The notes under the pieces were generated by a model. That model worked only from the letters and a program-made list of their open reading frames with translations. It ran no database searches and was not told where the DNA came from. 64,000 bases of DNA from Alkalispirochaeta sp. Lineage in GTDB: Bacteria > Spirochaetota > Spirochaetia > DSM-27196 > Alkalispirochaetaceae. Location of the stretch: the NCBI GenBank assembly GCA_965242725.1, contig CBDESZ010000012.1:1-64000 (forward strand), given 5' to 3'. A program made the position numbers and the translations under genes. Positions 1 through 64,000 of this stretch are shown here, piece by piece. Numbering within the stretch: the first letter of the stretch is position 1; every line of letters begins with the position of its first letter.

Positions 1-1190
1 TGACGAAGGGCGTTTTCCAGGAGGTTGGTGAGCGTCCGCTCGATAAGGGAAATATCCGCCTCCACCGGAAAGAGCTCCGGCGGCGCATCCATCGTGACGG
101 TAATGCCTCGCTCCTCGGCGGCGAGGGCGGACTGCATCACCACATCGTGACACAGCTCCGCCAGAGGAAAGACCTCCCGCTCCACCACGTTTCCGTCATG
201 TTCCAGACGGGAAAGTTCAAAGAGATCGTCCACGAGTCGTCCCAGAGCCTCACTTGAGGAGAGTGCGATGCGCAGATAGGAGCGACGGTCCGCGGCGGGC
301 AGCTCCTCATCCTTGTGGAGAACCGTCTCAACGTACCCCCGTATCGCGGAGAGAGGCGTCCTGAGATCGTGAGAGATGTTGGCCACCAGGTCCCGCCGCT
401 CCCGTTCAACACGCTCCAGCGTCTCCACGCCGGAGGCGATGCGCCGGGCCATTTCGTTGAAGCTTTCCGCGAGTTCGCCCACCTCGTCGGCGGAGGATAT
501 CTGTGCTCGGGCGTCATAGTCTCCCGCCCCAAAGGCGCGCACCGCGGCGGTGAGTCGTCGCAGCCTGAGGGTGAGCAGAAAGAAGACGAGCAGCCCCAGG
601 AGCGCCACCAGCGGCATGGACAAAAGAAGGGAATCACGAAAGGCGGTACGGAAGAACTCGTCCTCGATCTCCGCCTGGGCAGAATCGTAGAGACTGCTCC
701 GAAGGACCACGTACATATACCCGGTACCGCCGTAGAGCGTCGGCATCGGTGCGGCGGAAAAAGTAGTCGGTTCACCGGGACGACGCGGATCGTCACCAAA
801 GATGGGGAAATCCCCTTCCCCGGAGACAAAGGCGCGCACCGGCTCGAGATCGATTCGTTCCATTTGAACCTCTGCCGGGGTATCCGCAAAGTACGCCTCC
901 ACGGTGCCGGTATCGGAAATGAGATAGATCTCTATGAGGGGGTTCAGAACCATCATGTAGTGAATCGCAGATCCCAGCGCTTCCCGGGCGGCCACACCGT
1001 CCTCGCCGACATACGGTTCAATTTCCGCCGCCATATCGGCTGCGAGCATCGCATTGGCCCGCTGATTGATCTCGGCGCGCTGCCGGTCAAACACGTTTGA
1101 TCCAACCTGTCCCTGAATCACCGCGAGGAGGACAATAAGGGCGAGGAAGACAAGGGACAGACGGATATAGAAGCTCCTCAACACGGTCAC
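1..1190 (-). CDS. Sensor histidine kinase (TM-periplasmic-TM-HAMP-HisKA), 3' end runs off the window
   Basis: Manual translation from GTG 1190 gives VTVLRSFYIRLSLVFLALIVLLAVIQ..., with HAMP-like DEVGELAESFNEMA and H-box ANISHDLRTPL. The start overlaps the response regulator stop (GTGA). Absent from the ORF track because it is truncated. Confidence 0.9.
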   Translation of the reverse strand, partial: MTVLRSFYIRLSLVFLALIVLLAVIQGQVGSNVFDRQRAEINQRANAMLAADMAAEIEPYVGEDGVAAREALGSAIHYMMVLNPLIEIYLISDTGTVEAYFADTPAEVQMERIDLEPVRAFVSGEGDFPIFGDDPRRPGEPTTFSAAPMPTLYGGTGYMYVVLRSSLYDSAQAEIEDEFFRTAFRDSLLLSMPLVALLGLLVFFLLTLRLRRLTAAVRAFGAGDYDARAQISSADEVGELAESFNEMARRIASGVETLERVERERRDLVANISHDLRTPLSAIRGYVETVLHKDEELPAADRRSYLRIALSSSEALGRLVDDLFELSRLEHDGNVVEREVFPLAELCHDVVMQSALAAEERGITVTMDAPPELFPVEADISLIERTLTNLLENALR

Positions 1191-1952
1191 AGGTCCGTCC
1201 TCCCTTCCACGTTCTCGCCGGCACGCTCATCCCCGTCCGCACGGAGGCGGTACCCGTAGCCCCATACCGTCTCGATGTACCGCGGCGTCGTCGAGTCCTC
1301 TTCCAGTTTGGCCCGCAGGCGGTTGATATGACTGTTGACGGTGTGGTTGTAGCCGTCGTATCGGTACCCCCCACACCATATCGAGCAGTTCCGCCCGGCT
1401 GAAGGCTTTTCCCGGATGCTCCGCAAGGACCGAGAGGAGGGTGAACTCCTTTGAGGTGAGTTCAACGACCCGTCCGTCCACCGTCACCCGTCGATCACCC
1501 ATATCGATGTGAATCGGCCCCGCCACGCGGATATCGTCGTTCCCGTCGGGACCGTCACGTTCGCCGTAACCGCCTGCACGCCGCAGGAGCGCCCGCACCC
1601 GCGCAACGAGCTCCCGTACACTGAAAGGTTTTGTCAGATAATCGTCGGCGCCGACTTCCAGCCCGACGATCTTGTCCACTTCCGCCGAGCGTGCGGTCAA
1701 CATCAGGACGGGGACTGAAATCTCCCGCTCCCTGATGCGCCGACAAATGGACAGCCCGTCCGCGACGGGCAGCATAATGTCGAGAATTACCAGATCCGAT
1801 TCCGCCGCCCGATCCGCAATCTCCCCTTCGTCACCCTCGCTCACGACGGTGGACGCGTATCCCTGGTCATCCAGGTGCAACCGTATGAGATCAACGATTG
1901 CCGGATCATCTTCCACGATCAGGATCTGTCGGCGCCGGCCGGAATCGGTCAT
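1187..1952 (-). CDS. OmpR/PhoB-family response regulator, with a +1 frameshift in the C6 run at ~1367-1372
   Basis: REC domain (VEDD, LDIMLP, ADDYLTKPF) is in ORF 1227..1952. The winged-helix end (TVNSHINRLRAKLE..YIETVWGYGY) is in ORF 1187..1465. Removing one G from tgg-ggg-g-tac joins them. Confidence 0.9.
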
Positions 1953-2055
1953 ATCATAAACATAACCATAATCTGAGTAAATTTATAATTTTTTATATCG
2001 AACCATCCGGTTCCGTCGCGATTCCAACGCAGGCGGCGGGCTCGCTCCCGCATCG

Positions 2056-3015
2056 TCAGGACGATCTGAAGGATTCAACCATGACCGATGATCCTTCCTC
2101 AAAGGACGTCGTCGGAACATCAGGAAAGCGTCTTCGAAATGCGCCGTCATCCACGATGTAGGGATCGTCAAACTGGTAAAGCATCTCCATGAGTTCCCCC
2201 ACGGGGGTGACAAAGAGCCCCATGGCTTTCAGAAAGAGCCGGGGAGCCTGGCGGTACGAAAAGTCTGTATTCAGAAGCGTGTTGAAACGGCCGCAGACCT
2301 CCTCCATCGTGACCGCCTCGCTCACCGGCAGGTGCCACGCCGCGCCCCAGGCGTCATCGGCCCCTGCCAACGCAACAAGGGCAGGTCCTATATCGGGTAC
2401 GTAGGTATAGGTGTGGGGCACCTCCGGAGGAGCCAGACCCATCGGCGCTTTGCCGGCAACCATCCGCTCCAGAAAAGAAATATAGAGGGCGCTGTTCTGC
2501 ACCCCGGGCCCGTAAAAGTCCGCCGCCCGCCCGATGACGGCGCGCACCCGTCCCTGCCGGTGTGCATCGAGGGCCATGGCCGCGATCTCTTTGCGGACCT
2601 CCCCCTTCCGGGAAGGTGGTTCCTGGGGGTGGGATTCGTCAAAGGGGCGGGAGAGCGGCCGGGGCCCGTACATGTACACGTTATCCAGGAAGACCAGGAG
2701 CGCCCCGGCCGCCTCGCACCCGGCTATGACGTTTCCCATCACGAGCGGCCACTCCCGCCGCCAGACTTTCACGTCATAGGGAAGACCGACACAGAGATAG
2801 ACGTGGGTACAGTCCGCAACTCCCCGGGTTGTCGCCTCCCGGTCGCGCAAATCGATCCGGCGGTAGGTAACCGCCTCGCCCCATTCGCCCGCATCCCGCC
2901 GTCCGGCGGTGACGATTTCGGCGTCCAGGCCGGACGCCACCTTCTCCTGCAACGCCGCAACTACCGATCTCCCCGCCGGCCCGGCGGCGCCAAGTACGAT
3001 ATGTCGTTCCTTCAT
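2056..3015 (-). CDS. NAD-dependent epimerase/dehydratase family protein
   Basis: N-terminal Rossmann VLGAAGPAG, DNVYMYG and ADFYGP motifs. Confidence 0.85.
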   Translation of the reverse strand: MKERHIVLGAAGPAGRSVVAALQEKVASGLDAEIVTAGRRDAGEWGEAVTYRRIDLRDREATTRGVADCTHVYLCVGLPYDVKVWRREWPLVMGNVIAGCEAAGALLVFLDNVYMYGPRPLSRPFDESHPQEPPSRKGEVRKEIAAMALDAHRQGRVRAVIGRAADFYGPGVQNSALYISFLERMVAGKAPMGLAPPEVPHTYTYVPDIGPALVALAGADDAWGAAWHLPVSEAVTMEEVCGRFNTLLNTDFSYRQAPRLFLKAMGLFVTPVGELMEMLYQFDDPYIVDDGAFRRRFPDVPTTSFEEGSSVMVESFRSS

Positions 3016-3467
3016 TGTATCTCTCCATTGGTATCGAGTTCGGCAAGAATCCTGCGTACGTCCCCGTCAAAACGGGAGGTGTCGTCCACCGCACCACGTA
3101 CCAGCTCCATAAAGGCGCGTTCCAGGACCTCTCCCAGTGCCTGTATCCGTTCAATTCCCGCCTGAGTGATCGAGACGAGCCGCCGCCGCCCGTGGTTCGG
3201 ATCGTTCTCGATTTCTACATATCCGGCGGCGGCGAGCTCCACAAGCATGCGGCTCACCACGGGGTCGGACACGCCCATCGCCTGCGCGAGGCCATGCTGC
3301 GTCTGCCGCCCCACCTGCCTGAGGGTATCCAGCAGCTGAAAGCGACTGAAGGTGAGGTCGGTGGTGCGGCGTATATAGGCATCGGCGGACTTGTTCATCC
3401 GTTGCACCACTCTGTTTATGACGCTTGAGAGCGGTTCATCTCGACACGTTCTATCGCTTCCTGTCAT
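3012..3467 (-). CDS. MarR-family transcriptional regulator
   Basis: 151 aa; LTFSRFQLL, winged HTH and DPNHGRRRLVSIT wing motif. Confidence 0.9.
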   Translation of the reverse strand: MTGSDRTCRDEPLSSVINRVVQRMNKSADAYIRRTTDLTFSRFQLLDTLRQVGRQTQHGLAQAMGVSDPVVSRMLVELAAAGYVEIENDPNHGRRRLVSITQAGIERIQALGEVLERAFMELVRGAVDDTSRFDGDVRRILAELDTNGEIQ

Positions 3468-3473
3468 GGTGTT

Positions 3474-3502
3474 GTTTTATCATGCTAATATTAGCATGTC
3501 AA
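3474..3502 (-). promoter_or_regulatory. sigma70 promoter TTGACA-17-TAAAAC carrying the 18-bp perfect palindrome CATGCTAATATTAGCATG (3481-3498), a putative MarR operator
   Basis: Read directly from sequence. The palindrome fills the spacer and overlaps the -35, immediately upstream of marR. Confidence 0.7.
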
Positions 3503-3662
3503 CATCTTTGACGTATTCACAAGATTGTTGATATTCGGCGACAATGTGTTTCCTGGACTGCACTTTGTTTCCCGAGGAAGGGCCACTTGATGCAATTCCC
3601 CGTGATGTCGGTATTTGCAGTGAAAAAACAACAGGCTTCTGAATACTACAAAGGGATCGCCG

Positions 3663-5069
3663 ATGCAGAAAACTGAACAGAACAGACAGCGCCTACTTGA
3701 AGGGCCGGTGGGAAAAACCCTCTTCCGCCTCGCCGTACCGATGGTATTCGGAATCCTCAGCATGGTTGCCTACAACCTCGCCGACACCTTTTTCGTCGGA
3801 CAATTGGGACGCGACCAGCTTGCTGCATTGAGCTTCACCTTTCCGGTAGTCCTGACGATCGGAAGCATCGCCCAGGGTATCGGAATGGGTACGTCTGCGG
3901 CAGTCTCCCGGGCGGTGGGAGCCGGCGACTACGATCGTGTCCGACGCCTCACCGAGGACAGCCTCGTCCTGGGACTGCTGGTGGTCGTCCTCTTCGCCGC
4001 GGCGGGACTCGCCACGATCAGGCCCCTCTTCTCCCTCCTGGGCGCGAGAGGAATCATCCTTGAGTATATATACGAGTACATGTCGGTCTGGTATGTCGGA
4101 ATGATATTTGTCGTGGTGCCCATGGTGGGAAACAACATCATTCGCGCCACCGGAGACTCCCGGACGCCCGGTGCGGTGATGATGATCGGCGCCCTTGTCA
4201 ACGTCGTCCTCGATCCGATCCTCATCTTCGGCCTCGGGCCCGTCCCCGCCTTCGGTATTCGGGGCGCGGCGACGGCAACGCTTATGGGACGGGGATTCAC
4301 CTTCATTGTCGCCATGTACGTCCTGATCGTCAGGGAGAAACTCCTCGTCATTCGGCGCCGCCCCGTTCCCGCCGTTATCGCTTCATGGGCGGAAATCCTC
4401 CACGTCGGTGTACCGACCGCCGCCGCCCGCATGATCATACCCGTCGGACAGGGCTTCATCACCCATGTCGTTGCAACATATGGAGCCGCCGCCGTCGCCG
4501 GCTATGGCGTCGCCACGCGGGTCGAATTTTTTTCTCTCGCGGCGATGAACGCCCTCTCTTCAGTAATTCCCGCATTTATCGGCCAGAATCTCGGGGCGGG
4601 TCAGCTTGACCGCGTCGAAAAGGGATTTACCGCGAGCAGACGATTCGCCTTTGTCGTTGGCGGTATCTTCTGTGCGATATTTCTCCTCCTGGCCCCACAT
4701 GTCGCGGCGCTCTTTAACGATGATCCCCGCGTTGTGAGTACCGCCGCGTTGTACCTGCGGGTCGTCTCAGTCTCCTATGGAGCCCAGGGCCTCTATCTGG
4801 TGATAAGCGCCGGTCTTAACGTTCTCAAACGCCCCCTCACCGCCGCCGGACTGGGTATGACGGAGATCTTTGTCCTGATCGTTCCCCTCGTATTTCTCGG
4901 CTCCCGCCTGTTCGGGCTCGTCGGGGTCGTCATCGCCATCGCCTTCAGTTACGCCGCTACCGGCGGGGCGTCGTGGTTCACGGTTAAAAGAGTTCTTGAC
5001 AATAGACGCCGGGACGGGAAAACAGATGCGAAACCTGATGCGGTGTTGCATAAAAATACAAACACATAG
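3663..5069 (+). CDS. MATE family efflux transporter
   Basis: About 12 TM segments; YNLADTFFVGQLG, RATGDSRTP and NVVLDPILIFG motifs. Confidence 0.93.
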   Translation: MQKTEQNRQRLLEGPVGKTLFRLAVPMVFGILSMVAYNLADTFFVGQLGRDQLAALSFTFPVVLTIGSIAQGIGMGTSAAVSRAVGAGDYDRVRRLTEDSLVLGLLVVVLFAAAGLATIRPLFSLLGARGIILEYIYEYMSVWYVGMIFVVVPMVGNNIIRATGDSRTPGAVMMIGALVNVVLDPILIFGLGPVPAFGIRGAATATLMGRGFTFIVAMYVLIVREKLLVIRRRPVPAVIASWAEILHVGVPTAAARMIIPVGQGFITHVVATYGAAAVAGYGVATRVEFFSLAAMNALSSVIPAFIGQNLGAGQLDRVEKGFTASRRFAFVVGGIFCAIFLLLAPHVAALFNDDPRVVSTAALYLRVVSVSYGAQGLYLVISAGLNVLKRPLTAAGLGMTEIFVLIVPLVFLGSRLFGLVGVVIAIAFSYAATGGASWFTVKRVLDNRRRDGKTDAKPDAVLHKNTNT

Positions 5070-5170
5070 GAATGACCTTTTTCATGCATCACCCCTCATA
5101 ACGCCGCCTCGGCCGGTCACCCGGCCCGAGGAGGGGTACGGTCTCCCGAAACCGGTAACCCGCACAGCTA

Positions 5171-6469
5171 TTACTGCTGCAGCCCGCCATATTCAAGCAG
5201 CGCCGTTGCGGTTGCCTGTCCTTCCACTGTATCGCCGTTCGACAGCGTGAGGTCCCAGCTCACCGTGTAGCTTCCGCTTCCCTGATCGGTGATGGCGACC
5301 GTACCGGTTGTTGCCTGATAATAGGTATCGTACGTCCCGCTTCCTGCTTCCAGGTCCTGGAGTGGGTTTTCAGTAATCAGGACACTGAAATCCGGAGGGC
5401 TGCTATGGACGGCGTCGGACCCCATATAGATCGCACCCATTCTCGGGCCGTCGCCGGTGCTTCCTCCCGTGTCCAGTTGGTAGTTGCCGTCAGGAGGCAC
5501 CGGCGATGGGTTTGTGTGCCAGACGCCAAAGGTAATATACAGCTCCGCCGTGGGGGGTGTCGCGTTGGTGTCGGCGCCCTGAGTGATAATAATTTCGGTG
5601 TCATATTCGAAGTTGGGGTCGGTTCCCTGCTGGTCAATATTTTCAAAGGTGATACTCGGCGAAACGAGCTTCACCGTGTCGTCGACGATGAGCCATTGCA
5701 GCCCCGTCGGCACGCTGTCGTCGACGTAGGTGATGTCGTAAACCTGCCCGAAGAGTCCCGAACCGAGTTCCCCGTTGACCACAATATCGTTCCACCCGGC
5801 TTCAAGAGAGACAGTAGAGAACTGTGCGCTTCCTTCGCCGTCGGTGCTTGAACCGGATAGCGTCGTCGCCTCCGACGCATAGATGTACTGGACGTAGGTA
5901 ATCGTTCCGTTGCTTTCCCTGTTTGCAAGGGAGAGACTCAGTCCGTCATCCTCGGACGTTCCCGCTCCGAAATAGGCGAGTTCAAATCGCGCATCGCCGT
6001 TGCTGGAGGATATTCCTGCACCGAATGCATCCGTTGCGGTGAGAAGCTCCGATGCGTCCGGAACCGGAAGTGTAAATGAAAAATCGTCATCGCTGTCTAC
6101 GAGATTCTGCTCCGTCGACGGAAGCCAGGTGGCACTTTCGCTCTCCGATTCAACGCCAACATAATAGGTGCCCGCCGGTTGTCCTTGAATGGAATCGGGG
6201 GAATAGGTCGCAACATCACCGGTATAGGGATCGACGATTCCCTGAACGGAGCCGCTCACATCAATGGCCGTACCACCGCCGGTGGTACTGTCGTTGTTCG
6301 GGTCGTCGTTTGTTTCGTCACCGCCATCGGGATTATTCTGCTCACCCGTCGTCTCATCGGCCAATGCGATATTCTCACATCCCACTGCGAGCACGGACAG
6401 TAATACCAATCCGATCATTGCGAGCATCTGCCCGACACCGTTCCAGCGACCACGTTTCTTTTTTTTCAC
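5171..6469 (-). CDS. Hypothetical acidic Ser/Thr/Gly-rich surface lipoprotein
   Basis: Basic N-terminus, hydrophobic stretch, lipobox LAVG-C, acidic linker and beta-rich domains. Confidence 0.7.
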   Translation of the reverse strand: MKKKKRGRWNGVGQMLAMIGLVLLSVLAVGCENIALADETTGEQNNPDGGDETNDDPNNDSTTGGGTAIDVSGSVQGIVDPYTGDVATYSPDSIQGQPAGTYYVGVESESESATWLPSTEQNLVDSDDDFSFTLPVPDASELLTATDAFGAGISSSNGDARFELAYFGAGTSEDDGLSLSLANRESNGTITYVQYIYASEATTLSGSSTDGEGSAQFSTVSLEAGWNDIVVNGELGSGLFGQVYDITYVDDSVPTGLQWLIVDDTVKLVSPSITFENIDQQGTDPNFEYDTEIIITQGADTNATPPTAELYITFGVWHTNPSPVPPDGNYQLDTGGSTGDGPRMGAIYMGSDAVHSSPPDFSVLITENPLQDLEAGSGTYDTYYQATTGTVAITDQGSGSYTVSWDLTLSNGDTVEGQATATALLEYGGLQQ

Positions 6470-6716
6470 CTGATACCTCCTGTTTGTACGGGAACGAAAT
6501 GCTCCCGATCGGTTTCGGCTCGTTGTCAGGCAATGGACCGATTACACAGTGAACATAAACCTTTAATAGATTACTAATTTTATCATGTATTGAAAAGTCT
6601 CCCAAATTGGAGCAGCAGTTGATTTGCGGAAGAATAACTCCGATTACACAACAACGAGTGTTCCATACCTTCCATACCGGATCGCGTACGCGAAAATCGG
6701 CTCGTTAACACGAATA

Positions 6717-6745
6717 TTGACAAAAAGAACAGAGAACCGTACGAT
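6717..6745 (+). promoter_or_regulatory. sigma70 promoter of tRNA-Ala (TTGACA-17-TACGAT)
   Basis: Perfect -35, 17-bp spacer, ~50 bp upstream of the tRNA. Confidence 0.7.
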
Positions 6746-6797
6746 ATGGGTAACAACAAAGCAGGAAATGTTGCAAGTTGTTACGTAATAAGCATTT

Positions 6798-6871
6798 GGG
6801 GAATTAGCTCAGTTGGCTAGAGCGGTTGGTTCGCAATCAACAGGTCACCGGTTCGAATCCGGTATTCTCCA
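6798..6871 (+). tRNA. tRNA-Ala(CGC), CCA not encoded
   Basis: Acceptor stem GGGGAAT/ATTCTCC with the G3:U70 Ala determinant; anticodon arm GTTGG-TT-CGC-AA-TCAAC; T-loop GTTCGAATC. Confidence 0.96.
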
Positions 6872-6873
6872 TC

Positions 6874-6909
6874 GCCCTGGAAGGTCATACGCCTCCAGGG
6901 CTTTTTTTT
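6874..6909 (+). terminator. Rho-independent terminator after the tRNA
   Basis: GCCCTGGA...TCCAGGGC stem followed by T8. Confidence 0.85.
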
Positions 6910-6986
6910 GCCGGTGTCGTCCGATGTCCGGGAACCGTGGTGCGATACTGAAGACCCTCGCGATTGTTGCGTCCGCCGAAGGACGT

Positions 6987-7610
6987 TCAGGATATCCGGC
7001 GGATCTCGCCTGCCACGGCGTCTGCCAGGAGGGGTAACTGGTCTGCATCAAAATGAATTCCGTCGACGTCGCTTGAACGTATGACCGTGGCGGTATCCAG
7101 AAATCGGCAGGAGCGTTCTTCCGCGACGAGGCGGTAGGCTTCACCAATCCCCTGTGATTTGTCCTCCGCACCGGCGAAGATTTCGGCAAACTCAGTCAGC
7201 TTGGCCACCGGCGGCGGCGCGAGAAGCAGGACCTCAGGCGAAGCGCCGCCGGGACCGTACTCGCTTGTCTGTATGGTCTGTATCAGCCGACCCACCGAGC
7301 GGGCGATTTCCTCGGCCCCCTCGCCGAAGCGTCGCTTGAGGTTGTTCGTACCCAGCATGAGGACGACGATATCAACAGGTTTGTGGCTTTCCAGACAGGG
7401 GACGAGATAGGTCATACCGTTCTTCTGCCCTTCCACCGGGTCATCGTGGACGGTGGTTCTGCCGTTCTGACCCTCTTCTATGACCTCGTACCCGTCACCC
7501 AGGTTGTGTTGGAGCAGTCGTGTCCACCGTTCGGTACGGTTATACCGCTCCTTTGTGTTCGGGTTGTATCCCCAGGTATTGGAGTCGCCGTAGCACAGGA
7601 CCGTTTTCAT
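6987..7610 (-). CDS. SGNH/GDSL hydrolase (arylesterase-like)
   Basis: CYGDSNTWG block I, GQNGRTT, LGTNN and DGIH; start MKTVL at 7610. Confidence 0.92.
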   Translation of the reverse strand: MKTVLCYGDSNTWGYNPNTKERYNRTERWTRLLQHNLGDGYEVIEEGQNGRTTVHDDPVEGQKNGMTYLVPCLESHKPVDIVVLMLGTNNLKRRFGEGAEEIARSVGRLIQTIQTSEYGPGGASPEVLLLAPPPVAKLTEFAEIFAGAEDKSQGIGEAYRLVAEERSCRFLDTATVIRSSDVDGIHFDADQLPLLADAVAGEIRRIS

Positions 7611-7611
7611 A

Positions 7612-8421
7612 TTACATCCCTCCTCGAAGCAGTTGGCGATACAGGTTTTGTCGCCGGTATAGGGTGTCATAGGGCGCCTTGAAGGCGTTTTCCAGACTCC
7701 TTCGTTCCAGAAGCGTATCGGCAGATCCCGATTCTACGACGCCGTCCTGATGCATGAGAATCACTGCGTCGGCGTACCGCCGGGCGAGCTCCACATCGTG
7801 GACACTGACATATATATCCATGGATCGACGCCGACAGTACTCCCTGAGCCATTGAAAGAGCCGCTCCGTTCGTGCCGGTTCCACGGCAAAGACCGGTTCG
7901 TCCATCATCACTACAGGCGACCCATAAAGGACGCTCATGGCAACAATTGCCCGCTGCATCTCCCCTTTGCTCAGTTCATGCATCGGGGAGGTGAGGCGAT
8001 CTGAAAGCTCCGCCGCTTCGATGATACCGCGATCCGCTCCGTCCCTCGCTATCAGATCAAAGACGGTACCGATCGCCTCGTCAGTCTCAAATTCCATATT
8101 CTGATAGATGAACGAAATCAGGCTGTTCCGCCGTTCTTCAACCTCGGAATCAAAGCCTGCGTCCATAAACCGGCGGGAGTCGTCACCGCCGATGGTCACC
8201 GATCCGCTCTGCGGGAAGACACGCGCTGCCGCGAGGAGCATGAGGGTGCTCTTGCCGATACCGTTGGGTCCGACGAGGAAGGTGAATCCTCCCGGGAGCC
8301 TTAGATTCAATGCGGAAAAGACCGCCGGCCCGGCGCCCTCGGACGTCTCCTCGCCCGTCGCATCTTCATCGACCTCACCGGGATACGCAAACGAGACGTC
8401 GCGAAATGTTATGTCAGTCAT
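7612..8421 (-). CDS. ABC transporter ATP-binding protein (no adjacent permease)
   Basis: Walker A GPNGIGKST, signature LSKGEMQR, Walker B MMDEP, H-loop VHD. Confidence 0.88.
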   Translation of the reverse strand: MTDITFRDVSFAYPGEVDEDATGEETSEGAGPAVFSALNLRLPGGFTFLVGPNGIGKSTLMLLAAARVFPQSGSVTIGGDDSRRFMDAGFDSEVEERRNSLISFIYQNMEFETDEAIGTVFDLIARDGADRGIIEAAELSDRLTSPMHELSKGEMQRAIVAMSVLYGSPVVMMDEPVFAVEPARTERLFQWLREYCRRRSMDIYVSVHDVELARRYADAVILMHQDGVVESGSADTLLERRSLENAFKAPYDTLYRRQNLYRQLLRGGM

Positions 8422-9395
8422 GCTATTCCTTTCCGCCGGGAGAGATATGCGTCGATTGTATTCATCGGTGGCCGTTCCTCTTCCACGATCCGGTGTTCCA
8501 CCGTCTCAAAGACCTGGTCGCTCACCTGAAACTGCCGCAGGACGGTGGACATGTCGGGAAGCTCACCAATGATACCGAGCTTTTCAGCCCGGGAAAGAAA
8601 GGTCTGGAGGATTCCAAATGCCATCTTTCCCAGGCTGCGGGTCGGTTGATTGCGGTGAACCCGCTGGTCCAGGTCGGTCTGGCCGAAGGCTTTCATTCCA
8701 TAGAGGGTGTATACATCGATGAGGTGGCTCGTCTCCACCCCATATCCTATGGGGAAGGGAATCTGTTCAAGGACCGTTCTGCGGACGGCATACTCACCTG
8801 ACAATGGTTGAATGATCGCGGTGAGCTCGGGAAAGAAGAGCGAGAAGAGAGGTCTGATGAGAATTTCCGTCACCCTTCCGCCGCCGCTGGGACGCATCCC
8901 GTGGCTGAAGGCGAGGGGCCGGTCATAGAACGCCTTCACGTACTGCATTTCCCGGTTGTAAATAAGGGGGGCGACGAGGCCGTAGACAAATCGGGGGTGG
9001 ATGTTTTTGATATCGGCGTCGATGTAGACGATAATATCCCCGGTCAACTGATAAATCGCCTTCCAGAGATTTTCCCCTTTTCCCCGTTTCGGTTCGACTT
9101 CCGGCAGAATTTCCTCGGCGAGATAGGTGTCGGCGCCGAAGCTGGCGGCGATTTCAAGCGTCTTGTCTGTGCTTCCCGAGTCAATGACGGCAAGTTCGTC
9201 CACGAGGGGGTAGCGCTTCATCAGCTCGCTGCGAAAAATGACAACCTCTTTGCCGATCGTCTTTTCCTCGTTGAGGGTGGGAATGCAGAGGGATATTCTG
9301 AGCCCTTCCTTCTCCTTGGCCTCAACCAGGCTGCGGAGATCCCGGAACGCCGAATGATGAAAGGTATGGGTCTTGAGCCACTGGTTAAGTTCCAT
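8418..9395 (-). CDS. gpgS: Glucosyl-3-phosphoglycerate synthase (GT81-like)
   Basis: IPTLNEE, DSGSTD, GKGENLW, DADI, GGGRVTE, QPLSGEYA, GYGVE and HRNQ motifs typical of GpgS. Confidence 0.88.
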   Translation of the reverse strand: MELNQWLKTHTFHHSAFRDLRSLVEAKEKEGLRISLCIPTLNEEKTIGKEVVIFRSELMKRYPLVDELAVIDSGSTDKTLEIAASFGADTYLAEEILPEVEPKRGKGENLWKAIYQLTGDIIVYIDADIKNIHPRFVYGLVAPLIYNREMQYVKAFYDRPLAFSHGMRPSGGGRVTEILIRPLFSLFFPELTAIIQPLSGEYAVRRTVLEQIPFPIGYGVETSHLIDVYTLYGMKAFGQTDLDQRVHRNQPTRSLGKMAFGILQTFLSRAEKLGIIGELPDMSTVLRQFQVSDQVFETVEHRIVEEERPPMNTIDAYLSRRKGIA

Positions 9396-10554
9396 TCACA
9401 TACCCCCCGTCTATGGCGGTAAGCAGTCCGATGAGCTGGGCCAGTCCGAGATAGACCGGTTCTATGAGGAGGCGCTCGTTTTCTTCGTTGTAGTGTTCCC
9501 CTTCGGTGAGACCGATCGTCACCGCCGGGATGCCCTTATCGATGAAGGCCGACAGCTCGGAGGTGCTCGGGGAAATACGGGGGTGCACCCCCAGGGCGTT
9601 GATGATTGACCGCGCGTGCACCGCGAGGGGATGGGAAAAGCCGATTCCCCCCGGCTGCCGCCGGGCGAGCACGTTGTAACTCACGTCCGCGCCGGTCTCG
9701 GAACTCGTCTCCGCGGCGATGTCCCCGATATGTTCCCCCAGGGTTCGCACCAGGTCACCCGATTCACTGCGTATTTCAAATTGCAGACGCGCCTGCCTGG
9801 GTATGGTGTTGAAGGATGCACCGGCCTCGACGTTATTGAGGACGATCGACGTACGGGGACGGCGGGGCAAAGGAATTTCCAGAATCTTGTTAATGACGTC
9901 GTTGATGTTGACGATTGCACCGCCGGCGCCAAAGCGTGTCCAGTCGTACTCCTCGGGGACACGGTAGGTAATTTCGCCACGAAGCATACCGATGGATGCG
10001 TAGCTCAACCTGCCCAATTTTACCCCTTCCACGCAGATTCCGGTGGCGATCTCCACTTCCTTGTTGTCAAGAAAAAAACGGATGCCCTCTATGTCACCCC
10101 GTCCGAGGCTGCGGGCGCTCCCCATGAGGATTATGTTGGCATCAAGCTCGAGGTTGAGACGCTGCAGCAGAACCGGCAGGGTCATGACCGCCGCCAGTCC
10201 GAGGCTGTTGTCGCCAATCCCGGCACCGGAAATACTCTCGGGCTCGATCGAAACGGTGTGATCGATCTTTGCCGAGAAGGCGGTGTCCATATGGGCGACC
10301 ACGAGAATATTCCGTTCTCCCGTCCGTCCGGGAAGGATTCCCAGTGCATTCCCCGCCTCGTCGGTGGAAGTGTTTTGCAGTTCGTATTCGTTGAATCGTT
10401 CCAGAACAAACTCCGTCCGCTGCTGTTCCCCGAAGGTGGGGGCGGGTATTTCCGACGCCATGACGGTGTTTGTCAGTAGAATTTCCTCGATATCACGTGC
10501 CGCCGCCTGGTAATCGGGCAGAGTATCGACGAGGCGGGCAAAATCACGATCCAT
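9385..10554 (-). CDS. M20/M25/M40 family metallopeptidase-like protein
   Basis: PAPTFGE, AHMDT and GAGIGDNSLG motifs; start MDRDF at 10554. Confidence 0.82.
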   Translation of the reverse strand: MDRDFARLVDTLPDYQAAARDIEEILLTNTVMASEIPAPTFGEQQRTEFVLERFNEYELQNTSTDEAGNALGILPGRTGERNILVVAHMDTAFSAKIDHTVSIEPESISGAGIGDNSLGLAAVMTLPVLLQRLNLELDANIILMGSARSLGRGDIEGIRFFLDNKEVEIATGICVEGVKLGRLSYASIGMLRGEITYRVPEEYDWTRFGAGGAIVNINDVINKILEIPLPRRPRTSIVLNNVEAGASFNTIPRQARLQFEIRSESGDLVRTLGEHIGDIAAETSSETGADVSYNVLARRQPGGIGFSHPLAVHARSIINALGVHPRISPSTSELSAFIDKGIPAVTIGLTEGEHYNEENERLLIEPVYLGLAQLIGLLTAIDGGYVNGT

Positions 10555-10579
10555 GGTATCTATTGTACGGGTATGGTCT

Positions 10580-11812
10580 TTACCAGTCCAGAAGTTTTCC
10601 CGTACCGCTTCGCGGCACCCGCTCCCCCACGGTGATCGCCCCGGGAAGGGCCGGCGCCGGCAACACGGCATGAAGAATACGCCGGATTTCGTCGGGCGGC
10701 GGTAGTGTCTCTCCCGGCCGGGGCACGATGAACGCCTTTACCCGTCCGTTGGCATCAAGGCGTACGGCACAGTCCGCCGCCCTCTCGAGAACGGATAGAA
10801 TCTTCTCCTGCAGCGTCGGGAGGTCGACGTTTTCTCCCCCCACCTGAACCACTTCGTCCCTTCGTCCCGCGGGACGGACCCGCCGACGGTCCACGACCTT
10901 CACCCGATCGGGGAGGTCATAGGAGACGGGCGCGTCGGAATCACCGACACGGCGCCAAAGGACCGCCGTCTCGTCGGCGACGTCGGTCCCGACGCCTCTC
11001 TTCTCCCCTTCGGGAAGCGACCAATAGGGAAAGAGGGTAAACGCCTCCTCACCGGCGCAGTGGTCGCGCAGTCCGATTCCGCCTGTTTCGCTTGAGCCGT
11101 AGACTTCAGTGAGCCGGTCCACACCGCCACAGAGCCCGGTACCTGTGGAGGGATCGAGAGGCGCGGTAGAACTCACTCCCCAGACGTTTCCGGGCCATGT
11201 GGTACTCCCCGGGAGAAATCGTTCCCACAAAAAGGGAACGGAAACGACAAGATCTCCCGGTTGCGGCGCCCGTGTTCCGGTCAACAGCGAAAAACGGGCG
11301 TCCACAGCGGGTACTTCCAATGCCCGCGGCAGCAGCACCCCGAAGAGAAAGCCGTAAATGTGGTGCACCGGTACGGTGACGACCACACGTTTCCGTCCGG
11401 AAAAGACCGTCCGGAGATATTCGATTTCCTGGATAAGCCGCGCCGAGAGGTGGCGCTGCGGCCGCGGGGAACCGGTGGTACCACCTGTGTAAAAGGCGAG
11501 TTCTTCCGCGTCGTGGGAGAGACCCGCGTGAATCACCTCGACTGTGTCACCAAGAGTGCGGGCCCGGAGAAGATTGTCCTCTACGCCGCTTTTGAAGAGT
11601 GCGAAGGTTTCATTGAACCGGCCCGCAAGGGTGAATCGCTCAAGAGAATCGAGGGTGAGACCTCCCTCCCGGAGCGAGGTCCCTGAGTCCCACGTTGCCG
11701 CGACCGCCCGGTCAAAGGACGCCCCCCTGCTCCGCAGGAGCTCATCTTCCACCACGTCCCGTACGATACGAAAAAGGTCATCGTCTGTGAGACCCGCTAT
11801 GAGGCCGGTCAC
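10580..11812 (-). CDS. pcl: 4-coumarate--CoA ligase, PYP-activation family
   Basis: AMP-binding [25 protein letters not shown] and [11 protein letters not shown]; overlaps the pyp stop. Confidence 0.9.
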
Positions 11813-12198
11813 ACGGAACGGGCCACCCGTTTCACAAAGACCCAGTATGAATCTCCCTGCAACGCCTTTTTCATGTGAACCTGGACTTTGGTGGGTGTCA
11901 TTTTGTAGTCAAAGACGTACTCAAAGAGGTTGTTCAGGTTGCCCGACTCAACGCCTTCCCGGAATTTCCCGAAGAACTCATCGGTGTTGGTACAGGGCGC
12001 AACCTGGGTGAAGAAATTCTTGCCCATCACTTCTTCGGGGGAACGTCCGGTTATCTCGCTTTCCGCGGCGTTATAGGAGAGGATGTTTCCCTCCTTGTCC
12101 AGCTGAACTGCGCCGAAGGCGAGGGAGTCCAGCTCTCCCGCATCCATTTTGCTCAGGACGTTTTCAATATCATCGCTGCCGAATCGTACAATTTCCAT
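11809..12198 (-). CDS. pyp: Photoactive yellow protein
   Basis: 129 aa, colinear with canonical Halorhodospira halophila PYP. Tyr42, Glu46, Thr50, Arg52, Cys69 (VAPCT) and Met100 fall at identical positions. Confidence 0.97.
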
Positions 12199-12224
12199 TC
12201 CAAATCTCCTTCAGACCCCCTTCA

Positions 12225-12253
12225 TTGACGGCGGCCGGTGGTGGTACTACAAT
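12225..12253 (+). promoter_or_regulatory. sigma70 promoter TTGACG-17-TACAAT for the DHODH-like/galM genes
   Basis: Near-consensus hexamers with a 17-bp spacer, 42 bp before the ATG. Confidence 0.7.
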
Positions 12254-12295
12254 ACCAACAAACTTGTCCAATAGCCAATTCTGAAGGAGCAACAA

Positions 12296-13306
12296 ATGGC
12301 CAACTTGCAATCCAAGTATTTAGGGATTCCGTTAAAAAATCCATTCATTGTGGGGGCATGCAGCATGACCGCCCATATGGACGCAATTAAACGTATCGAA
12401 GACGCCGGCGCCGCGGCGATCGTCATTCAGAGTCTGTTTGAAGAGCAGATTCAGCTGCAGAAAATGCGCCTCGAAGAAGAGCTGACGATAAACGATAACC
12501 TCGACGCGGAAATACAGGATCTCTTTCCCGATATCGAGCACGGTGGTCCGGACGAACATCTCATGTGGGTGAGAAAGACCAAGGAAGCGGTGGATATTCC
12601 CGTTATCGGCAGTCTGAACTGTACCAATCCCGACACCTGGGCCGACTGGGCGGTGAAAATGGTGGAGACCGGCGTCGACGCCCTTGAGCTCAACTTTTTC
12701 GCCATCCCGACCGACAGCAATAAAAGCGCAGCGGAAATAGAAGCGGAGCAGATTGATGCCATCAAGAAGGTGAAATCCAAGGTCAAGGTTCCAGTTTCCG
12801 TAAAGCTCAGCCCCTTTTATACAAGCCCACTTGAAATCATCTCAAAGATGGACTCCACCGGGGTTGACGGGTTTGTCCTCTTCAACCGGCTCTTTCATCC
12901 AAGTTTCAATATCGAGAAGGAAACGGGTCAGTATCCCTTTAATCTGAGCACCTCCAACGACCATCGCCTCGCCCTCCGCTTTGCCGGTCTGCTCCACGGA
13001 AAAGTCAAAGGTTCGATCTGCGCCTCAAACGGTATTCACACCGGAGAGGATGCCATTGAAGTTCTCCTCGCCGGAGCGGACGTCTTTCAGGCGGTAAGTA
13101 CCCTCTACCGCAACCGCATCGACGTCATCGGTACGGTACTCAAGGATGTGGAAGCGTGGATGGACCGGAAAGGGTACAAGGACCTCGATGCCTTCCGCGG
13201 AAAACTCAGTGTGGAAAAGACACCCGACAAGTGGACCTATCGCCGCGCCCAGTACGTGAAAATGCTGTTGAAGGCCGACGACTACGTTGCACGCCCTCCG
13301 GTGTGA
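12296..13306 (+). CDS. Dihydroorotate dehydrogenase-like FMN protein
   Basis: YLGIPLKNP, SLFEEQI, DALELN, VKLSPF and LFNR motifs. Confidence 0.88.
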   Translation: MANLQSKYLGIPLKNPFIVGACSMTAHMDAIKRIEDAGAAAIVIQSLFEEQIQLQKMRLEEELTINDNLDAEIQDLFPDIEHGGPDEHLMWVRKTKEAVDIPVIGSLNCTNPDTWADWAVKMVETGVDALELNFFAIPTDSNKSAAEIEAEQIDAIKKVKSKVKVPVSVKLSPFYTSPLEIISKMDSTGVDGFVLFNRLFHPSFNIEKETGQYPFNLSTSNDHRLALRFAGLLHGKVKGSICASNGIHTGEDAIEVLLAGADVFQAVSTLYRNRIDVIGTVLKDVEAWMDRKGYKDLDAFRGKLSVEKTPDKWTYRRAQYVKMLLKADDYVARPPV

Positions 13307-13309
13307 TCC

Positions 13310-14365
13310 ATGGCAGTCACAGTCAGCACATCACCCTTCGGCCGCCTGCCTGATGGTACGGCGGTCGAGCTGTACACCCTCCGCTGCACAAACGGTTTTG
13401 AAGTAACCGTCTCCACATACGGTGGGATACTCACCAGCGTCAGGACCCCCGACCGGGATGGCGCCATGGGTGAGGTAACGCTTGCCCGCAACACCCTTGA
13501 AGAGTTTGTCGGAAAAAGCCCCTATTACGGCGCCTTCATCGGCAGGGTATGTAACCGCATATCCCGGGGCGGCTTTGAACTGGACGGGAAATTCTATTCA
13601 CTGGCATCAAACTCCGGAGACCTCCACCTTCACGGTGGAAACCTGGGTTTCGACAAGCGTGTATACGATGCGGAAACTGAATCAGACGCCCACTCCGCCA
13701 CCGTCTATTTGACCCGGACGAGTCCCGACGGAGAAGAAGGCTATCCCGGCGCGCTGAAGGTGAAACACGGCATTACCGTCCACGACGACATGCGGATCAC
13801 CTTCACCTTTGAGGCCGAGACGGACGCCCCGACGATCGTCAACCTGACCAATCATACCTACTGGAACCTGTCCGGAGAAGAAAAGATCCTCAACCACGAG
13901 GTCCGACTTCCGGGAAAAGCCTATGCGGCAACCAGGGAGAAAATTCCCACGGGCGACCTCGTTCCGGTGAGCGGCACGCCCTACGATTTCACCGCGTGGA
14001 AACGGATCGGCAAGGAAATTGCCGCCCTGGATGGTACCGACATGGGTGGGTATGACCACTCGTGGGTCGTCGACGGATGGAAGGAGGATCGACAGGAGTT
14101 GCGGATGGCTGCGGAACTGCGGGCACCCGATACGGGCCGCGTCATGGAAGTACGAACGACCTACCCCGCCGTCCACTTCTACAGCGGAAACAACCTGCCC
14201 GGCCAGATCGGACGGGACGGGTCGACGTTGACAGGAAGGGAAGCACTCTGTTTTGAGTGTCAGTTCTTCCCGGATACGCCGCACAGACCGGAGTTTCCCC
14301 CGATTATCCTCCGCCCGGGCGAGCGATTCCACCACCTGACGGAACATCGCTTTTTCACGTACTGA
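13310..14365 (+). CDS. galM: Aldose 1-epimerase (galactose mutarotase)
   Basis: IGRVCNRI, HLHGG, DGEEGYPG, NLTNHTYWNL and GYDH motifs. Confidence 0.93.
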   Translation: MAVTVSTSPFGRLPDGTAVELYTLRCTNGFEVTVSTYGGILTSVRTPDRDGAMGEVTLARNTLEEFVGKSPYYGAFIGRVCNRISRGGFELDGKFYSLASNSGDLHLHGGNLGFDKRVYDAETESDAHSATVYLTRTSPDGEEGYPGALKVKHGITVHDDMRITFTFEAETDAPTIVNLTNHTYWNLSGEEKILNHEVRLPGKAYAATREKIPTGDLVPVSGTPYDFTAWKRIGKEIAALDGTDMGGYDHSWVVDGWKEDRQELRMAAELRAPDTGRVMEVRTTYPAVHFYSGNNLPGQIGRDGSTLTGREALCFECQFFPDTPHRPEFPPIILRPGERFHHLTEHRFFTY

Positions 14366-14401
14366 TCCTGCCGTGTCGGTACATGCCGGGATCGGTACGG
14401 T

Positions 14402-14875
14402 TTATCCTTCCATCCCCCCGGCGACTGCCGACAGCACGGCCGACCGGTTGTGTTCCACCGAGAGCACGATCGGCCGGCCTCCCTCTTGTGCCACCAGTGT
14501 AATCCGCCCCGGCCGCTTGCCGAGGAGAACCGTCTTGATACTGGTCCGTTCCTGTTCCTCTTCCACGTGGGTATACCCCGACAGCGGCCACTCCAGCGTA
14601 ACATCCCGGGTGCGGGCACTGCGCCCTTCATCGCCGATTCCCGAGTTCTTTCCGCCCAGAAATGAGGAAAACCAGCTTTCCTGGGGAAAGTGACGGAAAA
14701 AGAGTCTCGTCGAGGTGACATACACAAGCCCCCATAACGGTCCTTCTTCTTCACCTCCCGAGTGATACTGGGCGAGCCCCTGCGCGAGAACGGCTTCACC
14801 GATCGATTCCTCCGTCTCGCGCCAGAACTTTTCTACGCCGGGATCGGGGGTGTGTTGTTTATCAAAAATACTCAT
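14402..14875 (-). CDS. Hypothetical protein (possibly PH-like fold)
   Basis: 157-aa ORF with ATGA overlap to the upstream MCP; WGLVYVTSTRLFF resembles bacterial PH-like domains (weak). Confidence 0.65.
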   Translation of the reverse strand: MSIFDKQHTPDPGVEKFWRETEESIGEAVLAQGLAQYHSGGEEEGPLWGLVYVTSTRLFFRHFPQESWFSSFLGGKNSGIGDEGRSARTRDVTLEWPLSGYTHVEEEQERTSIKTVLLGKRPGRITLVAQEGGRPIVLSVEHNRSAVLSAVAGGMEG

Positions 14876-16824
14876 TCTGCTTCGGTCACTCCCGTTTCAA
14901 TTACTTTCTCGGATTGCGCCGTCGCAGGTTCACCCGAAGGGGGGGCGCCGTCGTCAGGGGCGGCGCCGTCATCGCCGAGTTCCGGTGCCTCCACGCGAAA
15001 GCGACCGATCAGCTCGGCGAGATGCTCCATGCGCTCCCGGTTTTCGTCGGAGAGGCGGGAAATGTCGGTGACGGCGGAGAGTATCTCCCTGGCGCCGGTG
15101 TCGATCTCCCGTATCCCGTTGGCGATCGTTGCGGACATGCCCGCTGCGTCTGTCATGGCGGTGTTGATCTGGTTGGTGTTGGCGGCGATCGTCTCGGTGG
15201 ACTGGGTCACCAGCGACGTAATTTCCGAAAGGCTTTGCGTCGTCTCCACGATCGACCGGCTGCCCCGGGCGAGAGTCTGCATGTTGTCGTTGATGTCATC
15301 CATCGCCTCCCGGAAGAGAGTGACGTCCCGGCTGATCGTCTCATACGTCTCCGCTCCGACGCGACTCGCCGTGAGGGCGTCCCGGATTTTTCCGGTGATC
15401 GACTTCAACAACCTGTCGATCTGTGAAGCGTTGTCGGAGGTGCTTTCCGCCAGCTTCCGGATTTCCTCGGCGACGACGGCGAAGCCCTTTCCCGCCTCGC
15501 CGGCGTGGGCACTCTCAATGGCGGCGTTCATGGAGAGGAGATTGGTCTGCTCGGCGACCGCATTGATGATTTCAATAATCTCCAGAATATCGTCCACCTC
15601 CGCCGTCACGGAGTCGATGATTGCGTTGGTGGCGTGTATCTTCTCCCCGCCGTCGAGTATGATCTGCACCAGTGCCTCCGCGGCCTTGCGCTTGTCCGCA
15701 GAGAGCTGTGTGACCTGTTGTATGGCGCTGTCCATCTCTTCCACGGATACGGCGCTGTTGGAGATGATTTTGCTCTGATTGGTAATGTTTTCGCTGAGGT
15801 TGCCGACCTTTTCGTCGATATCACGAACTGCCGTCGAGCTCTGCTCCACACTCCCGTTGAGCCGGTCAAACTCCGTCCGTATGGAGTCTATGTTGTGGCT
15901 GATCTGATTGACCGCCGACGCGCTCTCGGCCGAGCCGGAGGAGAGGCCGTCCTTGAGCTCTTCCGCGTCATTGACCGCCCGTTTCACCGAGAGTACAAAG
16001 GCCGCGATGACATCGAGGGTTGCGTCGATGTACCGTCCCAGGTCGGCGATCTCGTCCTTTCCTGAGGTATGCAGGCGTACCGTCAGGTCCCGCTGCGCCA
16101 CCAGGCCCATTCCCTGCTCCATGCCGCCCACGCGCCCGGAGAGCTTTCTGCCGAAGATCATGACAAAGACAATCGCCCCGACGGCGACGACGACACTCAG
16201 TATCAGAACAAGTATCATTCCGAAGGAACGGATTTCGTCGGACTGGACGGCAACCGCCTTGTTCACCTCTTCAAGGTTGGCCACCACCAGGTCCCGTGCC
16301 GCCACGTCAAATGAGCGAAGGTCGCTGTTCAGCTGGGAAATCTGAAAGAGGAGGGTCGCGGAGAGATTTGACTCGGCAAGGTAGTTTCGCAGTTCGTACA
16401 GGCCGGTCTTGCGGAAATCGGGAAGACGATCATCGTTCATGAGCTCCTCAAAGGAAGCCGCCGCGCCCTCGAATCGCCGCCGGGAGAGGGCCCAGACGGA
16501 ATCGCTCCGCTGGATCATTTCAACGAGGTCGTCGGAGAGATAGCGCATGCTGGGATGGCCGGCGAGGACGCTGATTGAGGCGTCTAGATCCTCGATGATT
16601 TCCTGCCACCTTTCCAGAGATTGCGATAGGGGCATGGTGGTTACCATAAGCTCCTTGTTTGCGTCGGTGAGGCGATAGACGTTTTTCAGCGCCGTAGCCA
16701 CCTTCAATTCCAGGTCTTTCACCTGCCTGGCGATTTCGTCGGCGACAAAAAGCCCACCTCCGATAAGTGCAAGGGACACAATGAGGACAAGGACTAGTAA
16801 ATTTATCTGCGATCGTACTTTCAC
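14872..16824 (-). CDS. Methyl-accepting chemotaxis protein
   Basis: Two TM segments, HAMP (GKDEIADL) and signalling hairpin QTNLLSMNAAIESAHAGEAGKGFAVVAEEIRKLAE. Confidence 0.96.
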   Translation of the reverse strand: MKVRSQINLLVLVLIVSLALIGGGLFVADEIARQVKDLELKVATALKNVYRLTDANKELMVTTMPLSQSLERWQEIIEDLDASISVLAGHPSMRYLSDDLVEMIQRSDSVWALSRRRFEGAAASFEELMNDDRLPDFRKTGLYELRNYLAESNLSATLLFQISQLNSDLRSFDVAARDLVVANLEEVNKAVAVQSDEIRSFGMILVLILSVVVAVGAIVFVMIFGRKLSGRVGGMEQGMGLVAQRDLTVRLHTSGKDEIADLGRYIDATLDVIAAFVLSVKRAVNDAEELKDGLSSGSAESASAVNQISHNIDSIRTEFDRLNGSVEQSSTAVRDIDEKVGNLSENITNQSKIISNSAVSVEEMDSAIQQVTQLSADKRKAAEALVQIILDGGEKIHATNAIIDSVTAEVDDILEIIEIINAVAEQTNLLSMNAAIESAHAGEAGKGFAVVAEEIRKLAESTSDNASQIDRLLKSITGKIRDALTASRVGAETYETISRDVTLFREAMDDINDNMQTLARGSRSIVETTQSLSEITSLVTQSTETIAANTNQINTAMTDAAGMSATIANGIREIDTGAREILSAVTDISRLSDENRERMEHLAELIGRFRVEAPELGDDGAAPDDGAPPSGEPATAQSEKVIETGVTEAE

Positions 16825-16948
16825 GTTATTTACTCCAAAAAAGAATGGCAGTTCATTGTACTGTCGAAACGAAGAGTTCTCAAGTAGTATTTACTGTCCA
16901 CAAGCGTGCGGGTGGCAAACACGCTGGATCAGAGAAATCTGAACGGTT

Positions 16949-17947
16949 TTACGCGACGTCGGACCGCACATCCTCAACCGCATCGAGAGCTCTCTTGAGA
17001 ATCTCCCGGCCGGGGATTGCCGGCAGACGTCCGCTGAGCGCCTGCTTCCACTTGCGGGCGCCGGGTTGTCCGGCGAAAATTCCAAGCAAATGGTTGATCA
17101 TCCGCCGGGGCGGTATACCTTCCGCGTCGAGATTGTCCATGTAGGGAAAGAGTGACTCCACCACGTCGTGACGGGTCATACGGAAGGGATCGTCACCGAA
17201 AAAACGGGCATCCAGAGCGGTGAGGAACCAGGGCTGCTCGTACGCCTTGCGGCCGATCATGACCGCATCGGCGCGCCTGAGGTGCGTCTCTATGTCTTCC
17301 ACTTCCCTGACCTGTCCGTTGACTGATATTTCCAGATCGGGACGTTCATCTTTGAGTCGGTAAACGTCCTCATAACGTATCGGCGGAATCGTGCGGTTCT
17401 GTTTGGGGGTCAGCCCGTCGAGGATGGCGATACGGGCGTGAACGGTAAAGCGCTCTACACCCTCCGTCGCGACGATATCGACAAACCGGCGCATGTCTTC
17501 ATAGCGGTCGAGATTGTCGATGCCGATACGGTGTTTCACGCTCACCGGTCGATCGGTAACACCCCGCATCGCCCGTACGATGCGGGCAACCTTTTCCGGT
17601 GTCGCCATGAGACACGCCCCGAACTGCCCTTCCTGTACCTTGTCGCTGGGACATCCCACGTTGAGGTTGTATTCATCGTAGCCGTAGGGCTCGGCAATTT
17701 CTATCGCCCGGGCGACGGCGTCGGGTTCGTCGCCGCCAATCTGAAGGGTCAGCGGCCGTTCCGCCTCGTGAAAGGCGAGAAAGCGGTCGCGATCACCGTA
17801 CAGAATCGCCCCGGTGGTGACCATCTCGGTGTAGAACATCACCCGCCGGCTGAGTTTCCGCGCAAAATAGCGATAGTGCCGATCCGTCCAGTCCATCATC
17901 GGAGCGATACTGATCCGGGGGGTACCGCGTGAGGTGTAGCCGGTCAT
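16949..17947 (-). CDS. dusA: tRNA dihydrouridine(20/20a) synthase
   Basis: APMMDWTDRHYR, NLNVGCPS, VKHRIG and VHAR motifs. Confidence 0.93.
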   Translation of the reverse strand: MTGYTSRGTPRISIAPMMDWTDRHYRYFARKLSRRVMFYTEMVTTGAILYGDRDRFLAFHEAERPLTLQIGGDEPDAVARAIEIAEPYGYDEYNLNVGCPSDKVQEGQFGACLMATPEKVARIVRAMRGVTDRPVSVKHRIGIDNLDRYEDMRRFVDIVATEGVERFTVHARIAILDGLTPKQNRTIPPIRYEDVYRLKDERPDLEISVNGQVREVEDIETHLRRADAVMIGRKAYEQPWFLTALDARFFGDDPFRMTRHDVVESLFPYMDNLDAEGIPPRRMINHLLGIFAGQPGARKWKQALSGRLPAIPGREILKRALDAVEDVRSDVA

Positions 17948-19089
17948 TGCTCCTCCCCGCCGGTCGGATCGCCGGGCAGAATCTTGCCTGCACCGAGGCA
18001 GTAGGGCGGATCGTAGAGCACTGCAAACTGCCCCGGAGCGACCCCTTTGTCGACGTCACTCATCGTGATTTTGAGACGATCCGCCGTTGCCACCGTTCCG
18101 CCGTCTACCGCGGAAACGGTACAGTCCGTCAGTGCGGGACCGTGCCGGATCTTGAGTTTCAGTCTGACCCGCTCCGCCTCGAGGGCCGGCGGAGGCGGCG
18201 CGACCCAGGTGATGTGGCCGATGTGGAAGGAATCCCGGGCGCGCTCGGCCACCGCCGTCCCGTGGGCGACGGTGATGACGTTCTCGTCGATGTTGCGGCC
18301 CGTGACGTACCACGGTCCGTTTCCGAGACCCAGGCCCTGACGTTGACCGATTGTGTAAAACCAGGCACCCTGATGGCTCCCGAGCGTCCGGCCGGAGCCG
18401 TCCTCCACGATCTTTCCCTCCCTGGTTCCCAGGTAATGCTTTACAAACTCGGTATATTTGATCCGCCCGAGAAAGCAGATGCCCTGGCTGTCTGGTCTGT
18501 CCTTGTTCTCCAGGTTGTACTCCCCGGCGAGGGCACGAACCTCTCCCTTGGTCATCGTTCCGATGGGAAACTCCGCCCGCCGCAGCTGCTCCTGGGAGAG
18601 ATGGGAGAGGAAATAGGTCTGGTCCTTGACCGGATCAGGAGCCATGACGAGGCGGGCTGTATCCGAGGCATCCCGGGCCGGAGCTCCGCGGAACGAAGTT
18701 CGTTCTATATCCGCATAATGACCCGTTGCAATACGATCGGCCCCCGCACCGATTGCATCGTAAAAGGCGCCGAATTTGATGCGCTGATTGCAGAAGATGT
18801 CCGGGGAGGGGGTGAATCCGTTGCGGAGTTCTTCAAGTGTATATGAGACGACCCGGTCGTAGTACTCCCGCTGCAGGGGGATGACCTCAAGGGGGACGTC
18901 CGCAGCGGCGCAGACCGCCCGGGCGTAGGAGAGATCTTCCTCCCAGGGGCAATTTCCGAGAAACGAGAGGTCATCCTCAAGCCAGATTTTCAGATAGTAC
19001 GCCCGGAGACGATCCCCGCCCCGGCGTTTCAAGGTGTGCAGCGCCACGGCGGAATCAACGCCTCCGGAGACCAGTACGGCGTAATCCAT
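17944..19089 (-). CDS. mnmA: tRNA 2-thiouridine(34) synthase
   Basis: SGGVDS, TPSPDIFCN, ATGHYA, KDQTYFL, DSQGICF and PGQFAV motifs. Confidence 0.95.
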   Translation of the reverse strand: MDYAVLVSGGVDSAVALHTLKRRGGDRLRAYYLKIWLEDDLSFLGNCPWEEDLSYARAVCAAADVPLEVIPLQREYYDRVVSYTLEELRNGFTPSPDIFCNQRIKFGAFYDAIGAGADRIATGHYADIERTSFRGAPARDASDTARLVMAPDPVKDQTYFLSHLSQEQLRRAEFPIGTMTKGEVRALAGEYNLENKDRPDSQGICFLGRIKYTEFVKHYLGTREGKIVEDGSGRTLGSHQGAWFYTIGQRQGLGLGNGPWYVTGRNIDENVITVAHGTAVAERARDSFHIGHITWVAPPPPALEAERVRLKLKIRHGPALTDCTVSAVDGGTVATADRLKITMSDVDKGVAPGQFAVLYDPPYCLGAGKILPGDPTGGEEQ

Positions 19090-19299
19090 GGGCGGGACAT
19101 AGTGTCAAATTTCCCGCGTCTGGACAAGGCTGCGTGCGCGCCCGGCGGTATATGTAAATTTGTCATTTTCACCGCCTTTGATGTACTCTTACACGCGATA
19201 GCGATATTTTTACTGCCGGTCCGCCGCCCGATACACCATATTTCATGTTCCGGCGGCTCCGGGGACCAATCGTGAACGTCCGACAAGGGGTTTGGTAGA

Positions 19300-20586
19300 A
19301 TGGAAAAAGGTTCAGTTGGAATAAGCGACATGAGCATCTATATTCCGCCGGCAAAGATCACGCTGGAGGAAATTCTCGCTCGCCGCGCCGAGGAGGATCC
19401 GTCATTTGAACGTCGTCTCAGACGGGCGATCGAATCGACGAATCAGGTGGCGATGCGCTTTACCCGTCGTTGGGAGGATCCCGTCACCCTCGCCGCCCAG
19501 GCGTCAAGGGAACTCTTTCTGCGCTCATCGGCGGCACCGTCGGCGGCGCCTTCGGTGCGATATTTTGCCGTAGGTACAGAGTCATCGGTGGATATGTCCA
19601 AACCGATATCTGCCTACGCCCACGGATTGCTGCAGCGCACCGGCATTCCCCTTCCCCGGGAGCTTTCCACCTTTCAGGTACAGCACGCCTGTGCAGGCGG
19701 CACCATCGCCATGATGGGTGTTGCGGGAATGCTGCAGTCCATCGGGCGGGGCGATGAGAGCGGCCTGGTGGTATGCACCGACGTTGCCCGGTATCTGACG
19801 CCATCAACGGCGGAAATCACCCAGGGGGCTGGTGCGGTTGCGCTGCTTGTGGAGGAGAATCCCCGGCTTCTCGAAATTGATCTGGGGACCGTCGGCCTCG
19901 CCTCGAGCGACGAGGATGATTTTTTTCGTCCCCTTCCGTCCATTACGGCGCGCGTCCAGGGTCGCTACTCCGTGGAGTGCTATAACGATGCCCTGGATAC
20001 GGCGTTTATGGATCATGCCCGCCGCCGCGGCGAGGATCCGCGGGAACTTCTGGAAGGAACGGATCTCTTTGTTGTCCACGTACCCTTTTACAAGATGGCG
20101 ATCACCGGCATGACCAGACTCCTTGAAAAGCGTGCCGGTCTCGGCCCTTCGGAGGCGCAGCAGTTTCTTATGGACCACCACTTTGATGAGGGTATCGAGG
20201 CGGCGCGCCACGTCGGGAATATCTACTCCGGTTCCGCCTACATGTCACTCATGTATGCCCTCTGGAATCGTTGGCGCGCCGAGGGCGATTCCGTGGTCGG
20301 GAAAAAAGTCCTCATCGCGTCCTACGGGTCGGGCAATACCATGAGCGTCATCTCCGGAACGGTTGCATCCGACGCGCCCGCCGTCCTTGCGACGTGGGAC
20401 CTTGAAGCCGTCCTGGACGCGGGCCGGAACGTTTCAATGGATGTGTATAACGAGTTTATCGCCAAGGAAATGTATTCCTGGGAAACGGGAGAGGTCAGTG
20501 ACGGGAGCGATGTCGATCCCGATCGGTACTTTCTGAAGAGTATTCGCGAGGACGGATACCGGGAATACGATTACACGGCACCATGA
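19300..20586 (+). CDS. mvaS: Hydroxymethylglutaryl-CoA synthase
   Basis: VGTESSVD, QHACAGG (catalytic Cys), TQGAGAVA, HVPF, GNIYSGS and SYGSG motifs. Confidence 0.92.
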   Translation: MEKGSVGISDMSIYIPPAKITLEEILARRAEEDPSFERRLRRAIESTNQVAMRFTRRWEDPVTLAAQASRELFLRSSAAPSAAPSVRYFAVGTESSVDMSKPISAYAHGLLQRTGIPLPRELSTFQVQHACAGGTIAMMGVAGMLQSIGRGDESGLVVCTDVARYLTPSTAEITQGAGAVALLVEENPRLLEIDLGTVGLASSDEDDFFRPLPSITARVQGRYSVECYNDALDTAFMDHARRRGEDPRELLEGTDLFVVHVPFYKMAITGMTRLLEKRAGLGPSEAQQFLMDHHFDEGIEAARHVGNIYSGSAYMSLMYALWNRWRAEGDSVVGKKVLIASYGSGNTMSVISGTVASDAPAVLATWDLEAVLDAGRNVSMDVYNEFIAKEMYSWETGEVSDGSDVDPDRYFLKSIREDGYREYDYTAP

Positions 20587-21683
20587 CCGGGGCAGCGGGA
20601 AGCGGCGACCTTGGTGAGCGGAAAACTCAGCACCTCACCATTTGCGCCGACACGGATCAGTACAGGGTAGAGACGTCTGCGACTCGTCTCGGTGAGGTCC
20701 ATCTCGTTCACCACGCGCTGCCGGAACTGGACGCCGCCGAGGTGAACACGACCTCTTCATTTCTCGATGTTCCCGTTTCCATGCCTCTTTTTATATCCTC
20801 CATGACCGGCGGTTCAGCCGGCACCTATCAGGTGAACAAGGACCTCGCCGCGGCAGCGGAAGAGCTCGGGATTCCCGTGGGTATGGGTTCTATCCGCATA
20901 CTTCTGAAGAAGCCGGAGGTGATGGACCACTTTCGGTTGAAGAAATACGCCCCTTCGGTGCCGGTATTTGCCAATATCGGCGGGGTACAGCTGCCCGACG
21001 GAGACCACGACGACATATACCGTCTGATTGATGAACTGAAGGTTGACGCAATTGCGGTACACCTCAATCCCGGGCAGGAGCTGGTGCAGCCGGAAGGGGA
21101 CCACGACTTTACGGGTATCCTCGATGCGATCGGTGAGTTTACCCGGCGGTCGCCGGTGCCGGTGATCGTCAAGGAGACCGGCTTCGGCATCCATCCCGCC
21201 GACGTCCGTCGTATCCTGGAGACGGGTGTCCGCTACGTCGACGTTGCCGGTGCGGGCGGGACCAACTGGAACCGGGTGGAGTCGTACCGGCTCGATGACG
21301 CCGCGGCTGCGGCGGCGGCACGGGAGTTTGATGAATGGGGTATCCCCACCGGGCTGATCCTCGCCGCGATGGGGCGGAATTTACGGGGAGTTCTCGCATC
21401 GGGGGGAATCCGGAGCGGAATGGACGTCCTCGCCGCCCTCGCCCTCGGCGCCGAAAGCGTCGGCCTGGCCCTCCCCTTTGTACGCGCCGTCGTCGACGGC
21501 GGTGTCGCCGCGGCGGTGGCCGTCGGGCGACAACTGCAGTATGTTATCCAAATCGGTATGGTTTTATCAGGCTGTACCCGTACGGAAACGCTGCGGACCG
21601 CCCCGCTGTGGATGGACGCAGCGTTTGAAAAAGACGCGCATTCGTTACTGGAGGCGTGGCAGGGCAAGGAGCGATATGGCTGA
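20583..21683 (+). CDS. fni: Type 2 isopentenyl-diphosphate delta-isomerase
   Basis: RKTQH, SMTGG, HLNPGQE, VKETGFG and AGAGGTNW motifs. Confidence 0.94.
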   Translation: MTGAAGSGDLGERKTQHLTICADTDQYRVETSATRLGEVHLVHHALPELDAAEVNTTSSFLDVPVSMPLFISSMTGGSAGTYQVNKDLAAAAEELGIPVGMGSIRILLKKPEVMDHFRLKKYAPSVPVFANIGGVQLPDGDHDDIYRLIDELKVDAIAVHLNPGQELVQPEGDHDFTGILDAIGEFTRRSPVPVIVKETGFGIHPADVRRILETGVRYVDVAGAGGTNWNRVESYRLDDAAAAAAAREFDEWGIPTGLILAAMGRNLRGVLASGGIRSGMDVLAALALGAESVGLALPFVRAVVDGGVAAAVAVGRQLQYVIQIGMVLSGCTRTETLRTAPLWMDAAFEKDAHSLLEAWQGKERYG

Positions 21684-22999
21684 TACGGCATATACACCTC
21701 TCGAGGGGAATATTGAGCTACCACGGAACTTCCGGAAGCTTCCCGCACGGGAAAAGCGGGATCTGCTTTTCCAGCTTCTCGACACCGATCCGGGGACCTA
21801 TCACTCGTCGGCACCCTCGGACGCCCTGATCGATCTCGCTGATGTCATGGTTGAATCTGCCGTGGGTGTCATGCCGGTTCCCCTTGGAATCGCCGGGGGG
21901 ATACAGGTGGACGGAGAGCTCTTCAACATTCCCATGGCAACGGAGGAACCTTCGGTCATCGCGGCGGCCACCTATGCCGGCGGATTGATCACACGCCATG
22001 GCGGCGGTTTTTTTTACAACCTCCACCGGCCAGATTATGACCGCCCAGATCGCCATTGAACACGCCCGCCCGGGAGCGCGGGACCGGATCATCGCCGCGG
22101 AACGGGATCTCCACCGGCGCCTCGTGACGCTTCTGGGGCCGATGACGCGCCGGGGAGGCGGATATCGCGGCATCGAGGTAACCCACCATACCGAGAGCGA
22201 GCTCCTCGTCGTCTATCTCCATGTGGATACCCGGGATGCCATGGGGGCCAATATCATCAACAGCGCCGCCGAGGCGCTGCGGGAACCGCTGGAGAGCCTC
22301 ACCGGCGGAACCGTCCTCATGGCGATCCTTACAAACGCAGCGCCACGGCGGCGCGCCCGGGCAACATTTTCCATACCCGTCGACCGTCTCGGTCGCGGCC
22401 GGTTTGACGGTCCTACCATGGCCCGGCGTATCGTGAAGGGCAATGAGTTTGCCGATACCGATACGTACCGTGCGGTTACCCACAACAAGGGCATCATGAA
22501 CGGCGTATCCGCCCTTGCCCTGGCAACGGGCAATGACACCCGGGCAATAGAGGCTGCCGCACACGCCTACGCGGTCAAGGACGGACGGTATCGCGCCTTG
22601 ACTGAGTACGCCGTCGACGGTGAAGTGCTCACCGGTTCTCTTGAAATACCTATTGCCCTCGGAACGGTGGGAGGAGCCGTCGGGTTTCATCCCGTCACCA
22701 CCCTGGCGCTGAAAATACTTTTTCTCTCTCCGGAGATTGAAGTCTCAGCCGATCGGCTTAGCCGTATCGCCGTTTCGCTTGGTCTCGCCCAGAACTTTGC
22801 CGCACTGTCCGCCCTCGTGGGAGAGGGCATTCAACAGGGACACATGAAACAGCATTCCCGCCGTCTTGCATGGCTCGCAGGGGCCCGGGACAGTGAGCTT
22901 CAGGAGCTGGCGCGTCGCGTCTGGGACAACGGGGTGTTCAATATTGAAGCGGCTCGTTCACTTCTTTCGGAACTTCGGCAGCCGGAAAACGGCGGGTGA
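21676..22999 (+). CDS. mvaA: Class II HMG-CoA reductase, with a +1 frameshift in the T8 run 22008-22015
   Basis: PMATEEPSVIAA lies in the first frame. DAMGANIIN, THNKGIMNG, NDTRAIEA and GIQQGHM lie in the second. T7 restores GGGFFTTSTGQIM. Confidence 0.9.
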
Positions 23000-24063
23000 T
23001 GATGGCCGGTTATCGGGGTGAGCTGACCGCGACTGCCGTCGCCCATCCGTCTCTTGCCCTCGTCAAGTACTGGGGAAAGCGTCGCAGAGGTGTCAACATT
23101 CCCGCCACCTCGAGCGTCGGCATTTCCCTCGCCGCCCTGACAACGACAACGACCGTCTCCATCGCTTCCCGTGACCGTGTTGTGATCAACGACAGGGAAG
23201 AAGATACGAAACCTTTTCGCCCGCTCTTTTCCGCCCTCAAACGGACGATCGCACGCAGCTCCGTGGTGCACACAGGCTCCACGGCGGGCGCAAGCCCTGC
23301 GAAGACGGACAACGGCACCATTTCCCGGGGCGACCGCCCCGCCCTGCCGCGGCGATACGGCTTTTCCGTTACGTCCGGAAACGATTTTCCCACGGCAGCG
23401 GGGCTGGCAAGCTCCGCTTCAGGTTTTGCCGCACTGGTAACGGCAGCCCTCGCCGCAGCGGGAGCTTCCGACGTATCCGAAGAGGAACGCTCCGCTCTTG
23501 CCCGCATTGGTTCGGGCTCGGCGGCGCGGAGCATCTTCGGAGGATTTGTTGTGTGGGAGGCGGGGGCTTCTGCGGCCCGACAGATATACGATGAGCGGTG
23601 GTGGCCGGAACTCCGTGTTGTCGTTTTACCGCTGTCGGCTGAATCAAAACCGCTTTCCTCGCGATCAGCGATGAACGCCACCCGCGATACATCTCCATTT
23701 TTTCGCTCCTGGGTACAGGACGCCCCCCTTTTGAACCGGCAATGTCTCTATGCCGTGGCGGAACGCGATCTGACCGCCCTCGGAGAGGCGATGCGGAAGA
23801 GTTATCTCCGTATGTTTGCGACAATGATGGCGGCGGACCCGCCGGTTCTTTATTGGAGTTCGCGGACGGTGGATGTCCTCCACACGGTGGACATGATGCG
23901 CCGCGAAGGAATGCCCGTATGGGAAACGATGGACGCAGGACCTCAGGTAAAAGTTATCGTTCCCGAGACGCATGTTTCGGCCGTCCTGGAGCGGTGCGAG
24001 GGGTTTTGCGCCCTTCCGCCGGTCGTCTCTTCCATCGGCGGCGCCGCCAGGGTGGTGTCATGA
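22996..24063 (+). CDS. mvaD: Diphosphomevalonate decarboxylase
   Basis: ALVKYWGK, PTAAGLASSASG, GSGSAARS and TMDAGPQV motifs. Confidence 0.94.
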   Translation: MMMAGYRGELTATAVAHPSLALVKYWGKRRRGVNIPATSSVGISLAALTTTTTVSIASRDRVVINDREEDTKPFRPLFSALKRTIARSSVVHTGSTAGASPAKTDNGTISRGDRPALPRRYGFSVTSGNDFPTAAGLASSASGFAALVTAALAAAGASDVSEEERSALARIGSGSAARSIFGGFVVWEAGASAARQIYDERWWPELRVVVLPLSAESKPLSSRSAMNATRDTSPFFRSWVQDAPLLNRQCLYAVAERDLTALGEAMRKSYLRMFATMMAADPPVLYWSSRTVDVLHTVDMMRREGMPVWETMDAGPQVKVIVPETHVSAVLERCEGFCALPPVVSSIGGAARVVS

Positions 24064-25109
24064 AGCTCTACGCGGAATGGTCGGCCCCGGCAAATATGCT
24101 CGTTGCAGGTGAGTATGCGATCACCCGCCCCGGCGGTCTCGGACTTTCAGTTGCAACGTCACCGCGCGGGCGTCTCCGCCTGTATCGTCTTGACGGGAAC
24201 GCCGCCGGCGCGGGGAGCGATACGTCGAAAGCAATTGAAGTGGTCGCCGATATGGAGGGGAAGCAGGTCGTACACAGCGACAGAAACCCCCTTGCCATCG
24301 TGACGGCGGTCGCTGATACCGTCCTCGGGACGCCGCCGGTGACGGTTTCCGGGCGCTGGCGAATAGAAATTGACACACGCCCCTTTTTTGAACGTGCGTC
24401 GGGCACAAAACTCGGCCTCGGATCGAGCGCGGTGGCGGCGTTGCTTCTCACCGCGGCATTTCAGGAAATAGCCGACACAAATACGCGGGGCAGGCAGTTC
24501 CGGGACGACCGGGTGTACCGGAACTCCGGTCTGGAAAAGACGATCACCGCTGCGCTGGACGCCCACCGACGGTCACACGGCGGTCGGGGCAGCGGATACG
24601 ATGTCGTAACCAGCGCCGTCGGCGGGGCGATTCGATTTACCGGCGGAGCGAGACCACTGTGGACGTCGGTCTATTTTCTCGAACGATTTGTCTCCCACGG
24701 CGGTTCCCTCTTCACGTGGAACAGAGGGCGCCCGGTCTCTTCCCGCACGGCGGTGGGCTGTTTTGAAGAACAGATCCCTCCGGGGAGTGACAGGGAAACG
24801 ACATTTCTTCAGGAGAACAATGCAATCGTTGAGGATATTGAACGAACCAACGGCTGGACCGAGCTTTTTGGAGCACTCCACAAGGCGGCACATTTCGGCG
24901 CCGCCCTTGGCGAGGAAATCGGCGTTTCCGCCCAGCTCCCCTTTGTGAGCTCCCATATGGACGACGGCTGGATCGCAAAGGCGAGCGGCGCCGGGAACGA
25001 AGGGAGCATTATTTTTGCGACTCACTCGCCGCGTCGCCCCCTCCCGCGGGGATGCGCGCCCACCGCGATCGAGACTGAAGGGCTGCTGTGCCGCTACCAC
25101 ACCGGGTAG
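24060..25109 (+). CDS. Phosphomevalonate kinase (GHMP family)
   Basis: SAPANMLVAGEYA, KLGLGSSA, GSGYDV and KASGAG motifs; position in the operon; ATG 24060 overlaps the mvaD stop. Confidence 0.85.
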   Translation: MKLYAEWSAPANMLVAGEYAITRPGGLGLSVATSPRGRLRLYRLDGNAAGAGSDTSKAIEVVADMEGKQVVHSDRNPLAIVTAVADTVLGTPPVTVSGRWRIEIDTRPFFERASGTKLGLGSSAVAALLLTAAFQEIADTNTRGRQFRDDRVYRNSGLEKTITAALDAHRRSHGGRGSGYDVVTSAVGGAIRFTGGARPLWTSVYFLERFVSHGGSLFTWNRGRPVSSRTAVGCFEEQIPPGSDRETTFLQENNAIVEDIERTNGWTELFGALHKAAHFGAALGEEIGVSAQLPFVSSHMDDGWIAKASGAGNEGSIIFATHSPRRPLPRGCAPTAIETEGLLCRYHTG

Positions 25110-25114
25110 TCGGT

Positions 25115-26113
25115 ATGGCGGGAGAAATGATGTATTCGGCACCGGGGAAACTCCTCCTTTTTGGTGAACACGCCGCGGTTTTCGGTTTTCCCGCCATTGG
25201 ATTGAGCATACCCCGGAAGCTTCACCTCACCGTCACCCCCGCTCCCGGGTTGACGATCTCATTTCCCGACCTGGACATCCCGGAGGAGCAGGCCCGGGCG
25301 TTCCTTGATCATATCGAGCAGACCGCCGCCGCCATGCACTGTCCTCCCCTCGGCGGGGTTCATCTCACCGTGCGGTCCGAGCTTCCCGTCAGCAGCGGTT
25401 TCGGTTCAAGCGCCGCATTGTCCACCGTTCTCGCCCGCTGGATGCTTCATTCCGGCGATATCGTTCCGCCGGCCGCAACGGAGGCGGAAGCGACCCGCAT
25501 CTGGTCGGTGGCGCACCGGCTGGAACACTTTTTCCACGGCACCCCGAGCGGTATCGACACAGGCCTCACCACACTGGAGGGGGCGCGATCCTTTGAGTTT
25601 CCGGAGCCCGACACGGATAACGGCGGCAGCAGCGCCGACGCCCCGCGGCGCCGGAGTATACTTCCCCGCACCGCCCCGGTACGTCTCCCGGACGCGACGC
25701 TGTTGGCAGGCTCCGTGCCGCGGGAGAAAACAACCAGGGAACTGGTCGCCTCCGTACGGGCGCGACGGGACGCATCGCCGCGGCGCGTCGACGACATCCT
25801 CACCCGCCTCGGCGCGTTCAGTGTGGAAACGATAAATCATCCGGATACAACGGTGGAGGAATTCGGCGGACGGGCGCTGGCGGCGCACGAACTGTTGCGG
25901 GAACTCGGAGTTTCGACTCCCCTCCTGGACGAAATACTGCAAACTGCCCTGGCCGCGGGCGCCGCCGGCGGAAAACTCAGCGGTGCCGGGGGCGGCGGTG
26001 CGTTCTACCTTGTGTGCTCCGACGACGACACGGCTACGGCAGTAGCAGACGCGATCAGGTCGTCCGTTGCGGAGTTGCAAGCCCTAATTCGGGTGCCCCT
26101 TGGCGGGGTGTAA
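25115..26113 (+). CDS. mvk: Mevalonate kinase
   Basis: APGKLLLFGEHAAV, PVSSGFGSSAA, HGTPSGID and GKLSGAGGGG motifs; the start may be 25127. Confidence 0.92.
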   Translation: MAGEMMYSAPGKLLLFGEHAAVFGFPAIGLSIPRKLHLTVTPAPGLTISFPDLDIPEEQARAFLDHIEQTAAAMHCPPLGGVHLTVRSELPVSSGFGSSAALSTVLARWMLHSGDIVPPAATEAEATRIWSVAHRLEHFFHGTPSGIDTGLTTLEGARSFEFPEPDTDNGGSSADAPRRRSILPRTAPVRLPDATLLAGSVPREKTTRELVASVRARRDASPRRVDDILTRLGAFSVETINHPDTTVEEFGGRALAAHELLRELGVSTPLLDEILQTALAAGAAGGKLSGAGGGGAFYLVCSDDDTATAVADAIRSSVAELQALIRVPLGGV

Positions 26114-26170
26114 TTGGGAGTATACACAATCGTGTTGCAGTCCTGCCGCAACAACATTCTATATACCGAC

Positions 26171-26200
26171 AAAAAAAGCGGGAGCAATGAGCCCCCGCTT
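26171..26200 (-). terminator. Rho-independent terminator downstream of fbaA
   Basis: Minus strand AAGCGGGGGC-TCATT-GCTCCCGCTT then a T-run. Confidence 0.8.
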
Positions 26201-26222
26201 CTTAGTCGTCGAAACAGTCAAA

Positions 26223-27305
26223 TCAAATACCGAGATCGAACTGCTGGAATGAACGCAGATCCTTGAACGCCTGTACAAGCCGGGCGGCCATGCCCTTCTC
26301 GCCTGCCACGAGCCACGCCCGGGGATCGATCGTCTTCTTGTTGGGCTTATCGTCGCCGTCGGGGTTTCCGATCTGGGCCATCAGGTAGTCGTGATGGTCG
26401 TCCATGTACTTTCGCACGGGTTCACAGAACGCCCATTGCGTATCGGTGTCGATATTCATCTTGACCACTCCGTACTCAAGGGCCTCGTGAATCTTTTCAA
26501 GCTCGGAACCGGAGCCGCCGTGGAAGACGAGATCCAGCGGCTTCTTCTCGGAGAGACCACGTTCCTTCCGGACCATCTCCTGGGAGTGTTTCAGGATTTC
26601 CGGTCGAAGCTTTACATTACCGGGCTTGTAGACGCCGTGGGTATTCCCAAACGCCGCGGCGACGGTAAAGCGGCCGATCGGCTTGAGCACATCGTAGGCT
26701 TTCAGCACGTCTTCAGGCTGGGTGTAGAGTTTTGAATTATCGACGGCGGTATTGTCGACGCCGTCCTCTTCACCGCCGGTAACGCCAAGCTCGATCTCAA
26801 GGGTCATATCGATCTTTGCCATTCGGGCGAGGTATTCAGCGCTGGTCGCGATATTCTCATCCAGATCCTCTTCCGAGAGGTCCAGCATGTGGGAGCTGTA
26901 AAGGGGAACGCCCTTTTCCTTGTAGTACGCCTCTCCCTCACTCAGGAGGCCGTCAATCCAGGGCAGGAGCTTCCGGGCGCAGTGGTCGGTATGGAGCACG
27001 ACGGGAACGCCATAGAGCTCGGCCATTTTCCAGACGTGCAGAGCTCCGGCAACGGAACCGGCGATGGCGGCGCGCTGGTTGGTATTGTCCAGATATTTCC
27101 CCGCATTGAACTGACCGCCCCCGTTTGAAAACTGTATCATAATGGGGCTGGACGCCTCGCGGGCCGCCTGGAGCGACGCGTTTATACTGCTTGAACCGAT
27201 AACGTTTACCGCCGGGAGGGCGCACTTTTCTTCCTTCAGGTATGCAAACATCTCCTGCAGCGCCGTTCCGGTAACGACACCGGGTTTCATTTTCATTTTT
27301 GCCAT
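26223..27305 (-). CDS. fbaA: Class II fructose-bisphosphate aldolase
   Basis: HTDHCA, SSHMLDLS, TGGEEDG, FGNTHGVYKPG, VFHGGSGS and KMNIDTD motifs. Confidence 0.97.
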   Translation of the reverse strand: MAKMKMKPGVVTGTALQEMFAYLKEEKCALPAVNVIGSSSINASLQAAREASSPIMIQFSNGGGQFNAGKYLDNTNQRAAIAGSVAGALHVWKMAELYGVPVVLHTDHCARKLLPWIDGLLSEGEAYYKEKGVPLYSSHMLDLSEEDLDENIATSAEYLARMAKIDMTLEIELGVTGGEEDGVDNTAVDNSKLYTQPEDVLKAYDVLKPIGRFTVAAAFGNTHGVYKPGNVKLRPEILKHSQEMVRKERGLSEKKPLDLVFHGGSGSELEKIHEALEYGVVKMNIDTDTQWAFCEPVRKYMDDHHDYLMAQIGNPDGDDKPNKKTIDPRAWLVAGEKGMAARLVQAFKDLRSFQQFDLGI

Positions 27306-27361
27306 GTTATCTCTCCTTCAATAGGGAACTGCATGTATTGTAGACGAATGGAGTGACCCAT

Positions 27362-28153
27362 TCAAGACGATCGTCGTTGCTGCAATCGACCGATGATTTT
27401 CCTGCTCCAGCTGCGGGGCAGGCGGGGACCGATAACCGCCCACACCCGGGCCGCCATTCCGATGGGCGCGACGACGCGCCTGCGGGAAATCGCCCTGACG
27501 ACGCCCTCGGCGACGGACCGGGCAGATGCTGCGGAACCGACGCGACGGGGGTCGATGCCCGCGGTGGCGTGAAAGCCGCTTTCAAAGGGGCCGGGACAAC
27601 AGGTGACCACCGCGATGCCGTCGTCCTTCACCTCTTCCGCAAGGGACTCGCCAAAGGAGAGCATCCACGCCTTTGCGGCGTAGTAGGACGCCATGAGGGG
27701 ACCCGGCGTGAAAGCAGCAACGGAGGCGACGTTGCAAATCACCCCGCCCCGCGACATTGCCGACACCGCCCATCGGATGATGCGTGCCGGTGCTTCAATA
27801 TTGAGGCGAATCGCCGTGGACATGGACCGGGGATCTTCCCGAACGACGGGGCCAAAAGAGGCGCTTCCCGCATTGTTCACCACCAGGGTGATCTCCTCCC
27901 GCGATATCCCGCACTCCTCCAGCAATTCTTCAAGGCGTGAAAGGAACCGATCCAGATCGGTCAGGTCAGCGGGTATGGGTACGGCACAACCGCCGTGTGC
28001 CTCGATTTCCGCACCGAGATCGTTCAGCACCTCTTCCCTCCGACCGACGAGGAGAAGGGCATACCCTTCTTCGGCAAGAAGGCGCGCCAGTTCCCGACCC
28101 AGTGCTCCGGTTGCACCGGTAAGCAGCGCCCACCGTCGGGAAGGGGTGCTCAC
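27362..28153 (-). CDS. Short-chain dehydrogenase/reductase
   Basis: TGATGALG, VNNAG and YYAAK (YxxxK) motifs; probable GTG start at 28153. Confidence 0.9.
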   Translation of the reverse strand: MSTPSRRWALLTGATGALGRELARLLAEEGYALLLVGRREEVLNDLGAEIEAHGGCAVPIPADLTDLDRFLSRLEELLEECGISREEITLVVNNAGSASFGPVVREDPRSMSTAIRLNIEAPARIIRWAVSAMSRGGVICNVASVAAFTPGPLMASYYAAKAWMLSFGESLAEEVKDDGIAVVTCCPGPFESGFHATAGIDPRRVGSAASARSVAEGVVRAISRRRVVAPIGMAARVWAVIGPRLPRSWSRKIIGRLQQRRSS

Positions 28154-28154
28154 G

Positions 28155-31127
28155 CTACACGCCCAGTTCGTACGTGGAGATCCCGTCTCCGGAAACGCTC
28201 TTTTCGAGTTCTTCCAGCCCGGACCGTCCGCCAAGTATCGCCACGTGCCCCCGGGAATAGCGTTCCAGGAGCAGCGCGGCAGCTTTCTGAATCTCTCCTG
28301 CCGTCACGTCCCGGAGTCGATCCCGCATCTCCTGTCGCAATTCGTCGGTGACGTCGTGGAGGCGACGACGAAAATCGACGAATCCCGCATCCCGGGGCGG
28401 AAGGGGCCGCAATTCACGACCAAGCATGCTTACCTTTGCCAGTGCGATCGCCTCATCGGGCAGCGGGTTGTCCGCCAGCTCCTGAAGAGCGGCCCTGAAG
28501 GCGTCCAGGGTCAGGGCGGAATGGGGATCGCGATAACTGGCAAAGGTGAAGTACCCTTCCGTACTCTTGCTGGAGGCAAATGCGCCGTAGGCGCCGCCGC
28601 GCATGCGGATCTTTTCCCAGAGGAGACCGGTGCGAAGGATATGGGCAAGTACATCCTGCGCCAGGGCGAGAGGCTCTCCGTGGAGAATCGCCGGAAAGGC
28701 CGTGGCGACATAGGCCACGGTGGATGATCCGAGGAGGTATTCCACCTTCGGCCGCCCGGTATCGGCGGCGGGAGTGATCCCGCGCCCGCCGCCGCCGTCG
28801 CGTCCGCTGTCGTTGCTATCTCCGTTCTCGCGCCCGGCGTCACTCCTGCTCGCCAGCACACCCCGGAGGCGCGGCAGCCACGCCTCGACCGCTTCGATAT
28901 CTGTCTCCGTACCGGTCACATTGACCGAGAGGTTCCGCGCGTCGGTGAGCACATGAAAGAGGCGGCGCATTTCGTCGCCCAACCCTTCATCACCGGAAAA
29001 GGCATCGAGGTATTCCACCTGGGTGACGCCGTTCATCTCCTCCTCAAGCCTCGCAAGGCCGTGGACGGCGGCTCCCGCCCGCAGACCCGCAAAGTAGTGC
29101 CCCCCGGGTATGAGGGAACTGCGCATCTCTTCCCGGAGCTCATCAATGATCTGCCCCAGACGGTGCCCGTCGGAGAAGTCAATTTCATCGATGATGCGCG
29201 TCAGCAGATCCAGCCCTTCCGCCAGATTCCGCTCCAGAACGCGCAGGCGAATGACAAAGAGCCGGCGCACCAGAGAAAGGTCGCCGAATCGCGTCTGCTG
29301 TCCGACGGAGGCGGAAATTCCTCCCGTCTTGAGGTTGATTTCATGGTTGAGGGCGTCAAAGGAGAGCCCCGGCAGCCCCACCTCGGTAAAGGCGGCACCG
29401 AGGAGATTCAGCAGCGACTCGTGGCGCGCCGAGAGTTCGCCAAAATCAAAGGCCAGCTCCAGATAGACAATGCCGTTGGTAAACTCGTGGTGGCGATAGA
29501 CGGGAACACCCTCCCGCTCCACAACCTCGCAGGGAATGGTACGGATTTCCCGGGGAATATCATCGAGCTGGAGAAAGGGAATCGCCGCGAGGGCGGCGGG
29601 GTCGTCAGGCTCTTCCTGCATCCGTGCCAGGGCGTCACTCTCCTCGGCGATGCGGCGTCGCGCATTATCGTCGAGAGACCGTTCCAGCGCCTCCAGTTCC
29701 CGCCGCTGTGCGTCTTCTTCCCGCGACCCTTGTTCCGGATCGGGGCGGATGATGACGGTGGTGCGGTGGGCGTTGTCGAGAAGGAGCTCGCCGATGAGGC
29801 GTTCAAAGTAGCCGGGCTCGCTCTGCAGACGAGAGCGCAACGCCGCGATATCGGCGTTGAAGTGAAGGGCGTCGGCGGGGCCGGCGCCGTACATCCACGT
29901 GCGCAGGACGCGGCGCATGACGCGCATGCCGTTGGGACCGCTCTTGAGCTCGCGGTTGTAAAACTCCACCCGCCGCAGCGCACCCTCAACGAGATCGCGA
30001 GGGATGCCTTCATCCCGCAGGCGGCGGAGGGTGTCAAAAATCACTGTTTCGATCTTCTCCGCCAGCTCGCCGTCGGTGCCCCGGAGGCCCGCGGAAAAGA
30101 CCGCGTCCTTCAGGTCGGCGTCGAGGCCGTAGAGGGGCGAGACGTCCTGTCCCAGTCCCGAGTCGATGAGTGCCTTGGTCAGAGGCGAACCGCTGTGGCC
30201 CATGAGGATCTCCGCCAGAACGGACGTCGCCAGAAGGCGGCGCTGTTCCGTTACGGGAAAGAGGAGCCAGTTCACCGTTACCGACGAGCGGCGGCTGAGA
30301 TCCTCCACGCCGTCCAGGGGATAGGTCCCTTCCACGGTCCGCGGTTTCTCCCAGCGCGGCTGGTCGTCGATGGGGGGAGCGCTCTCACCGGCGTCAAAGC
30401 GGGAGAGAAACTCCGTATGGAGAAACTCGAGGTACTCTTCCGTCGGAATGTTTCCGTAGAGGAGGATGCGCACATTTGCGGGGTGGTAGTAGCGGCGATG
30501 GAAATCGGTAAACCCTTCATAGGTCAACTGCGGAATCGCCGAGGGCTCGCCCCCCGAGTCAAAGCGATAGAGCGTATCGGGAAAGAGAGACTGAATGCAT
30601 TTCTCCGCCGCGATGGAATCGTGACTCGAGTAGTTTCCCTTCATCTCGTTAAACACGACGCCGGTCCGCTCCAGCGTGCCGTCCTCGCGGAACTGCAGGC
30701 GGTGTCCCTCCTGACGGAAGAGTTCCGGCCGGAGGAGGGGGAAGAAGACGGCGTCGCCGTAGACCTTCATCATGTTAAAGACGTCCTGCGCCACGGGGCT
30801 CGCCGCGGGATAGACCGTCTTGTCCGGATAGGTCATGGCGTTGAGAAAGGTATTCACCGACCCCTTCAACAGCTGCAGAAAGGGATCCTTCAGGGGAAAG
30901 CGCTCGGAGCCGCTCAGGACGGTATGTTCGAGAATGTGGGCCACCCCGGTGGAATCCTCCGGAAGGGTGGCAAAGGAAAAGGCAAACATGTTTTCCGGGT
31001 CAGCATTGCGGACGTGGAAAATGTGGGCGCCGCTCTGTTCGTGACGGAAAAGGACACCGTCGCCGTTGTAGTCGGGAAGGTCCCAACTGTCGAGTTTCTT
31101 GTACGCATCGTGTACGGAATGAGACAT
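28155..31127 (-). CDS. Insulinase family M16C metallopeptidase (presequence protease-like)
   Basis: TGVAHILEH (HxxEH), FLNAMTYPDKT, GVVFNEMKG, IRMRGGAYG and SYRDP motifs. Confidence 0.95.
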   Translation of the reverse strand: MSHSVHDAYKKLDSWDLPDYNGDGVLFRHEQSGAHIFHVRNADPENMFAFSFATLPEDSTGVAHILEHTVLSGSERFPLKDPFLQLLKGSVNTFLNAMTYPDKTVYPAASPVAQDVFNMMKVYGDAVFFPLLRPELFRQEGHRLQFREDGTLERTGVVFNEMKGNYSSHDSIAAEKCIQSLFPDTLYRFDSGGEPSAIPQLTYEGFTDFHRRYYHPANVRILLYGNIPTEEYLEFLHTEFLSRFDAGESAPPIDDQPRWEKPRTVEGTYPLDGVEDLSRRSSVTVNWLLFPVTEQRRLLATSVLAEILMGHSGSPLTKALIDSGLGQDVSPLYGLDADLKDAVFSAGLRGTDGELAEKIETVIFDTLRRLRDEGIPRDLVEGALRRVEFYNRELKSGPNGMRVMRRVLRTWMYGAGPADALHFNADIAALRSRLQSEPGYFERLIGELLLDNAHRTTVIIRPDPEQGSREEDAQRRELEALERSLDDNARRRIAEESDALARMQEEPDDPAALAAIPFLQLDDIPREIRTIPCEVVEREGVPVYRHHEFTNGIVYLELAFDFGELSARHESLLNLLGAAFTEVGLPGLSFDALNHEINLKTGGISASVGQQTRFGDLSLVRRLFVIRLRVLERNLAEGLDLLTRIIDEIDFSDGHRLGQIIDELREEMRSSLIPGGHYFAGLRAGAAVHGLARLEEEMNGVTQVEYLDAFSGDEGLGDEMRRLFHVLTDARNLSVNVTGTETDIEAVEAWLPRLRGVLASRSDAGRENGDSNDSGRDGGGGRGITPAADTGRPKVEYLLGSSTVAYVATAFPAILHGEPLALAQDVLAHILRTGLLWEKIRMRGGAYGAFASSKSTEGYFTFASYRDPHSALTLDAFRAALQELADNPLPDEAIALAKVSMLGRELRPLPPRDAGFVDFRRRLHDVTDELRQEMRDRLRDVTAGEIQKAAALLLERYSRGHVAILGGRSGLEELEKSVSGDGISTYELGV

Positions 31128-31140
31128 ACTATCCTTAAAT

Positions 31141-31704
31141 CTAATCGTTGACCCGTTCGACGTACTCGCCGGACTCGGTGTTCACCCGGATGCGGTCGCC
31201 GGACTTGATAAAAATGGGAACCTGCACGGAGAGCCCCGTCTCCACGACGACGGTCTTGGTCGCGCCGGTGACGGTGTCGCCCTTTACCGCGTCGGGAGCA
31301 TCGGTGACGGTGAACACCATCTTCATGGGAATCACCACATCAATCGGCTCCGCCTCCCACATGATAATGCGGTACTGATCGCCTTCCTTCAGGTAGGGTC
31401 CCTTCTCTCCCAGGACGGACGAAGAGATCTCAAACTGATCGTACGTCTCGATATCCATAAAGTGAAAGCTCTCACCGTCCACATAGAGGTACTGACCATC
31501 CCGGTCATAGACGTTTGCCTCTTCCACGTTATCGCTCGTCTTGATCGTCTCCTTCAGGACCGATCCGTTCTTGGCGTTCTTCAGCTTGCACCGGGTAAAG
31601 GCCGCGCCCTTCCCGGGATTTACGAATTCACGCTCCGCAACCAGATAGGGGTCACCCTTAAAGAGGATATACATCCCCTTCTCTATCGCTCCACCTTTAA
31701 TCAT
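31141..31704 (-). CDS. efp: Elongation factor P
   Basis: NPGKGAAF loop, KGDTVTG and VPIFI..GD motifs. Confidence 0.97.
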   Translation of the reverse strand: MIKGGAIEKGMYILFKGDPYLVAEREFVNPGKGAAFTRCKLKNAKNGSVLKETIKTSDNVEEANVYDRDGQYLYVDGESFHFMDIETYDQFEISSSVLGEKGPYLKEGDQYRIIMWEAEPIDVVIPMKMVFTVTDAPDAVKGDTVTGATKTVVVETGLSVQVPIFIKSGDRIRVNTESGEYVERVND

Positions 31705-31820
31705 CTATTCCTTCCTTTATCAAAATACTCATGTAATAGTTTCGCATGCCCCGTTGCGGCACACGAAATTACCAAAAATATCCGGCTAACGTCGTCTATT
31801 TTCGTAATAAGGGCGCCATC

Positions 31821-32744
31821 TTACCGTAAAAGGGTAAATGAAAGAACCCTCTCAATGTCCGTTACCCCAAGAAGATACATAACCAGGCGGTCCACGCCCA
31901 TGGCAACGCCGGACGAGCGCGGCAGCGGTTCTCCCGCGCCAAGGTACGCGCCTTCCACAGGGTGGTGAATACGACAGTTCCGCCGCTTCTCCGCCTCCTG
32001 AACGGCAAAGAAGGCGCCGATCCGCTCCGGAGAGGTCTCCTCGCCAAAGCAATTCGCAACCTCCATGCCTCCCATATAGAGCTCCCACCGGTCGGCCCAT
32101 ATCGTCCCGGGTATCGTCCGCGCCAGGGTGGGCACCGCCGCGGGATAGCGGGTCAGAAAGACCGGTTTATCCGCCGGCAGCTCCGGTTCCACCTGCGTCA
32201 GGAACATTCGCTGGAAATACTCATCTTTTTCAATAATTGAACCATCCGGTTCCGTCCGGTCTTCTTCAAGGATACGGGCAAGCTCCACCCCTGCGTAGCG
32301 GTCAAAGGCCTCCTCCATGGCGAGGATGAGGGGCTCCCCGGTGATGCCCAGCTCCCGCAGGAGCTCCACAGTGATCGCCAGTGAGTCGTCTCCGTCGGCG
32401 TCCACGGTATAGTACTCGAGCATGGTGAACTCCGGACAGTGCTGGGGACCCACGCTCTCGGCGTTGCGAAAACTGTGGGTGATCTCATAGAGGCTCCCGC
32501 TGCCGGCGGCGAGGAGTTTCTTGAGGTAATACTCCGGTGAAGGGAGCAAATAGAGGGGCACCGGCTCGGCGCCGCGATAGTCCGGCGGGAGGTAGCGCGT
32601 CTCAAAGAGCTCGATATGCGCCTCGGGAATGGGACGCTGTGCCAGCTGCGGCGTCTCCGCGGCGAGGTACCCACGTTCATCAAAAAAGGCCCGTACGCTC
32701 CGTACGATATCTGCGCGGCGGCGCAGCGCTTCCATATGGGTCAT
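31821..32744 (-). CDS. epmA: EF-P lysine ligase (GenX/EpmA)
   Basis: LysRS catalytic domain only (SPEYYLK, FRNAE, EFTMLEYY, GVAMGVDRL); adjacent to efp. Confidence 0.9.
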   Translation of the reverse strand: MTHMEALRRRADIVRSVRAFFDERGYLAAETPQLAQRPIPEAHIELFETRYLPPDYRGAEPVPLYLLPSPEYYLKKLLAAGSGSLYEITHSFRNAESVGPQHCPEFTMLEYYTVDADGDDSLAITVELLRELGITGEPLILAMEEAFDRYAGVELARILEEDRTEPDGSIIEKDEYFQRMFLTQVEPELPADKPVFLTRYPAAVPTLARTIPGTIWADRWELYMGGMEVANCFGEETSPERIGAFFAVQEAEKRRNCRIHHPVEGAYLGAGEPLPRSSGVAMGVDRLVMYLLGVTDIERVLSFTLLR

Positions 32745-32803
32745 AGACGGAATCTATGCGGTATTGGTTGGCAGGGTAAACCCGGGAGAGTATGCTGGTA
32801 TCC

Positions 32804-34144
32804 ATGAGCGACCAGGAAGATCGGGAATGGCAGAAACGTTTCGGCGAATCCTACATAGACTACGACCACCACGGCGAGACGCTGGAGGACCACCACCTGG
32901 ACCGGCTGGAGGCGGATTTTCACCGCGACAACCACCACACCACCCGTCTTCCCGGGCGCAGGTCCACCGGTTCCATCAAGTGGGACCTCGCCTCGCCAGA
33001 CGAAATTCCCCTCTGGGTCGCGGACATGGACTTTCCCGTTCCCTCGGCGGTGACGGCGGCCCTCTCCCGGAGGCTGGAACACCCCATATTCGGGTACAGC
33101 GTCGTCCCCGACGCCTACCCCGGGGCGGTGCAGGCGTGGCAGAAGGAGCGCAACGGCTGGGACTTCCCGACCCGGGACGTGGTGGTCGTTCCCAGCGTGA
33201 TGCAGGCGATTGCCGTCGTCATAGAGGAGTTTACCACTCCCGGGGAGCGCATCGGCGTCTTCTCGCCCGTGTACTTTCCCTTTTACGACGTGGTGGAGGA
33301 GCTTGGTCGCACCGTTGTCCGCATTCCGCTGATGATCGAAGAGACGGAGGGGGCGGACCCGCGGTACCGGTTTGATACGGAGGCGCTTCAGGAGACGGTG
33401 GGGAACCTTTCCATGATCCTCCTCTGTTCGCCCCACAATCCCGGCGGGCGCGTCTGGTCCGCAGGAGAGCTGAACGCGGTCCGGAAGATCGCGGGCGAGG
33501 CGGGTGTGCGGGTGGTCAGTGATGAAATACACGGCGATCTCGTCTTTCCGGACAGCACCTTTGTTCCGTGGCTGAAGGACGGCGGTGACTCGGGAGACAT
33601 CGCCCTTTTTGCGCCCAGCAAGACCTTCAACATTCCCGGACTGCCCACGGCGGTCGCCGTCGTCCACGACGAGGAGACACGGAAGCGCCTCAGGAATGCA
33701 CTTCATGCACGGATGCACAAGATTTCCAACCTCCTGACCATGGAAGGCGCCCTTGCGGCATATCGTCACGGCGCCCCGTGGCTTGACGGACTGCGCCCCC
33801 TCTTGCGGGAGCGTTACGGCGATGTCCTCAGGCGATGTTCCGCCCTTGAAGGAGTGCGCGTCTTTGCGATGGAAGGGACCTTTATCGCGTGGATAGACCT
33901 GCGGGAGCGGTGGGGACTCCCCCGGGACGCCCGCTTTCCTGCAGCCGAAGGGCGCGGCGCCGGGAAAGGGGTATCGACGCGCTTTACCGCCCACGCCCGG
34001 ACCCACGGCGTCTGGCTCTCCGACGGCTCCCACTTCGGCGGCGAGGGTGACGGCTTCATGCGTCTCAACTTCGCCACCTCTTCAGAACTCCTTGACGAGG
34101 GACTCACGCGCTTTGAACGGAGCGTCCGTACCTTTGAGCCGTGA
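32804..34144 (+). CDS. MalY/PatB-family PLP-dependent C-S lyase/aminotransferase
   Basis: PLWVADMDF, CSPHNPGG, SDEIHGDL and APSKTFN (PLP Lys) motifs. Confidence 0.92.
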   Translation: MSDQEDREWQKRFGESYIDYDHHGETLEDHHLDRLEADFHRDNHHTTRLPGRRSTGSIKWDLASPDEIPLWVADMDFPVPSAVTAALSRRLEHPIFGYSVVPDAYPGAVQAWQKERNGWDFPTRDVVVVPSVMQAIAVVIEEFTTPGERIGVFSPVYFPFYDVVEELGRTVVRIPLMIEETEGADPRYRFDTEALQETVGNLSMILLCSPHNPGGRVWSAGELNAVRKIAGEAGVRVVSDEIHGDLVFPDSTFVPWLKDGGDSGDIALFAPSKTFNIPGLPTAVAVVHDEETRKRLRNALHARMHKISNLLTMEGALAAYRHGAPWLDGLRPLLRERYGDVLRRCSALEGVRVFAMEGTFIAWIDLRERWGLPRDARFPAAEGRGAGKGVSTRFTAHARTHGVWLSDGSHFGGEGDGFMRLNFATSSELLDEGLTRFERSVRTFEP

Positions 34145-34169
34145 ATCCCGGACCGCCGCCGGTTCCGCG

Positions 34170-34883
34170 ATGCGGCGGGAGGTGGATGTTGCCGTTGTGA
34201 CGGCCCTCGCCGCGGAAATGCCGTCACGCCTTTCCGTCACAGGCCGCAGAGACGCGGCGGAAGGGGAGGTCGCCGTTATCCGCCTTACCGTGGATTCCCC
34301 CGGCGGGAAGGACGGGCGAGCGAAGACGGTGGCCTATACCGTCACCGGCGCGGGGAAGGTCTCTGCCGCGCTCGGCATGGAACGACTGTTGCGGACAGTA
34401 CGCCCCCGGGCAATCATCTGCGGCGGCATCGCCGGTTCCCTGCGGCTGGAGCTACCCCCGCTGACGGTAACCCTCGCGGAGAGAGTCTCTTATTACGACC
34501 GGGACGCGACGGCCGTCGGCTTTCCCCTCGGTGCGGTCGAGCCGGGGCAGCCTGCCGCGTACCACCTCCCCCGGGCACGGGAGCTTGCCGCGCTGATGGA
34601 CGTCCCGACGGTGCGGATCGCCACCGGCGACAGCGTGGTCACTCCGTCGCTGTTGGAGAACCTGCCGCCCCGGTGGCGGGAGCACCTTGAGAACGATGCG
34701 GAACTGGTGGATATGGAAAGTGCCGTGTGGGTCGAGGTTGCCCGCCGGTGGGGTGAAGAGCCGGTAATCTGCCGGACCGTCTACGATCTGGTGACCATGG
34801 CACCGGATGTGAAGAAGACGACCTTTCCTCTGGCGTGCCGCACTGCAGCGGACGCCCTCGAGCGGCTTATTGCCCTCGTTTGA
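34170..34883 (+). CDS. MTA/SAH nucleosidase-like protein (PNP_UDP_1 family)
   Basis: TGAGKVSAA, GGIAGSL, IATGD and DMESA motifs. Confidence 0.75.
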   Translation: MRREVDVAVVTALAAEMPSRLSVTGRRDAAEGEVAVIRLTVDSPGGKDGRAKTVAYTVTGAGKVSAALGMERLLRTVRPRAIICGGIAGSLRLELPPLTVTLAERVSYYDRDATAVGFPLGAVEPGQPAAYHLPRARELAALMDVPTVRIATGDSVVTPSLLENLPPRWREHLENDAELVDMESAVWVEVARRWGEEPVICRTVYDLVTMAPDVKKTTFPLACRTAADALERLIALV

Positions 34884-35484
34884 TGTCGACCGCCAGCTCC
34901 CGGGCAATCTCCGGCCACAGGCCGTCGCGATACCACGACGCCATCTCCCGCAGGAGTGCGGCGTAGAGGTTGAAGTACTCCTTTGCCGCCTGTTTGTCCG
35001 TCTCTTTCCGGGACCGGAGCTCGAGGAAGTCGGGATGCGCCGACACCCACTCTTTTACGCGACCGTGGGCCGCCTCGGGCCGCTCCACCCACCGGACAAG
35101 TTCTTCTTCACCCTGGATCAGGGACACCACGGGGATGTGGTCCGTTCCCTGCGCCACGTACCACCCTTTCAGGTCGGTGAATACGCTCTGCCTGAAGATG
35201 CGAATCTCCACCCCCGCCGACTCACACAATTTGGTCACATAGGGAAGGGTGACGGCGCTGTCGCCGCACCAGTCCTCGGTGACGACGACGGCGCGAACCG
35301 GCGCAGCTTCCGCGCCGGTTCCGCGATGCGCGAGGGCATCGGCAAGAAGATCCCTCTCGGCAGGGGCAACCGCCGCGGTATCCACGAGATCGAGCACCAT
35401 GTGACGATAGTTCTTCAATGAAGAAAAATAGTCGGCAGGGAGGAGACCATCGGACCAGACAGCGTCAATGCGGGGAAAAAACAT
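34867..35484 (-). CDS. Thioredoxin-like protein (single-Cys EDWCGDS motif)
   Basis: TEDWCGDS motif and cis-Pro HIPV. Confidence 0.8.
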   Translation of the reverse strand: MFFPRIDAVWSDGLLPADYFSSLKNYRHMVLDLVDTAAVAPAERDLLADALAHRGTGAEAAPVRAVVVTEDWCGDSAVTLPYVTKLCESAGVEIRIFRQSVFTDLKGWYVAQGTDHIPVVSLIQGEEELVRWVERPEAAHGRVKEWVSAHPDFLELRSRKETDKQAAKEYFNLYAALLREMASWYRDGLWPEIARELAVDIKRGQ

Positions 35485-35487
35485 CGA

Positions 35488-36371
35488 TCAGAACCTCCAC
35501 GTCGCGCCGGCCTGGAACGCCACGTAGGGTTCGCCGTCTGCGAGGTCGTAGTAGAGATGGTCCAGATAGCCGCCGACGATACCGATGAGGGTGATACCGG
35601 GGCCGGCGTCGCCAAAGAGGTCGGGGGCGTTCCAGATACCCATGAGGGAGAGGCGCTGCCACTCCGGATCGTCAAGGTTGACGGTCATGAGGGAGTAGTC
35701 CACGCCGACAAGGACCTGGCGGGGGCCGCGGGAGCGCGGTCCCGGGGTGTCCCACAAGACGGCGACGCTGTTTCCCACCTGCCAGTCGCCGTTTTCCTGG
35801 GCCACATCACCAAGGGGTTCGTAGAACCAGCCGGAATCGTCGTTTTTCTCAGTCATTTCAACGCGGCGGAAGGTCATCTGGTCAAAGGCGACGATGCCGC
35901 CGCCTGCGATTTTCAGGCGCGGGGATATTTCCGCCATCGTTCCCGCGCGGGTATAGCGGTCAAGGTCCGCCGACGGGCCGTAGTCCGCATCGGGACCGGA
36001 AATCGGCGTGTATCCGTTGCCCAGGGCGTCAAACATCTGACGAAAGACAAAGCGGGCGCGCACATCGGCAACGGCGATGGGCTCCACGTAGAGCTCCACA
36101 CCTACGTCGTCAAAGCGGGGGTGATACGGTTAATGACCCCGATTTCAACCTTGGCGGGATCCCACAATACGCCCTCGAGATTCCGGTACATCGGAACGGC
36201 AAGGGAAAGACGGCTGGAGAGACTCAGCCCCAGAGGGTGAACGCTCGTGCCAAACTGCTCGCTGTGAACGATGGAGCGCTCCTCCCAGTCAAAGGCGGAA
36301 AGGGACGCTACCGTGCCGACTACCAGAAAACCGACCGCCAGAAGGCGCATGAATGGGCGTAGTGTTTTCAT
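35488..36371 (-). CDS. Exported hypothetical protein, probable outer-membrane beta-barrel; frameshift at ~36112
   Basis: Signal peptide MKTLRPFMRLLAVGFLVVGTVASLSA. Adding one T (gct-ttt-gac) fuses it to ORF 35488..36099. Ends in AGATWRF, a terminal-Phe beta-signal-like end. Confidence 0.65.
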
Positions 36372-36528
36372 AACGCCATAACGGTACACCGGAGGTGCAA
36401 ATATGTCGAGTGAAGAGGGGCCGCGGCGGGGCGGGAAACGCGCCGCCGACGCGCGCCCCCCGTCGGGGACGCGCCCCCTCTCGGGGACGCGGCGCTCGGA
36501 CATGCTGCGGGCACCGTCCCGGCGCCGT

Positions 36529-36648
36529 CTACACGGTAAGCTCAATCGCCCGGTCCAGATTGAAACGGACAATCACAATGGTGATGAGCATAAACGCCGC
36601 CCCCAGTCCATAGAGACCGATAAGTATCGTGTTTGTATATTTTTTCAT
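36529..36648 (-). CDS. 39-aa single-TM small protein
   Basis: MKKYTNTILIGLYGLGAAFMLITIVIVRFNLDRAIELTV; ATGA overlap with the GntR stop; GGAGG RBS. Confidence 0.65.
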   Translation of the reverse strand: MKKYTNTILIGLYGLGAAFMLITIVIVRFNLDRAIELTV

Positions 36649-37022
36649 TCCGTTCCTCCTTTGCCGTCCTCCCACCGCCGTCGCGCCTGCGCGAACTCCT
36701 CGACGGTGTAGGGTAAATCGTCCATCAGTTCAAAGACCTCAGGCAGCACCTCCGTCTCAAGGTGGACGCGCCGGAGACGGCGCGACCGCTCCTGCGCACC
36801 GGGAGCGACAAAGTAGCCCACCCCCCGCTGATTGTAGATCAATTCCTCGTCCTGAAGGGTGCTGTAACTGCGCTGCACCGTGTTGGGGTTCACGCCCAGC
36901 TCCACCGCAAGCTCCCGAACGGCGGGGAGGCGCGCCTCTTCTCCCCACACACCCCGCAGAATCTGTATTTGAACGTACTCCACAATCTGCTGATAAATGG
37001 AACGTCCGTCGTCAAATCGCAT
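36645..37022 (-). CDS. GntR/YtrA-subfamily transcriptional regulator
   Basis: IYQQIV, RLPAVRELAVELGVNPNTVQRSY and RGVGYFV; short C-terminus. Confidence 0.93.
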   Translation of the reverse strand: MRFDDGRSIYQQIVEYVQIQILRGVWGEEARLPAVRELAVELGVNPNTVQRSYSTLQDEELIYNQRGVGYFVAPGAQERSRRLRRVHLETEVLPEVFELMDDLPYTVEEFAQARRRWEDGKGGTE

Positions 37023-37023
37023 A

Positions 37024-37835
37024 TCACGCCTCCGTTTCCCGAAGTCTGAGCACGGCGAGACTCCAGAAGATCAGGACAATGGCAATAGAGGCGGTGGTCT
37101 GAAGTGCTTCCGGATTCTGCAGGTACCACGGCGCGATCTCCTGCCACAAATATCCGTCCATATCCTCAAACATCAAGGGTCCTTCAAATTCGCCGAGACG
37201 ACGGGCACCGCTGTGGGGTACCTCTCCGGTGATATACCGATTAAAAATAATCCGGACCGACAGAACGGCAAGAAATACATAGCTCGCAATCCACAACACC
37301 ACCGACAGGAGCGTCTTGGCGACGGTGTTGCGCCTGAAGTAGACGGCACCGAAAAAGAAGATGCTGTGAACGGGGAGGTAATCCACAAAGGTCTCCCCGG
37401 TAATGATGATCCACCGACCACCGGAAAGCGCATCGGCAATGACCTGCCCCACCGACGTTCCGCCGCCGAGGATCAGGTAGACAACGACACCGAGAACGGT
37501 GGCGATGAGAAAAGCCAGCGTCGCCGCCAGCCACACAACGATGGTGGAAACGATGAGCTTCGCCCCCACCTTCTCCAGATCGTCGCAGGCCGCAACAGGT
37601 ATTCGATCCGCATACCCGGCGTGCGGAGTTCGGAAAAGACCCGGGAGGTAAAAAGGACGCCGAGCAGTATCATGACCGGACCGTACAGGGGCCAGAGGTT
37701 GATCACCTCCAGACCGCCCACCCAGCTGAGCATGCCGAAGAGGAGAATCGTTCCTGCCACCGCTCCGGCGCTGACGGCGATCATTCTGAGCTGCTGATAG
37801 ACTTCGTGTCTGAGAACGTGAATAAACCGTGTCAT
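37024..37835 (-). CDS. ABC-2 type permease, frameshift at ~37577
   Basis: MTRFIHVLRHE... plus TMs, then LLRPAT-IW-EKVGAKLI after adding one G; multi-TM. Confidence 0.75.
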
Positions 37836-38698
37836 GCCACACCTCCACAGAGCGCGGAAATATCCGCGGGATGGTCGATGGCCGCCTGGAAAAGGGAGTT
37901 CCACATCCATGTCGCCGGTAAGGTGTTCACCCGTACCGCCCCCGTTCTGCCGCGGCACGATCGCCACGGAGCTGCCCAGCCGCGTATCCATCGCCAGTGC
38001 ACCGGCTTCCATCGCATCGGCGGGGGAATCAAAACGGCGCATTTCAAGCGCCTTGACGATCGTGGCCATGTCGGCGGAGAAGACCACCGCCCCTGGTCGA
38101 GAACGACGATGGGATCGATGAGATTCTCCACGTCACGCACCTGATGGGTGGAAATAATGACCGCCCGCCGGTCGCCCGATGCTTCCGCGATGAGGCGACG
38201 GAAGACCTGCTTGGAGGGAATGTCGAGGACCGTTTGTCGGCTCGTCCAGGATGACCAGCTCCGCCATGCCCGCCAGGGCAAAGGAGAGGAGCACCTTCTT
38301 TTGCTGCCCGAAGGAAAGTTCCGTCAGCTTGTCGTTCCCGGTGATCTCAAACCGCTGGAGGTAGCGCTCCATGAGCTCATGGTCAAAGCGGGGATAGTAC
38401 GCGGCGTGATAGGCGACGTAGTCCCGCAGGGGAATGGGAGGGACCTCAAACTGCTCCGGAACGTAGGCGATCCGGGAGAGGACGGCGGGATCGCGCCGCG
38501 GGGCGGGTTTGCCAAAGAGATCCGCCACGCCCCCCTGGGCAAAGAGGAGGCCCGAGGCGATCTTGAGGAGGGAGGTCTTCCCCGCGCCGTTCTTCCCCAG
38601 CAGGCCGATCACCCCGCCGGGTTCGACGGAAAATGAGAGGTCCTCAAAAAGGGGCCTCCCCTTCGGTAGGCAAAGCTGATATTCCGCATATGCACCAT
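37832..38698 (-). CDS. ABC transporter ATP-binding protein (YtrB-like) with ~4 frameshifts
   Basis: GKNGAGKT, LSFGQQKK, LDEPTNG-LD and STHQVRD lie across frames; breaks near 38663, 38229, 38090 and 37893. Confidence 0.8.
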
Positions 38699-38715
38699 AT
38701 GTGTATCCTTTCATT

Positions 38716-38772
38716 AGTGTGTTAGTACCTTAGTACACTGATATAATAATCATACGACGCACCGCCTGTCAA
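38716..38772 (-). promoter_or_regulatory. Promoter TTGACA-18-TATTAT with downstream YtrA-type inverted-repeat operator AGTGT-N14-ACACT (38716-38739)
   Basis: Read from sequence; resembles the AGTGTA..TACACT operators of YtrA-family GntR regulators. Confidence 0.65.
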
Positions 38773-38873
38773 GAAAAGAGTAAAAAAAAGTCGGGGCTTT
38801 AAAACAAGGGTGTCCTGGGGGCGATCGTTCCGACCATTGATGCCTCAACGGCACTGACGCATAATTTGATTCG

Positions 38874-38936
38874 TGGTAATGAAGGAGATACTATTTTACT
38901 TCCGGCAGTTCTCTGTTGAAACTCAGGGGAATTTCA
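38874..38936. repeat. Left copy of an imperfect direct repeat bounding the Rhs island
   Basis: tggtaatgaaggagatactattttacttcc...ttgaaactcaggggaatttca matches 58965-59047. Confidence 0.8.
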
Positions 38937-39157
38937 GATTACGACGATTGCGTCGGGTCAAATACGCATCCAGATCTGTGCGAACACGTATTCTCCCGGT
39001 CTCGGCATTGTCTTTCCGGAACAAATCTCCGTCAAACGTTCTTGAGCAATTTGGACCCATATACTCGAGCTGCATCATTCCGACCCGTCCAATCCAGATA
39101 CGAAAGGATCCACCCAACTCATAGCGCCGGCGACCTGATCGAGGACGCAGATTTTTC

Positions 39158-40062
39158 CTACTGCCACCCTGATTTTGGGTCCCATACGTGAGGATGATCC
39201 GGATCGGGCACCCATAGGGCGTTGGAGAACTCCGATATCCGTTCTATCACCTCTGAGAGTTCAAGTCTTGAGTGTTCGTTCCGCAGTTTGCGCACGAAAG
39301 CTTTCCATTGCGTTTGCTTGACGTAGTCTTGGGAAACCTGTTCGGTAAATACGACGGGTGTCTCGGTTGGCAGAGCGGTCTTGCGGCGCGCGAAAGTCTG
39401 ACGGACGGCTTCCGAGACGTCCTCGAATCCAAGAGTGAAGGACCGGCTGATCATGTATAAATCGTAGAAGTCCTTCATTCTGCTGGTGAGCAGACTAAGT
39501 GCGATGATCGCCTCGAGCTTCTCGGCGATCACGGTTTCGATCGGGTAGGACTCGATATTCGGCCCGTCCAACTCAAGCAGGGATGGTATCGTTGTGCTGA
39601 TCGGGCGTGGATAAATGGAGTCCCCGATCCCATGTCAATCTGCAATACCACCCGAGCTTTGCCGATGTGCGCCCGGATCTTCGCTCTCTGTCCCTGGTAG
39701 GCGTTGTGTTCGCGAATGTCCTGGATTGAGATGGAGTCCAGATCGAATTCAACGGCGTCCGTGGGATAGGAGATGGAACATATATTTCTGAGATTCCTGG
39801 ATGAATTGAGCGTCGGCGTCGCCGGTCTTCAGAAATCGATATCCTTGGTCGTCCGATACGTCTGATCTTCAAGTGTAATGGAGAGGAGGTACGCTCCTTT
39901 CAAGAGGTAGGTGTCTCGGTACGACGACCTTCCGAGTCTGAATAGGAATCGTTCGCCGACATAGCGAATGAGCAGAGACTGATAGTCTTCCCTGTTGGCT
40001 CGACTGTGATTGAGCAATCGAGCCAGGACCGACGCCGAGTGATTCGTTTCAAAGGCGTTCAT
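39158..40062 (-). CDS. AbiEii/AbiGii nucleotidyltransferase toxin (type IV TA) with ~3 frameshifts
   Basis: ERFLFRL, LLKGA and RTTKDIDF, then ETVIAEKLEA and SRMKDFYD; split across frames. Confidence 0.85.
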
Positions 40063-40658
40063 ACAATGCTTTCCATGTAGGGCCTCATGATTTCGCGAAC
40101 CCTGCACACCTCGGCAAAGTGGATAAGATCGTCGATCGAGGAACGTTTGGCCCGGATGACATCTTTCAGGGCTTCGATTGCGACATCCAGACCGATTTTA
40201 TTGCGGTACTTGAAGCAATCGGCGACGGTCTTCGGGATAGAGTAAACGGCTACTTCTACACCGTCTATGGTGCGACGCTCTATGCCGTCGCTATAGGCAT
40301 CGCCTGAGAATCTCACAATTTGAATGGGATATTCCTGTACCCTGGGCATACGAGCTCTTCGTGGGATCGCGAGCCAGACCTCAGAGGGATTCTGCATTCC
40401 GATCTCATGGAATGAAAGGGCTGATAGGAGGCAGACGATACCGTGGTCAACGAGCTTGCTTGCTTCTATCAGCGAGTGGTATGCACCCGGGGTGTAGTCG
40501 ACCAACGTATAGAGTCCCCGGGCGGTACGCAGTATCTCACCGCCCCGCACCATACGGGTGAGTGTCTTGGAGTCTATCCCTTCCGCTGTGATTTCTCTGG
40601 AACTCATCATCGGAGAGTGCTGCAGCAGTTCCCGAACTCTTGACCGTTCCGCCTTCAT
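40059..40658 (-). CDS. AbiEi-family type IV TA antitoxin/regulator
   Basis: RTARGLY, CLLSALSFH and KTVADCFKYRNKIGLDVAIEAL; ATGA overlap with the toxin; exact start uncertain. Confidence 0.88.
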   Translation of the reverse strand: MKAERSRVRELLQHSPMMSSREITAEGIDSKTLTRMVRGGEILRTARGLYTLVDYTPGAYHSLIEASKLVDHGIVCLLSALSFHEIGMQNPSEVWLAIPRRARMPRVQEYPIQIVRFSGDAYSDGIERRTIDGVEVAVYSIPKTVADCFKYRNKIGLDVAIEALKDVIRAKRSSIDDLIHFAEVCRVREIMRPYMESIV

Positions 40659-40733
40659 GCCGTAAATTGTGCTCATATATCGACAAATGTCAACGTTTAG
40701 CGGCATATGTGAATCACGAACAACATCGGGCAG

Positions 40734-41288
40734 CTACGAATACGTGTACGTATTCTGATTCGAATTTCCATAGGAAAACGGGATATTGACGGTAAAATCA
40801 TCGCCGTCACCGGGCTGGTCGTAATAGACCAGGTGACCTGCCGCGTCCCAGCGGTAGAGATGGCTCTTCCCGGCGCTGTCGGTGACGACCACCTCTCTGC
40901 TGTCAGGAGACCAGTCGTAGGTGGTGCTCCGTTCACCCGTCGGCTTCACCGCTATCAGCCGCCCGGCGGCGGCATAGGTCATTTCCGTCCCGCCCGTGGC
41001 GGGGCTGTCGATGACCGACAGATTGCCCCACTGGTCGTAGCCCAGGCTGGTCGTTTCTCCCGCTCCATTGGCGACGTGACGGGGGAGGCCCAACGGACCG
41101 TATCCGGCATAGTACCGGGTGCGTTCATCCGGGTCGGCGGCGGCGGTGAGATTCCCGCGCTCGTCATAGGTGTAGACCCACGCACCGGAAATCCCGTCGA
41201 TCTGGACGCGCCGCAGCTGGTTGTACGCCTCACCCCACTCATAGCGCCGGGTCACCTGGTCGGGGCCGGTGGAGCGGTCCTGGATCAT
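40734..41288 (-). pseudogene. Truncated Rhs core remnant with no C-terminal toxin
   Basis: Near-identical to the main Rhs core (STGPDQV..YYDQPG), then an unrelated tail. Confidence 0.85.
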
Positions 41289-41348
41289 GAATATCGAACT
41301 TGCGTTCTGTCACGATTTTTCACCGTGCCGAGAGAACTACCCGGATCG
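41281..41348. repeat. Orphan-cassette leader repeat, copy A
   Basis: tggatcatgaatatcgaacttgcgttctgtcacgatttttcaccgtgccgagagaactacccggatcg. Confidence 0.85.
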
Positions 41349-41572
41349 ACCGGTGTTTCTTTGTAGGTTCAAACAGACCCACAGTGCCGGTTTCGCGAAC
41401 CGGTTCCAATCGCGCATGTTTCTCTCTCATCAACCGCGAATAAGGAACAAAGGTAACCCCGTCAGGTGTTTAATTTGGCGCCGGGTGGTATTTTCTGCGC
41501 CCGGCACAATCTTTATCTCAACGCGGATTTGGGAACAGAACGAAATCAACGAATAAATTCGTTGATACCCCA

Positions 41573-42048
41573 CTACGTTCCCATGAAAATTCGGATAGTG
41601 TCTATTTTGTTGTCGGAATCAAATGTGAGCTTCAACTCCAAAACATCGAAATCTTCGTTGAAATAGTAGAATGCCCCTTTAAACACCGTATCGGGTTGTC
41701 CGAGTAGTCGGAGAACATCGCCTCGGGGACTACCAATTGTAAGTCCATTGATTACGGAATATCGATCTGACAAAAGAGAAATCCCGTATATCCTGTTCTT
41801 ACCGTCCTCGGATTCGGTATTTGATGTAGAAATTGCTACGTTGTCATATCGATACACTCGAAGTGTAATACTACCGTAATCCCGAATTTCGTAATCCGTC
41901 ATTCCTAGAACGTCTATTGCTCTTGAGAACTCATCTCCTAACACAATTTTGAGTTATCTATACAAATGTAGAAATCATCTATTTCAAAATCCGCGTACAG
42001 AAATGTGCTGCCCAGCAAAAGGAGTGTGCCAAAAATAAATCTTTTCAT
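41573..42048 (-). CDS. Putative exported immunity protein to the M23 toxin, frameshift at ~41948
   Basis: Signal peptide MKRFIFGTLLLLGSTFLYA; adding one A joins it to ORF 41573..41944; AT-rich; directly follows the CT. Confidence 0.7.
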
Positions 42049-42059
42049 TGCGATACCTC

Positions 42060-43662
42060 TCATTCTTGTTTTGGAAGCAGTGTCTCAGGGTCTATTGGAC
42101 GACCATCCTTTCGAATTTCGAAATGTAGATGGGGATCGGTATCTTTCCTCGTTCCCGTTGTTCCAAGAAAATCCCCCTGCCGGACTTGATCGCCGGCTTC
42201 TACGGCATGAGTGTCCATGTGTACATATCGTTGCTCATATCCATCGTCATCCTGGATTATCAAATAGGAGCTACGACTCGCTGATCTCGAGTACTCCAAG
42301 TCTGCAACAGTAACCCTTCCTCCACCGGACGCATAAACTGGAGTTCCCATTGTTGCTCTCAAATCAATTCCATCATGCCGTGCCGGTATAGCATCGTCTC
42401 TCATTCCGAAGGGCGATGTAACATGGTTTTCTTTCAACGGCCATTCGAATCTTGGTTCGTTAACCTCCCCATTCCCCGGCACCGCCAGGGCTTCGGGCTC
42501 TCTTCCAACCCCCACAAATCCACAAAGTTCACCGGATCTCCGCCCACGTAGGCGTACCAGTTCCAGCCGTCCTGTATGGGATCTCTGCTCAGGAACTTGC
42601 CGTCTCCGCATCGTACCACCGGGCACCGAAGTAGGTAAGACCCGTCGCCTGGTCGTAAAGGTGGCCGGTGAACCCCACGCTGTTGTAGGGCTCAAAGATG
42701 CCGGCCATGGCCCTCCCGTAGGCGTCCCAGGCGTAGCGGGCGACCGGTTCGCCGTGGCGGTCGGTGATCGCCACGGGACTGCCCAGCCGGTCGGTGTGGT
42801 AGTACATCACCCCGCCTTTGGTATGCAGAAAGCCCTCCGGGCCCGGCTCTCGTCTGCCGTGAAAGCCGTACATCTTCACCGCCACGAGACGCCCCGCGAC
42901 GTGGAAGTACTCCTTGTATGGATTCGCCTCCTCGCCCTCGCTCACATCGTACTCCGCAAGGAGGGTCCGCTCGTGCCAGAGGTAGGCGCTGCGATCGGTA
43001 CTGCGTGGCGTCATTCGTTCATCGGTGGTTTCAATGCGTGATACCATTCGTCCAAAGGCGTCATAGCCGTAGCGTACGGTAACGCCTTCGGCCGTGCGCG
43101 CTTCAATGAGTTCGCCCCGGCTGTTCCAGCTCAAGGTTGTCGTGCCGTCGGGGGTTCGTTTCTCCCGGACCTCCCCGGCGCGGGTGTACTTGTAGTCGAT
43201 AGACCCCGCTTCCACCAGGCGGTTAAGACCTTCGTAGGTGAATTGGTCCCAGGAGCCGTCGCGGGTGCGGCGCTCGATGTTGGCCGCATCGTCGTAGTCC
43301 CAGGTCTCACGTTCCACGAGGGGTGGGAAGGTTACCTCGCTGTCCCACGCTTCACCGCCGGGATCCCCGAGGCCGGGCGGTCCCTGATCATCCGCTCTCC
43401 CCTGCCCGGGATGGGTCGCCTCAGGAACACCGGTGTAAATGGCACCGTACCCAACCGCGTGACCCGGCGGAAACTGTCCGTTCTGCCAGGAGCGGATGTT
43501 TGCTGTGAGCTCACTTGGGTATGAGATGTCGTCAAGCCGTCCCGCCTCGTCGTAATCATAACTCCAGCGATACTGGGCTTCCCGCATTTCCTTGAGTCGC
43601 TGGTCGGGGTAGTAGGCAAAGCTGCGCTCCAGAAGGGTGCCGGTTGGGCCGTTCCAGCTATA
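42060..43662 (-). CDS. Orphan Rhs cassette 4 with an M23 peptidase C-terminal domain (two 1-nt deletions at ~42600 and ~42504)
   Basis: Rhs core end (YFGARWYD, DPVNFVDLWGL), then M23 HDGID...YVHM...PHLHFEIR. Confidence 0.88.
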
Positions 43663-43684
43663 GCCTTAACCGGGCGAGATAATT

Positions 43685-44011
43685 TCAATCGTTGGGCGGA
43701 TTCCTGATCGCTTTCTTAACAACCATGCCTATACTCGCAACGGTTACGCCGGTTGCAATTATTACTGATACAACCATCATGAAAACATCCGTTGATATAT
43801 GTTGGACTCTTTCGACGTATATGCTCCAGACGGTCACTATCGCGAACATTAACAGTAGGGAGTATCCAATCAGATTTTTCATTTTACTAATCAATTTTCT
43901 CTGAATCTGTGAATCGGTTGCTTCGAGGCGACGCCTAACAAACGGCAAACTGAAACGACCAAGAATACCGATAAAGAGTACGTATCCGATAAGAAAATAC
44001 TCCACTTTCAC
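43685..44011 (-). CDS. Putative 3-TM immunity protein
   Basis: 108 aa, three hydrophobic segments, AT-rich, 30 bp after the CT stop. Confidence 0.75.
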   Translation of the reverse strand: MKVEYFLIGYVLFIGILGRFSLPFVRRRLEATDSQIQRKLISKMKNLIGYSLLLMFAIVTVWSIYVERVQHISTDVFMMVVSVIIATGVTVASIGMVVKKAIRNPPND

Positions 44012-44041
44012 ATCAATTCTCCCTTCGTGAAAAAGAACAGA

Positions 44042-46405
44042 CTATTCATTCATCCGCCGAATTGTCCGGTCAGCAAATTTGCGAATTGTCTCAACGGTGA
44101 TATCGATCCGATTGATCGTTTTATCAATATTTCCATGTCTCGCGAGGTCTGATCCGACGCTGAATGTCACCAGACCACCAATCGCGATTGGAACATTTCC
44201 CGAAATCACACCCGCTGTCGTCAAAGTCGCTCCCAAAGTCATGGCGTTCGCGCCGGCGACGCGCTCCCACCCAGTCGGCGTGTCTGGTGGCGGCGAATAT
44301 GCCGCGTGTTGCTCCATCTCCCGAGCATCCTGGTATGGATTCCTTACAGTTCCACTCGTCGGCATCGCCGCAGAATTGCTCGGTGGTGTTGCGTATACTC
44401 CTCTGGCAACCTGTATACGTCCCGGCCCTGGTTCATAGGCGATGGTATTCCCCGGCACCGCCAGGGCCTCGGGCTCTCTTTCCAACCCCCACAAATCCAC
44501 GAAGTTCGCCGGATCACCGCCCACGTAGGCGTACCAATTCCAGCCGTCCTGTATGGGGTCTCTGCTCAGGAACTTGCCCGTCTCCGCATCGTACCACCGG
44601 GCACCGAAGTAGGTAAGACCGGTCGCCTGGTCGTAGAGGTGACCGGTGAAGCCTACGCTGTTGTAGGGCTCAAAGATGCCGGCCATGGCCCTCCCGTAGG
44701 CGTCCCAGGCGTAGCGGGCGACCGGTTCGCCGTGGCGGTCGGTGATCGCCACGGGACTGCCCAGCCGGTCGGTGTGGTAGTACATCACCCCGCCTTTGGT
44801 ATGCAGAAAGCCCTCCGGGCCCGGCTCTCGTCTGCCGTGAAAGCCGTACATCTTCACTGCAATGAGGCGCCCGGCAACGTGGAAGTATTCCTTGTACGGA
44901 TTCGCCTCCCCGCCCTCGCTCACATCGTATTCCGATAGGAGGGTCCGCTCGTGCCAGAGGTAGGCGCTGCGATCGGTGCTGCGTGGGGTCATTCGTTCTT
45001 CGGTGGTTTCAACGCGTGATACCATTCGTCCAAAGGCGTCATAACCGTAGCGTACGGTAACGCCTTCGGCCGTGCGCGCTTCGATCAGCTCTCCCCGGCT
45101 GTTCCAGCTCAAGGTTGTCGTGCCGTCGGGGGTTCGTTTCTCCCGGACCTCCCCGGCGCGGGTGTACTTGTAGTCGATGGACCCCGCTTCCACCAGGCGG
45201 TTGAGGACTTCGTAGTCAAACTGATCCCACGAACCGTCGCGGGTGCGGCGCTCGATGTTGGCCGCATCGTCGTACTTCCAGGTCTCACGTTCCACGAGGG
45301 GCGGAAAGGTAATTTCGTTGTCCCACGCCTCGCCGCCACCGGTGTTGCCACGGCCGGGTGGTCCCTGGCCATTCGGCCCACCCTGCCCGGGATGGGTCGT
45401 CTCAGGAACGCCGGTGTAAATGGCACCATACCCAACCGCGTGACCCGGCGGAAACTGTCCGTTCTGCCAGGAGCGGATGTTTGCTGTGAGCTCACTTGGG
45501 TATGAGATGTCGTCAAGCCGTCCCGCCTCGTCGTAATCATAACTCCAGCGGTACTGGGCTTCCCGCATCTCCTTGAGTCGCTGGTCCGGGTAGTAGGCAA
45601 AGCTGCGCTCCAGAAGGGTTCCGGTTGGGCCGTTCCAGCTATAGGTTTTCAGGAGATTGTCGGGATCGTAAGTGAGGTGGGCGGCCGTGCCGTTTGCGTA
45701 GTCCAGCCGCGTCATGCGTCCGCGATCGTCCCAATCCAGGACGGCGCCGATGCCGTGGGGTGCGCTGAATCGTTCGGTCCAGCCCGCCGGGTTGCGCTCG
45801 TAGGTGACCACCTCTCCCTCGGGAGTTGTCATGGTCGCAAGGTTTCCGAGCTCGTCGTAACCGTAGAGGATCCGTTTCCCGATATCCTCATAGGTTACCG
45901 CCGAGAGACGTCCCGCTTCGTTGTACGCAAAGCGCTCCCGCATGTCAGGATCGTCCGCTACCATCAGGCGCCCCGCCGCGTCGTAATCAAAGCTCACCGT
46001 CTCGTCGGGATAGACCACCGATTCTAAGAGTCCCCGGCTGTTCCGGCGGTAGACCACCGTGCCCGCCACGGAATCACGCTTCTCTTTCACCCGGCCGGCC
46101 TCGTCATAGACATACTCCACCCGTCGCTCCGCGTCGACCATGCTCTCCAGGAGGCCCGAGCCGTTGTAGTTCCACTGGAAGACGCGGTTCTCCGGGCCGG
46201 TCATGCGGCGCACATATCCCCGGGGGTCGTACTCCAGATACTCCGAGACGATACCCCCCGGCTCCTCTACCCGATCCAATCTGCCGGCGCTGTCGTAGTG
46301 GTAGTTCGTGGTGCCCTCGGGACCCGCGATGCGTTCAATCCTCCCCGCCGGATCATAGACGTACTCCCGGCTCCCTTTCTGTCGTGGATTAGTAAAATGG
46401 ATCAT
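44042..46405 (-). CDS. Orphan Rhs cassette 3 with a hydrophobic-hairpin C-terminal domain
   Basis: YD repeats, DPANFVDLWGL, and CT containing AMTLGATLTTAGVISGNVPIAIGGLVTFSVG. Confidence 0.9.
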   Translation of the reverse strand: MIHFTNPRQKGSREYVYDPAGRIERIAGPEGTTNYHYDSAGRLDRVEEPGGIVSEYLEYDPRGYVRRMTGPENRVFQWNYNGSGLLESMVDAERRVEYVYDEAGRVKEKRDSVAGTVVYRRNSRGLLESVVYPDETVSFDYDAAGRLMVADDPDMRERFAYNEAGRLSAVTYEDIGKRILYGYDELGNLATMTTPEGEVVTYERNPAGWTERFSAPHGIGAVLDWDDRGRMTRLDYANGTAAHLTYDPDNLLKTYSWNGPTGTLLERSFAYYPDQRLKEMREAQYRWSYDYDEAGRLDDISYPSELTANIRSWQNGQFPPGHAVGYGAIYTGVPETTHPGQGGPNGQGPPGRGNTGGGEAWDNEITFPPLVERETWKYDDAANIERRTRDGSWDQFDYEVLNRLVEAGSIDYKYTRAGEVREKRTPDGTTTLSWNSRGELIEARTAEGVTVRYGYDAFGRMVSRVETTEERMTPRSTDRSAYLWHERTLLSEYDVSEGGEANPYKEYFHVAGRLIAVKMYGFHGRREPGPEGFLHTKGGVMYYHTDRLGSPVAITDRHGEPVARYAWDAYGRAMAGIFEPYNSVGFTGHLYDQATGLTYFGARWYDAETGKFLSRDPIQDGWNWYAYVGGDPANFVDLWGLEREPEALAVPGNTIAYEPGPGRIQVARGVYATPPSNSAAMPTSGTVRNPYQDAREMEQHAAYSPPPDTPTGWERVAGANAMTLGATLTTAGVISGNVPIAIGGLVTFSVGSDLARHGNIDKTINRIDITVETIRKFADRTIRRMNE

Positions 46406-46464
46406 GAATATTGAACTTGCGTTCTGCGAAGTTCATCACCATGCCGCATGCGTTACCCGGATCG
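46398..46464. repeat. Orphan-cassette leader repeat, copy B (diverged)
   Basis: tggatcatgaatattgaacttgcgttctgcgaagttcatcaccatgccgcatgcgttacccggatcg. Confidence 0.8.
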
Positions 46465-46613
46465 ATGGAAGTGTTCATCAAGCGATCTCTTCGGGCGGAG
46501 GAAAGTGAAGCGGTCGGCGCACATTTTCATAGGTCCATGCAGCGAAAGTCAGCCTATTATTTATCTATGACGATGAAGGCAAGCCGGTTGATAGGCAACA
46601 CCAAGACTCCCTC

Positions 46614-47003
46614 TCACAATACTGGAAGCATAAACACAGCCGCTGTGACCAGTACTCCGGAAAGGGCGCCTATCAGCCTTCCGGGACGTTGCAGTCCGTC
46701 AGCATTACTCTCCTTCTCTGCAGAACTTGGCTGACTAAAAACAACTGCATGCCCGACCAACGCAAAGAGAAGCCACAAACGTGCGCTTTCCCCTTGCTGG
46801 TCTCCGAGAACTGCACTTCCGGATAAATAGCCGATTGTGCTCATTCCAAAATAGTTTATCAGTTGAAGCACAAACTGGCCTGCACGCCCTTGTCTCCAAA
46901 ACGAGACCTTGGTCTGGACAAAAAGAGTGACAGTCGTGACAAACGGAATCGCCACTAATTCTGCCACGAATGCTACAAGTATTCCAACGATAATAATTAG
47001 CAC
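46614..47003 (-). CDS. Putative 4-TM immunity protein
   Basis: 129 aa, hydrophobic, GGAGGT RBS, follows the CT of cassette 2. Confidence 0.7.
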   Translation of the reverse strand: MLIIIVGILVAFVAELVAIPFVTTVTLFVQTKVSFWRQGRAGQFVLQLINYFGMSTIGYLSGSAVLGDQQGESARLWLLFALVGHAVVFSQPSSAEKESNADGLQRPGRLIGALSGVLVTAAVFMLPVL

Positions 47004-47147
47004 TCACACCTCCTGAATTTCCCTCTAACTCACTGCCGACCCACTACCTTCATCCAGCCAAATCCACTGATCGCGTTCTTCTTCTTCAGAATTCCTTAAC
47101 CACGAGAACCTACCAAGGAAATTGAACATGCGCACCCGTTTGCATCA

Positions 47148-50138
47148 CTAGTCACCACCCAATACTTGCTTCACTACTGGAACGATCACTTCTTTTGCCA
47201 TGTTGATGATTTTTCCGATGAATTCGCCAGCTTCGCGTCCCAGCTGAGACGCGTCATCTGGCGGGGCTTCTGGTGGTGACTCCGCTCCGGTAGGCTTCAC
47301 CGCGTCGGCGGCTCCGATCACGACGTTTACCCTGTAACGAATCTGGGCCGCAGGATCTGGCGTAGCCAGCATGCGACCATGCTCCAGGATTTTGTTTCGC
47401 ACACGAACGACAGTGTCCGCTATGCGACCAATCAGGCCTTTAGACTCAGCGTCATTTCCATCCCCTTTCGTCGCTTCCAACCCCCACAAATCCACAAAGT
47501 TCACTGGGTCACCGCCCACGTAGGCGTACCAGTTCCAGCCGTCCTGAATGGGATCTCTGCTCAGGAACTTGCCCGTGTCCGCATCGTACCACCGGGCTCC
47601 AAAGTAGGTAAGACCCGTTGCCTGGTCGTAAAGGTGGCCGGTGAAGCCCACGCTGTTGTAGGGCTCAAAGATGCCGGCCATGGCCCTCCCGTAGGCGTCC
47701 CAGGCGTAGCGGGCGACCGGTTCGCCGTGGCGGTCGGTGATCGCTATGGGGCTGCCCAACCGGTCGGTGTGGTAGTACATCACCCCGCCTTTGGTGTGGA
47801 GAAATCCCTCCGGGCCCGGCTCTCGTCTGCCGTGAAAGCCGTACATCTTTACCGCAATGAGGCGCCCGGCAACGTGGAAGTACTCCTTGTACGGATTCGC
47901 CTCCCCGCCCTCGCTCACATCGTATTCCGCTAACAGGGTCCGCTCGTGCCAGAGGTAGGCGCTGCGATCGGTGCTGCGTGGGGTCATTCGTTCTTCGGTG
48001 GTTTCCACCCGGGATACCATTCGTCCAAAGGCGTCATAACCGTAGCGTACGGTGACCCCGTCGGCGGTGCGCGCTTCGATCAGCTCTCCCCGGCTGTTCC
48101 AGCTCAAGGTTGTCGTGCCGCCGGGGGTACGCTTCTCCCGGACCTCCCCGGCACGGGTGTATTCGTAGTCGATGGATCCCGCGTCCACCAGGCGGTTGAG
48201 GCCTTCGTATTCAAACTGATCCCACGAGCCGTCGCGGGTACGGCGCTCGATGTTGGCCGCGTCGTCGTAGTCCCAGGTCTCATGTTCCACGAGGGGCGGA
48301 AAGGTTACCTCCCTGTCCCACGCCTCGCCGCCGGGATCCCCCAGGCCGGGCGGTCCCTGATCATCCGCTCTCCCCTGCCCGGGATGGGTCGCCTCAGGAA
48401 CACCGCTGTAGATGGCACCATACCCAATCGCGTGTCCCGGCGGAAACTGTCCGTCCTGCCAGGAGCGGATGTTTGCCGTGAGTTCACGCGGGTATGACGC
48501 TTCCTCGAGCCGTCCCGCCTCGTCGTAGCGGTAACTCCAGCGGTACTGGGCTTCCCGCATCTCCTTGAGTCGCTGGTCGGGGTAGTAGGCAAAGCTGCGC
48601 TCCAGAAGAGTTCCGGTTGGGCCGTTCCAGCTATAGGTTTTGAGGAGGTTGTCGGGATCGTAAGTGAGATGGGCGGCCGTGCCGTTTGCGTAGTCCAGCT
48701 GCGTCAGGCGGCCGCGATCGTCCCAGTCCAGGACGGCGCCGATGCCATGGGGTGCGCTCAACCGTTCGGTCCTGCCCGCCGGATCACGCTCGTAGGTGAC
48801 CACCTCTCCTTCGGGGGTTGTCATGGTCGCGAGGTTTCCGAGCTCGTCGTAGCCGTAGAGGATCCGTTTCCCGATATCCTCGTAGGTAACCGCAGAAAGG
48901 CGGCCCGCCTCGTTGTACGCAAAGCGCTCCCGCATGTCCGGATCGTCCGCTACAGTCAGGCGGCCCGCCGCGTCGTAGGCAAAGCTCACCGTCTCATCGG
49001 GATAGACCACCGATTCCAGAAGCCCCCGGCTGTTCCGGCGGTAGACCACCGTGCCCGCCACGGAATCACGTTTCTCTTTCACCCGGCCGGCCTCGTCATA
49101 GACATACTCCACCCGCCGCTCCGCATCGACCATGCTCGCCACGAGGCCCGAACCATTGTAGTTCCACTGGAAAACGCGGTTCTCAGGACCTACCATGCGG
49201 CGCACAAATCCCCGGGGGTCGTACTCCAGGTACTCCGAGACGATACCGCCCGGCTCCTCCACCCGATCCAATCTCCCGGCATTGTCGTAGTGGTAGTTTG
49301 TGGTTCCCTCCGGTCCAGCGGCGCGTTCAATCCTCCCCGCCAGGTCGTAGACGTACTCCCGGATCCCCCGGCCGGGGATGGTTTCGGTGCGGATCTGTCC
49401 GTTGGGGTGGTAGGTATACTCCCACACACCCGCCTCCGGCGGATTGTAGGCGGTCACATCTCCGGCAAGGTTGACCGTCCATTCGTAATGCGCCTCCGTG
49501 GCGTCGGTGTAGAACTCCAGGTGCCCCAGGGGGTTGTAGCTCCAGGAGTGGGCGCCGCTGCCCGGCTGGTCGTAGTAGACCAGGTTGCCCGCCGCGTCCC
49601 AGCGGTAGAGATGGGTCTCCCCGGCGCTGTCGGTGACGACCACTTCCCTGCTGTCGGGTGACCAGTCGTAGGTGGTACTCCGCTCTCCCGTCGGCTTCTC
49701 CGCGATCAGCCTCCCCGCGGCGTCATAGGTCATTTCCGTCCTGCCCGTGGCGGGGCTGTCGATAACCGACAGATTGCCCCACTGGTCGTAGCCCAGGCTC
49801 GTCGTTTCTCCCTCGCCATTGGCAACGCTGCGGGGGAGTCCCAACGGACCGTACCCGGAATAGTACCGGGTGCGTTCATCCGGATCGGCGGCGGCGGTGA
49901 GATTTCCGCGCTCGTCATAGGAGTAGACCCATGCACCGGAGATCCCGTCGATCTGGACGCGCCGCAGCTGGTTGTACTCATCACCCCATTCATATTGCCG
50001 GCTCACCTGGTCGGGGCCGGTGGAGCGCACCACGTTCTTTCGTTCATCATACACAAAGGTCCATCGGCGCCCCGTCTCATCGATCACGGCGGTGCGGTTG
50101 TAGCGATTGCCCGGGTCGGTGTATCGGTCCTGGATCAT
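47148..50138 (-). CDS. Orphan Rhs cassette 2 with an amphipathic-helix C-terminal domain
   Basis: 996 aa, near-identical to the main core from YTDPGNRY onward; unique CT after DLWGL. Confidence 0.92.
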   Translation of the reverse strand: MIQDRYTDPGNRYNRTAVIDETGRRWTFVYDERKNVVRSTGPDQVSRQYEWGDEYNQLRRVQIDGISGAWVYSYDERGNLTAAADPDERTRYYSGYGPLGLPRSVANGEGETTSLGYDQWGNLSVIDSPATGRTEMTYDAAGRLIAEKPTGERSTTYDWSPDSREVVVTDSAGETHLYRWDAAGNLVYYDQPGSGAHSWSYNPLGHLEFYTDATEAHYEWTVNLAGDVTAYNPPEAGVWEYTYHPNGQIRTETIPGRGIREYVYDLAGRIERAAGPEGTTNYHYDNAGRLDRVEEPGGIVSEYLEYDPRGFVRRMVGPENRVFQWNYNGSGLVASMVDAERRVEYVYDEAGRVKEKRDSVAGTVVYRRNSRGLLESVVYPDETVSFAYDAAGRLTVADDPDMRERFAYNEAGRLSAVTYEDIGKRILYGYDELGNLATMTTPEGEVVTYERDPAGRTERLSAPHGIGAVLDWDDRGRLTQLDYANGTAAHLTYDPDNLLKTYSWNGPTGTLLERSFAYYPDQRLKEMREAQYRWSYRYDEAGRLEEASYPRELTANIRSWQDGQFPPGHAIGYGAIYSGVPEATHPGQGRADDQGPPGLGDPGGEAWDREVTFPPLVEHETWDYDDAANIERRTRDGSWDQFEYEGLNRLVDAGSIDYEYTRAGEVREKRTPGGTTTLSWNSRGELIEARTADGVTVRYGYDAFGRMVSRVETTEERMTPRSTDRSAYLWHERTLLAEYDVSEGGEANPYKEYFHVAGRLIAVKMYGFHGRREPGPEGFLHTKGGVMYYHTDRLGSPIAITDRHGEPVARYAWDAYGRAMAGIFEPYNSVGFTGHLYDQATGLTYFGARWYDADTGKFLSRDPIQDGWNWYAYVGGDPVNFVDLWGLEATKGDGNDAESKGLIGRIADTVVRVRNKILEHGRMLATPDPAAQIRYRVNVVIGAADAVKPTGAESPPEAPPDDASQLGREAGEFIGKIINMAKEVIVPVVKQVLGGD

Positions 50139-50198
50139 GAATATCGAACGTGCGTTCTGTCACGATTTTTCACCGTGCCGAGAGCGCTACCCGGATCG
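50131..50198. repeat. Orphan-cassette leader repeat, copy C
   Basis: tggatcatgaatatcgaacgtgcgttctgtcacgatttttcaccgtgccgagagcgctacccggatcg. Confidence 0.85.
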
Positions 50199-50376
50199 GT
50201 GGGCGTGTCGGTTAGATTTTATTTTTCACCGAAAGCCCCCTATACCTAAGCGAACCTATCAGATCGCCTGCGTGCATCTTTGAGGCCGTAAGTAATGGGC
50301 TCAGTGTGAAAACGGTTACTCCTTGACTTTTCGCCCGTTTGCCCTGGACTATTTTGGACGAGAAAAATTATTGCAA

Positions 50377-50625
50377 TCAGTAAGCGAAAAAAGAGACTAT
50401 TACCACAAGTCCTGCAATTCCGTATAACGCCCAAAATAAAAGTCCTTCCCACGGAATTCTACGCTTTTCCCTACAAATCCTGAAGTAGTTACCTAGAGCA
50501 CTACTACCCAAATGAGTTCTTAACCAACGTCGGTCAAATGTCATATATTGCGCTAAGAACGGCAAAATCCTAAAGTAATAAAGAAGTAGAGCACCCGCAA
50601 TTGATACAATCAATATCCACAACAT
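50377..50625 (-). CDS. Putative 2-TM immunity protein
   Basis: 82 aa, MLWILIVSIAGALLLYYF...LLFWALYGIAGLVVIVSFFAY; starts 1 bp after the CT stop. Confidence 0.7.
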   Translation of the reverse strand: MLWILIVSIAGALLLYYFRILPFLAQYMTFDRRWLRTHLGSSALGNYFRICREKRRIPWEGLLFWALYGIAGLVVIVSFFAY

Positions 50626-50626
50626 A

Positions 50627-52592
50627 CTATCGTAAAGTCCTTGCATTGCGTGTATATGAGCCACCGCTATATCGTACGCGCGAGGCTGCTTCGCCGGCAG
50701 CGCGAAAACCAGGGTTGTCCACTGTATATGTCAGGGACGCCGATACTGAAACGGGTAATAACGACGATCCTCCACTCGAATTCGCTGTCAATTGTGAGGA
50801 TCGCCCCGTAGACGTTCTTGTCCCACTCAACGTCACTTGCGGTGTTACCGTAATTGGAGCTCCGAAAGTTGCACTCCCACTAATTGAAGCGCCATACATA
50901 TCATGCATCGTCGCACCCGGATAATTCGAAACACGCCTTCCAAAATCGATACCTATATCTGTTTCTACAATAGCAGAAACTTCAAATAGCCGTTTGGTTT
51001 CGACCGGCACACCACCCTGGTACTCTGTAGCTGTGCTTGTAGCAACTCCCAAACCAATCCCTGCATAAGTCTCTATATACCTAGAGTCCACTGATACTCC
51101 TGTAAAATCCGGTTCCGGCGGTTTCCCATTCCCCGGCACCGCCAGGGCCTCGGGCTCTCTTTCCAACCCCCACATATCCACGAAGTTCACCGGGTCACCG
51201 CCCACGTAGGCATACCAGTTCCAGCCGTCCTGTATGGGATCTCTACTCAGGAACTTGCCCGTCTCCGCATCGTACCACCGGGCTCCAAAGTAGGTAAGAC
51301 CCGTCGCCTGGTCGTAGAGGTGGCCGGTGAAGCCTACGCTGTTGTAGGGCTCAAAGATGCCGGCCATCGCCCTCCCGTAGGCGTCCCAGGCGTAGCGGGC
51401 GACCGGTTCGCCGTGGCGGTCGGTGATCGCCACGGGGCTGCCCAGCCGGTCGAGGTGGTAGTACATCACCCCGCCCTTGGTGTGGAGAAATCCCTCCGGG
51501 CCTGGCTCCCGTCTGCCGTGAAAGCCATGCATCTTCACCGCAATGAGGCGCCCGGCAACGTGGAAGTACTCTTTGTACGGACTCGCCTCCCCGCCCTCGC
51601 TCACATCGTATTCCGCAAGGAGGGTCCGCTCGTGCCAGAGGTAGGCGCTGCGCTCGGCGGTCGGGGGGATCTCGCCGTCGGCGGGTGTGGCTGTGCGGCT
51701 CACCATTCGCCCAAAGGCGTCATAACCGTAGCGTACGGTGACCCCGTCTGCCGTACTCGCTTCGATCAGCTCTCCCCGGCTGTTCCAGCTCAAGGTTGTC
51801 GTGCCGTCGGGGGAGCGCTTCTCCCGGACCTCACCCGCACGGGTGTACTCGTAGTCGATGGACCCCGCTGCCACCAGGCGGTTGAGCCCTTCGTAGGTAA
51901 ACTCATCCCACGAGCCGTCGCGGGTGCGGCCCTCGATGTTGGCCGCATCGTCGTAGTCCCAGGTCTCACGTTCCACCAACGGAGGGAAGGTAATTTCGTT
52001 GTCCCACGCCTCGCCTCGTCCCACGTTCTCCGCTCTCCCCTGTCCCGGGTGTGTCGTCTCGGGAACGCCGGTGTAAATGGCACCGTATCGCGTGTCCCGG
52101 GGGAAACTGTCCGTTCTGCCACGATCTGATGTTCCCGGTGAGCTCGCTTGGATATGAGGCGTCATCAAGCCGTCCCGCCTCGTCGTAATCATAACTCCAG
52201 CGATACTGGGCTTCCCGCATCTCTTTGAGTCGCTGGTCGGGGTAGTAGGCAAAGCTGCGCTCCAGAAGGGTTCCGGTTGTGCCGTTCCAGCTATAGTTTT
52301 TCAGAAGATTGTCGGGATCGTAAGTGATATGAGCGGCCGTCCCGTTTGCGTAGTCCAACCGTGAGAGGCGCCCGCGATCATCCCAATCCAGGACCGCGCC
52401 GATACCGTGGGGTGCGCTGAACCGTTCGGTCCGTCCCGCCGGGTCGCGCTCGTAGGTGACCACCTCTCCTTCGGGGGTTGTCATGGTCGAGAGGTTTCCG
52501 AGCTCGTCGTTGCCGTAGAGGATCCGTTTCCCGATATCCTCGTAGGTTGCCGTAGTGACACGTTCCTCAAATTCCACCGATACTGTGCCCAC
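50627..52592 (-). pseudogene. Orphan Rhs cassette 1 with a beta-strand-rich C-terminal domain; frameshifted by a ~5-nt deletion at ~52088
   Basis: Core homology starts at TYEDIGKR. GHA[VG]YG is broken. The CT is Ser/Thr/Gly/Val-rich. Confidence 0.85.
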
Positions 52593-52765
52593 CCCCCAGG
52601 AGAAAGCGCCGTCTGCTTTTGACCAGCGTCGTCATCCTAGCTCACGTACCGGATACCAGATCGTCGACCCAATGACACGGACTGCTTCGACGGCCGAGAA
52701 ATCGAGGCGATTACCAGTCTTGTTATCCGCAGTACAATTCAACCGAATTTCAGTCAGATTCCCCA

Positions 52766-53149
52766 TTACTGCATTTCCTCCAGAGAATACCCTGAGCTGC
52801 GGTCCTTGGTACTCATCGATATTTTCACTAACGCGTCTGCAAGGTGGGATATTTCGATCACTTCAAGTACGACAAAAAAAGCTGTTAGGAAAGATAGTCC
52901 GGCGCCGACCATTCGGAGCGATAGGGACCCGTCAAACCAGATCGCGCCAAGTGGGCGGGATAGAGTGATGACCAGAAAAACTACAACACCCGCAACCAAT
53001 AGCCTCTTGGCTTTTCGTAATCGCCTATTGAGTTCTTCGATGTTCGATATTTTTGATATTACATTCTTTCCGACGACTATTGCCTGAATACCGGTCCCTA
53101 AAAAGGACAACCCGAATATTGCAAGGATTATCAGCATAATTTCTTTCAT
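52766..53149 (-). CDS. Putative 3-TM immunity protein of the main Rhs
   Basis: MKEIMLIILAIFGLSFLG..., GGAGG RBS, three hydrophobic segments, AT-rich. Confidence 0.78.
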   Translation of the reverse strand: MKEIMLIILAIFGLSFLGTGIQAIVVGKNVISKISNIEELNRRLRKAKRLLVAGVVVFLVITLSRPLGAIWFDGSLSLRMVGAGLSFLTAFFVVLEVIEISHLADALVKISMSTKDRSSGYSLEEMQ

Positions 53150-53213
53150 GGTACCTCCAATATTTTTCCGGTTCGCAATTTCGGCTGGAGCCGAGGCCAC
53201 TGATATATATCTT

Positions 53214-56200
53214 TCACCATTGTTGAATCCGGTCGATCAAGGCGTTCACTGCGCGACGGGTGCGATCAAGGCCACTCCCCTCCGCGAGATCGTAGCCCAA
53301 ATATGCCGTACCCGCTGCCGCTACAAGAAAGGGTGCGGCCGCTCCGGCACCAGATGCTGCGGCAGCAGCATATGAAGCACCGGCTAATACGCCAGCCTTA
53401 ACGACGCTCGTCGCTAACGCGGAACCGACGGAAGCAAACGTACCCGCAGCTCCAAATGCTGCGGTAGCCGCTTCGATTTCGATTTTTGACGCTTCTCGTG
53501 GTTGATTCTGTTCAGCCGCAAGTGTTTCCATCTGACGCACATCAGCATACGGATTTCTCTCTATGCTATTCCCCGGCACCGCCAGGGCCTCGGGCTCTCT
53601 TTCCAACCCCCACATATCCACGAAGTTCACCGGGTCACCGCCCACGTAGGCATACCAGTTCCAGCCGTCCTGTATGGGATCTCTACTCAGGAACTTGCCC
53701 GTCTCCGCATCGTACCACCGGGCTCCAAAGTAGGTAAGACCCGTCGCCTGGTCGTAGAGGTGGCCGGTGAAGCCTACGCTGTTGTAGGGCTCAAAGATGC
53801 CGGCCATCGCCCTCCCGTAGGCGTCCCAGGCGTAGCGGGCGACCGGTTCGCCGTGGCGGTCGGTGATCGCCACGGGGCTGCCCAGCCGGTCGAGGTGGTA
53901 GTACATCACCCCGCCCTTGGTGTGAAGAAAACCGTCAGGGCCCGGCTCCCGTCTGCCGTGAAAGCCGTACATCTTCACCGCAATGAGGCGCCCGGCAACG
54001 TGGAAGTACTCTTTGTACGGACTCGCCTCCCCGCCCTCGCTCACATCGTATTCCGCAAGGAGGGTCCGCTCGTGCCAGAGGTAGGCGCTGCGCTCGGCGG
54101 TCGGGGGGATCTCGCCGTCGGCGGGTGTGGCTGTGCGGCTCACCATTCGTCCAAAGGCGTCATACCCGTAGCGTACGGTTACGCCGTCGGCGGTGCGCGC
54201 TTCAACCAGCTCTCCCCGGCTGTTCCAGCCCAAGGTTGTCGTACCGTCGGGGGAGCGCTTCTCTTTGACCTCCCCGGCCCGGGTGTATTCGTACTCAATC
54301 ATCCCCGCTTTCACCAGACGGTTGAGCCCTTCGTAGGTGAACTGGTCCCACGAACCGTCGCGGGTGCGGCGCTCGATGTTGGCCGCGTCGTCGTACTTCC
54401 AGGTCTCACGTTCCACCAACGGCGGGAAGGTAATTTCGTTGTCCCGCGCCTCGCCGCCGGGATCCCCGAGGCCGGGCGGTCCCTGATCATCCGCTCTCCC
54501 CTGCCCGGGATGGGTCGCCTCAGGAACACCGGTGTAAATGGCACCATACCCAACCGCGTGTCCCGGCGGAAACTGTCCGTCCTGCCACGATCTGATGTTC
54601 CCGGTGAGCTCGCTTGGATATGAGGCGTCATCGAGCCGTCCCGCCTCGTCGTAGTCATAACTCCAGCGATACTGGGCTTCCCGCATCTCTTTGAGTCGTT
54701 GGTCGGGGTAGTAGGCAAAGCTGCGGTCCAGAAGGGTTCCGGCCGGTCCGTTCCAGCTATAGGTTTTCAGGAGGTTGTCGGGATCGTAGGTAAGGTGGGC
54801 GCTTGTCCCGTTTGCGTAGTCCAGCCGCGTCAGGCGACCGCGATCATCCCAGTCCAGAACGGCGCCGATGCCGTGGGGTGCGCTGAACCGTTCGGGCCGG
54901 CCCGCCGGATCACGCTCGTAGGTGATCACCTCTCCTTCGGGGGTTGTCATGGTCGCGAGGTTTCCGAGCTCGTCGTAGCCGTAGAGGATCCGTTTCCCGA
55001 TATCCTCATAGGTAACCGCAGAAAGGCGGCCCGCCTCGTTGTACGCAAAGCGCTCCCGCATGTCCGGATCGTCCGCAACGGTCAGGCGGCCCGCCGCATC
55101 GTAGGCAAAGCTCACCGTCTCATCGGGATAGACCACCGATTCCAGAAGCCCCCGGCTGTTCCGGCGGTAGACCACCGTGCCCGCCACGGAATCACGTTTC
55201 TCTTTCACCCGGCCGGCCTCGTCATAGACATACTCCACCCGCCGCTCCGCATCGACCATGCTCGCCACGAGGCCCGAGCCGTTGTAGTTCCACTGGAAGA
55301 CGCGGTTCTCAGGATCGGTCATGCGGCGCACATATCCCCGGGGATCGTACTCCAGATACTCCGAGACGATGCCGCCCGGCTCCTCCACCCGATCCAATCT
55401 GCCGGCGCTGTCGTAGTGGTAGTTCGTGGTGCCCTCGGGGCCCGCGACTCGTTCAATCCTCCCCGCCGGGTCGTAGACGTACTCCCGGCTCCCCCGTCCG
55501 GGGATGGTCTCGGTACGGATCTGTCCGTTGGGGTGGTAGGTATACTGCCACACACCCGCCTCCGGCGGATTGTAAGCGGTCACATCTCCGGCAAGGTTGA
55601 CCGTCCATTCGTAATGCGCTTCCGTCGCGTCGGTGTAGAACTCCAGGTGCCCCAGGGGGTTGTAGCTCCAGGAGTGGGCGCCGCTGCCCGGTTGATCGTA
55701 GTAGACCAGGTGACCTGCCGCGTCCCAGCGATAGAGATGGGTCTCCCCGGCGCTGTCGGTGACGGCCACCTCTCTGCTGTCGGGCGACCAGTCGTAGGTG
55801 GTGCTCCGTTCACCCGTCGGCCTCACCGCAATCAGCCGCCCGGCAGCGTCATAGGTCATTACCGTCCTGCCCGTGGCGGGACTGTCGATAACCGACAGAT
55901 TGCCCCACTGGTCGTAGCCCAGGCTGGTCGTTTCTCCCTCGCCATTGGCGACTGTGTGGGGGAGGCCCAACGGACCGTATCCTGCATAGTACCGGGTGCG
56001 TTCGTCCGGGTCGGCGGCGGCGGTGAGATTCCCGCGCTCGTCATAGGAGTAGACCCACGCACCGGAGATCCCGTCGATCTGGACGCGCCGCAGCTGGTTG
56101 TACTCCTCACCCCACTCATATTGCCGGCTCACCTGGTCGGGGCCGGTGGAGCGCACCACGTTCTTTCGTTCATCATACACAAAGGTCCATCGGCGCCCGG

Positions 56201-57506
56201 TCTCAGCGATCACGGCGGTGCGGTTGTAGCGATTGCCCGGGTCGGTGTATTCGTACCGTACCGGTGGGCGTCCGACAATCCCCTTTGACTTCAAACGTCC
56301 CAGCTCGTCGTAGACATATTGCCAGTCGGTTCCCCGGGGATCGGTGAACACGGTCCTTCGCTCATTGGGACTGAAATCGTAGGTGAACCGGTTGTACTGG
56401 CGGCCGTCGACATGGACCGTCACCAGACGGTCTTCCCCATCGTATGCGTACTGATAGACCTGTCCGGAGGGAGCCACCAACCGGTCAATCCTCCCCTCCT
56501 GATCGTAGAAATACTCCCGCACCTCGTCCTTCAGGCCGACCACCCGTTGAAGCCTTCCCAGCCCGTCATAGATGTAACGCACGTCCATGCCCAGGGGAGC
56601 GCCGACTCTAACGAGTTTGTCTCCCGTGTATTCAAAGATGTAATTCCTGCCGACGGCATCCTCGATTCGCGCAATACGACCTTCACCGTCATAGGTAAAT
56701 GACAACCCGTGTCCCGTCCGGTCCACAATCGACAGAAGGCGCCCTGCGGTGACCTCGTTCTCTTTCCAGCGTGCCCAGTACCCGGCGTAGGTGTACTCGA
56801 CGCCCTCTTTTGTCCGCTCGGTAAACGTTCCGTCAGGGTTACGAACAATTGTATTGGTGTTGAGCTCACTCCCTACCCACGCTCCGGCGGAGAGATCGGT
56901 ATCGATGAGGGGATCACCGCCGAATCCGTTTACGGGGATGTGCGGATTTGCTTCAAACATGTAGACGCTTGTCCACCCCTCTCCGTTGGTGACCTCAAGG
57001 GCGTAGTCCCACTTCATCGTGAGCCGTCGCTCAAAAGAGTGGCGCCACTTGGGACCCAGATCACCGCCGCCCTCCAGTTTGGTCGTATAGACGCGTTCCA
57101 GCGTAAAGGGATAACCGGGTCCGGGAATCTTTATGTCGGTGTAGTGGGCGATAAAATCACCGGTGTACGGGTATACGGGATCACCGGCAATCTCCGCACC
57201 CTCCGGCGCAGACGCACCGGTAGGAGGGGTGTCCGATTCAGCCGGCTCTTCCGGTGGATCACCCCGACGAAGCTCTTCCTTGGTAGGTGGGGGAGGATCG
57301 TCGCCACCTTCATCATCACAATTACCCCAGTAGGTACAATCTCGTTTATCTGGATCAATTTCGCTATAATTTGGATCTGCCGCAAGGGGCGCTATAACCA
57401 CAGAAATGGTTGCGAACGTGACAAAAGACCAGACCATCTGTCTCCGTCTTCTGTATCTGATAGACCTCGATTCGGTATTTTGTGAGGCAAAAAATCGAAA
57501 ATTCAT
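53214..57506 (-). CDS. Full-length Rhs/YD-repeat protein with signal peptide, DUF6531-like domain and Ala/Gly-rich hydrophobic CT
   Basis: Basic n-region, hydrophobic h-region and PLAA site; GDPVYPYTGDF..LERVY; many YD repeats; RHS core YHLDRLGSP..YFGARWYD..DPVNFVDMWGL. Confidence 0.95.
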   Translation of the reverse strand: MNFRFFASQNTESRSIRYRRRRQMVWSFVTFATISVVIAPLAADPNYSEIDPDKRDCTYWGNCDDEGGDDPPPPTKEELRRGDPPEEPAESDTPPTGASAPEGAEIAGDPVYPYTGDFIAHYTDIKIPGPGYPFTLERVYTTKLEGGGDLGPKWRHSFERRLTMKWDYALEVTNGEGWTSVYMFEANPHIPVNGFGGDPLIDTDLSAGAWVGSELNTNTIVRNPDGTFTERTKEGVEYTYAGYWARWKENEVTAGRLLSIVDRTGHGLSFTYDGEGRIARIEDAVGRNYIFEYTGDKLVRVGAPLGMDVRYIYDGLGRLQRVVGLKDEVREYFYDQEGRIDRLVAPSGQVYQYAYDGEDRLVTVHVDGRQYNRFTYDFSPNERRTVFTDPRGTDWQYVYDELGRLKSKGIVGRPPVRYEYTDPGNRYNRTAVIAETGRRWTFVYDERKNVVRSTGPDQVSRQYEWGEEYNQLRRVQIDGISGAWVYSYDERGNLTAAADPDERTRYYAGYGPLGLPHTVANGEGETTSLGYDQWGNLSVIDSPATGRTVMTYDAAGRLIAVRPTGERSTTYDWSPDSREVAVTDSAGETHLYRWDAAGHLVYYDQPGSGAHSWSYNPLGHLEFYTDATEAHYEWTVNLAGDVTAYNPPEAGVWQYTYHPNGQIRTETIPGRGSREYVYDPAGRIERVAGPEGTTNYHYDSAGRLDRVEEPGGIVSEYLEYDPRGYVRRMTDPENRVFQWNYNGSGLVASMVDAERRVEYVYDEAGRVKEKRDSVAGTVVYRRNSRGLLESVVYPDETVSFAYDAAGRLTVADDPDMRERFAYNEAGRLSAVTYEDIGKRILYGYDELGNLATMTTPEGEVITYERDPAGRPERFSAPHGIGAVLDWDDRGRLTRLDYANGTSAHLTYDPDNLLKTYSWNGPAGTLLDRSFAYYPDQRLKEMREAQYRWSYDYDEAGRLDDASYPSELTGNIRSWQDGQFPPGHAVGYGAIYTGVPEATHPGQGRADDQGPPGLGDPGGEARDNEITFPPLVERETWKYDDAANIERRTRDGSWDQFTYEGLNRLVKAGMIEYEYTRAGEVKEKRSPDGTTTLGWNSRGELVEARTADGVTVRYGYDAFGRMVSRTATPADGEIPPTAERSAYLWHERTLLAEYDVSEGGEASPYKEYFHVAGRLIAVKMYGFHGRREPGPDGFLHTKGGVMYYHLDRLGSPVAITDRHGEPVARYAWDAYGRAMAGIFEPYNSVGFTGHLYDQATGLTYFGARWYDAETGKFLSRDPIQDGWNWYAYVGGDPVNFVDMWGLEREPEALAVPGNSIERNPYADVRQMETLAAEQNQPREASKIEIEAATAAFGAAGTFASVGSALATSVVKAGVLAGASYAAAAASGAGAAAPFLVAAAGTAYLGYDLAEGSGLDRTRRAVNALIDRIQQW

Positions 57507-58879
57507 TCTCCCCCTCCAATCAAATACGGTGTCACGATGACAAACAGATCCGTCTCCAGGGTGCTGGTACGGTAGTTGGTAAAGAGCACCCCCAACAGGG
57601 GGATGTCGCCCAGGATGGGAATTCTGCCGCGATGACGGATCTCCCGTTTTTCCACCAGGCCGCCGATGACGATGGCCGTCCCCGATGCCACCCTGACCGT
57701 CGTCTCTACCTGGCGGCTGCTCGTTGTGGGATAGCCTTCCTTGGTTGTGCCGGTAATGGTGGTGACGTCGGTTACGATCTCTGTGGTGATCTCTCCGCCG
57801 CCGTTGTGGCGGGGGAGAATGGACAGCTCGATACCGCCGACAATGTCCTGCTTGGTCTGATAGGTCTGATCGCCCGAGGACTGAGTGACGATGATGGGAA
57901 AGCGCTCCTCCGTCTTCATGACCGCCGGAATGCCGTCGATCGTCGATACCCGGGGATTGGCGAGGATCTGCGCCTCCCCTTCCCCTTTCAGCATGTGCAG
58001 CGTTGCCCGCACCTCCACCGGAGAGCGCAGAAAGGTCTGCAGCGGCAGGGCGATCGCCTGGCCGTAATTGCTCTCCTCCTCCAGACCGATCGTGATGGAG
58101 TCACTCACTTCCAGCCCGAGCCGCGACGCGGCGTCGGTGTTGAGCTCCACCACCTGGGCGTCTATGAGTATCTGGTCCCCCGGGCGGTCCAGCCGGTCGA
58201 TGAGGTCACGGATATCCAGATAGCGCTCCATCCGCCGGTCAAGAATCAGTTGATTCCGCCGGGGCGCCACCTGTATCGCCCGGTCACCCCGGTCCACCAG
58301 CCGCCGCAGGATCGACGCGATCCCCTCGGCGTCACCGTACTGCAGCGTTACCGTGGCGTATCCGCCGTCGGCCTCTTCCGGAGGCACCCGGTCCTCGCCG
58401 GCCATATCCGCCGTCTGAAAGCGCATTGTCAGGATGCGTGCATCCGGTGATACCGAAACTACCTGAAAGGCCGGTTGGGTCAGCTCGATTTCCACAAACA
58501 GATCGCCCTTCGGCGGATCCCGGAAGAGCCGCGTCAGCACATCCGGCTCGTCCAGCTCCTCCGGAACGACCGTCACCGCACGGATCAGGGAGCTGCTTCC
58601 CTCGATCACGACGCCGTCGGGACCGGTCCGACCTGCACGGAGAAGAACGGTCATTTGCCGCTGTTCATCACCCCACCGTGTCTCGATTCCTTCCAGACGC
58701 TCACCGCTGATGCGTACCACGTTGTCCACGTATCGGATCGTCGAGATCACCGGACCATGGCGGAGACTCGGCCCGGTCTCGGCAAATACTCCCGCGGGAA
58801 GAACGAACAGGGAGAAAACGAACGAAAGGAGTATCAGACTCCTGGGGTATGGTGAGAAATGTATGCCACGAAGTATCAC
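57503..58879 (-). CDS. Type II/III secretion-family secretin (signal peptide, AMIN-like, N3, secretin domain)
   Basis: TLQYGDAEGI..RNQLIL (N3); LDRPGDQILIDAQVVE, ILANPRVSTIDG, IPILGDIPLLGVLF and FVIVTPYLI. Confidence 0.92.
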   Translation of the reverse strand: MILRGIHFSPYPRSLILLSFVFSLFVLPAGVFAETGPSLRHGPVISTIRYVDNVVRISGERLEGIETRWGDEQRQMTVLLRAGRTGPDGVVIEGSSSLIRAVTVVPEELDEPDVLTRLFRDPPKGDLFVEIELTQPAFQVVSVSPDARILTMRFQTADMAGEDRVPPEEADGGYATVTLQYGDAEGIASILRRLVDRGDRAIQVAPRRNQLILDRRMERYLDIRDLIDRLDRPGDQILIDAQVVELNTDAASRLGLEVSDSITIGLEEESNYGQAIALPLQTFLRSPVEVRATLHMLKGEGEAQILANPRVSTIDGIPAVMKTEERFPIIVTQSSGDQTYQTKQDIVGGIELSILPRHNGGGEITTEIVTDVTTITGTTKEGYPTTSSRQVETTVRVASGTAIVIGGLVEKREIRHRGRIPILGDIPLLGVLFTNYRTSTLETDLFVIVTPYLIGGGE

Positions 58880-58964
58880 AGTATTCCTACTTTCTGGTCT
58901 CCCGCCTCTCAGGCGGAAACCATCCGGTTGAGTACACGCCGGTACGTCCCATTACTGTGACTTT

Positions 58965-59047
58965 TGGTTATGAAGGAGATACTATCTCACTTCCTGCGGG
59001 TAATCCTGTTTTTCGACAGGATTCTTTTGAAACTCAGGGGAATATCA
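58965..59047. repeat. Right copy of the island-bounding direct repeat, with an internal hairpin insertion
   Basis: tggttatgaaggagatactatctcacttcc...[aatcctgt-ttttcg-acaggatt]...ttgaaactcaggggaatatca. Confidence 0.8.
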
Positions 59048-59087
59048 AACCATGGCCTTTGCGATAAAATGTCGTTATCCTGCCCCC

Positions 59088-59618
59088 ATGGATGCAAAAG
59101 TCGAAGTGAGCACAAACGAGACCGACTACCGTCATATGGAACGCTATCGCGTTCGCTATGACGACCTCGATACATTCCGCCACGTCAACAACAAAGCCTT
59201 TCTTAGCTACATCGAGGACGCCCGGGTGCGATACCTGCGGGACGCGGCGGCACTCCCCCTCGACGCGGAAACGCAGGTGAGCATGGTGATCGTCCATGCC
59301 TCCATAGACTACCGCGCCCAGGTCTTCCCCTTTGAGGAGGTCACCGTTCACACGCGGGCGGCGCGGATCGGAGAGAAGAGCGTCGCCCTGAACCACTTGA
59401 TTATTGCGGAGGCTATGGCACCGGATGACAGGGAGGCCGAATCCCCGGAACGCACCGGGGCAGCTCATCGCCCCGGACGGTCGGGCCGCCGGGTTGCCGC
59501 GACAAGCACCTCCGTCCTGGCGACTATAGACCTCACCACGGGTCGTTCCCGGGCCAACCTTCCGGAAATGGTGAGGGCGATTGAGGCGTGGGAGTCACAA
59601 GCCGGCGCCGGAGACTGA
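59088..59618 (+). CDS. Acyl-CoA thioesterase (4HBT/YbgC-FadM family)
   Basis: VRYDDLDTFRHVNNKAFLSYIEDAR hot-dog motif. Confidence 0.9.
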   Translation: MDAKVEVSTNETDYRHMERYRVRYDDLDTFRHVNNKAFLSYIEDARVRYLRDAAALPLDAETQVSMVIVHASIDYRAQVFPFEEVTVHTRAARIGEKSVALNHLIIAEAMAPDDREAESPERTGAAHRPGRSGRRVAATSTSVLATIDLTTGRSRANLPEMVRAIEAWESQAGAGD

Positions 59619-59675
59619 CAGACGGCCTCACTCAACGACATCGGGAAGCGGCACTCGGCGATCGATCGTAGCAAT

Positions 59676-59706
59676 AAAAAAAGGACGGCCATTCGGGCCG
59701 CCCTTT
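59676..59706 (-). terminator. Rho-independent terminator between convergent genes
   Basis: Minus strand AAGGGCGGCC-CGAAT-GGCCGTCCTT-TTTTT. Confidence 0.8.
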
Positions 59707-59773
59707 CCGATGTTGGTACATCTTATTGTTACATCTATTTTGTCACGCCCGTCCGCCGGACGCTAATTTTTAA

Positions 59774-60790
59774 TTAGAGCTGGAAGCGCGCTCCCACCGT
59801 ACCGCCAAGGGCACCGGAGTTGACATTATACATCACTCCCAGGTCGATCTTGAAGACCGTCAGATTGAGTTGGGCACCACCGAAGATCCGAAAGACGATG
59901 GGCTGCACTTCCGACTCCAGCACGACGCCGTCGTCGCTGATGTCCACACCCGCAGCGGATCCGATGTCGTCGGCGGACAGACCGTCGCCGTTTGAGTCAG
60001 CACCGCCGGTAACGGTCACATCGGTACTGAGTCCCGTGGTGGTCGTCGCCGTTCCCACCGAGGCGCCCACACCAAAGTGGGGCTCTACGATGAGAAATCC
60101 CTTACTCACCTGCGCCTTGAAGTCAAAGACGCTGGCCTCCCAGCCGAAGTCCAGATTGGGATCGGACATTACCAGGGTGTATGTCTGGCTGTTGTAATCG
60201 ACGCTGCCGATTTCCGTGTCACCAAGCCCCATGGGGGTGGAAATGAGCCCGCTCAGGTAATTGTATCCCACACCGACGGAGAGCTTGGGCAGGATCGGTC
60301 CGTCCAGGACGGCGTAGCGCACGTCAAAGCCGACATTTGTGTACTCAACATCGACGTCGCCCAGGGAGATCCCGGGAAGCACGCCGACCTTCACGCCCAC
60401 GTCAAAGGGAATGATGAATCCGCCGACCCGGGCGTCCACGGCGTAGCCCGGCATGGGCAGCCCGACACCGGAGATCTCGTCGATCCCGCCCGAGGCGTCC
60501 ACACCGAGTTCATCGACGAGGTCCGTAAAGACCGACGCGGGAATGGTGGTGACCCCCGTGGTCACGCCGACGCCGAAGTGCGGCGGAATTCCCAGAAGCT
60601 GGCCGATATATGCGTCCGACCAGTTCAGCCCGATGGTGGAGTTCATGGGCAGGGACGTGGCAAACTCCTCGGAAAAGGTCTCAAAACTGTCCTTGAATGT
60701 ATCCAGCGAAAACGTTTCCTGTGCCGTAAGAGGCGCGGCCCCAACCAGCACCGTCACGGCGATCATAATCAATATCTTTTTCACGTTCAT
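59774..60790 (-). CDS. Exported hypothetical protein, probable outer-membrane beta-barrel
   Basis: GAGGAGG RBS, signal peptide, alternating beta strands, C-terminal VGARFQL. Confidence 0.75.
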   Translation of the reverse strand: MNVKKILIMIAVTVLVGAAPLTAQETFSLDTFKDSFETFSEEFATSLPMNSTIGLNWSDAYIGQLLGIPPHFGVGVTTGVTTIPASVFTDLVDELGVDASGGIDEISGVGLPMPGYAVDARVGGFIIPFDVGVKVGVLPGISLGDVDVEYTNVGFDVRYAVLDGPILPKLSVGVGYNYLSGLISTPMGLGDTEIGSVDYNSQTYTLVMSDPNLDFGWEASVFDFKAQVSKGFLIVEPHFGVGASVGTATTTTGLSTDVTVTGGADSNGDGLSADDIGSAAGVDISDDGVVLESEVQPIVFRIFGGAQLNLTVFKIDLGVMYNVNSGALGGTVGARFQL

Positions 60791-61146
60791 CCTCCTCAAG
60801 CCTGAATGTACGACCCATTTTAGCACATTGTCACTATTTTTCCCGTTCTTGATTGAAAGAACCATCCGGTTCTGCCCGGTTCCGGACCGGTAGAGGCGGG
60901 AGGTACCTGAATCGGGAGGAGGGGGCGGGCGGCGCATGAGGGTTGTGCGCCGCCCGCCCCCCGCCCGTCACGGTGAACACGCTTCAACCCCCGCCGGTGA
61001 TAGGTTATACTTGAGGGTGAAGAAGGAGCCGCGGTGAGGCTTCGCCTTCGATATAAAATAGTTTCGCTGCCGCGCTGCGGTACCGGAAATAACAAAAATA
61101 TTCGGCCGGCGCCGTCTATTTTCGTAATCAATTGGAGAAAGTTGTG

Positions 61147-62175
61147 ATGGCAAAAATGTATACCCTGGGCAGGACGGATGTGAAGGTGACGCCCATCGGC
61201 CTCGGATGCTGGCAGTTTTCCCGGAGCAGGGGACTGGCGGGGCGCTACTGGCCGTCCATTGACCAGGAGACGGTGCGGGATATCGTGAAGGCGACGCTGG
61301 CGGGCGGGATCAACTGGTTTGACACCGCCGAGGTCTACGGGAACGGCGCGTCCGAGCGCTCTCTGGCGGAGGCGCTGCGTGCACTGGGCGTGGAGCACGA
61401 CCGGTACGTCCTTGCGGACAAGTGGTTTCCCGCCTTCCGCTTTGCCGGCTCCATTCACCGCACCTTTCCCGACCGTCAGCGCTCCCTGGACGGCATTTCC
61501 ATCGATCTGTACCAGATCCACCAGCCTTTCAGCTTTTCTTCGGTGGAACAGCAGGTGGCTCGCATGGGCGAGCTGGTCCGGCAGGGCCGCATTCGCGCCG
61601 TGGGGGTGAGCAATTTCAATGTGGAACGCATGCGCAAAGCCTACGCCCGCCTCACGGTGGAAGGACTACCCCTCGCAACCAACCAGATGCGCTACAGCCT
61701 CCTGGACCGGGAGATCGAGCGGGACGGCGTCCTGCAGGCCGCCCGAGAGCTGGGGGTTTCGATCATCGCCTATTCCCCTCTGGCGCAGGGCCTTTTGACG
61801 GGCAAGTTTCACGGTGACGTGGCCGGGCAGGCTGCGAGCGAGAGAAGCGACGGCGCCGGGGATAGCGGGGAGGCCGCGCCTGCGGCGCGCCCTTCGGCAC
61901 CGCGGAAGTGGCTCAAGCGCTTCAAGCGGGGGGGCCTGGAAGCGACGGCACCCCTCATCGCGGAGCTGCGCACCGTCGCTGAACGCCACGGCGCCACGCC
62001 GGCGCAGGTCGCCCTCGCATGGGTTATCCACCGTCATGGAGAGCGAATCGTCGCCATTCCCGGCGCCTCGTCGGTCTCACAGGCGGTTTCCAACGCCGCG
62101 GCCCTCAAGGTGACCTTGACGGCGGAAGAGCTGGACACCCTCGGAGACGCGGGACTGGAGGCGGAGAAGCGCTGA
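61147..62175 (+). CDS. Aldo/keto reductase
   Basis: GLGCWQ, FDTAEVYG, DLYQIH, GVSNF and AYSPLAQG motifs. Confidence 0.94.
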   Translation: MAKMYTLGRTDVKVTPIGLGCWQFSRSRGLAGRYWPSIDQETVRDIVKATLAGGINWFDTAEVYGNGASERSLAEALRALGVEHDRYVLADKWFPAFRFAGSIHRTFPDRQRSLDGISIDLYQIHQPFSFSSVEQQVARMGELVRQGRIRAVGVSNFNVERMRKAYARLTVEGLPLATNQMRYSLLDREIERDGVLQAARELGVSIIAYSPLAQGLLTGKFHGDVAGQAASERSDGAGDSGEAAPAARPSAPRKWLKRFKRGGLEATAPLIAELRTVAERHGATPAQVALAWVIHRHGERIVAIPGASSVSQAVSNAAALKVTLTAEELDTLGDAGLEAEKR

Positions 62176-62289
62176 AAGGGCTCGAGTAGGTCCGCTGCGC
62201 CGGACTCATTGCGCAGGCGGTACCGCGGATGAGCTCGGTCCGTTCGCCCTCCGACCAGGAAAGATAATCCTCGTAGCTTGACCCTTCCG

Positions 62290-62883
62290 TCAGAGATCCT
62301 CCGGCCGCACCGTCAGGCGCAGTCCGGCAAAAATCGATACCTCCGCGCCTTGACGGAGGTCCGCAACGGCCGGAAGACCGTACTGTCCGTCGTCCTTGAG
62401 GGTGTAGATAAAGACTTCGAAGGTGTCGGGATTGATGATCCAGTACTCCCCCACCTGCCGCATTTCGTAGAGTTTCCGTTTTTCAGTCTGGTCTTTCATC
62501 GCCGTCGCCGGAGAGAGCACCTCAATGATGAAATCAGGAGCACCACGCACTCCTTCCTTTACCAGTTTTGCCGGATCACACACGACAAATGCGTCCGGCT
62601 GGACCACCGTTTCCACATCGTCGATCGCCTCGTCTCCTCCGGTCAGAAAGACGTCCACGGGAGCGATGTGGGGTCGGCACGGTTTCCCCGTAAAAAATCG
62701 ATCCAGTTGGGCGGCGATCTGCATTAAAAAGGATTGATGTATCCGTCGCGGAGCAGGACTCATATTGTAGGCGACGCCGTCTATCAACTCCCAGCGCTCG
62801 TCCGCCGGCCACTCTCGGTAATCGCCGTATGTGTACCGCCCGGACCGTTGGACGGGATTTGTTCCGGGAACAACCTCACTCAT
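62290..62883 (-). CDS. Uma2 family endonuclease-like protein
   Basis: RWELIDG..MSPAP..HQ, VQPD, APDFIIEVLSP and EYWIINP motifs. Confidence 0.92.
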   Translation of the reverse strand: MSEVVPGTNPVQRSGRYTYGDYREWPADERWELIDGVAYNMSPAPRRIHQSFLMQIAAQLDRFFTGKPCRPHIAPVDVFLTGGDEAIDDVETVVQPDAFVVCDPAKLVKEGVRGAPDFIIEVLSPATAMKDQTEKRKLYEMRQVGEYWIINPDTFEVFIYTLKDDGQYGLPAVADLRQGAEVSIFAGLRLTVRPEDL

Positions 62884-63034
62884 ACGGATATTGTACACCC
62901 TCTGATCCGTTTCGTCCCGCGCACAACGCACTGCTTCTCCCGAGCGACACAAGGGAGGTCCTGCCCGCAATCGACGTGACCGGTGCATGGGCAGCCATGT
63001 TTTCTGTATACTCGACGGAAAGGGAGTAAAAAAC

Positions 63035-63463
63035 ATGGCCAGAAGAAAAGCGACATCCACCGGATCACCGGGAAGTCCGGCAGGCATCCTCCAGCTCGTC
63101 ACGGGGGTCTATCTCGTCATGCTGGGCATCTCCGAACTCATCGCCTACAACTCCGAGATCAACTCGCTGATAAGATCGGTGTCCCGGGCCTTCGGCGGCG
63201 GAGGGGACGTCATGACCATTGTCGTCGCCGTCCTGGAGATCCTCGCCGGTCTCTTCCTGCTGTGGGCGCTGGTCGGCAGCGTGCCGGCGCGGACCGTATT
63301 TCTCGGCGCGAAGGTGATCGCCCTCCTCTGGATCGTCCGGGTTGTGATCGTCCTCGTCTTGAACGACCCCTTGGAGCCCACCGGACTCGTCTGGGTAACC
63401 GAGCTCTGCGGCGCCCTCATCCCGGGACTCGGGATCTGGGTCGTGGCCAATCGGTATCGGTGA
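63035..63463 (+). CDS. Hypothetical 4-TM membrane protein
   Basis: GGGAG RBS; four hydrophobic segments. Confidence 0.7.
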   Translation: MARRKATSTGSPGSPAGILQLVTGVYLVMLGISELIAYNSEINSLIRSVSRAFGGGGDVMTIVVAVLEILAGLFLLWALVGSVPARTVFLGAKVIALLWIVRVVIVLVLNDPLEPTGLVWVTELCGALIPGLGIWVVANRYR

Positions 63464-63552
63464 CCGTGCGGGGCGGGGATAATACTTCCGCCATCCACAA
63501 TAACATTCGCAACAAAGCGAGGTGCTCTTTTTCGCGCTGGTAATTCCTACCG

Positions 63553-64000
63553 GTGCATACAACGATCGACACGATAGATATTGCGACGTTCCTCTCCGAC
63601 CCGGCGATGTACTACCGGTCGGTACACTACCATAAGGCGGGTCGGGTGCGGGCAATGTCCCTCACCGAGGCCGGGGTCGTCGCCGAGGTACGAGGTTCCG
63701 GCGGTCGCATGTATACGGTCGGTATCGCCTGTACCAACGGTCGGGTGGAAGCGCGCTGCACCTGCCCGTATCCGCGCAGGTGCAAACATATCGGTGCGGT
63801 GCTCCTGGAGCTCCAACAGAGAGACCCTTCGCCGCGCCCCGGGACCGCACGAGAAGTCGCGTTACCGGTTACCCTCATCGATCGACGGGAGCGCGCCCTC
63901 ACTGCGGGAAAACGGGTTCTCGCTGTCGTCCTCGCCGCCACGTCGTCTGGTTACCCGGGAGTCGAGATCGAACTGTACGTCACCGCGATGACACAATACA
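63553..64000 (+). CDS. SWIM zinc-finger protein (possibly the N-terminus of a SNF2-like helicase), truncated by the window end
   Basis: Manual translation gives VRGSGGRMYTV...ARCTCPYPRRCKHIGAVLL (CxC..CxH); frame open to 64000. Confidence 0.8.
   Translation, partial: MHTTIDTIDIATFLSDPAMYYRSVHYHKAGRVRAMSLTEAGVVAEVRGSGGRMYTVGIACTNGRVEARCTCPYPRRCKHIGAVLLELQQRDPSPRPGTAREVALPVTLIDRRERALTAGKRVLAVVLAATSSGYPGVEIELYVTAMTQY

Follow-up and report, generated by a model that had tools for sequence, protein, structure and literature searches.

How an Rhs toxin that crosses the inner membrane on a signal peptide might then cross the outer membrane is the question raised by one locus of the window, the whole 64,000-nt stretch of Alkalispirochaeta sp. 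DNA analysed here. On its minus strand, a secretin gene (57503..58879, 458 aa) directly precedes a gene for a full-length Rhs polymorphic toxin (53214..57506, 1430 aa). Secretins are regarded as passive pores dependent on an ATP-driven machine in the inner membrane (T2SS, T3SS, T4P, Tad or phage pI), and the original prediction was that this island encodes none. That proved correct by Pfam, as none of the 34 ORFs between 26.2 and 63.5 kb matches an ATPase, pilin, platform, T6SS or Tc gene. The predicted overlap of the secretin stop and the Rhs start (ATGA, 57503-57506) was also confirmed, and together with a ribosome-binding-site-like GGAGG formed by the last codons of the secretin gene (57503..57520, minus strand), it suggests that the two genes are translationally coupled. 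The junction is spanned without differences by short-read contigs from three sequencing runs of a single sample that may be the source, and the same overlap occurs at four further loci (L005, L007, L008 and L164). We set the overlap aside as evidence in itself, its background being frequent (in the window's genome, G000, it is present at 155 of 1061 pairs of co-oriented long ORFs); what counts is the conserved pairing, not the overlap alone. A scan for promoters and terminators stayed at chance level (2 found versus 2.6, and 2 versus 4.6).

The product of the upstream gene belongs to a distinct clade of secretins. Its barrel matches PF00263 (E=1.8e-35, 122.5 bits), PF03958 occurs in a single copy, and the monomer model (mean pLDDT 83.5) contains a barrel domain with gate hairpins and has fold matches at Z 12-13, as expected for the superfamily. 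The protein consists of a signal peptide (residues ~1-33, the GTG start codon being uncertain), an AMIN domain (43-160), a single N3-type domain (172-234) and the barrel (236-455); N0, N1, N2 and a C-terminal S-domain are absent by Pfam, model and fold comparison. The AMIN assignment follows an atlas lead (0.85) and a weak Pfam match in 2 of 20 clade members, while N0/STN is matched in 0 of 20. Residues 43-160 resemble AmiC (4bin; Z 11.1, rmsd 2.5, 100 aligned) and PilQ B2 (4aqz; Z 10.0, rmsd 2.5, 96 aligned), and the barrel resembles that of pIV (7ofh; Z 13.3) and, equally well, those of other secretins. The sequence scores under every NCBIfam cut-off, with 136 bits versus 351 for T2SS GspD (TIGR02517), 114 versus 284 for PilQ (TIGR02515) and 115.8 versus 238 for T3SS SctC (TIGR02516).

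The Rhs protein, characterized by Pfam, NCBIfam, leader heuristics and PDB matches, begins with a putative Sec-type leader (~1-43) and an acidic, Pro-rich linker with two Cys, followed by DUF6531 (108-178), YD/RHS repeats and the Rhs-associated core (1228-1301), which carries both Asp autoprotease motifs and ends at 1301. The remaining 129 residues form an Ala/Gly-rich, hydrophobic C-terminal domain that matches no known family. A heuristic script gives results compatible with the signal-peptide-like start, finding an n-region of +6, a hydrophobic stretch of 12 residues with a mean KD of 2.38 and a c-region ending in Ala, and the same n-h-c pattern fits 11/12 junctions, with L014 judged by eye. 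PAAR, VgrG and WXG/LXG domains are absent by Pfam, as predicted, and so is SpvB. Tat, which had been allowed for as an alternative inner-membrane route, is unlikely given that no TatC was found in G000 (it is present in 4/5 genomes searched) and that the twin-arginine motif, judged by eye, is missing from most orthologous leaders. A conserved insertion after DUF6531 was considered as a secretin-specific signal and rejected, its profile not being specific: among 120 Rhs relatives, strong matches are limited to two proteins, the coupled Rhs P0268 and the signal-peptide Rhs P0269. The latter shares the insertion, is the second-best relative of the N-terminal region and is named Tumebacillus, a single-membraned lineage.

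The span originally noted, 53214..58879, captures the pair itself but omits an immunity gene and five orphan Rhs modules extending to ~40.7 kb, all on the minus strand. Directly downstream of the toxin lies a putative immunity gene (52766..53149, extendable to a GTG at 53200), assigned from its position, whose 127-aa product has three hydrophobic segments and zero Pfam matches. The orphan modules were recognized by Pfam and DNA comparison. The first (50627..52592) occupies two frames (51966-52592 and 50627-52252), has 89% DNA identity to the core of the main Rhs and ends in a different, beta-rich C-terminal domain of 178 aa; the second (47148..50138, 996 aa, 92% DNA identity) has no leader or DUF6531 and a C-terminal domain of 109 aa; and the third (44042..46405, 787 aa) ends in a 146-aa domain with a hydrophobic stretch. 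They are followed, respectively, by putative immunity genes at 50377..50664 (two hydrophobic segments), 46614..47003 (hydrophobic) and 43685..44011 (three hydrophobic segments), again named for their position. A fourth module (42060..43587), ending in an M23 peptidoglycan peptidase (PF01551, E=9.5e-27), is frame-broken in the assembly, which may be an assembly error because another contig, at depth 2.3, departs from it there by a single-base indel. Its putative periplasmic immunity gene (41573..42048), with a signal-peptide-like start, is likewise frame-broken and differs by an indel in one contig, and a short Rhs core fragment (40734..41288) ends the array. None of the four C-terminal domains scanned matches a toxin family, and their toxicity is putative. 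YD repeats, Rhs-associated core, variable tip, small downstream gene and orphan modules, all features of Rhs polymorphic toxins, are present. At the borders of the islands lie an AbiEi/AbiEii pair and Uma2 genes.

The pairing is conserved beyond the window. At all 14 loci with downstream DNA, which come from 12 sources in two phyla (spirochaetes and double-membraned Firmicutes), a signal-peptide protein is encoded directly after the secretin, and Rhs is demonstrated at 12 of them, the other two contigs stopping before. The loci of G762 and G409 were found only once the pattern had been defined. One accessory gene, encoding a carboxypeptidase-regulatory-domain protein, is inserted between secretin and Rhs at 4/14 loci, and the proposed minimal two-gene system therefore holds as a pairing but not as strictly two genes. 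In one host genome, near-identical secretins (94% aa) precede two unrelated Rhs N-termini, with divergence starting exactly at the shared stop/start, which indicates that the secretin is linked to a class of Rhs and not to one inherited gene. Both DUF6531-bearing Rhs genes of G000 stand behind a secretin of the clade. An exception is found in G586, whose third Rhs of this type is truncated and lies behind an unrelated operon.

In trees inferred under LG+G4 with no mixture model (89 hand-picked rows in the first; 35 near-duplicates and long branches dropped in the second), the secretin clade is recovered with support of 100/99, apart from the T2SS, T4P and Tad secretins of its hosts, and the window's secretin lies outside the T3SS SctC clade and the host PilQ clades. 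AU tests on 34 rows reject a topology that unites the clade with T2SS-like secretins of these hosts (p-AU 0.002) and do not reject a single origin of the four spirochaete members (p-AU 0.42). Pilin-chaperone secretins as the sister group are unsupported in both trees. T2SSE over cut-off, T2SSF and N-methyl pilins were not found in G000, G498, G499, G502 and the single-contig G586, and tblastn of G000 (assembly 91.8% complete) with 26 queries spanning T2SS, T4P, accessory and phage pI components returned the two secretins as its sole matches. Service to the host's ordinary T2SS or T4P can thus be rejected, since the tree separates the clade from T2SS-like secretins and no such machinery is detectable in G000 or G586. 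The T6SS sheath VipB occurs in 0/9 hosts, and SpvB in 2/11, G000 not among these.

The secretin paralogs of the motor-less genomes are under purifying selection, with a core dN/dS of 0.018 in G000 and 0.11 in G586, and this signal may stem from earlier hosts. A comparison between G498 and G502 was discarded, one stretch of the G502 copy being apparently frame-shifted. G586, which is closed, holds a second, separate secretin clade inside pilin-like and chaperone-like clusters, and motor-less secretin use may for this reason have arisen twice in double-membraned Firmicutes.

On this evidence, the reading we prefer, with a probability of about 0.6, is that the Rhs is exported by Sec and then leaves through its dedicated secretin without a known motor. 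Secretin and Rhs would be co-produced and each pass the inner membrane through Sec, after which the secretin ring would sit in the outer membrane with its AMIN domain holding peptidoglycan. The N0 domain of GspD is thought to dock the inner-membrane complex, and a secretin lacking N0 would have nothing with which to dock such a platform. The Rhs would instead make direct contact with the N3 ring and the gate and exit through the pore, whether as a folded cocoon, as a threaded chain that folds outside and acts as a ratchet, as known from two-partner secretion, or with only the self-cleaved C-terminal domain being released. That domain would then attack neighbours, in the window mostly at the membrane or cell wall, with the adjacent gene conferring immunity and the orphan modules supplying exchangeable tips. 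The scheme would work like CdiB/CdiA two-partner secretion, a secretin replacing the Omp85 pore. With a solved Rhs cocoon measuring 86 x 65 Å (PMC8765631) and an open pIV gate modelled at 65 Å (PMC8563730), folded passage would be marginal, and the authors of the latter work contend that phages do not traverse pIV passively.

It is unlikely, in our view, that an Rhs-specific secretin is instead driven by a T2SS or T4P platform, or by an unrecognised energiser, encoded elsewhere, the module being a recent arrival or decaying where hosts have no motor. Motorised systems that could act in trans are present in 6/11 host genomes (G409, G496, G497, G500, G501 and G762); however, each of these has its own cognate secretin adjoining the ATPase, and the clade is without N0, the part of pIV to which docking of the inner-membrane complex is ascribed (PMC8563730). 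Several loci are indeed frame-broken (L005 in the Rhs, L012 in the secretin and accessory gene, L013, L014, and L078 in the Rhs), but two motor-less genomes retain two copies each under purifying selection. An AAA ATPase gene lies beside a transposase-like region ~7 kb from one G586 copy, yet it falls below the T2SSE cut-off, is on the opposite strand and is found at one locus only.

Related spirochaetes, in which similar signal-peptide Rhs genes lie in or beside complete T2SS-like clusters (5 regions fetched), bear on both readings. The clusters are a further argument for a borrowed motor, but they also favour the preferred reading, since secretin passage looks usual in this lineage and the module looks like its motor-less version. 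Also in favour of the preferred reading, some secretin is present in 24/28 DUF6531-positive genomes versus 27/71 others, kin not being independent. This association of Rhs toxins with T2SS-like clusters in free-living spirochaetes appears not to have been described.

Less probable again is that the Rhs leaves by vesicles, lysis or another route and merely shares a mobile cassette with a secretin employed otherwise, for example in small-cargo release or uptake. Here the observations in favour are the flanking AbiEi/AbiEii and Uma2 genes, the patchy spread of the clade (3/99 members of the order at E<=1e-45, with one more partial case, and 0/400 other phylum members) and the single-contig, closed G332, which encodes an intact 2134-aa signal-peptide Rhs with immunity-like genes downstream and has no secretin over cut-off. 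Three drafts (G443, G444 and G488) also have Rhs with no secretin seen. Together with G332 they count against the preferred reading as well, since not every Rhs of this kind depends on a secretin. Phage and plasmid collections returned distant secretins only, all at <60% identity. Against a mere passenger, no secretin of the clade was found without an Rhs-type partner, adjacency is kept across two phyla down to ~30% identity, and the partner Rhs type is swapped while the junction stays. PilQ and HofQ are secretins of DNA uptake. It is improbable that the secretin acts likewise as an entry port, admitting the Rhs or its tip into cells with the same module (kin discrimination) or taking up the DNA of killed neighbours: the PilQ-like AMIN domain, the typical use of polymorphic tips with cognate immunity in close-kin competition (PMC3482391) and family tips that are nucleases needing entry (such as an orphan Tox-REase-7 with a HEAT-repeat neighbour at L078) would suit this role, but it leaves the producer's outer-membrane step unexplained, five hosts lack the pilin and retraction ATPase that DNA uptake would need, and a gene coupled to the start of the toxin would rather act in the producer.

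If export through a motor-less secretin is correct, the module would be to secretins what two-partner secretion is to Omp85 pores. We suggest, tentatively and at slightly less than even odds, that it represents a new secretion class in which one secretin, unaided by any inner-membrane partner, exports an Rhs of ~150-330 kDa and is gated and driven by its substrate. A conserved, selected secretin in machine-less genomes means that two genes suffice to ask whether a secretin opens and exports without a motor, and the same two genes bear on how Sec-exported Rhs toxins cross the outer membrane.

Among known systems, WapA-type Rhs proteins belong to the Sec-dependent ('T2SS/Sec') class of polymorphic toxins. 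The module shares with this class a predicted signal peptide, RHS repeats, a variable C-terminal domain, an adjacent putative immunity gene and orphan cassettes, and differs in having a dedicated secretin gene fixed in front of the Rhs; Table 1 of PMC3482391 gives the class no signature neighbour gene, and the part of its text considered does not use the word 'secretin'. A signal-peptide Rhs falls into the default Sec class of that paper, and with T2SS-like clusters nearby in relatives, the novelty originally proposed holds for the motor-less secretin and not for a signal-peptide Rhs as such. In the titles and abstract starts searched, which include few subscription journals and no supplements (such as that of PMC3482391), no description of a secretin-Rhs pair was found. 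As in T2SS, there is a GspD-like barrel and N3 domain and a proposed two-step route from the periplasm; unlike GspD, the secretin has an AMIN domain in place of N0-N2 and lacks the S-domain, and GspE, GspF and pseudopilins are absent at the locus and in five hosts. T4aP PilQ likewise has an N-terminal AMIN domain ahead of its N-domain and barrel, whereas here there is one AMIN, no N0, a separate clade and no pilus genes. Like pIV of filamentous phage, a tied best fold match, this is a compact, pilotin-free secretin used outside T2SS, T3SS and T4P, but pIV includes an N0 domain and operates together with the pI ATPase (PMC8563730), the tree shows no relation, and a partial pI query had no match in G000.

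On the toxin side, the YD shell, plug-region DUF6531 and Asp autoprotease core are those of T6SS Rhs proteins (RhsA, Tse5 and RhsP) and bacterial teneurin-like proteins, with PDB matches down to E 4e-45, and the tips are hydrophobic, as in BiTLP (PMC13018210). Unlike T6SS Rhs, the module has no PAAR or VgrG, and no T6SS sheath occurs in 9 hosts; unlike Tc (TcdB-TcaC), SpvB is absent from the window's Rhs and from G000. The teneurin-like proteins of PMC13018210 have no obvious delivery machinery, whereas a candidate delivery gene is linked here. A parallel in layout is CdiB/CdiA two-partner secretion (PMC3482391, Table 1), in which an outer-membrane transporter gene directly precedes a Sec-exported giant repeat toxin, followed by immunity gene and orphan tips with no ATPase; the module differs in having a secretin in place of Omp85/TpsB and YD repeats in place of filamentous-haemagglutinin repeats or a TPS domain, Pfam finding no Omp85/TpsB or TPS domain in secretin or Rhs. 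The parts are known, and what is new is a motor-less secretin in front of an Rhs. This arrangement and the motor-less mode that it implies fall outside all systems examined, and the module points to an undescribed, very simple candidate route of toxin export.

The window secretin (57503-58879, minus strand, 458 aa) and the Rhs gene behind it (53214-57506, minus strand, 1430 aa) belong to a gene module that is real, conserved in two phyla and under selection, and that is, judging from sequence, probably a motor-less export pore. As the original prediction held, the two reading frames overlap in an ATGA and the Rhs opens with a leader-like segment, behind which come DUF6531, YD repeats, the Rhs core and a hydrophobic 129-aa variable C-terminal domain (tip). 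The overlap alone is frequent in the source genome, that of a spirochaete (G000; 4.34 Mb, 34 contigs, 91.8% complete; the window lies on contig C12), occurring in 155 of 1061 pairs. The junction is spanned without differences by contigs from three runs of one sample, which may be the source sample.

Secretins of one clade, with downstream DNA, were recovered at fourteen loci from 12 sources: the window, a second G000 copy (L005), L007-L014, L077 and L078 (both G586), L152 (G762) and L164 (G409), the last containing only the secretin tail. The predicted pairing recurs, in that a signal-peptide-like leader opens the next gene in 14/14 loci; DUF6531 or RHS repeats are found in the downstream gene at 12/14. 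The contigs of L009 and L010 stop before the Rhs domains, and L010 has the acidic TSP3 linker of other members. In L011, L012, L078 and L152, the pair is separated by a homologous gene of 330-365 aa that carries a carboxypeptidase-regulatory-like domain; L012 is degraded, and the Rhs is frame-broken in L005, L013, L014 and L078. Although 94% identical to each other, the two secretins of G000 precede different Rhs types, which diverge at the shared stop/start. Five coupled Rhs proteins and P0269 also share a conserved insertion after DUF6531 (residues 180-260, window 56727-56969; motifs FxGDPLID and GYxAxW), which is missing in nearly all of 120 Rhs relatives.

The model of the window secretin (pLDDT 83.5) and a fold search resolve a leader, an AMIN domain (residues 43-160; matches to AmiC at Z 11.1 and PilQ B2 at Z 10.0), one N3-type domain (172-234) and a barrel (236-455), directly after which the protein terminates, with no S-domain. 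An N0/STN match was found in 0/20 clade members, and 12/12 scanned members score far under the curated cut-offs for GspD, SctC, PilQ and MshL. A single-sequence search with the secretin gave 13 proteins at E<1e-94, the next best reaching only 1e-28. When 1.84 billion representatives were searched with a profile, 10 clusters scored above 315 bits. In trees built on the C-terminal 300 residues, these sequences form one clade (SH-aLRT 99 in one tree; 100/99 in another) that is separate from the secretins of the hosts' T2SS, T4P and Tad systems and from GspD, SctC, CpaC and pIV, as expected of the dedicated secretin first proposed. A topology grouping the spirochaete members with the T2SS-like secretins of the same hosts was rejected (p-AU 0.002). 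Ranking right behind the clade are many giant secretins (P0128-P0267; 1,300-5,500 aa, with as many as 25 matched stretches). Also not in the clade are two short spirochaete secretins (L167 3-2074, L168 2-1707), both with a small lipoprotein-like gene behind them and two-component regulators around them; the fetched stretch held no T2SS genes.

The clade is rare: it occurs in 3/99 genomes of the order plus one partial, in 2/95 and 2/11 genomes of two Bacillota classes and in 5/401 of a Bacillota sample, and was missing from the 400 further phylum members sampled (best E 6e-34). Because the Bacillota sequences fall outside the spirochaete ones in the tree, transfer of the secretin into spirochaetes is suggested. 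Sources include Limnochorda pilosa and Anoxybacter fermentans, whose lineages we take to possess an outer membrane. An outer membrane is described for Halanaerobiales (PMC5007114).

The window Rhs locus is a standard polymorphic toxin array. A three-helix small gene lies downstream of the Rhs, and five additional Rhs modules (89-93% DNA identity) include four with their own tips and small genes after them, one tip being an M23 peptidase. Other tips at family loci are Tox-REase-7, LysM and peptidoglycan-binding domains. The window tips, and partner genes whose products are hydrophobic or signal-bearing, point to targets in the membrane and cell wall. The island is bounded by an AbiEi/AbiEii type IV toxin-antitoxin pair (39158-40706; AbiEii frame-broken in the assembly), and Uma2-family putative endonuclease genes (window 62290-63102; L005 6607-7188; L006 199-786) lie close to both G000 secretin-Rhs islands, on both flanks of the one on contig C4. 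Several frame breaks in ABC transporter ATPase and permease genes (37024-38714) suggest indel errors of the window assembly, so those in Rhs orphans should be read cautiously. A third G000 Rhs cluster (L086, G000:C16:62000-81000), without DUF6531, leader or secretin, holds orphan modules, small genes of the DUF4304 and YcxB-like kinds and IS remnants, and adjoins microcompartment-type genes.

G000 encodes exactly two secretins, both coupled to Rhs. The possibility that they serve an ordinary host T2SS or T4P finds no such machinery here: the 91.8% complete genome gave no T2SSE, T2SSF, N-methyl pilin, VipB, SpvB or TatC match, and in tblastn with 26 queries from related T2SS/T4P clusters the two secretins were the sole matches. 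G586 (one contig, 3.8 Mb) likewise lacks T2SSF and pilins, with no T2SSE above cut-off, and the draft genomes G498, G499 and G502 gave the same result. Secretin paralogs in the two best motor-less genomes are under purifying selection, with 34 synonymous versus 2 non-synonymous barrel differences in G000 (dN/dS 0.018) and dN/dS 0.11 in G586. The remaining six hosts do encode motorised systems, and every one of these comes with a secretin of its own; that a motor is borrowed in trans is possible, if unlikely.

DUF6531 is far commoner than the secretin clade (28/99 order genomes). Upstream of 26 other spirochaete Rhs loci (1.5 kb), about 12 have a gene judged by eye to carry a shared C-terminal motif, a clostripain-family protein in 5/6 scanned. 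Five larger regions place a T2SS-like cluster with GspD, GspE and/or GspG beside the Rhs, which is terminal to the cluster in L156, L166 and L172 and divergent from it in L154 and L169; nine others have no secretin inside the fetched stretch. Some secretin is present in 24/28 DUF6531-positive genomes versus 27/71 others (Fisher p 1.6e-5, which is overstated because of kinship among the genomes; one match falls below cut-off). Together with the T2SS-like neighbours, this supports a secretin route for these Rhs proteins and shows the window module as an alternative without a motor. The second Rhs of G000 is similar to the T2SS-linked type. The five clusters, which comprise GspD, E, G, a carboxypeptidase-regulatory lipoprotein and a clostripain-family protein and adjoin Rhs with a signal peptide and coiled coil, are candidate Rhs-dedicated T2SSs, with clostripain a possible processing protease. 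Against the secretin being necessary count G332, a single contig in which a signal-peptide Rhs is intact and no secretin exceeds the cut-off, and a truncated window-type Rhs behind an unrelated operon in G586. Behind the G332 Rhs (2134 aa; L161/L171, G332:C1:3322313-3331302) come genes for three similar exported proteins of 251 aa each. That the secretin is a co-travelling gene, with Rhs freed by vesicles or lysis, we judge rather improbable.

We favor, at a probability of roughly 60%, a reading in which secretin and Rhs both cross via Sec, the AMIN domain, whose function is peptidoglycan anchoring, ties the ring to the cell wall, and the Rhs itself triggers gate opening. The ring would lack N0, the domain proposed to couple pIV to the pI ATPase, N3 being implicated in gate opening (PMC8563730). 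Passage of a folded Rhs shell would be a borderline fit, given 86 x 65 Å for RhsA (PMC8765631) versus 74 Å at N3 and a modelled open gate of 65 Å in pIV (PMC8563730); alternatively, the Rhs could be threaded through and fold outside, or only a cleaved 12-19 kDa tip could be released. A secretin acting as an entry port in recipients is the least probable explanation.

A second arrangement that looks motor-less occurs in the class of G499 (L080 281-4916; L081-L084; L092 5008-11129; L093 5211-10723). These clusters combine one or two genes for exported pilin-like proteins of 220-330 aa, a gene for a multi-Ig protein of 545-590 aa that resembles chaperones (its atlas neighbours are PapD/WxLIP/NPCBM-associated), a secretin of 410-470 aa and a gene whose product is like outer-membrane proteins. 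Their secretins form a separate clade (98/99), and the two other secretins of G586, which lacks type IV pilus genes, sit in such clusters. By gene content they resemble chaperone-usher pili, but a secretin replaces the usher.

Sec-exported Rhs toxins have been treated as a default class, for which no signature gene in the neighbourhood is listed (PMC3482391; "secretin" does not occur in the first 300,000 of its 357,715 characters), and Sec-targeted teneurin-like toxins without obvious delivery machinery are described (PMC13018210). Secretins have been co-opted repeatedly, even minimal systems being defined by ATPase, platform and pilin; T2SS is reported in Spirochaetes, the diderm Firmicute systems analysed there showed no secretin of distinctive architecture, and "Rhs" does not occur in that source (PMC6668835). 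The literature searched, mostly titles and abstract beginnings, does not describe the secretin-Rhs pair. What is new is the arrangement, the component parts being already known. The defining tests of T2SS, T4P, T3SS, T5bSS, T6SS and Tc delivery each exclude the module; in logic it is like two-partner secretion, from which it differs in its export component, a secretin by structure.
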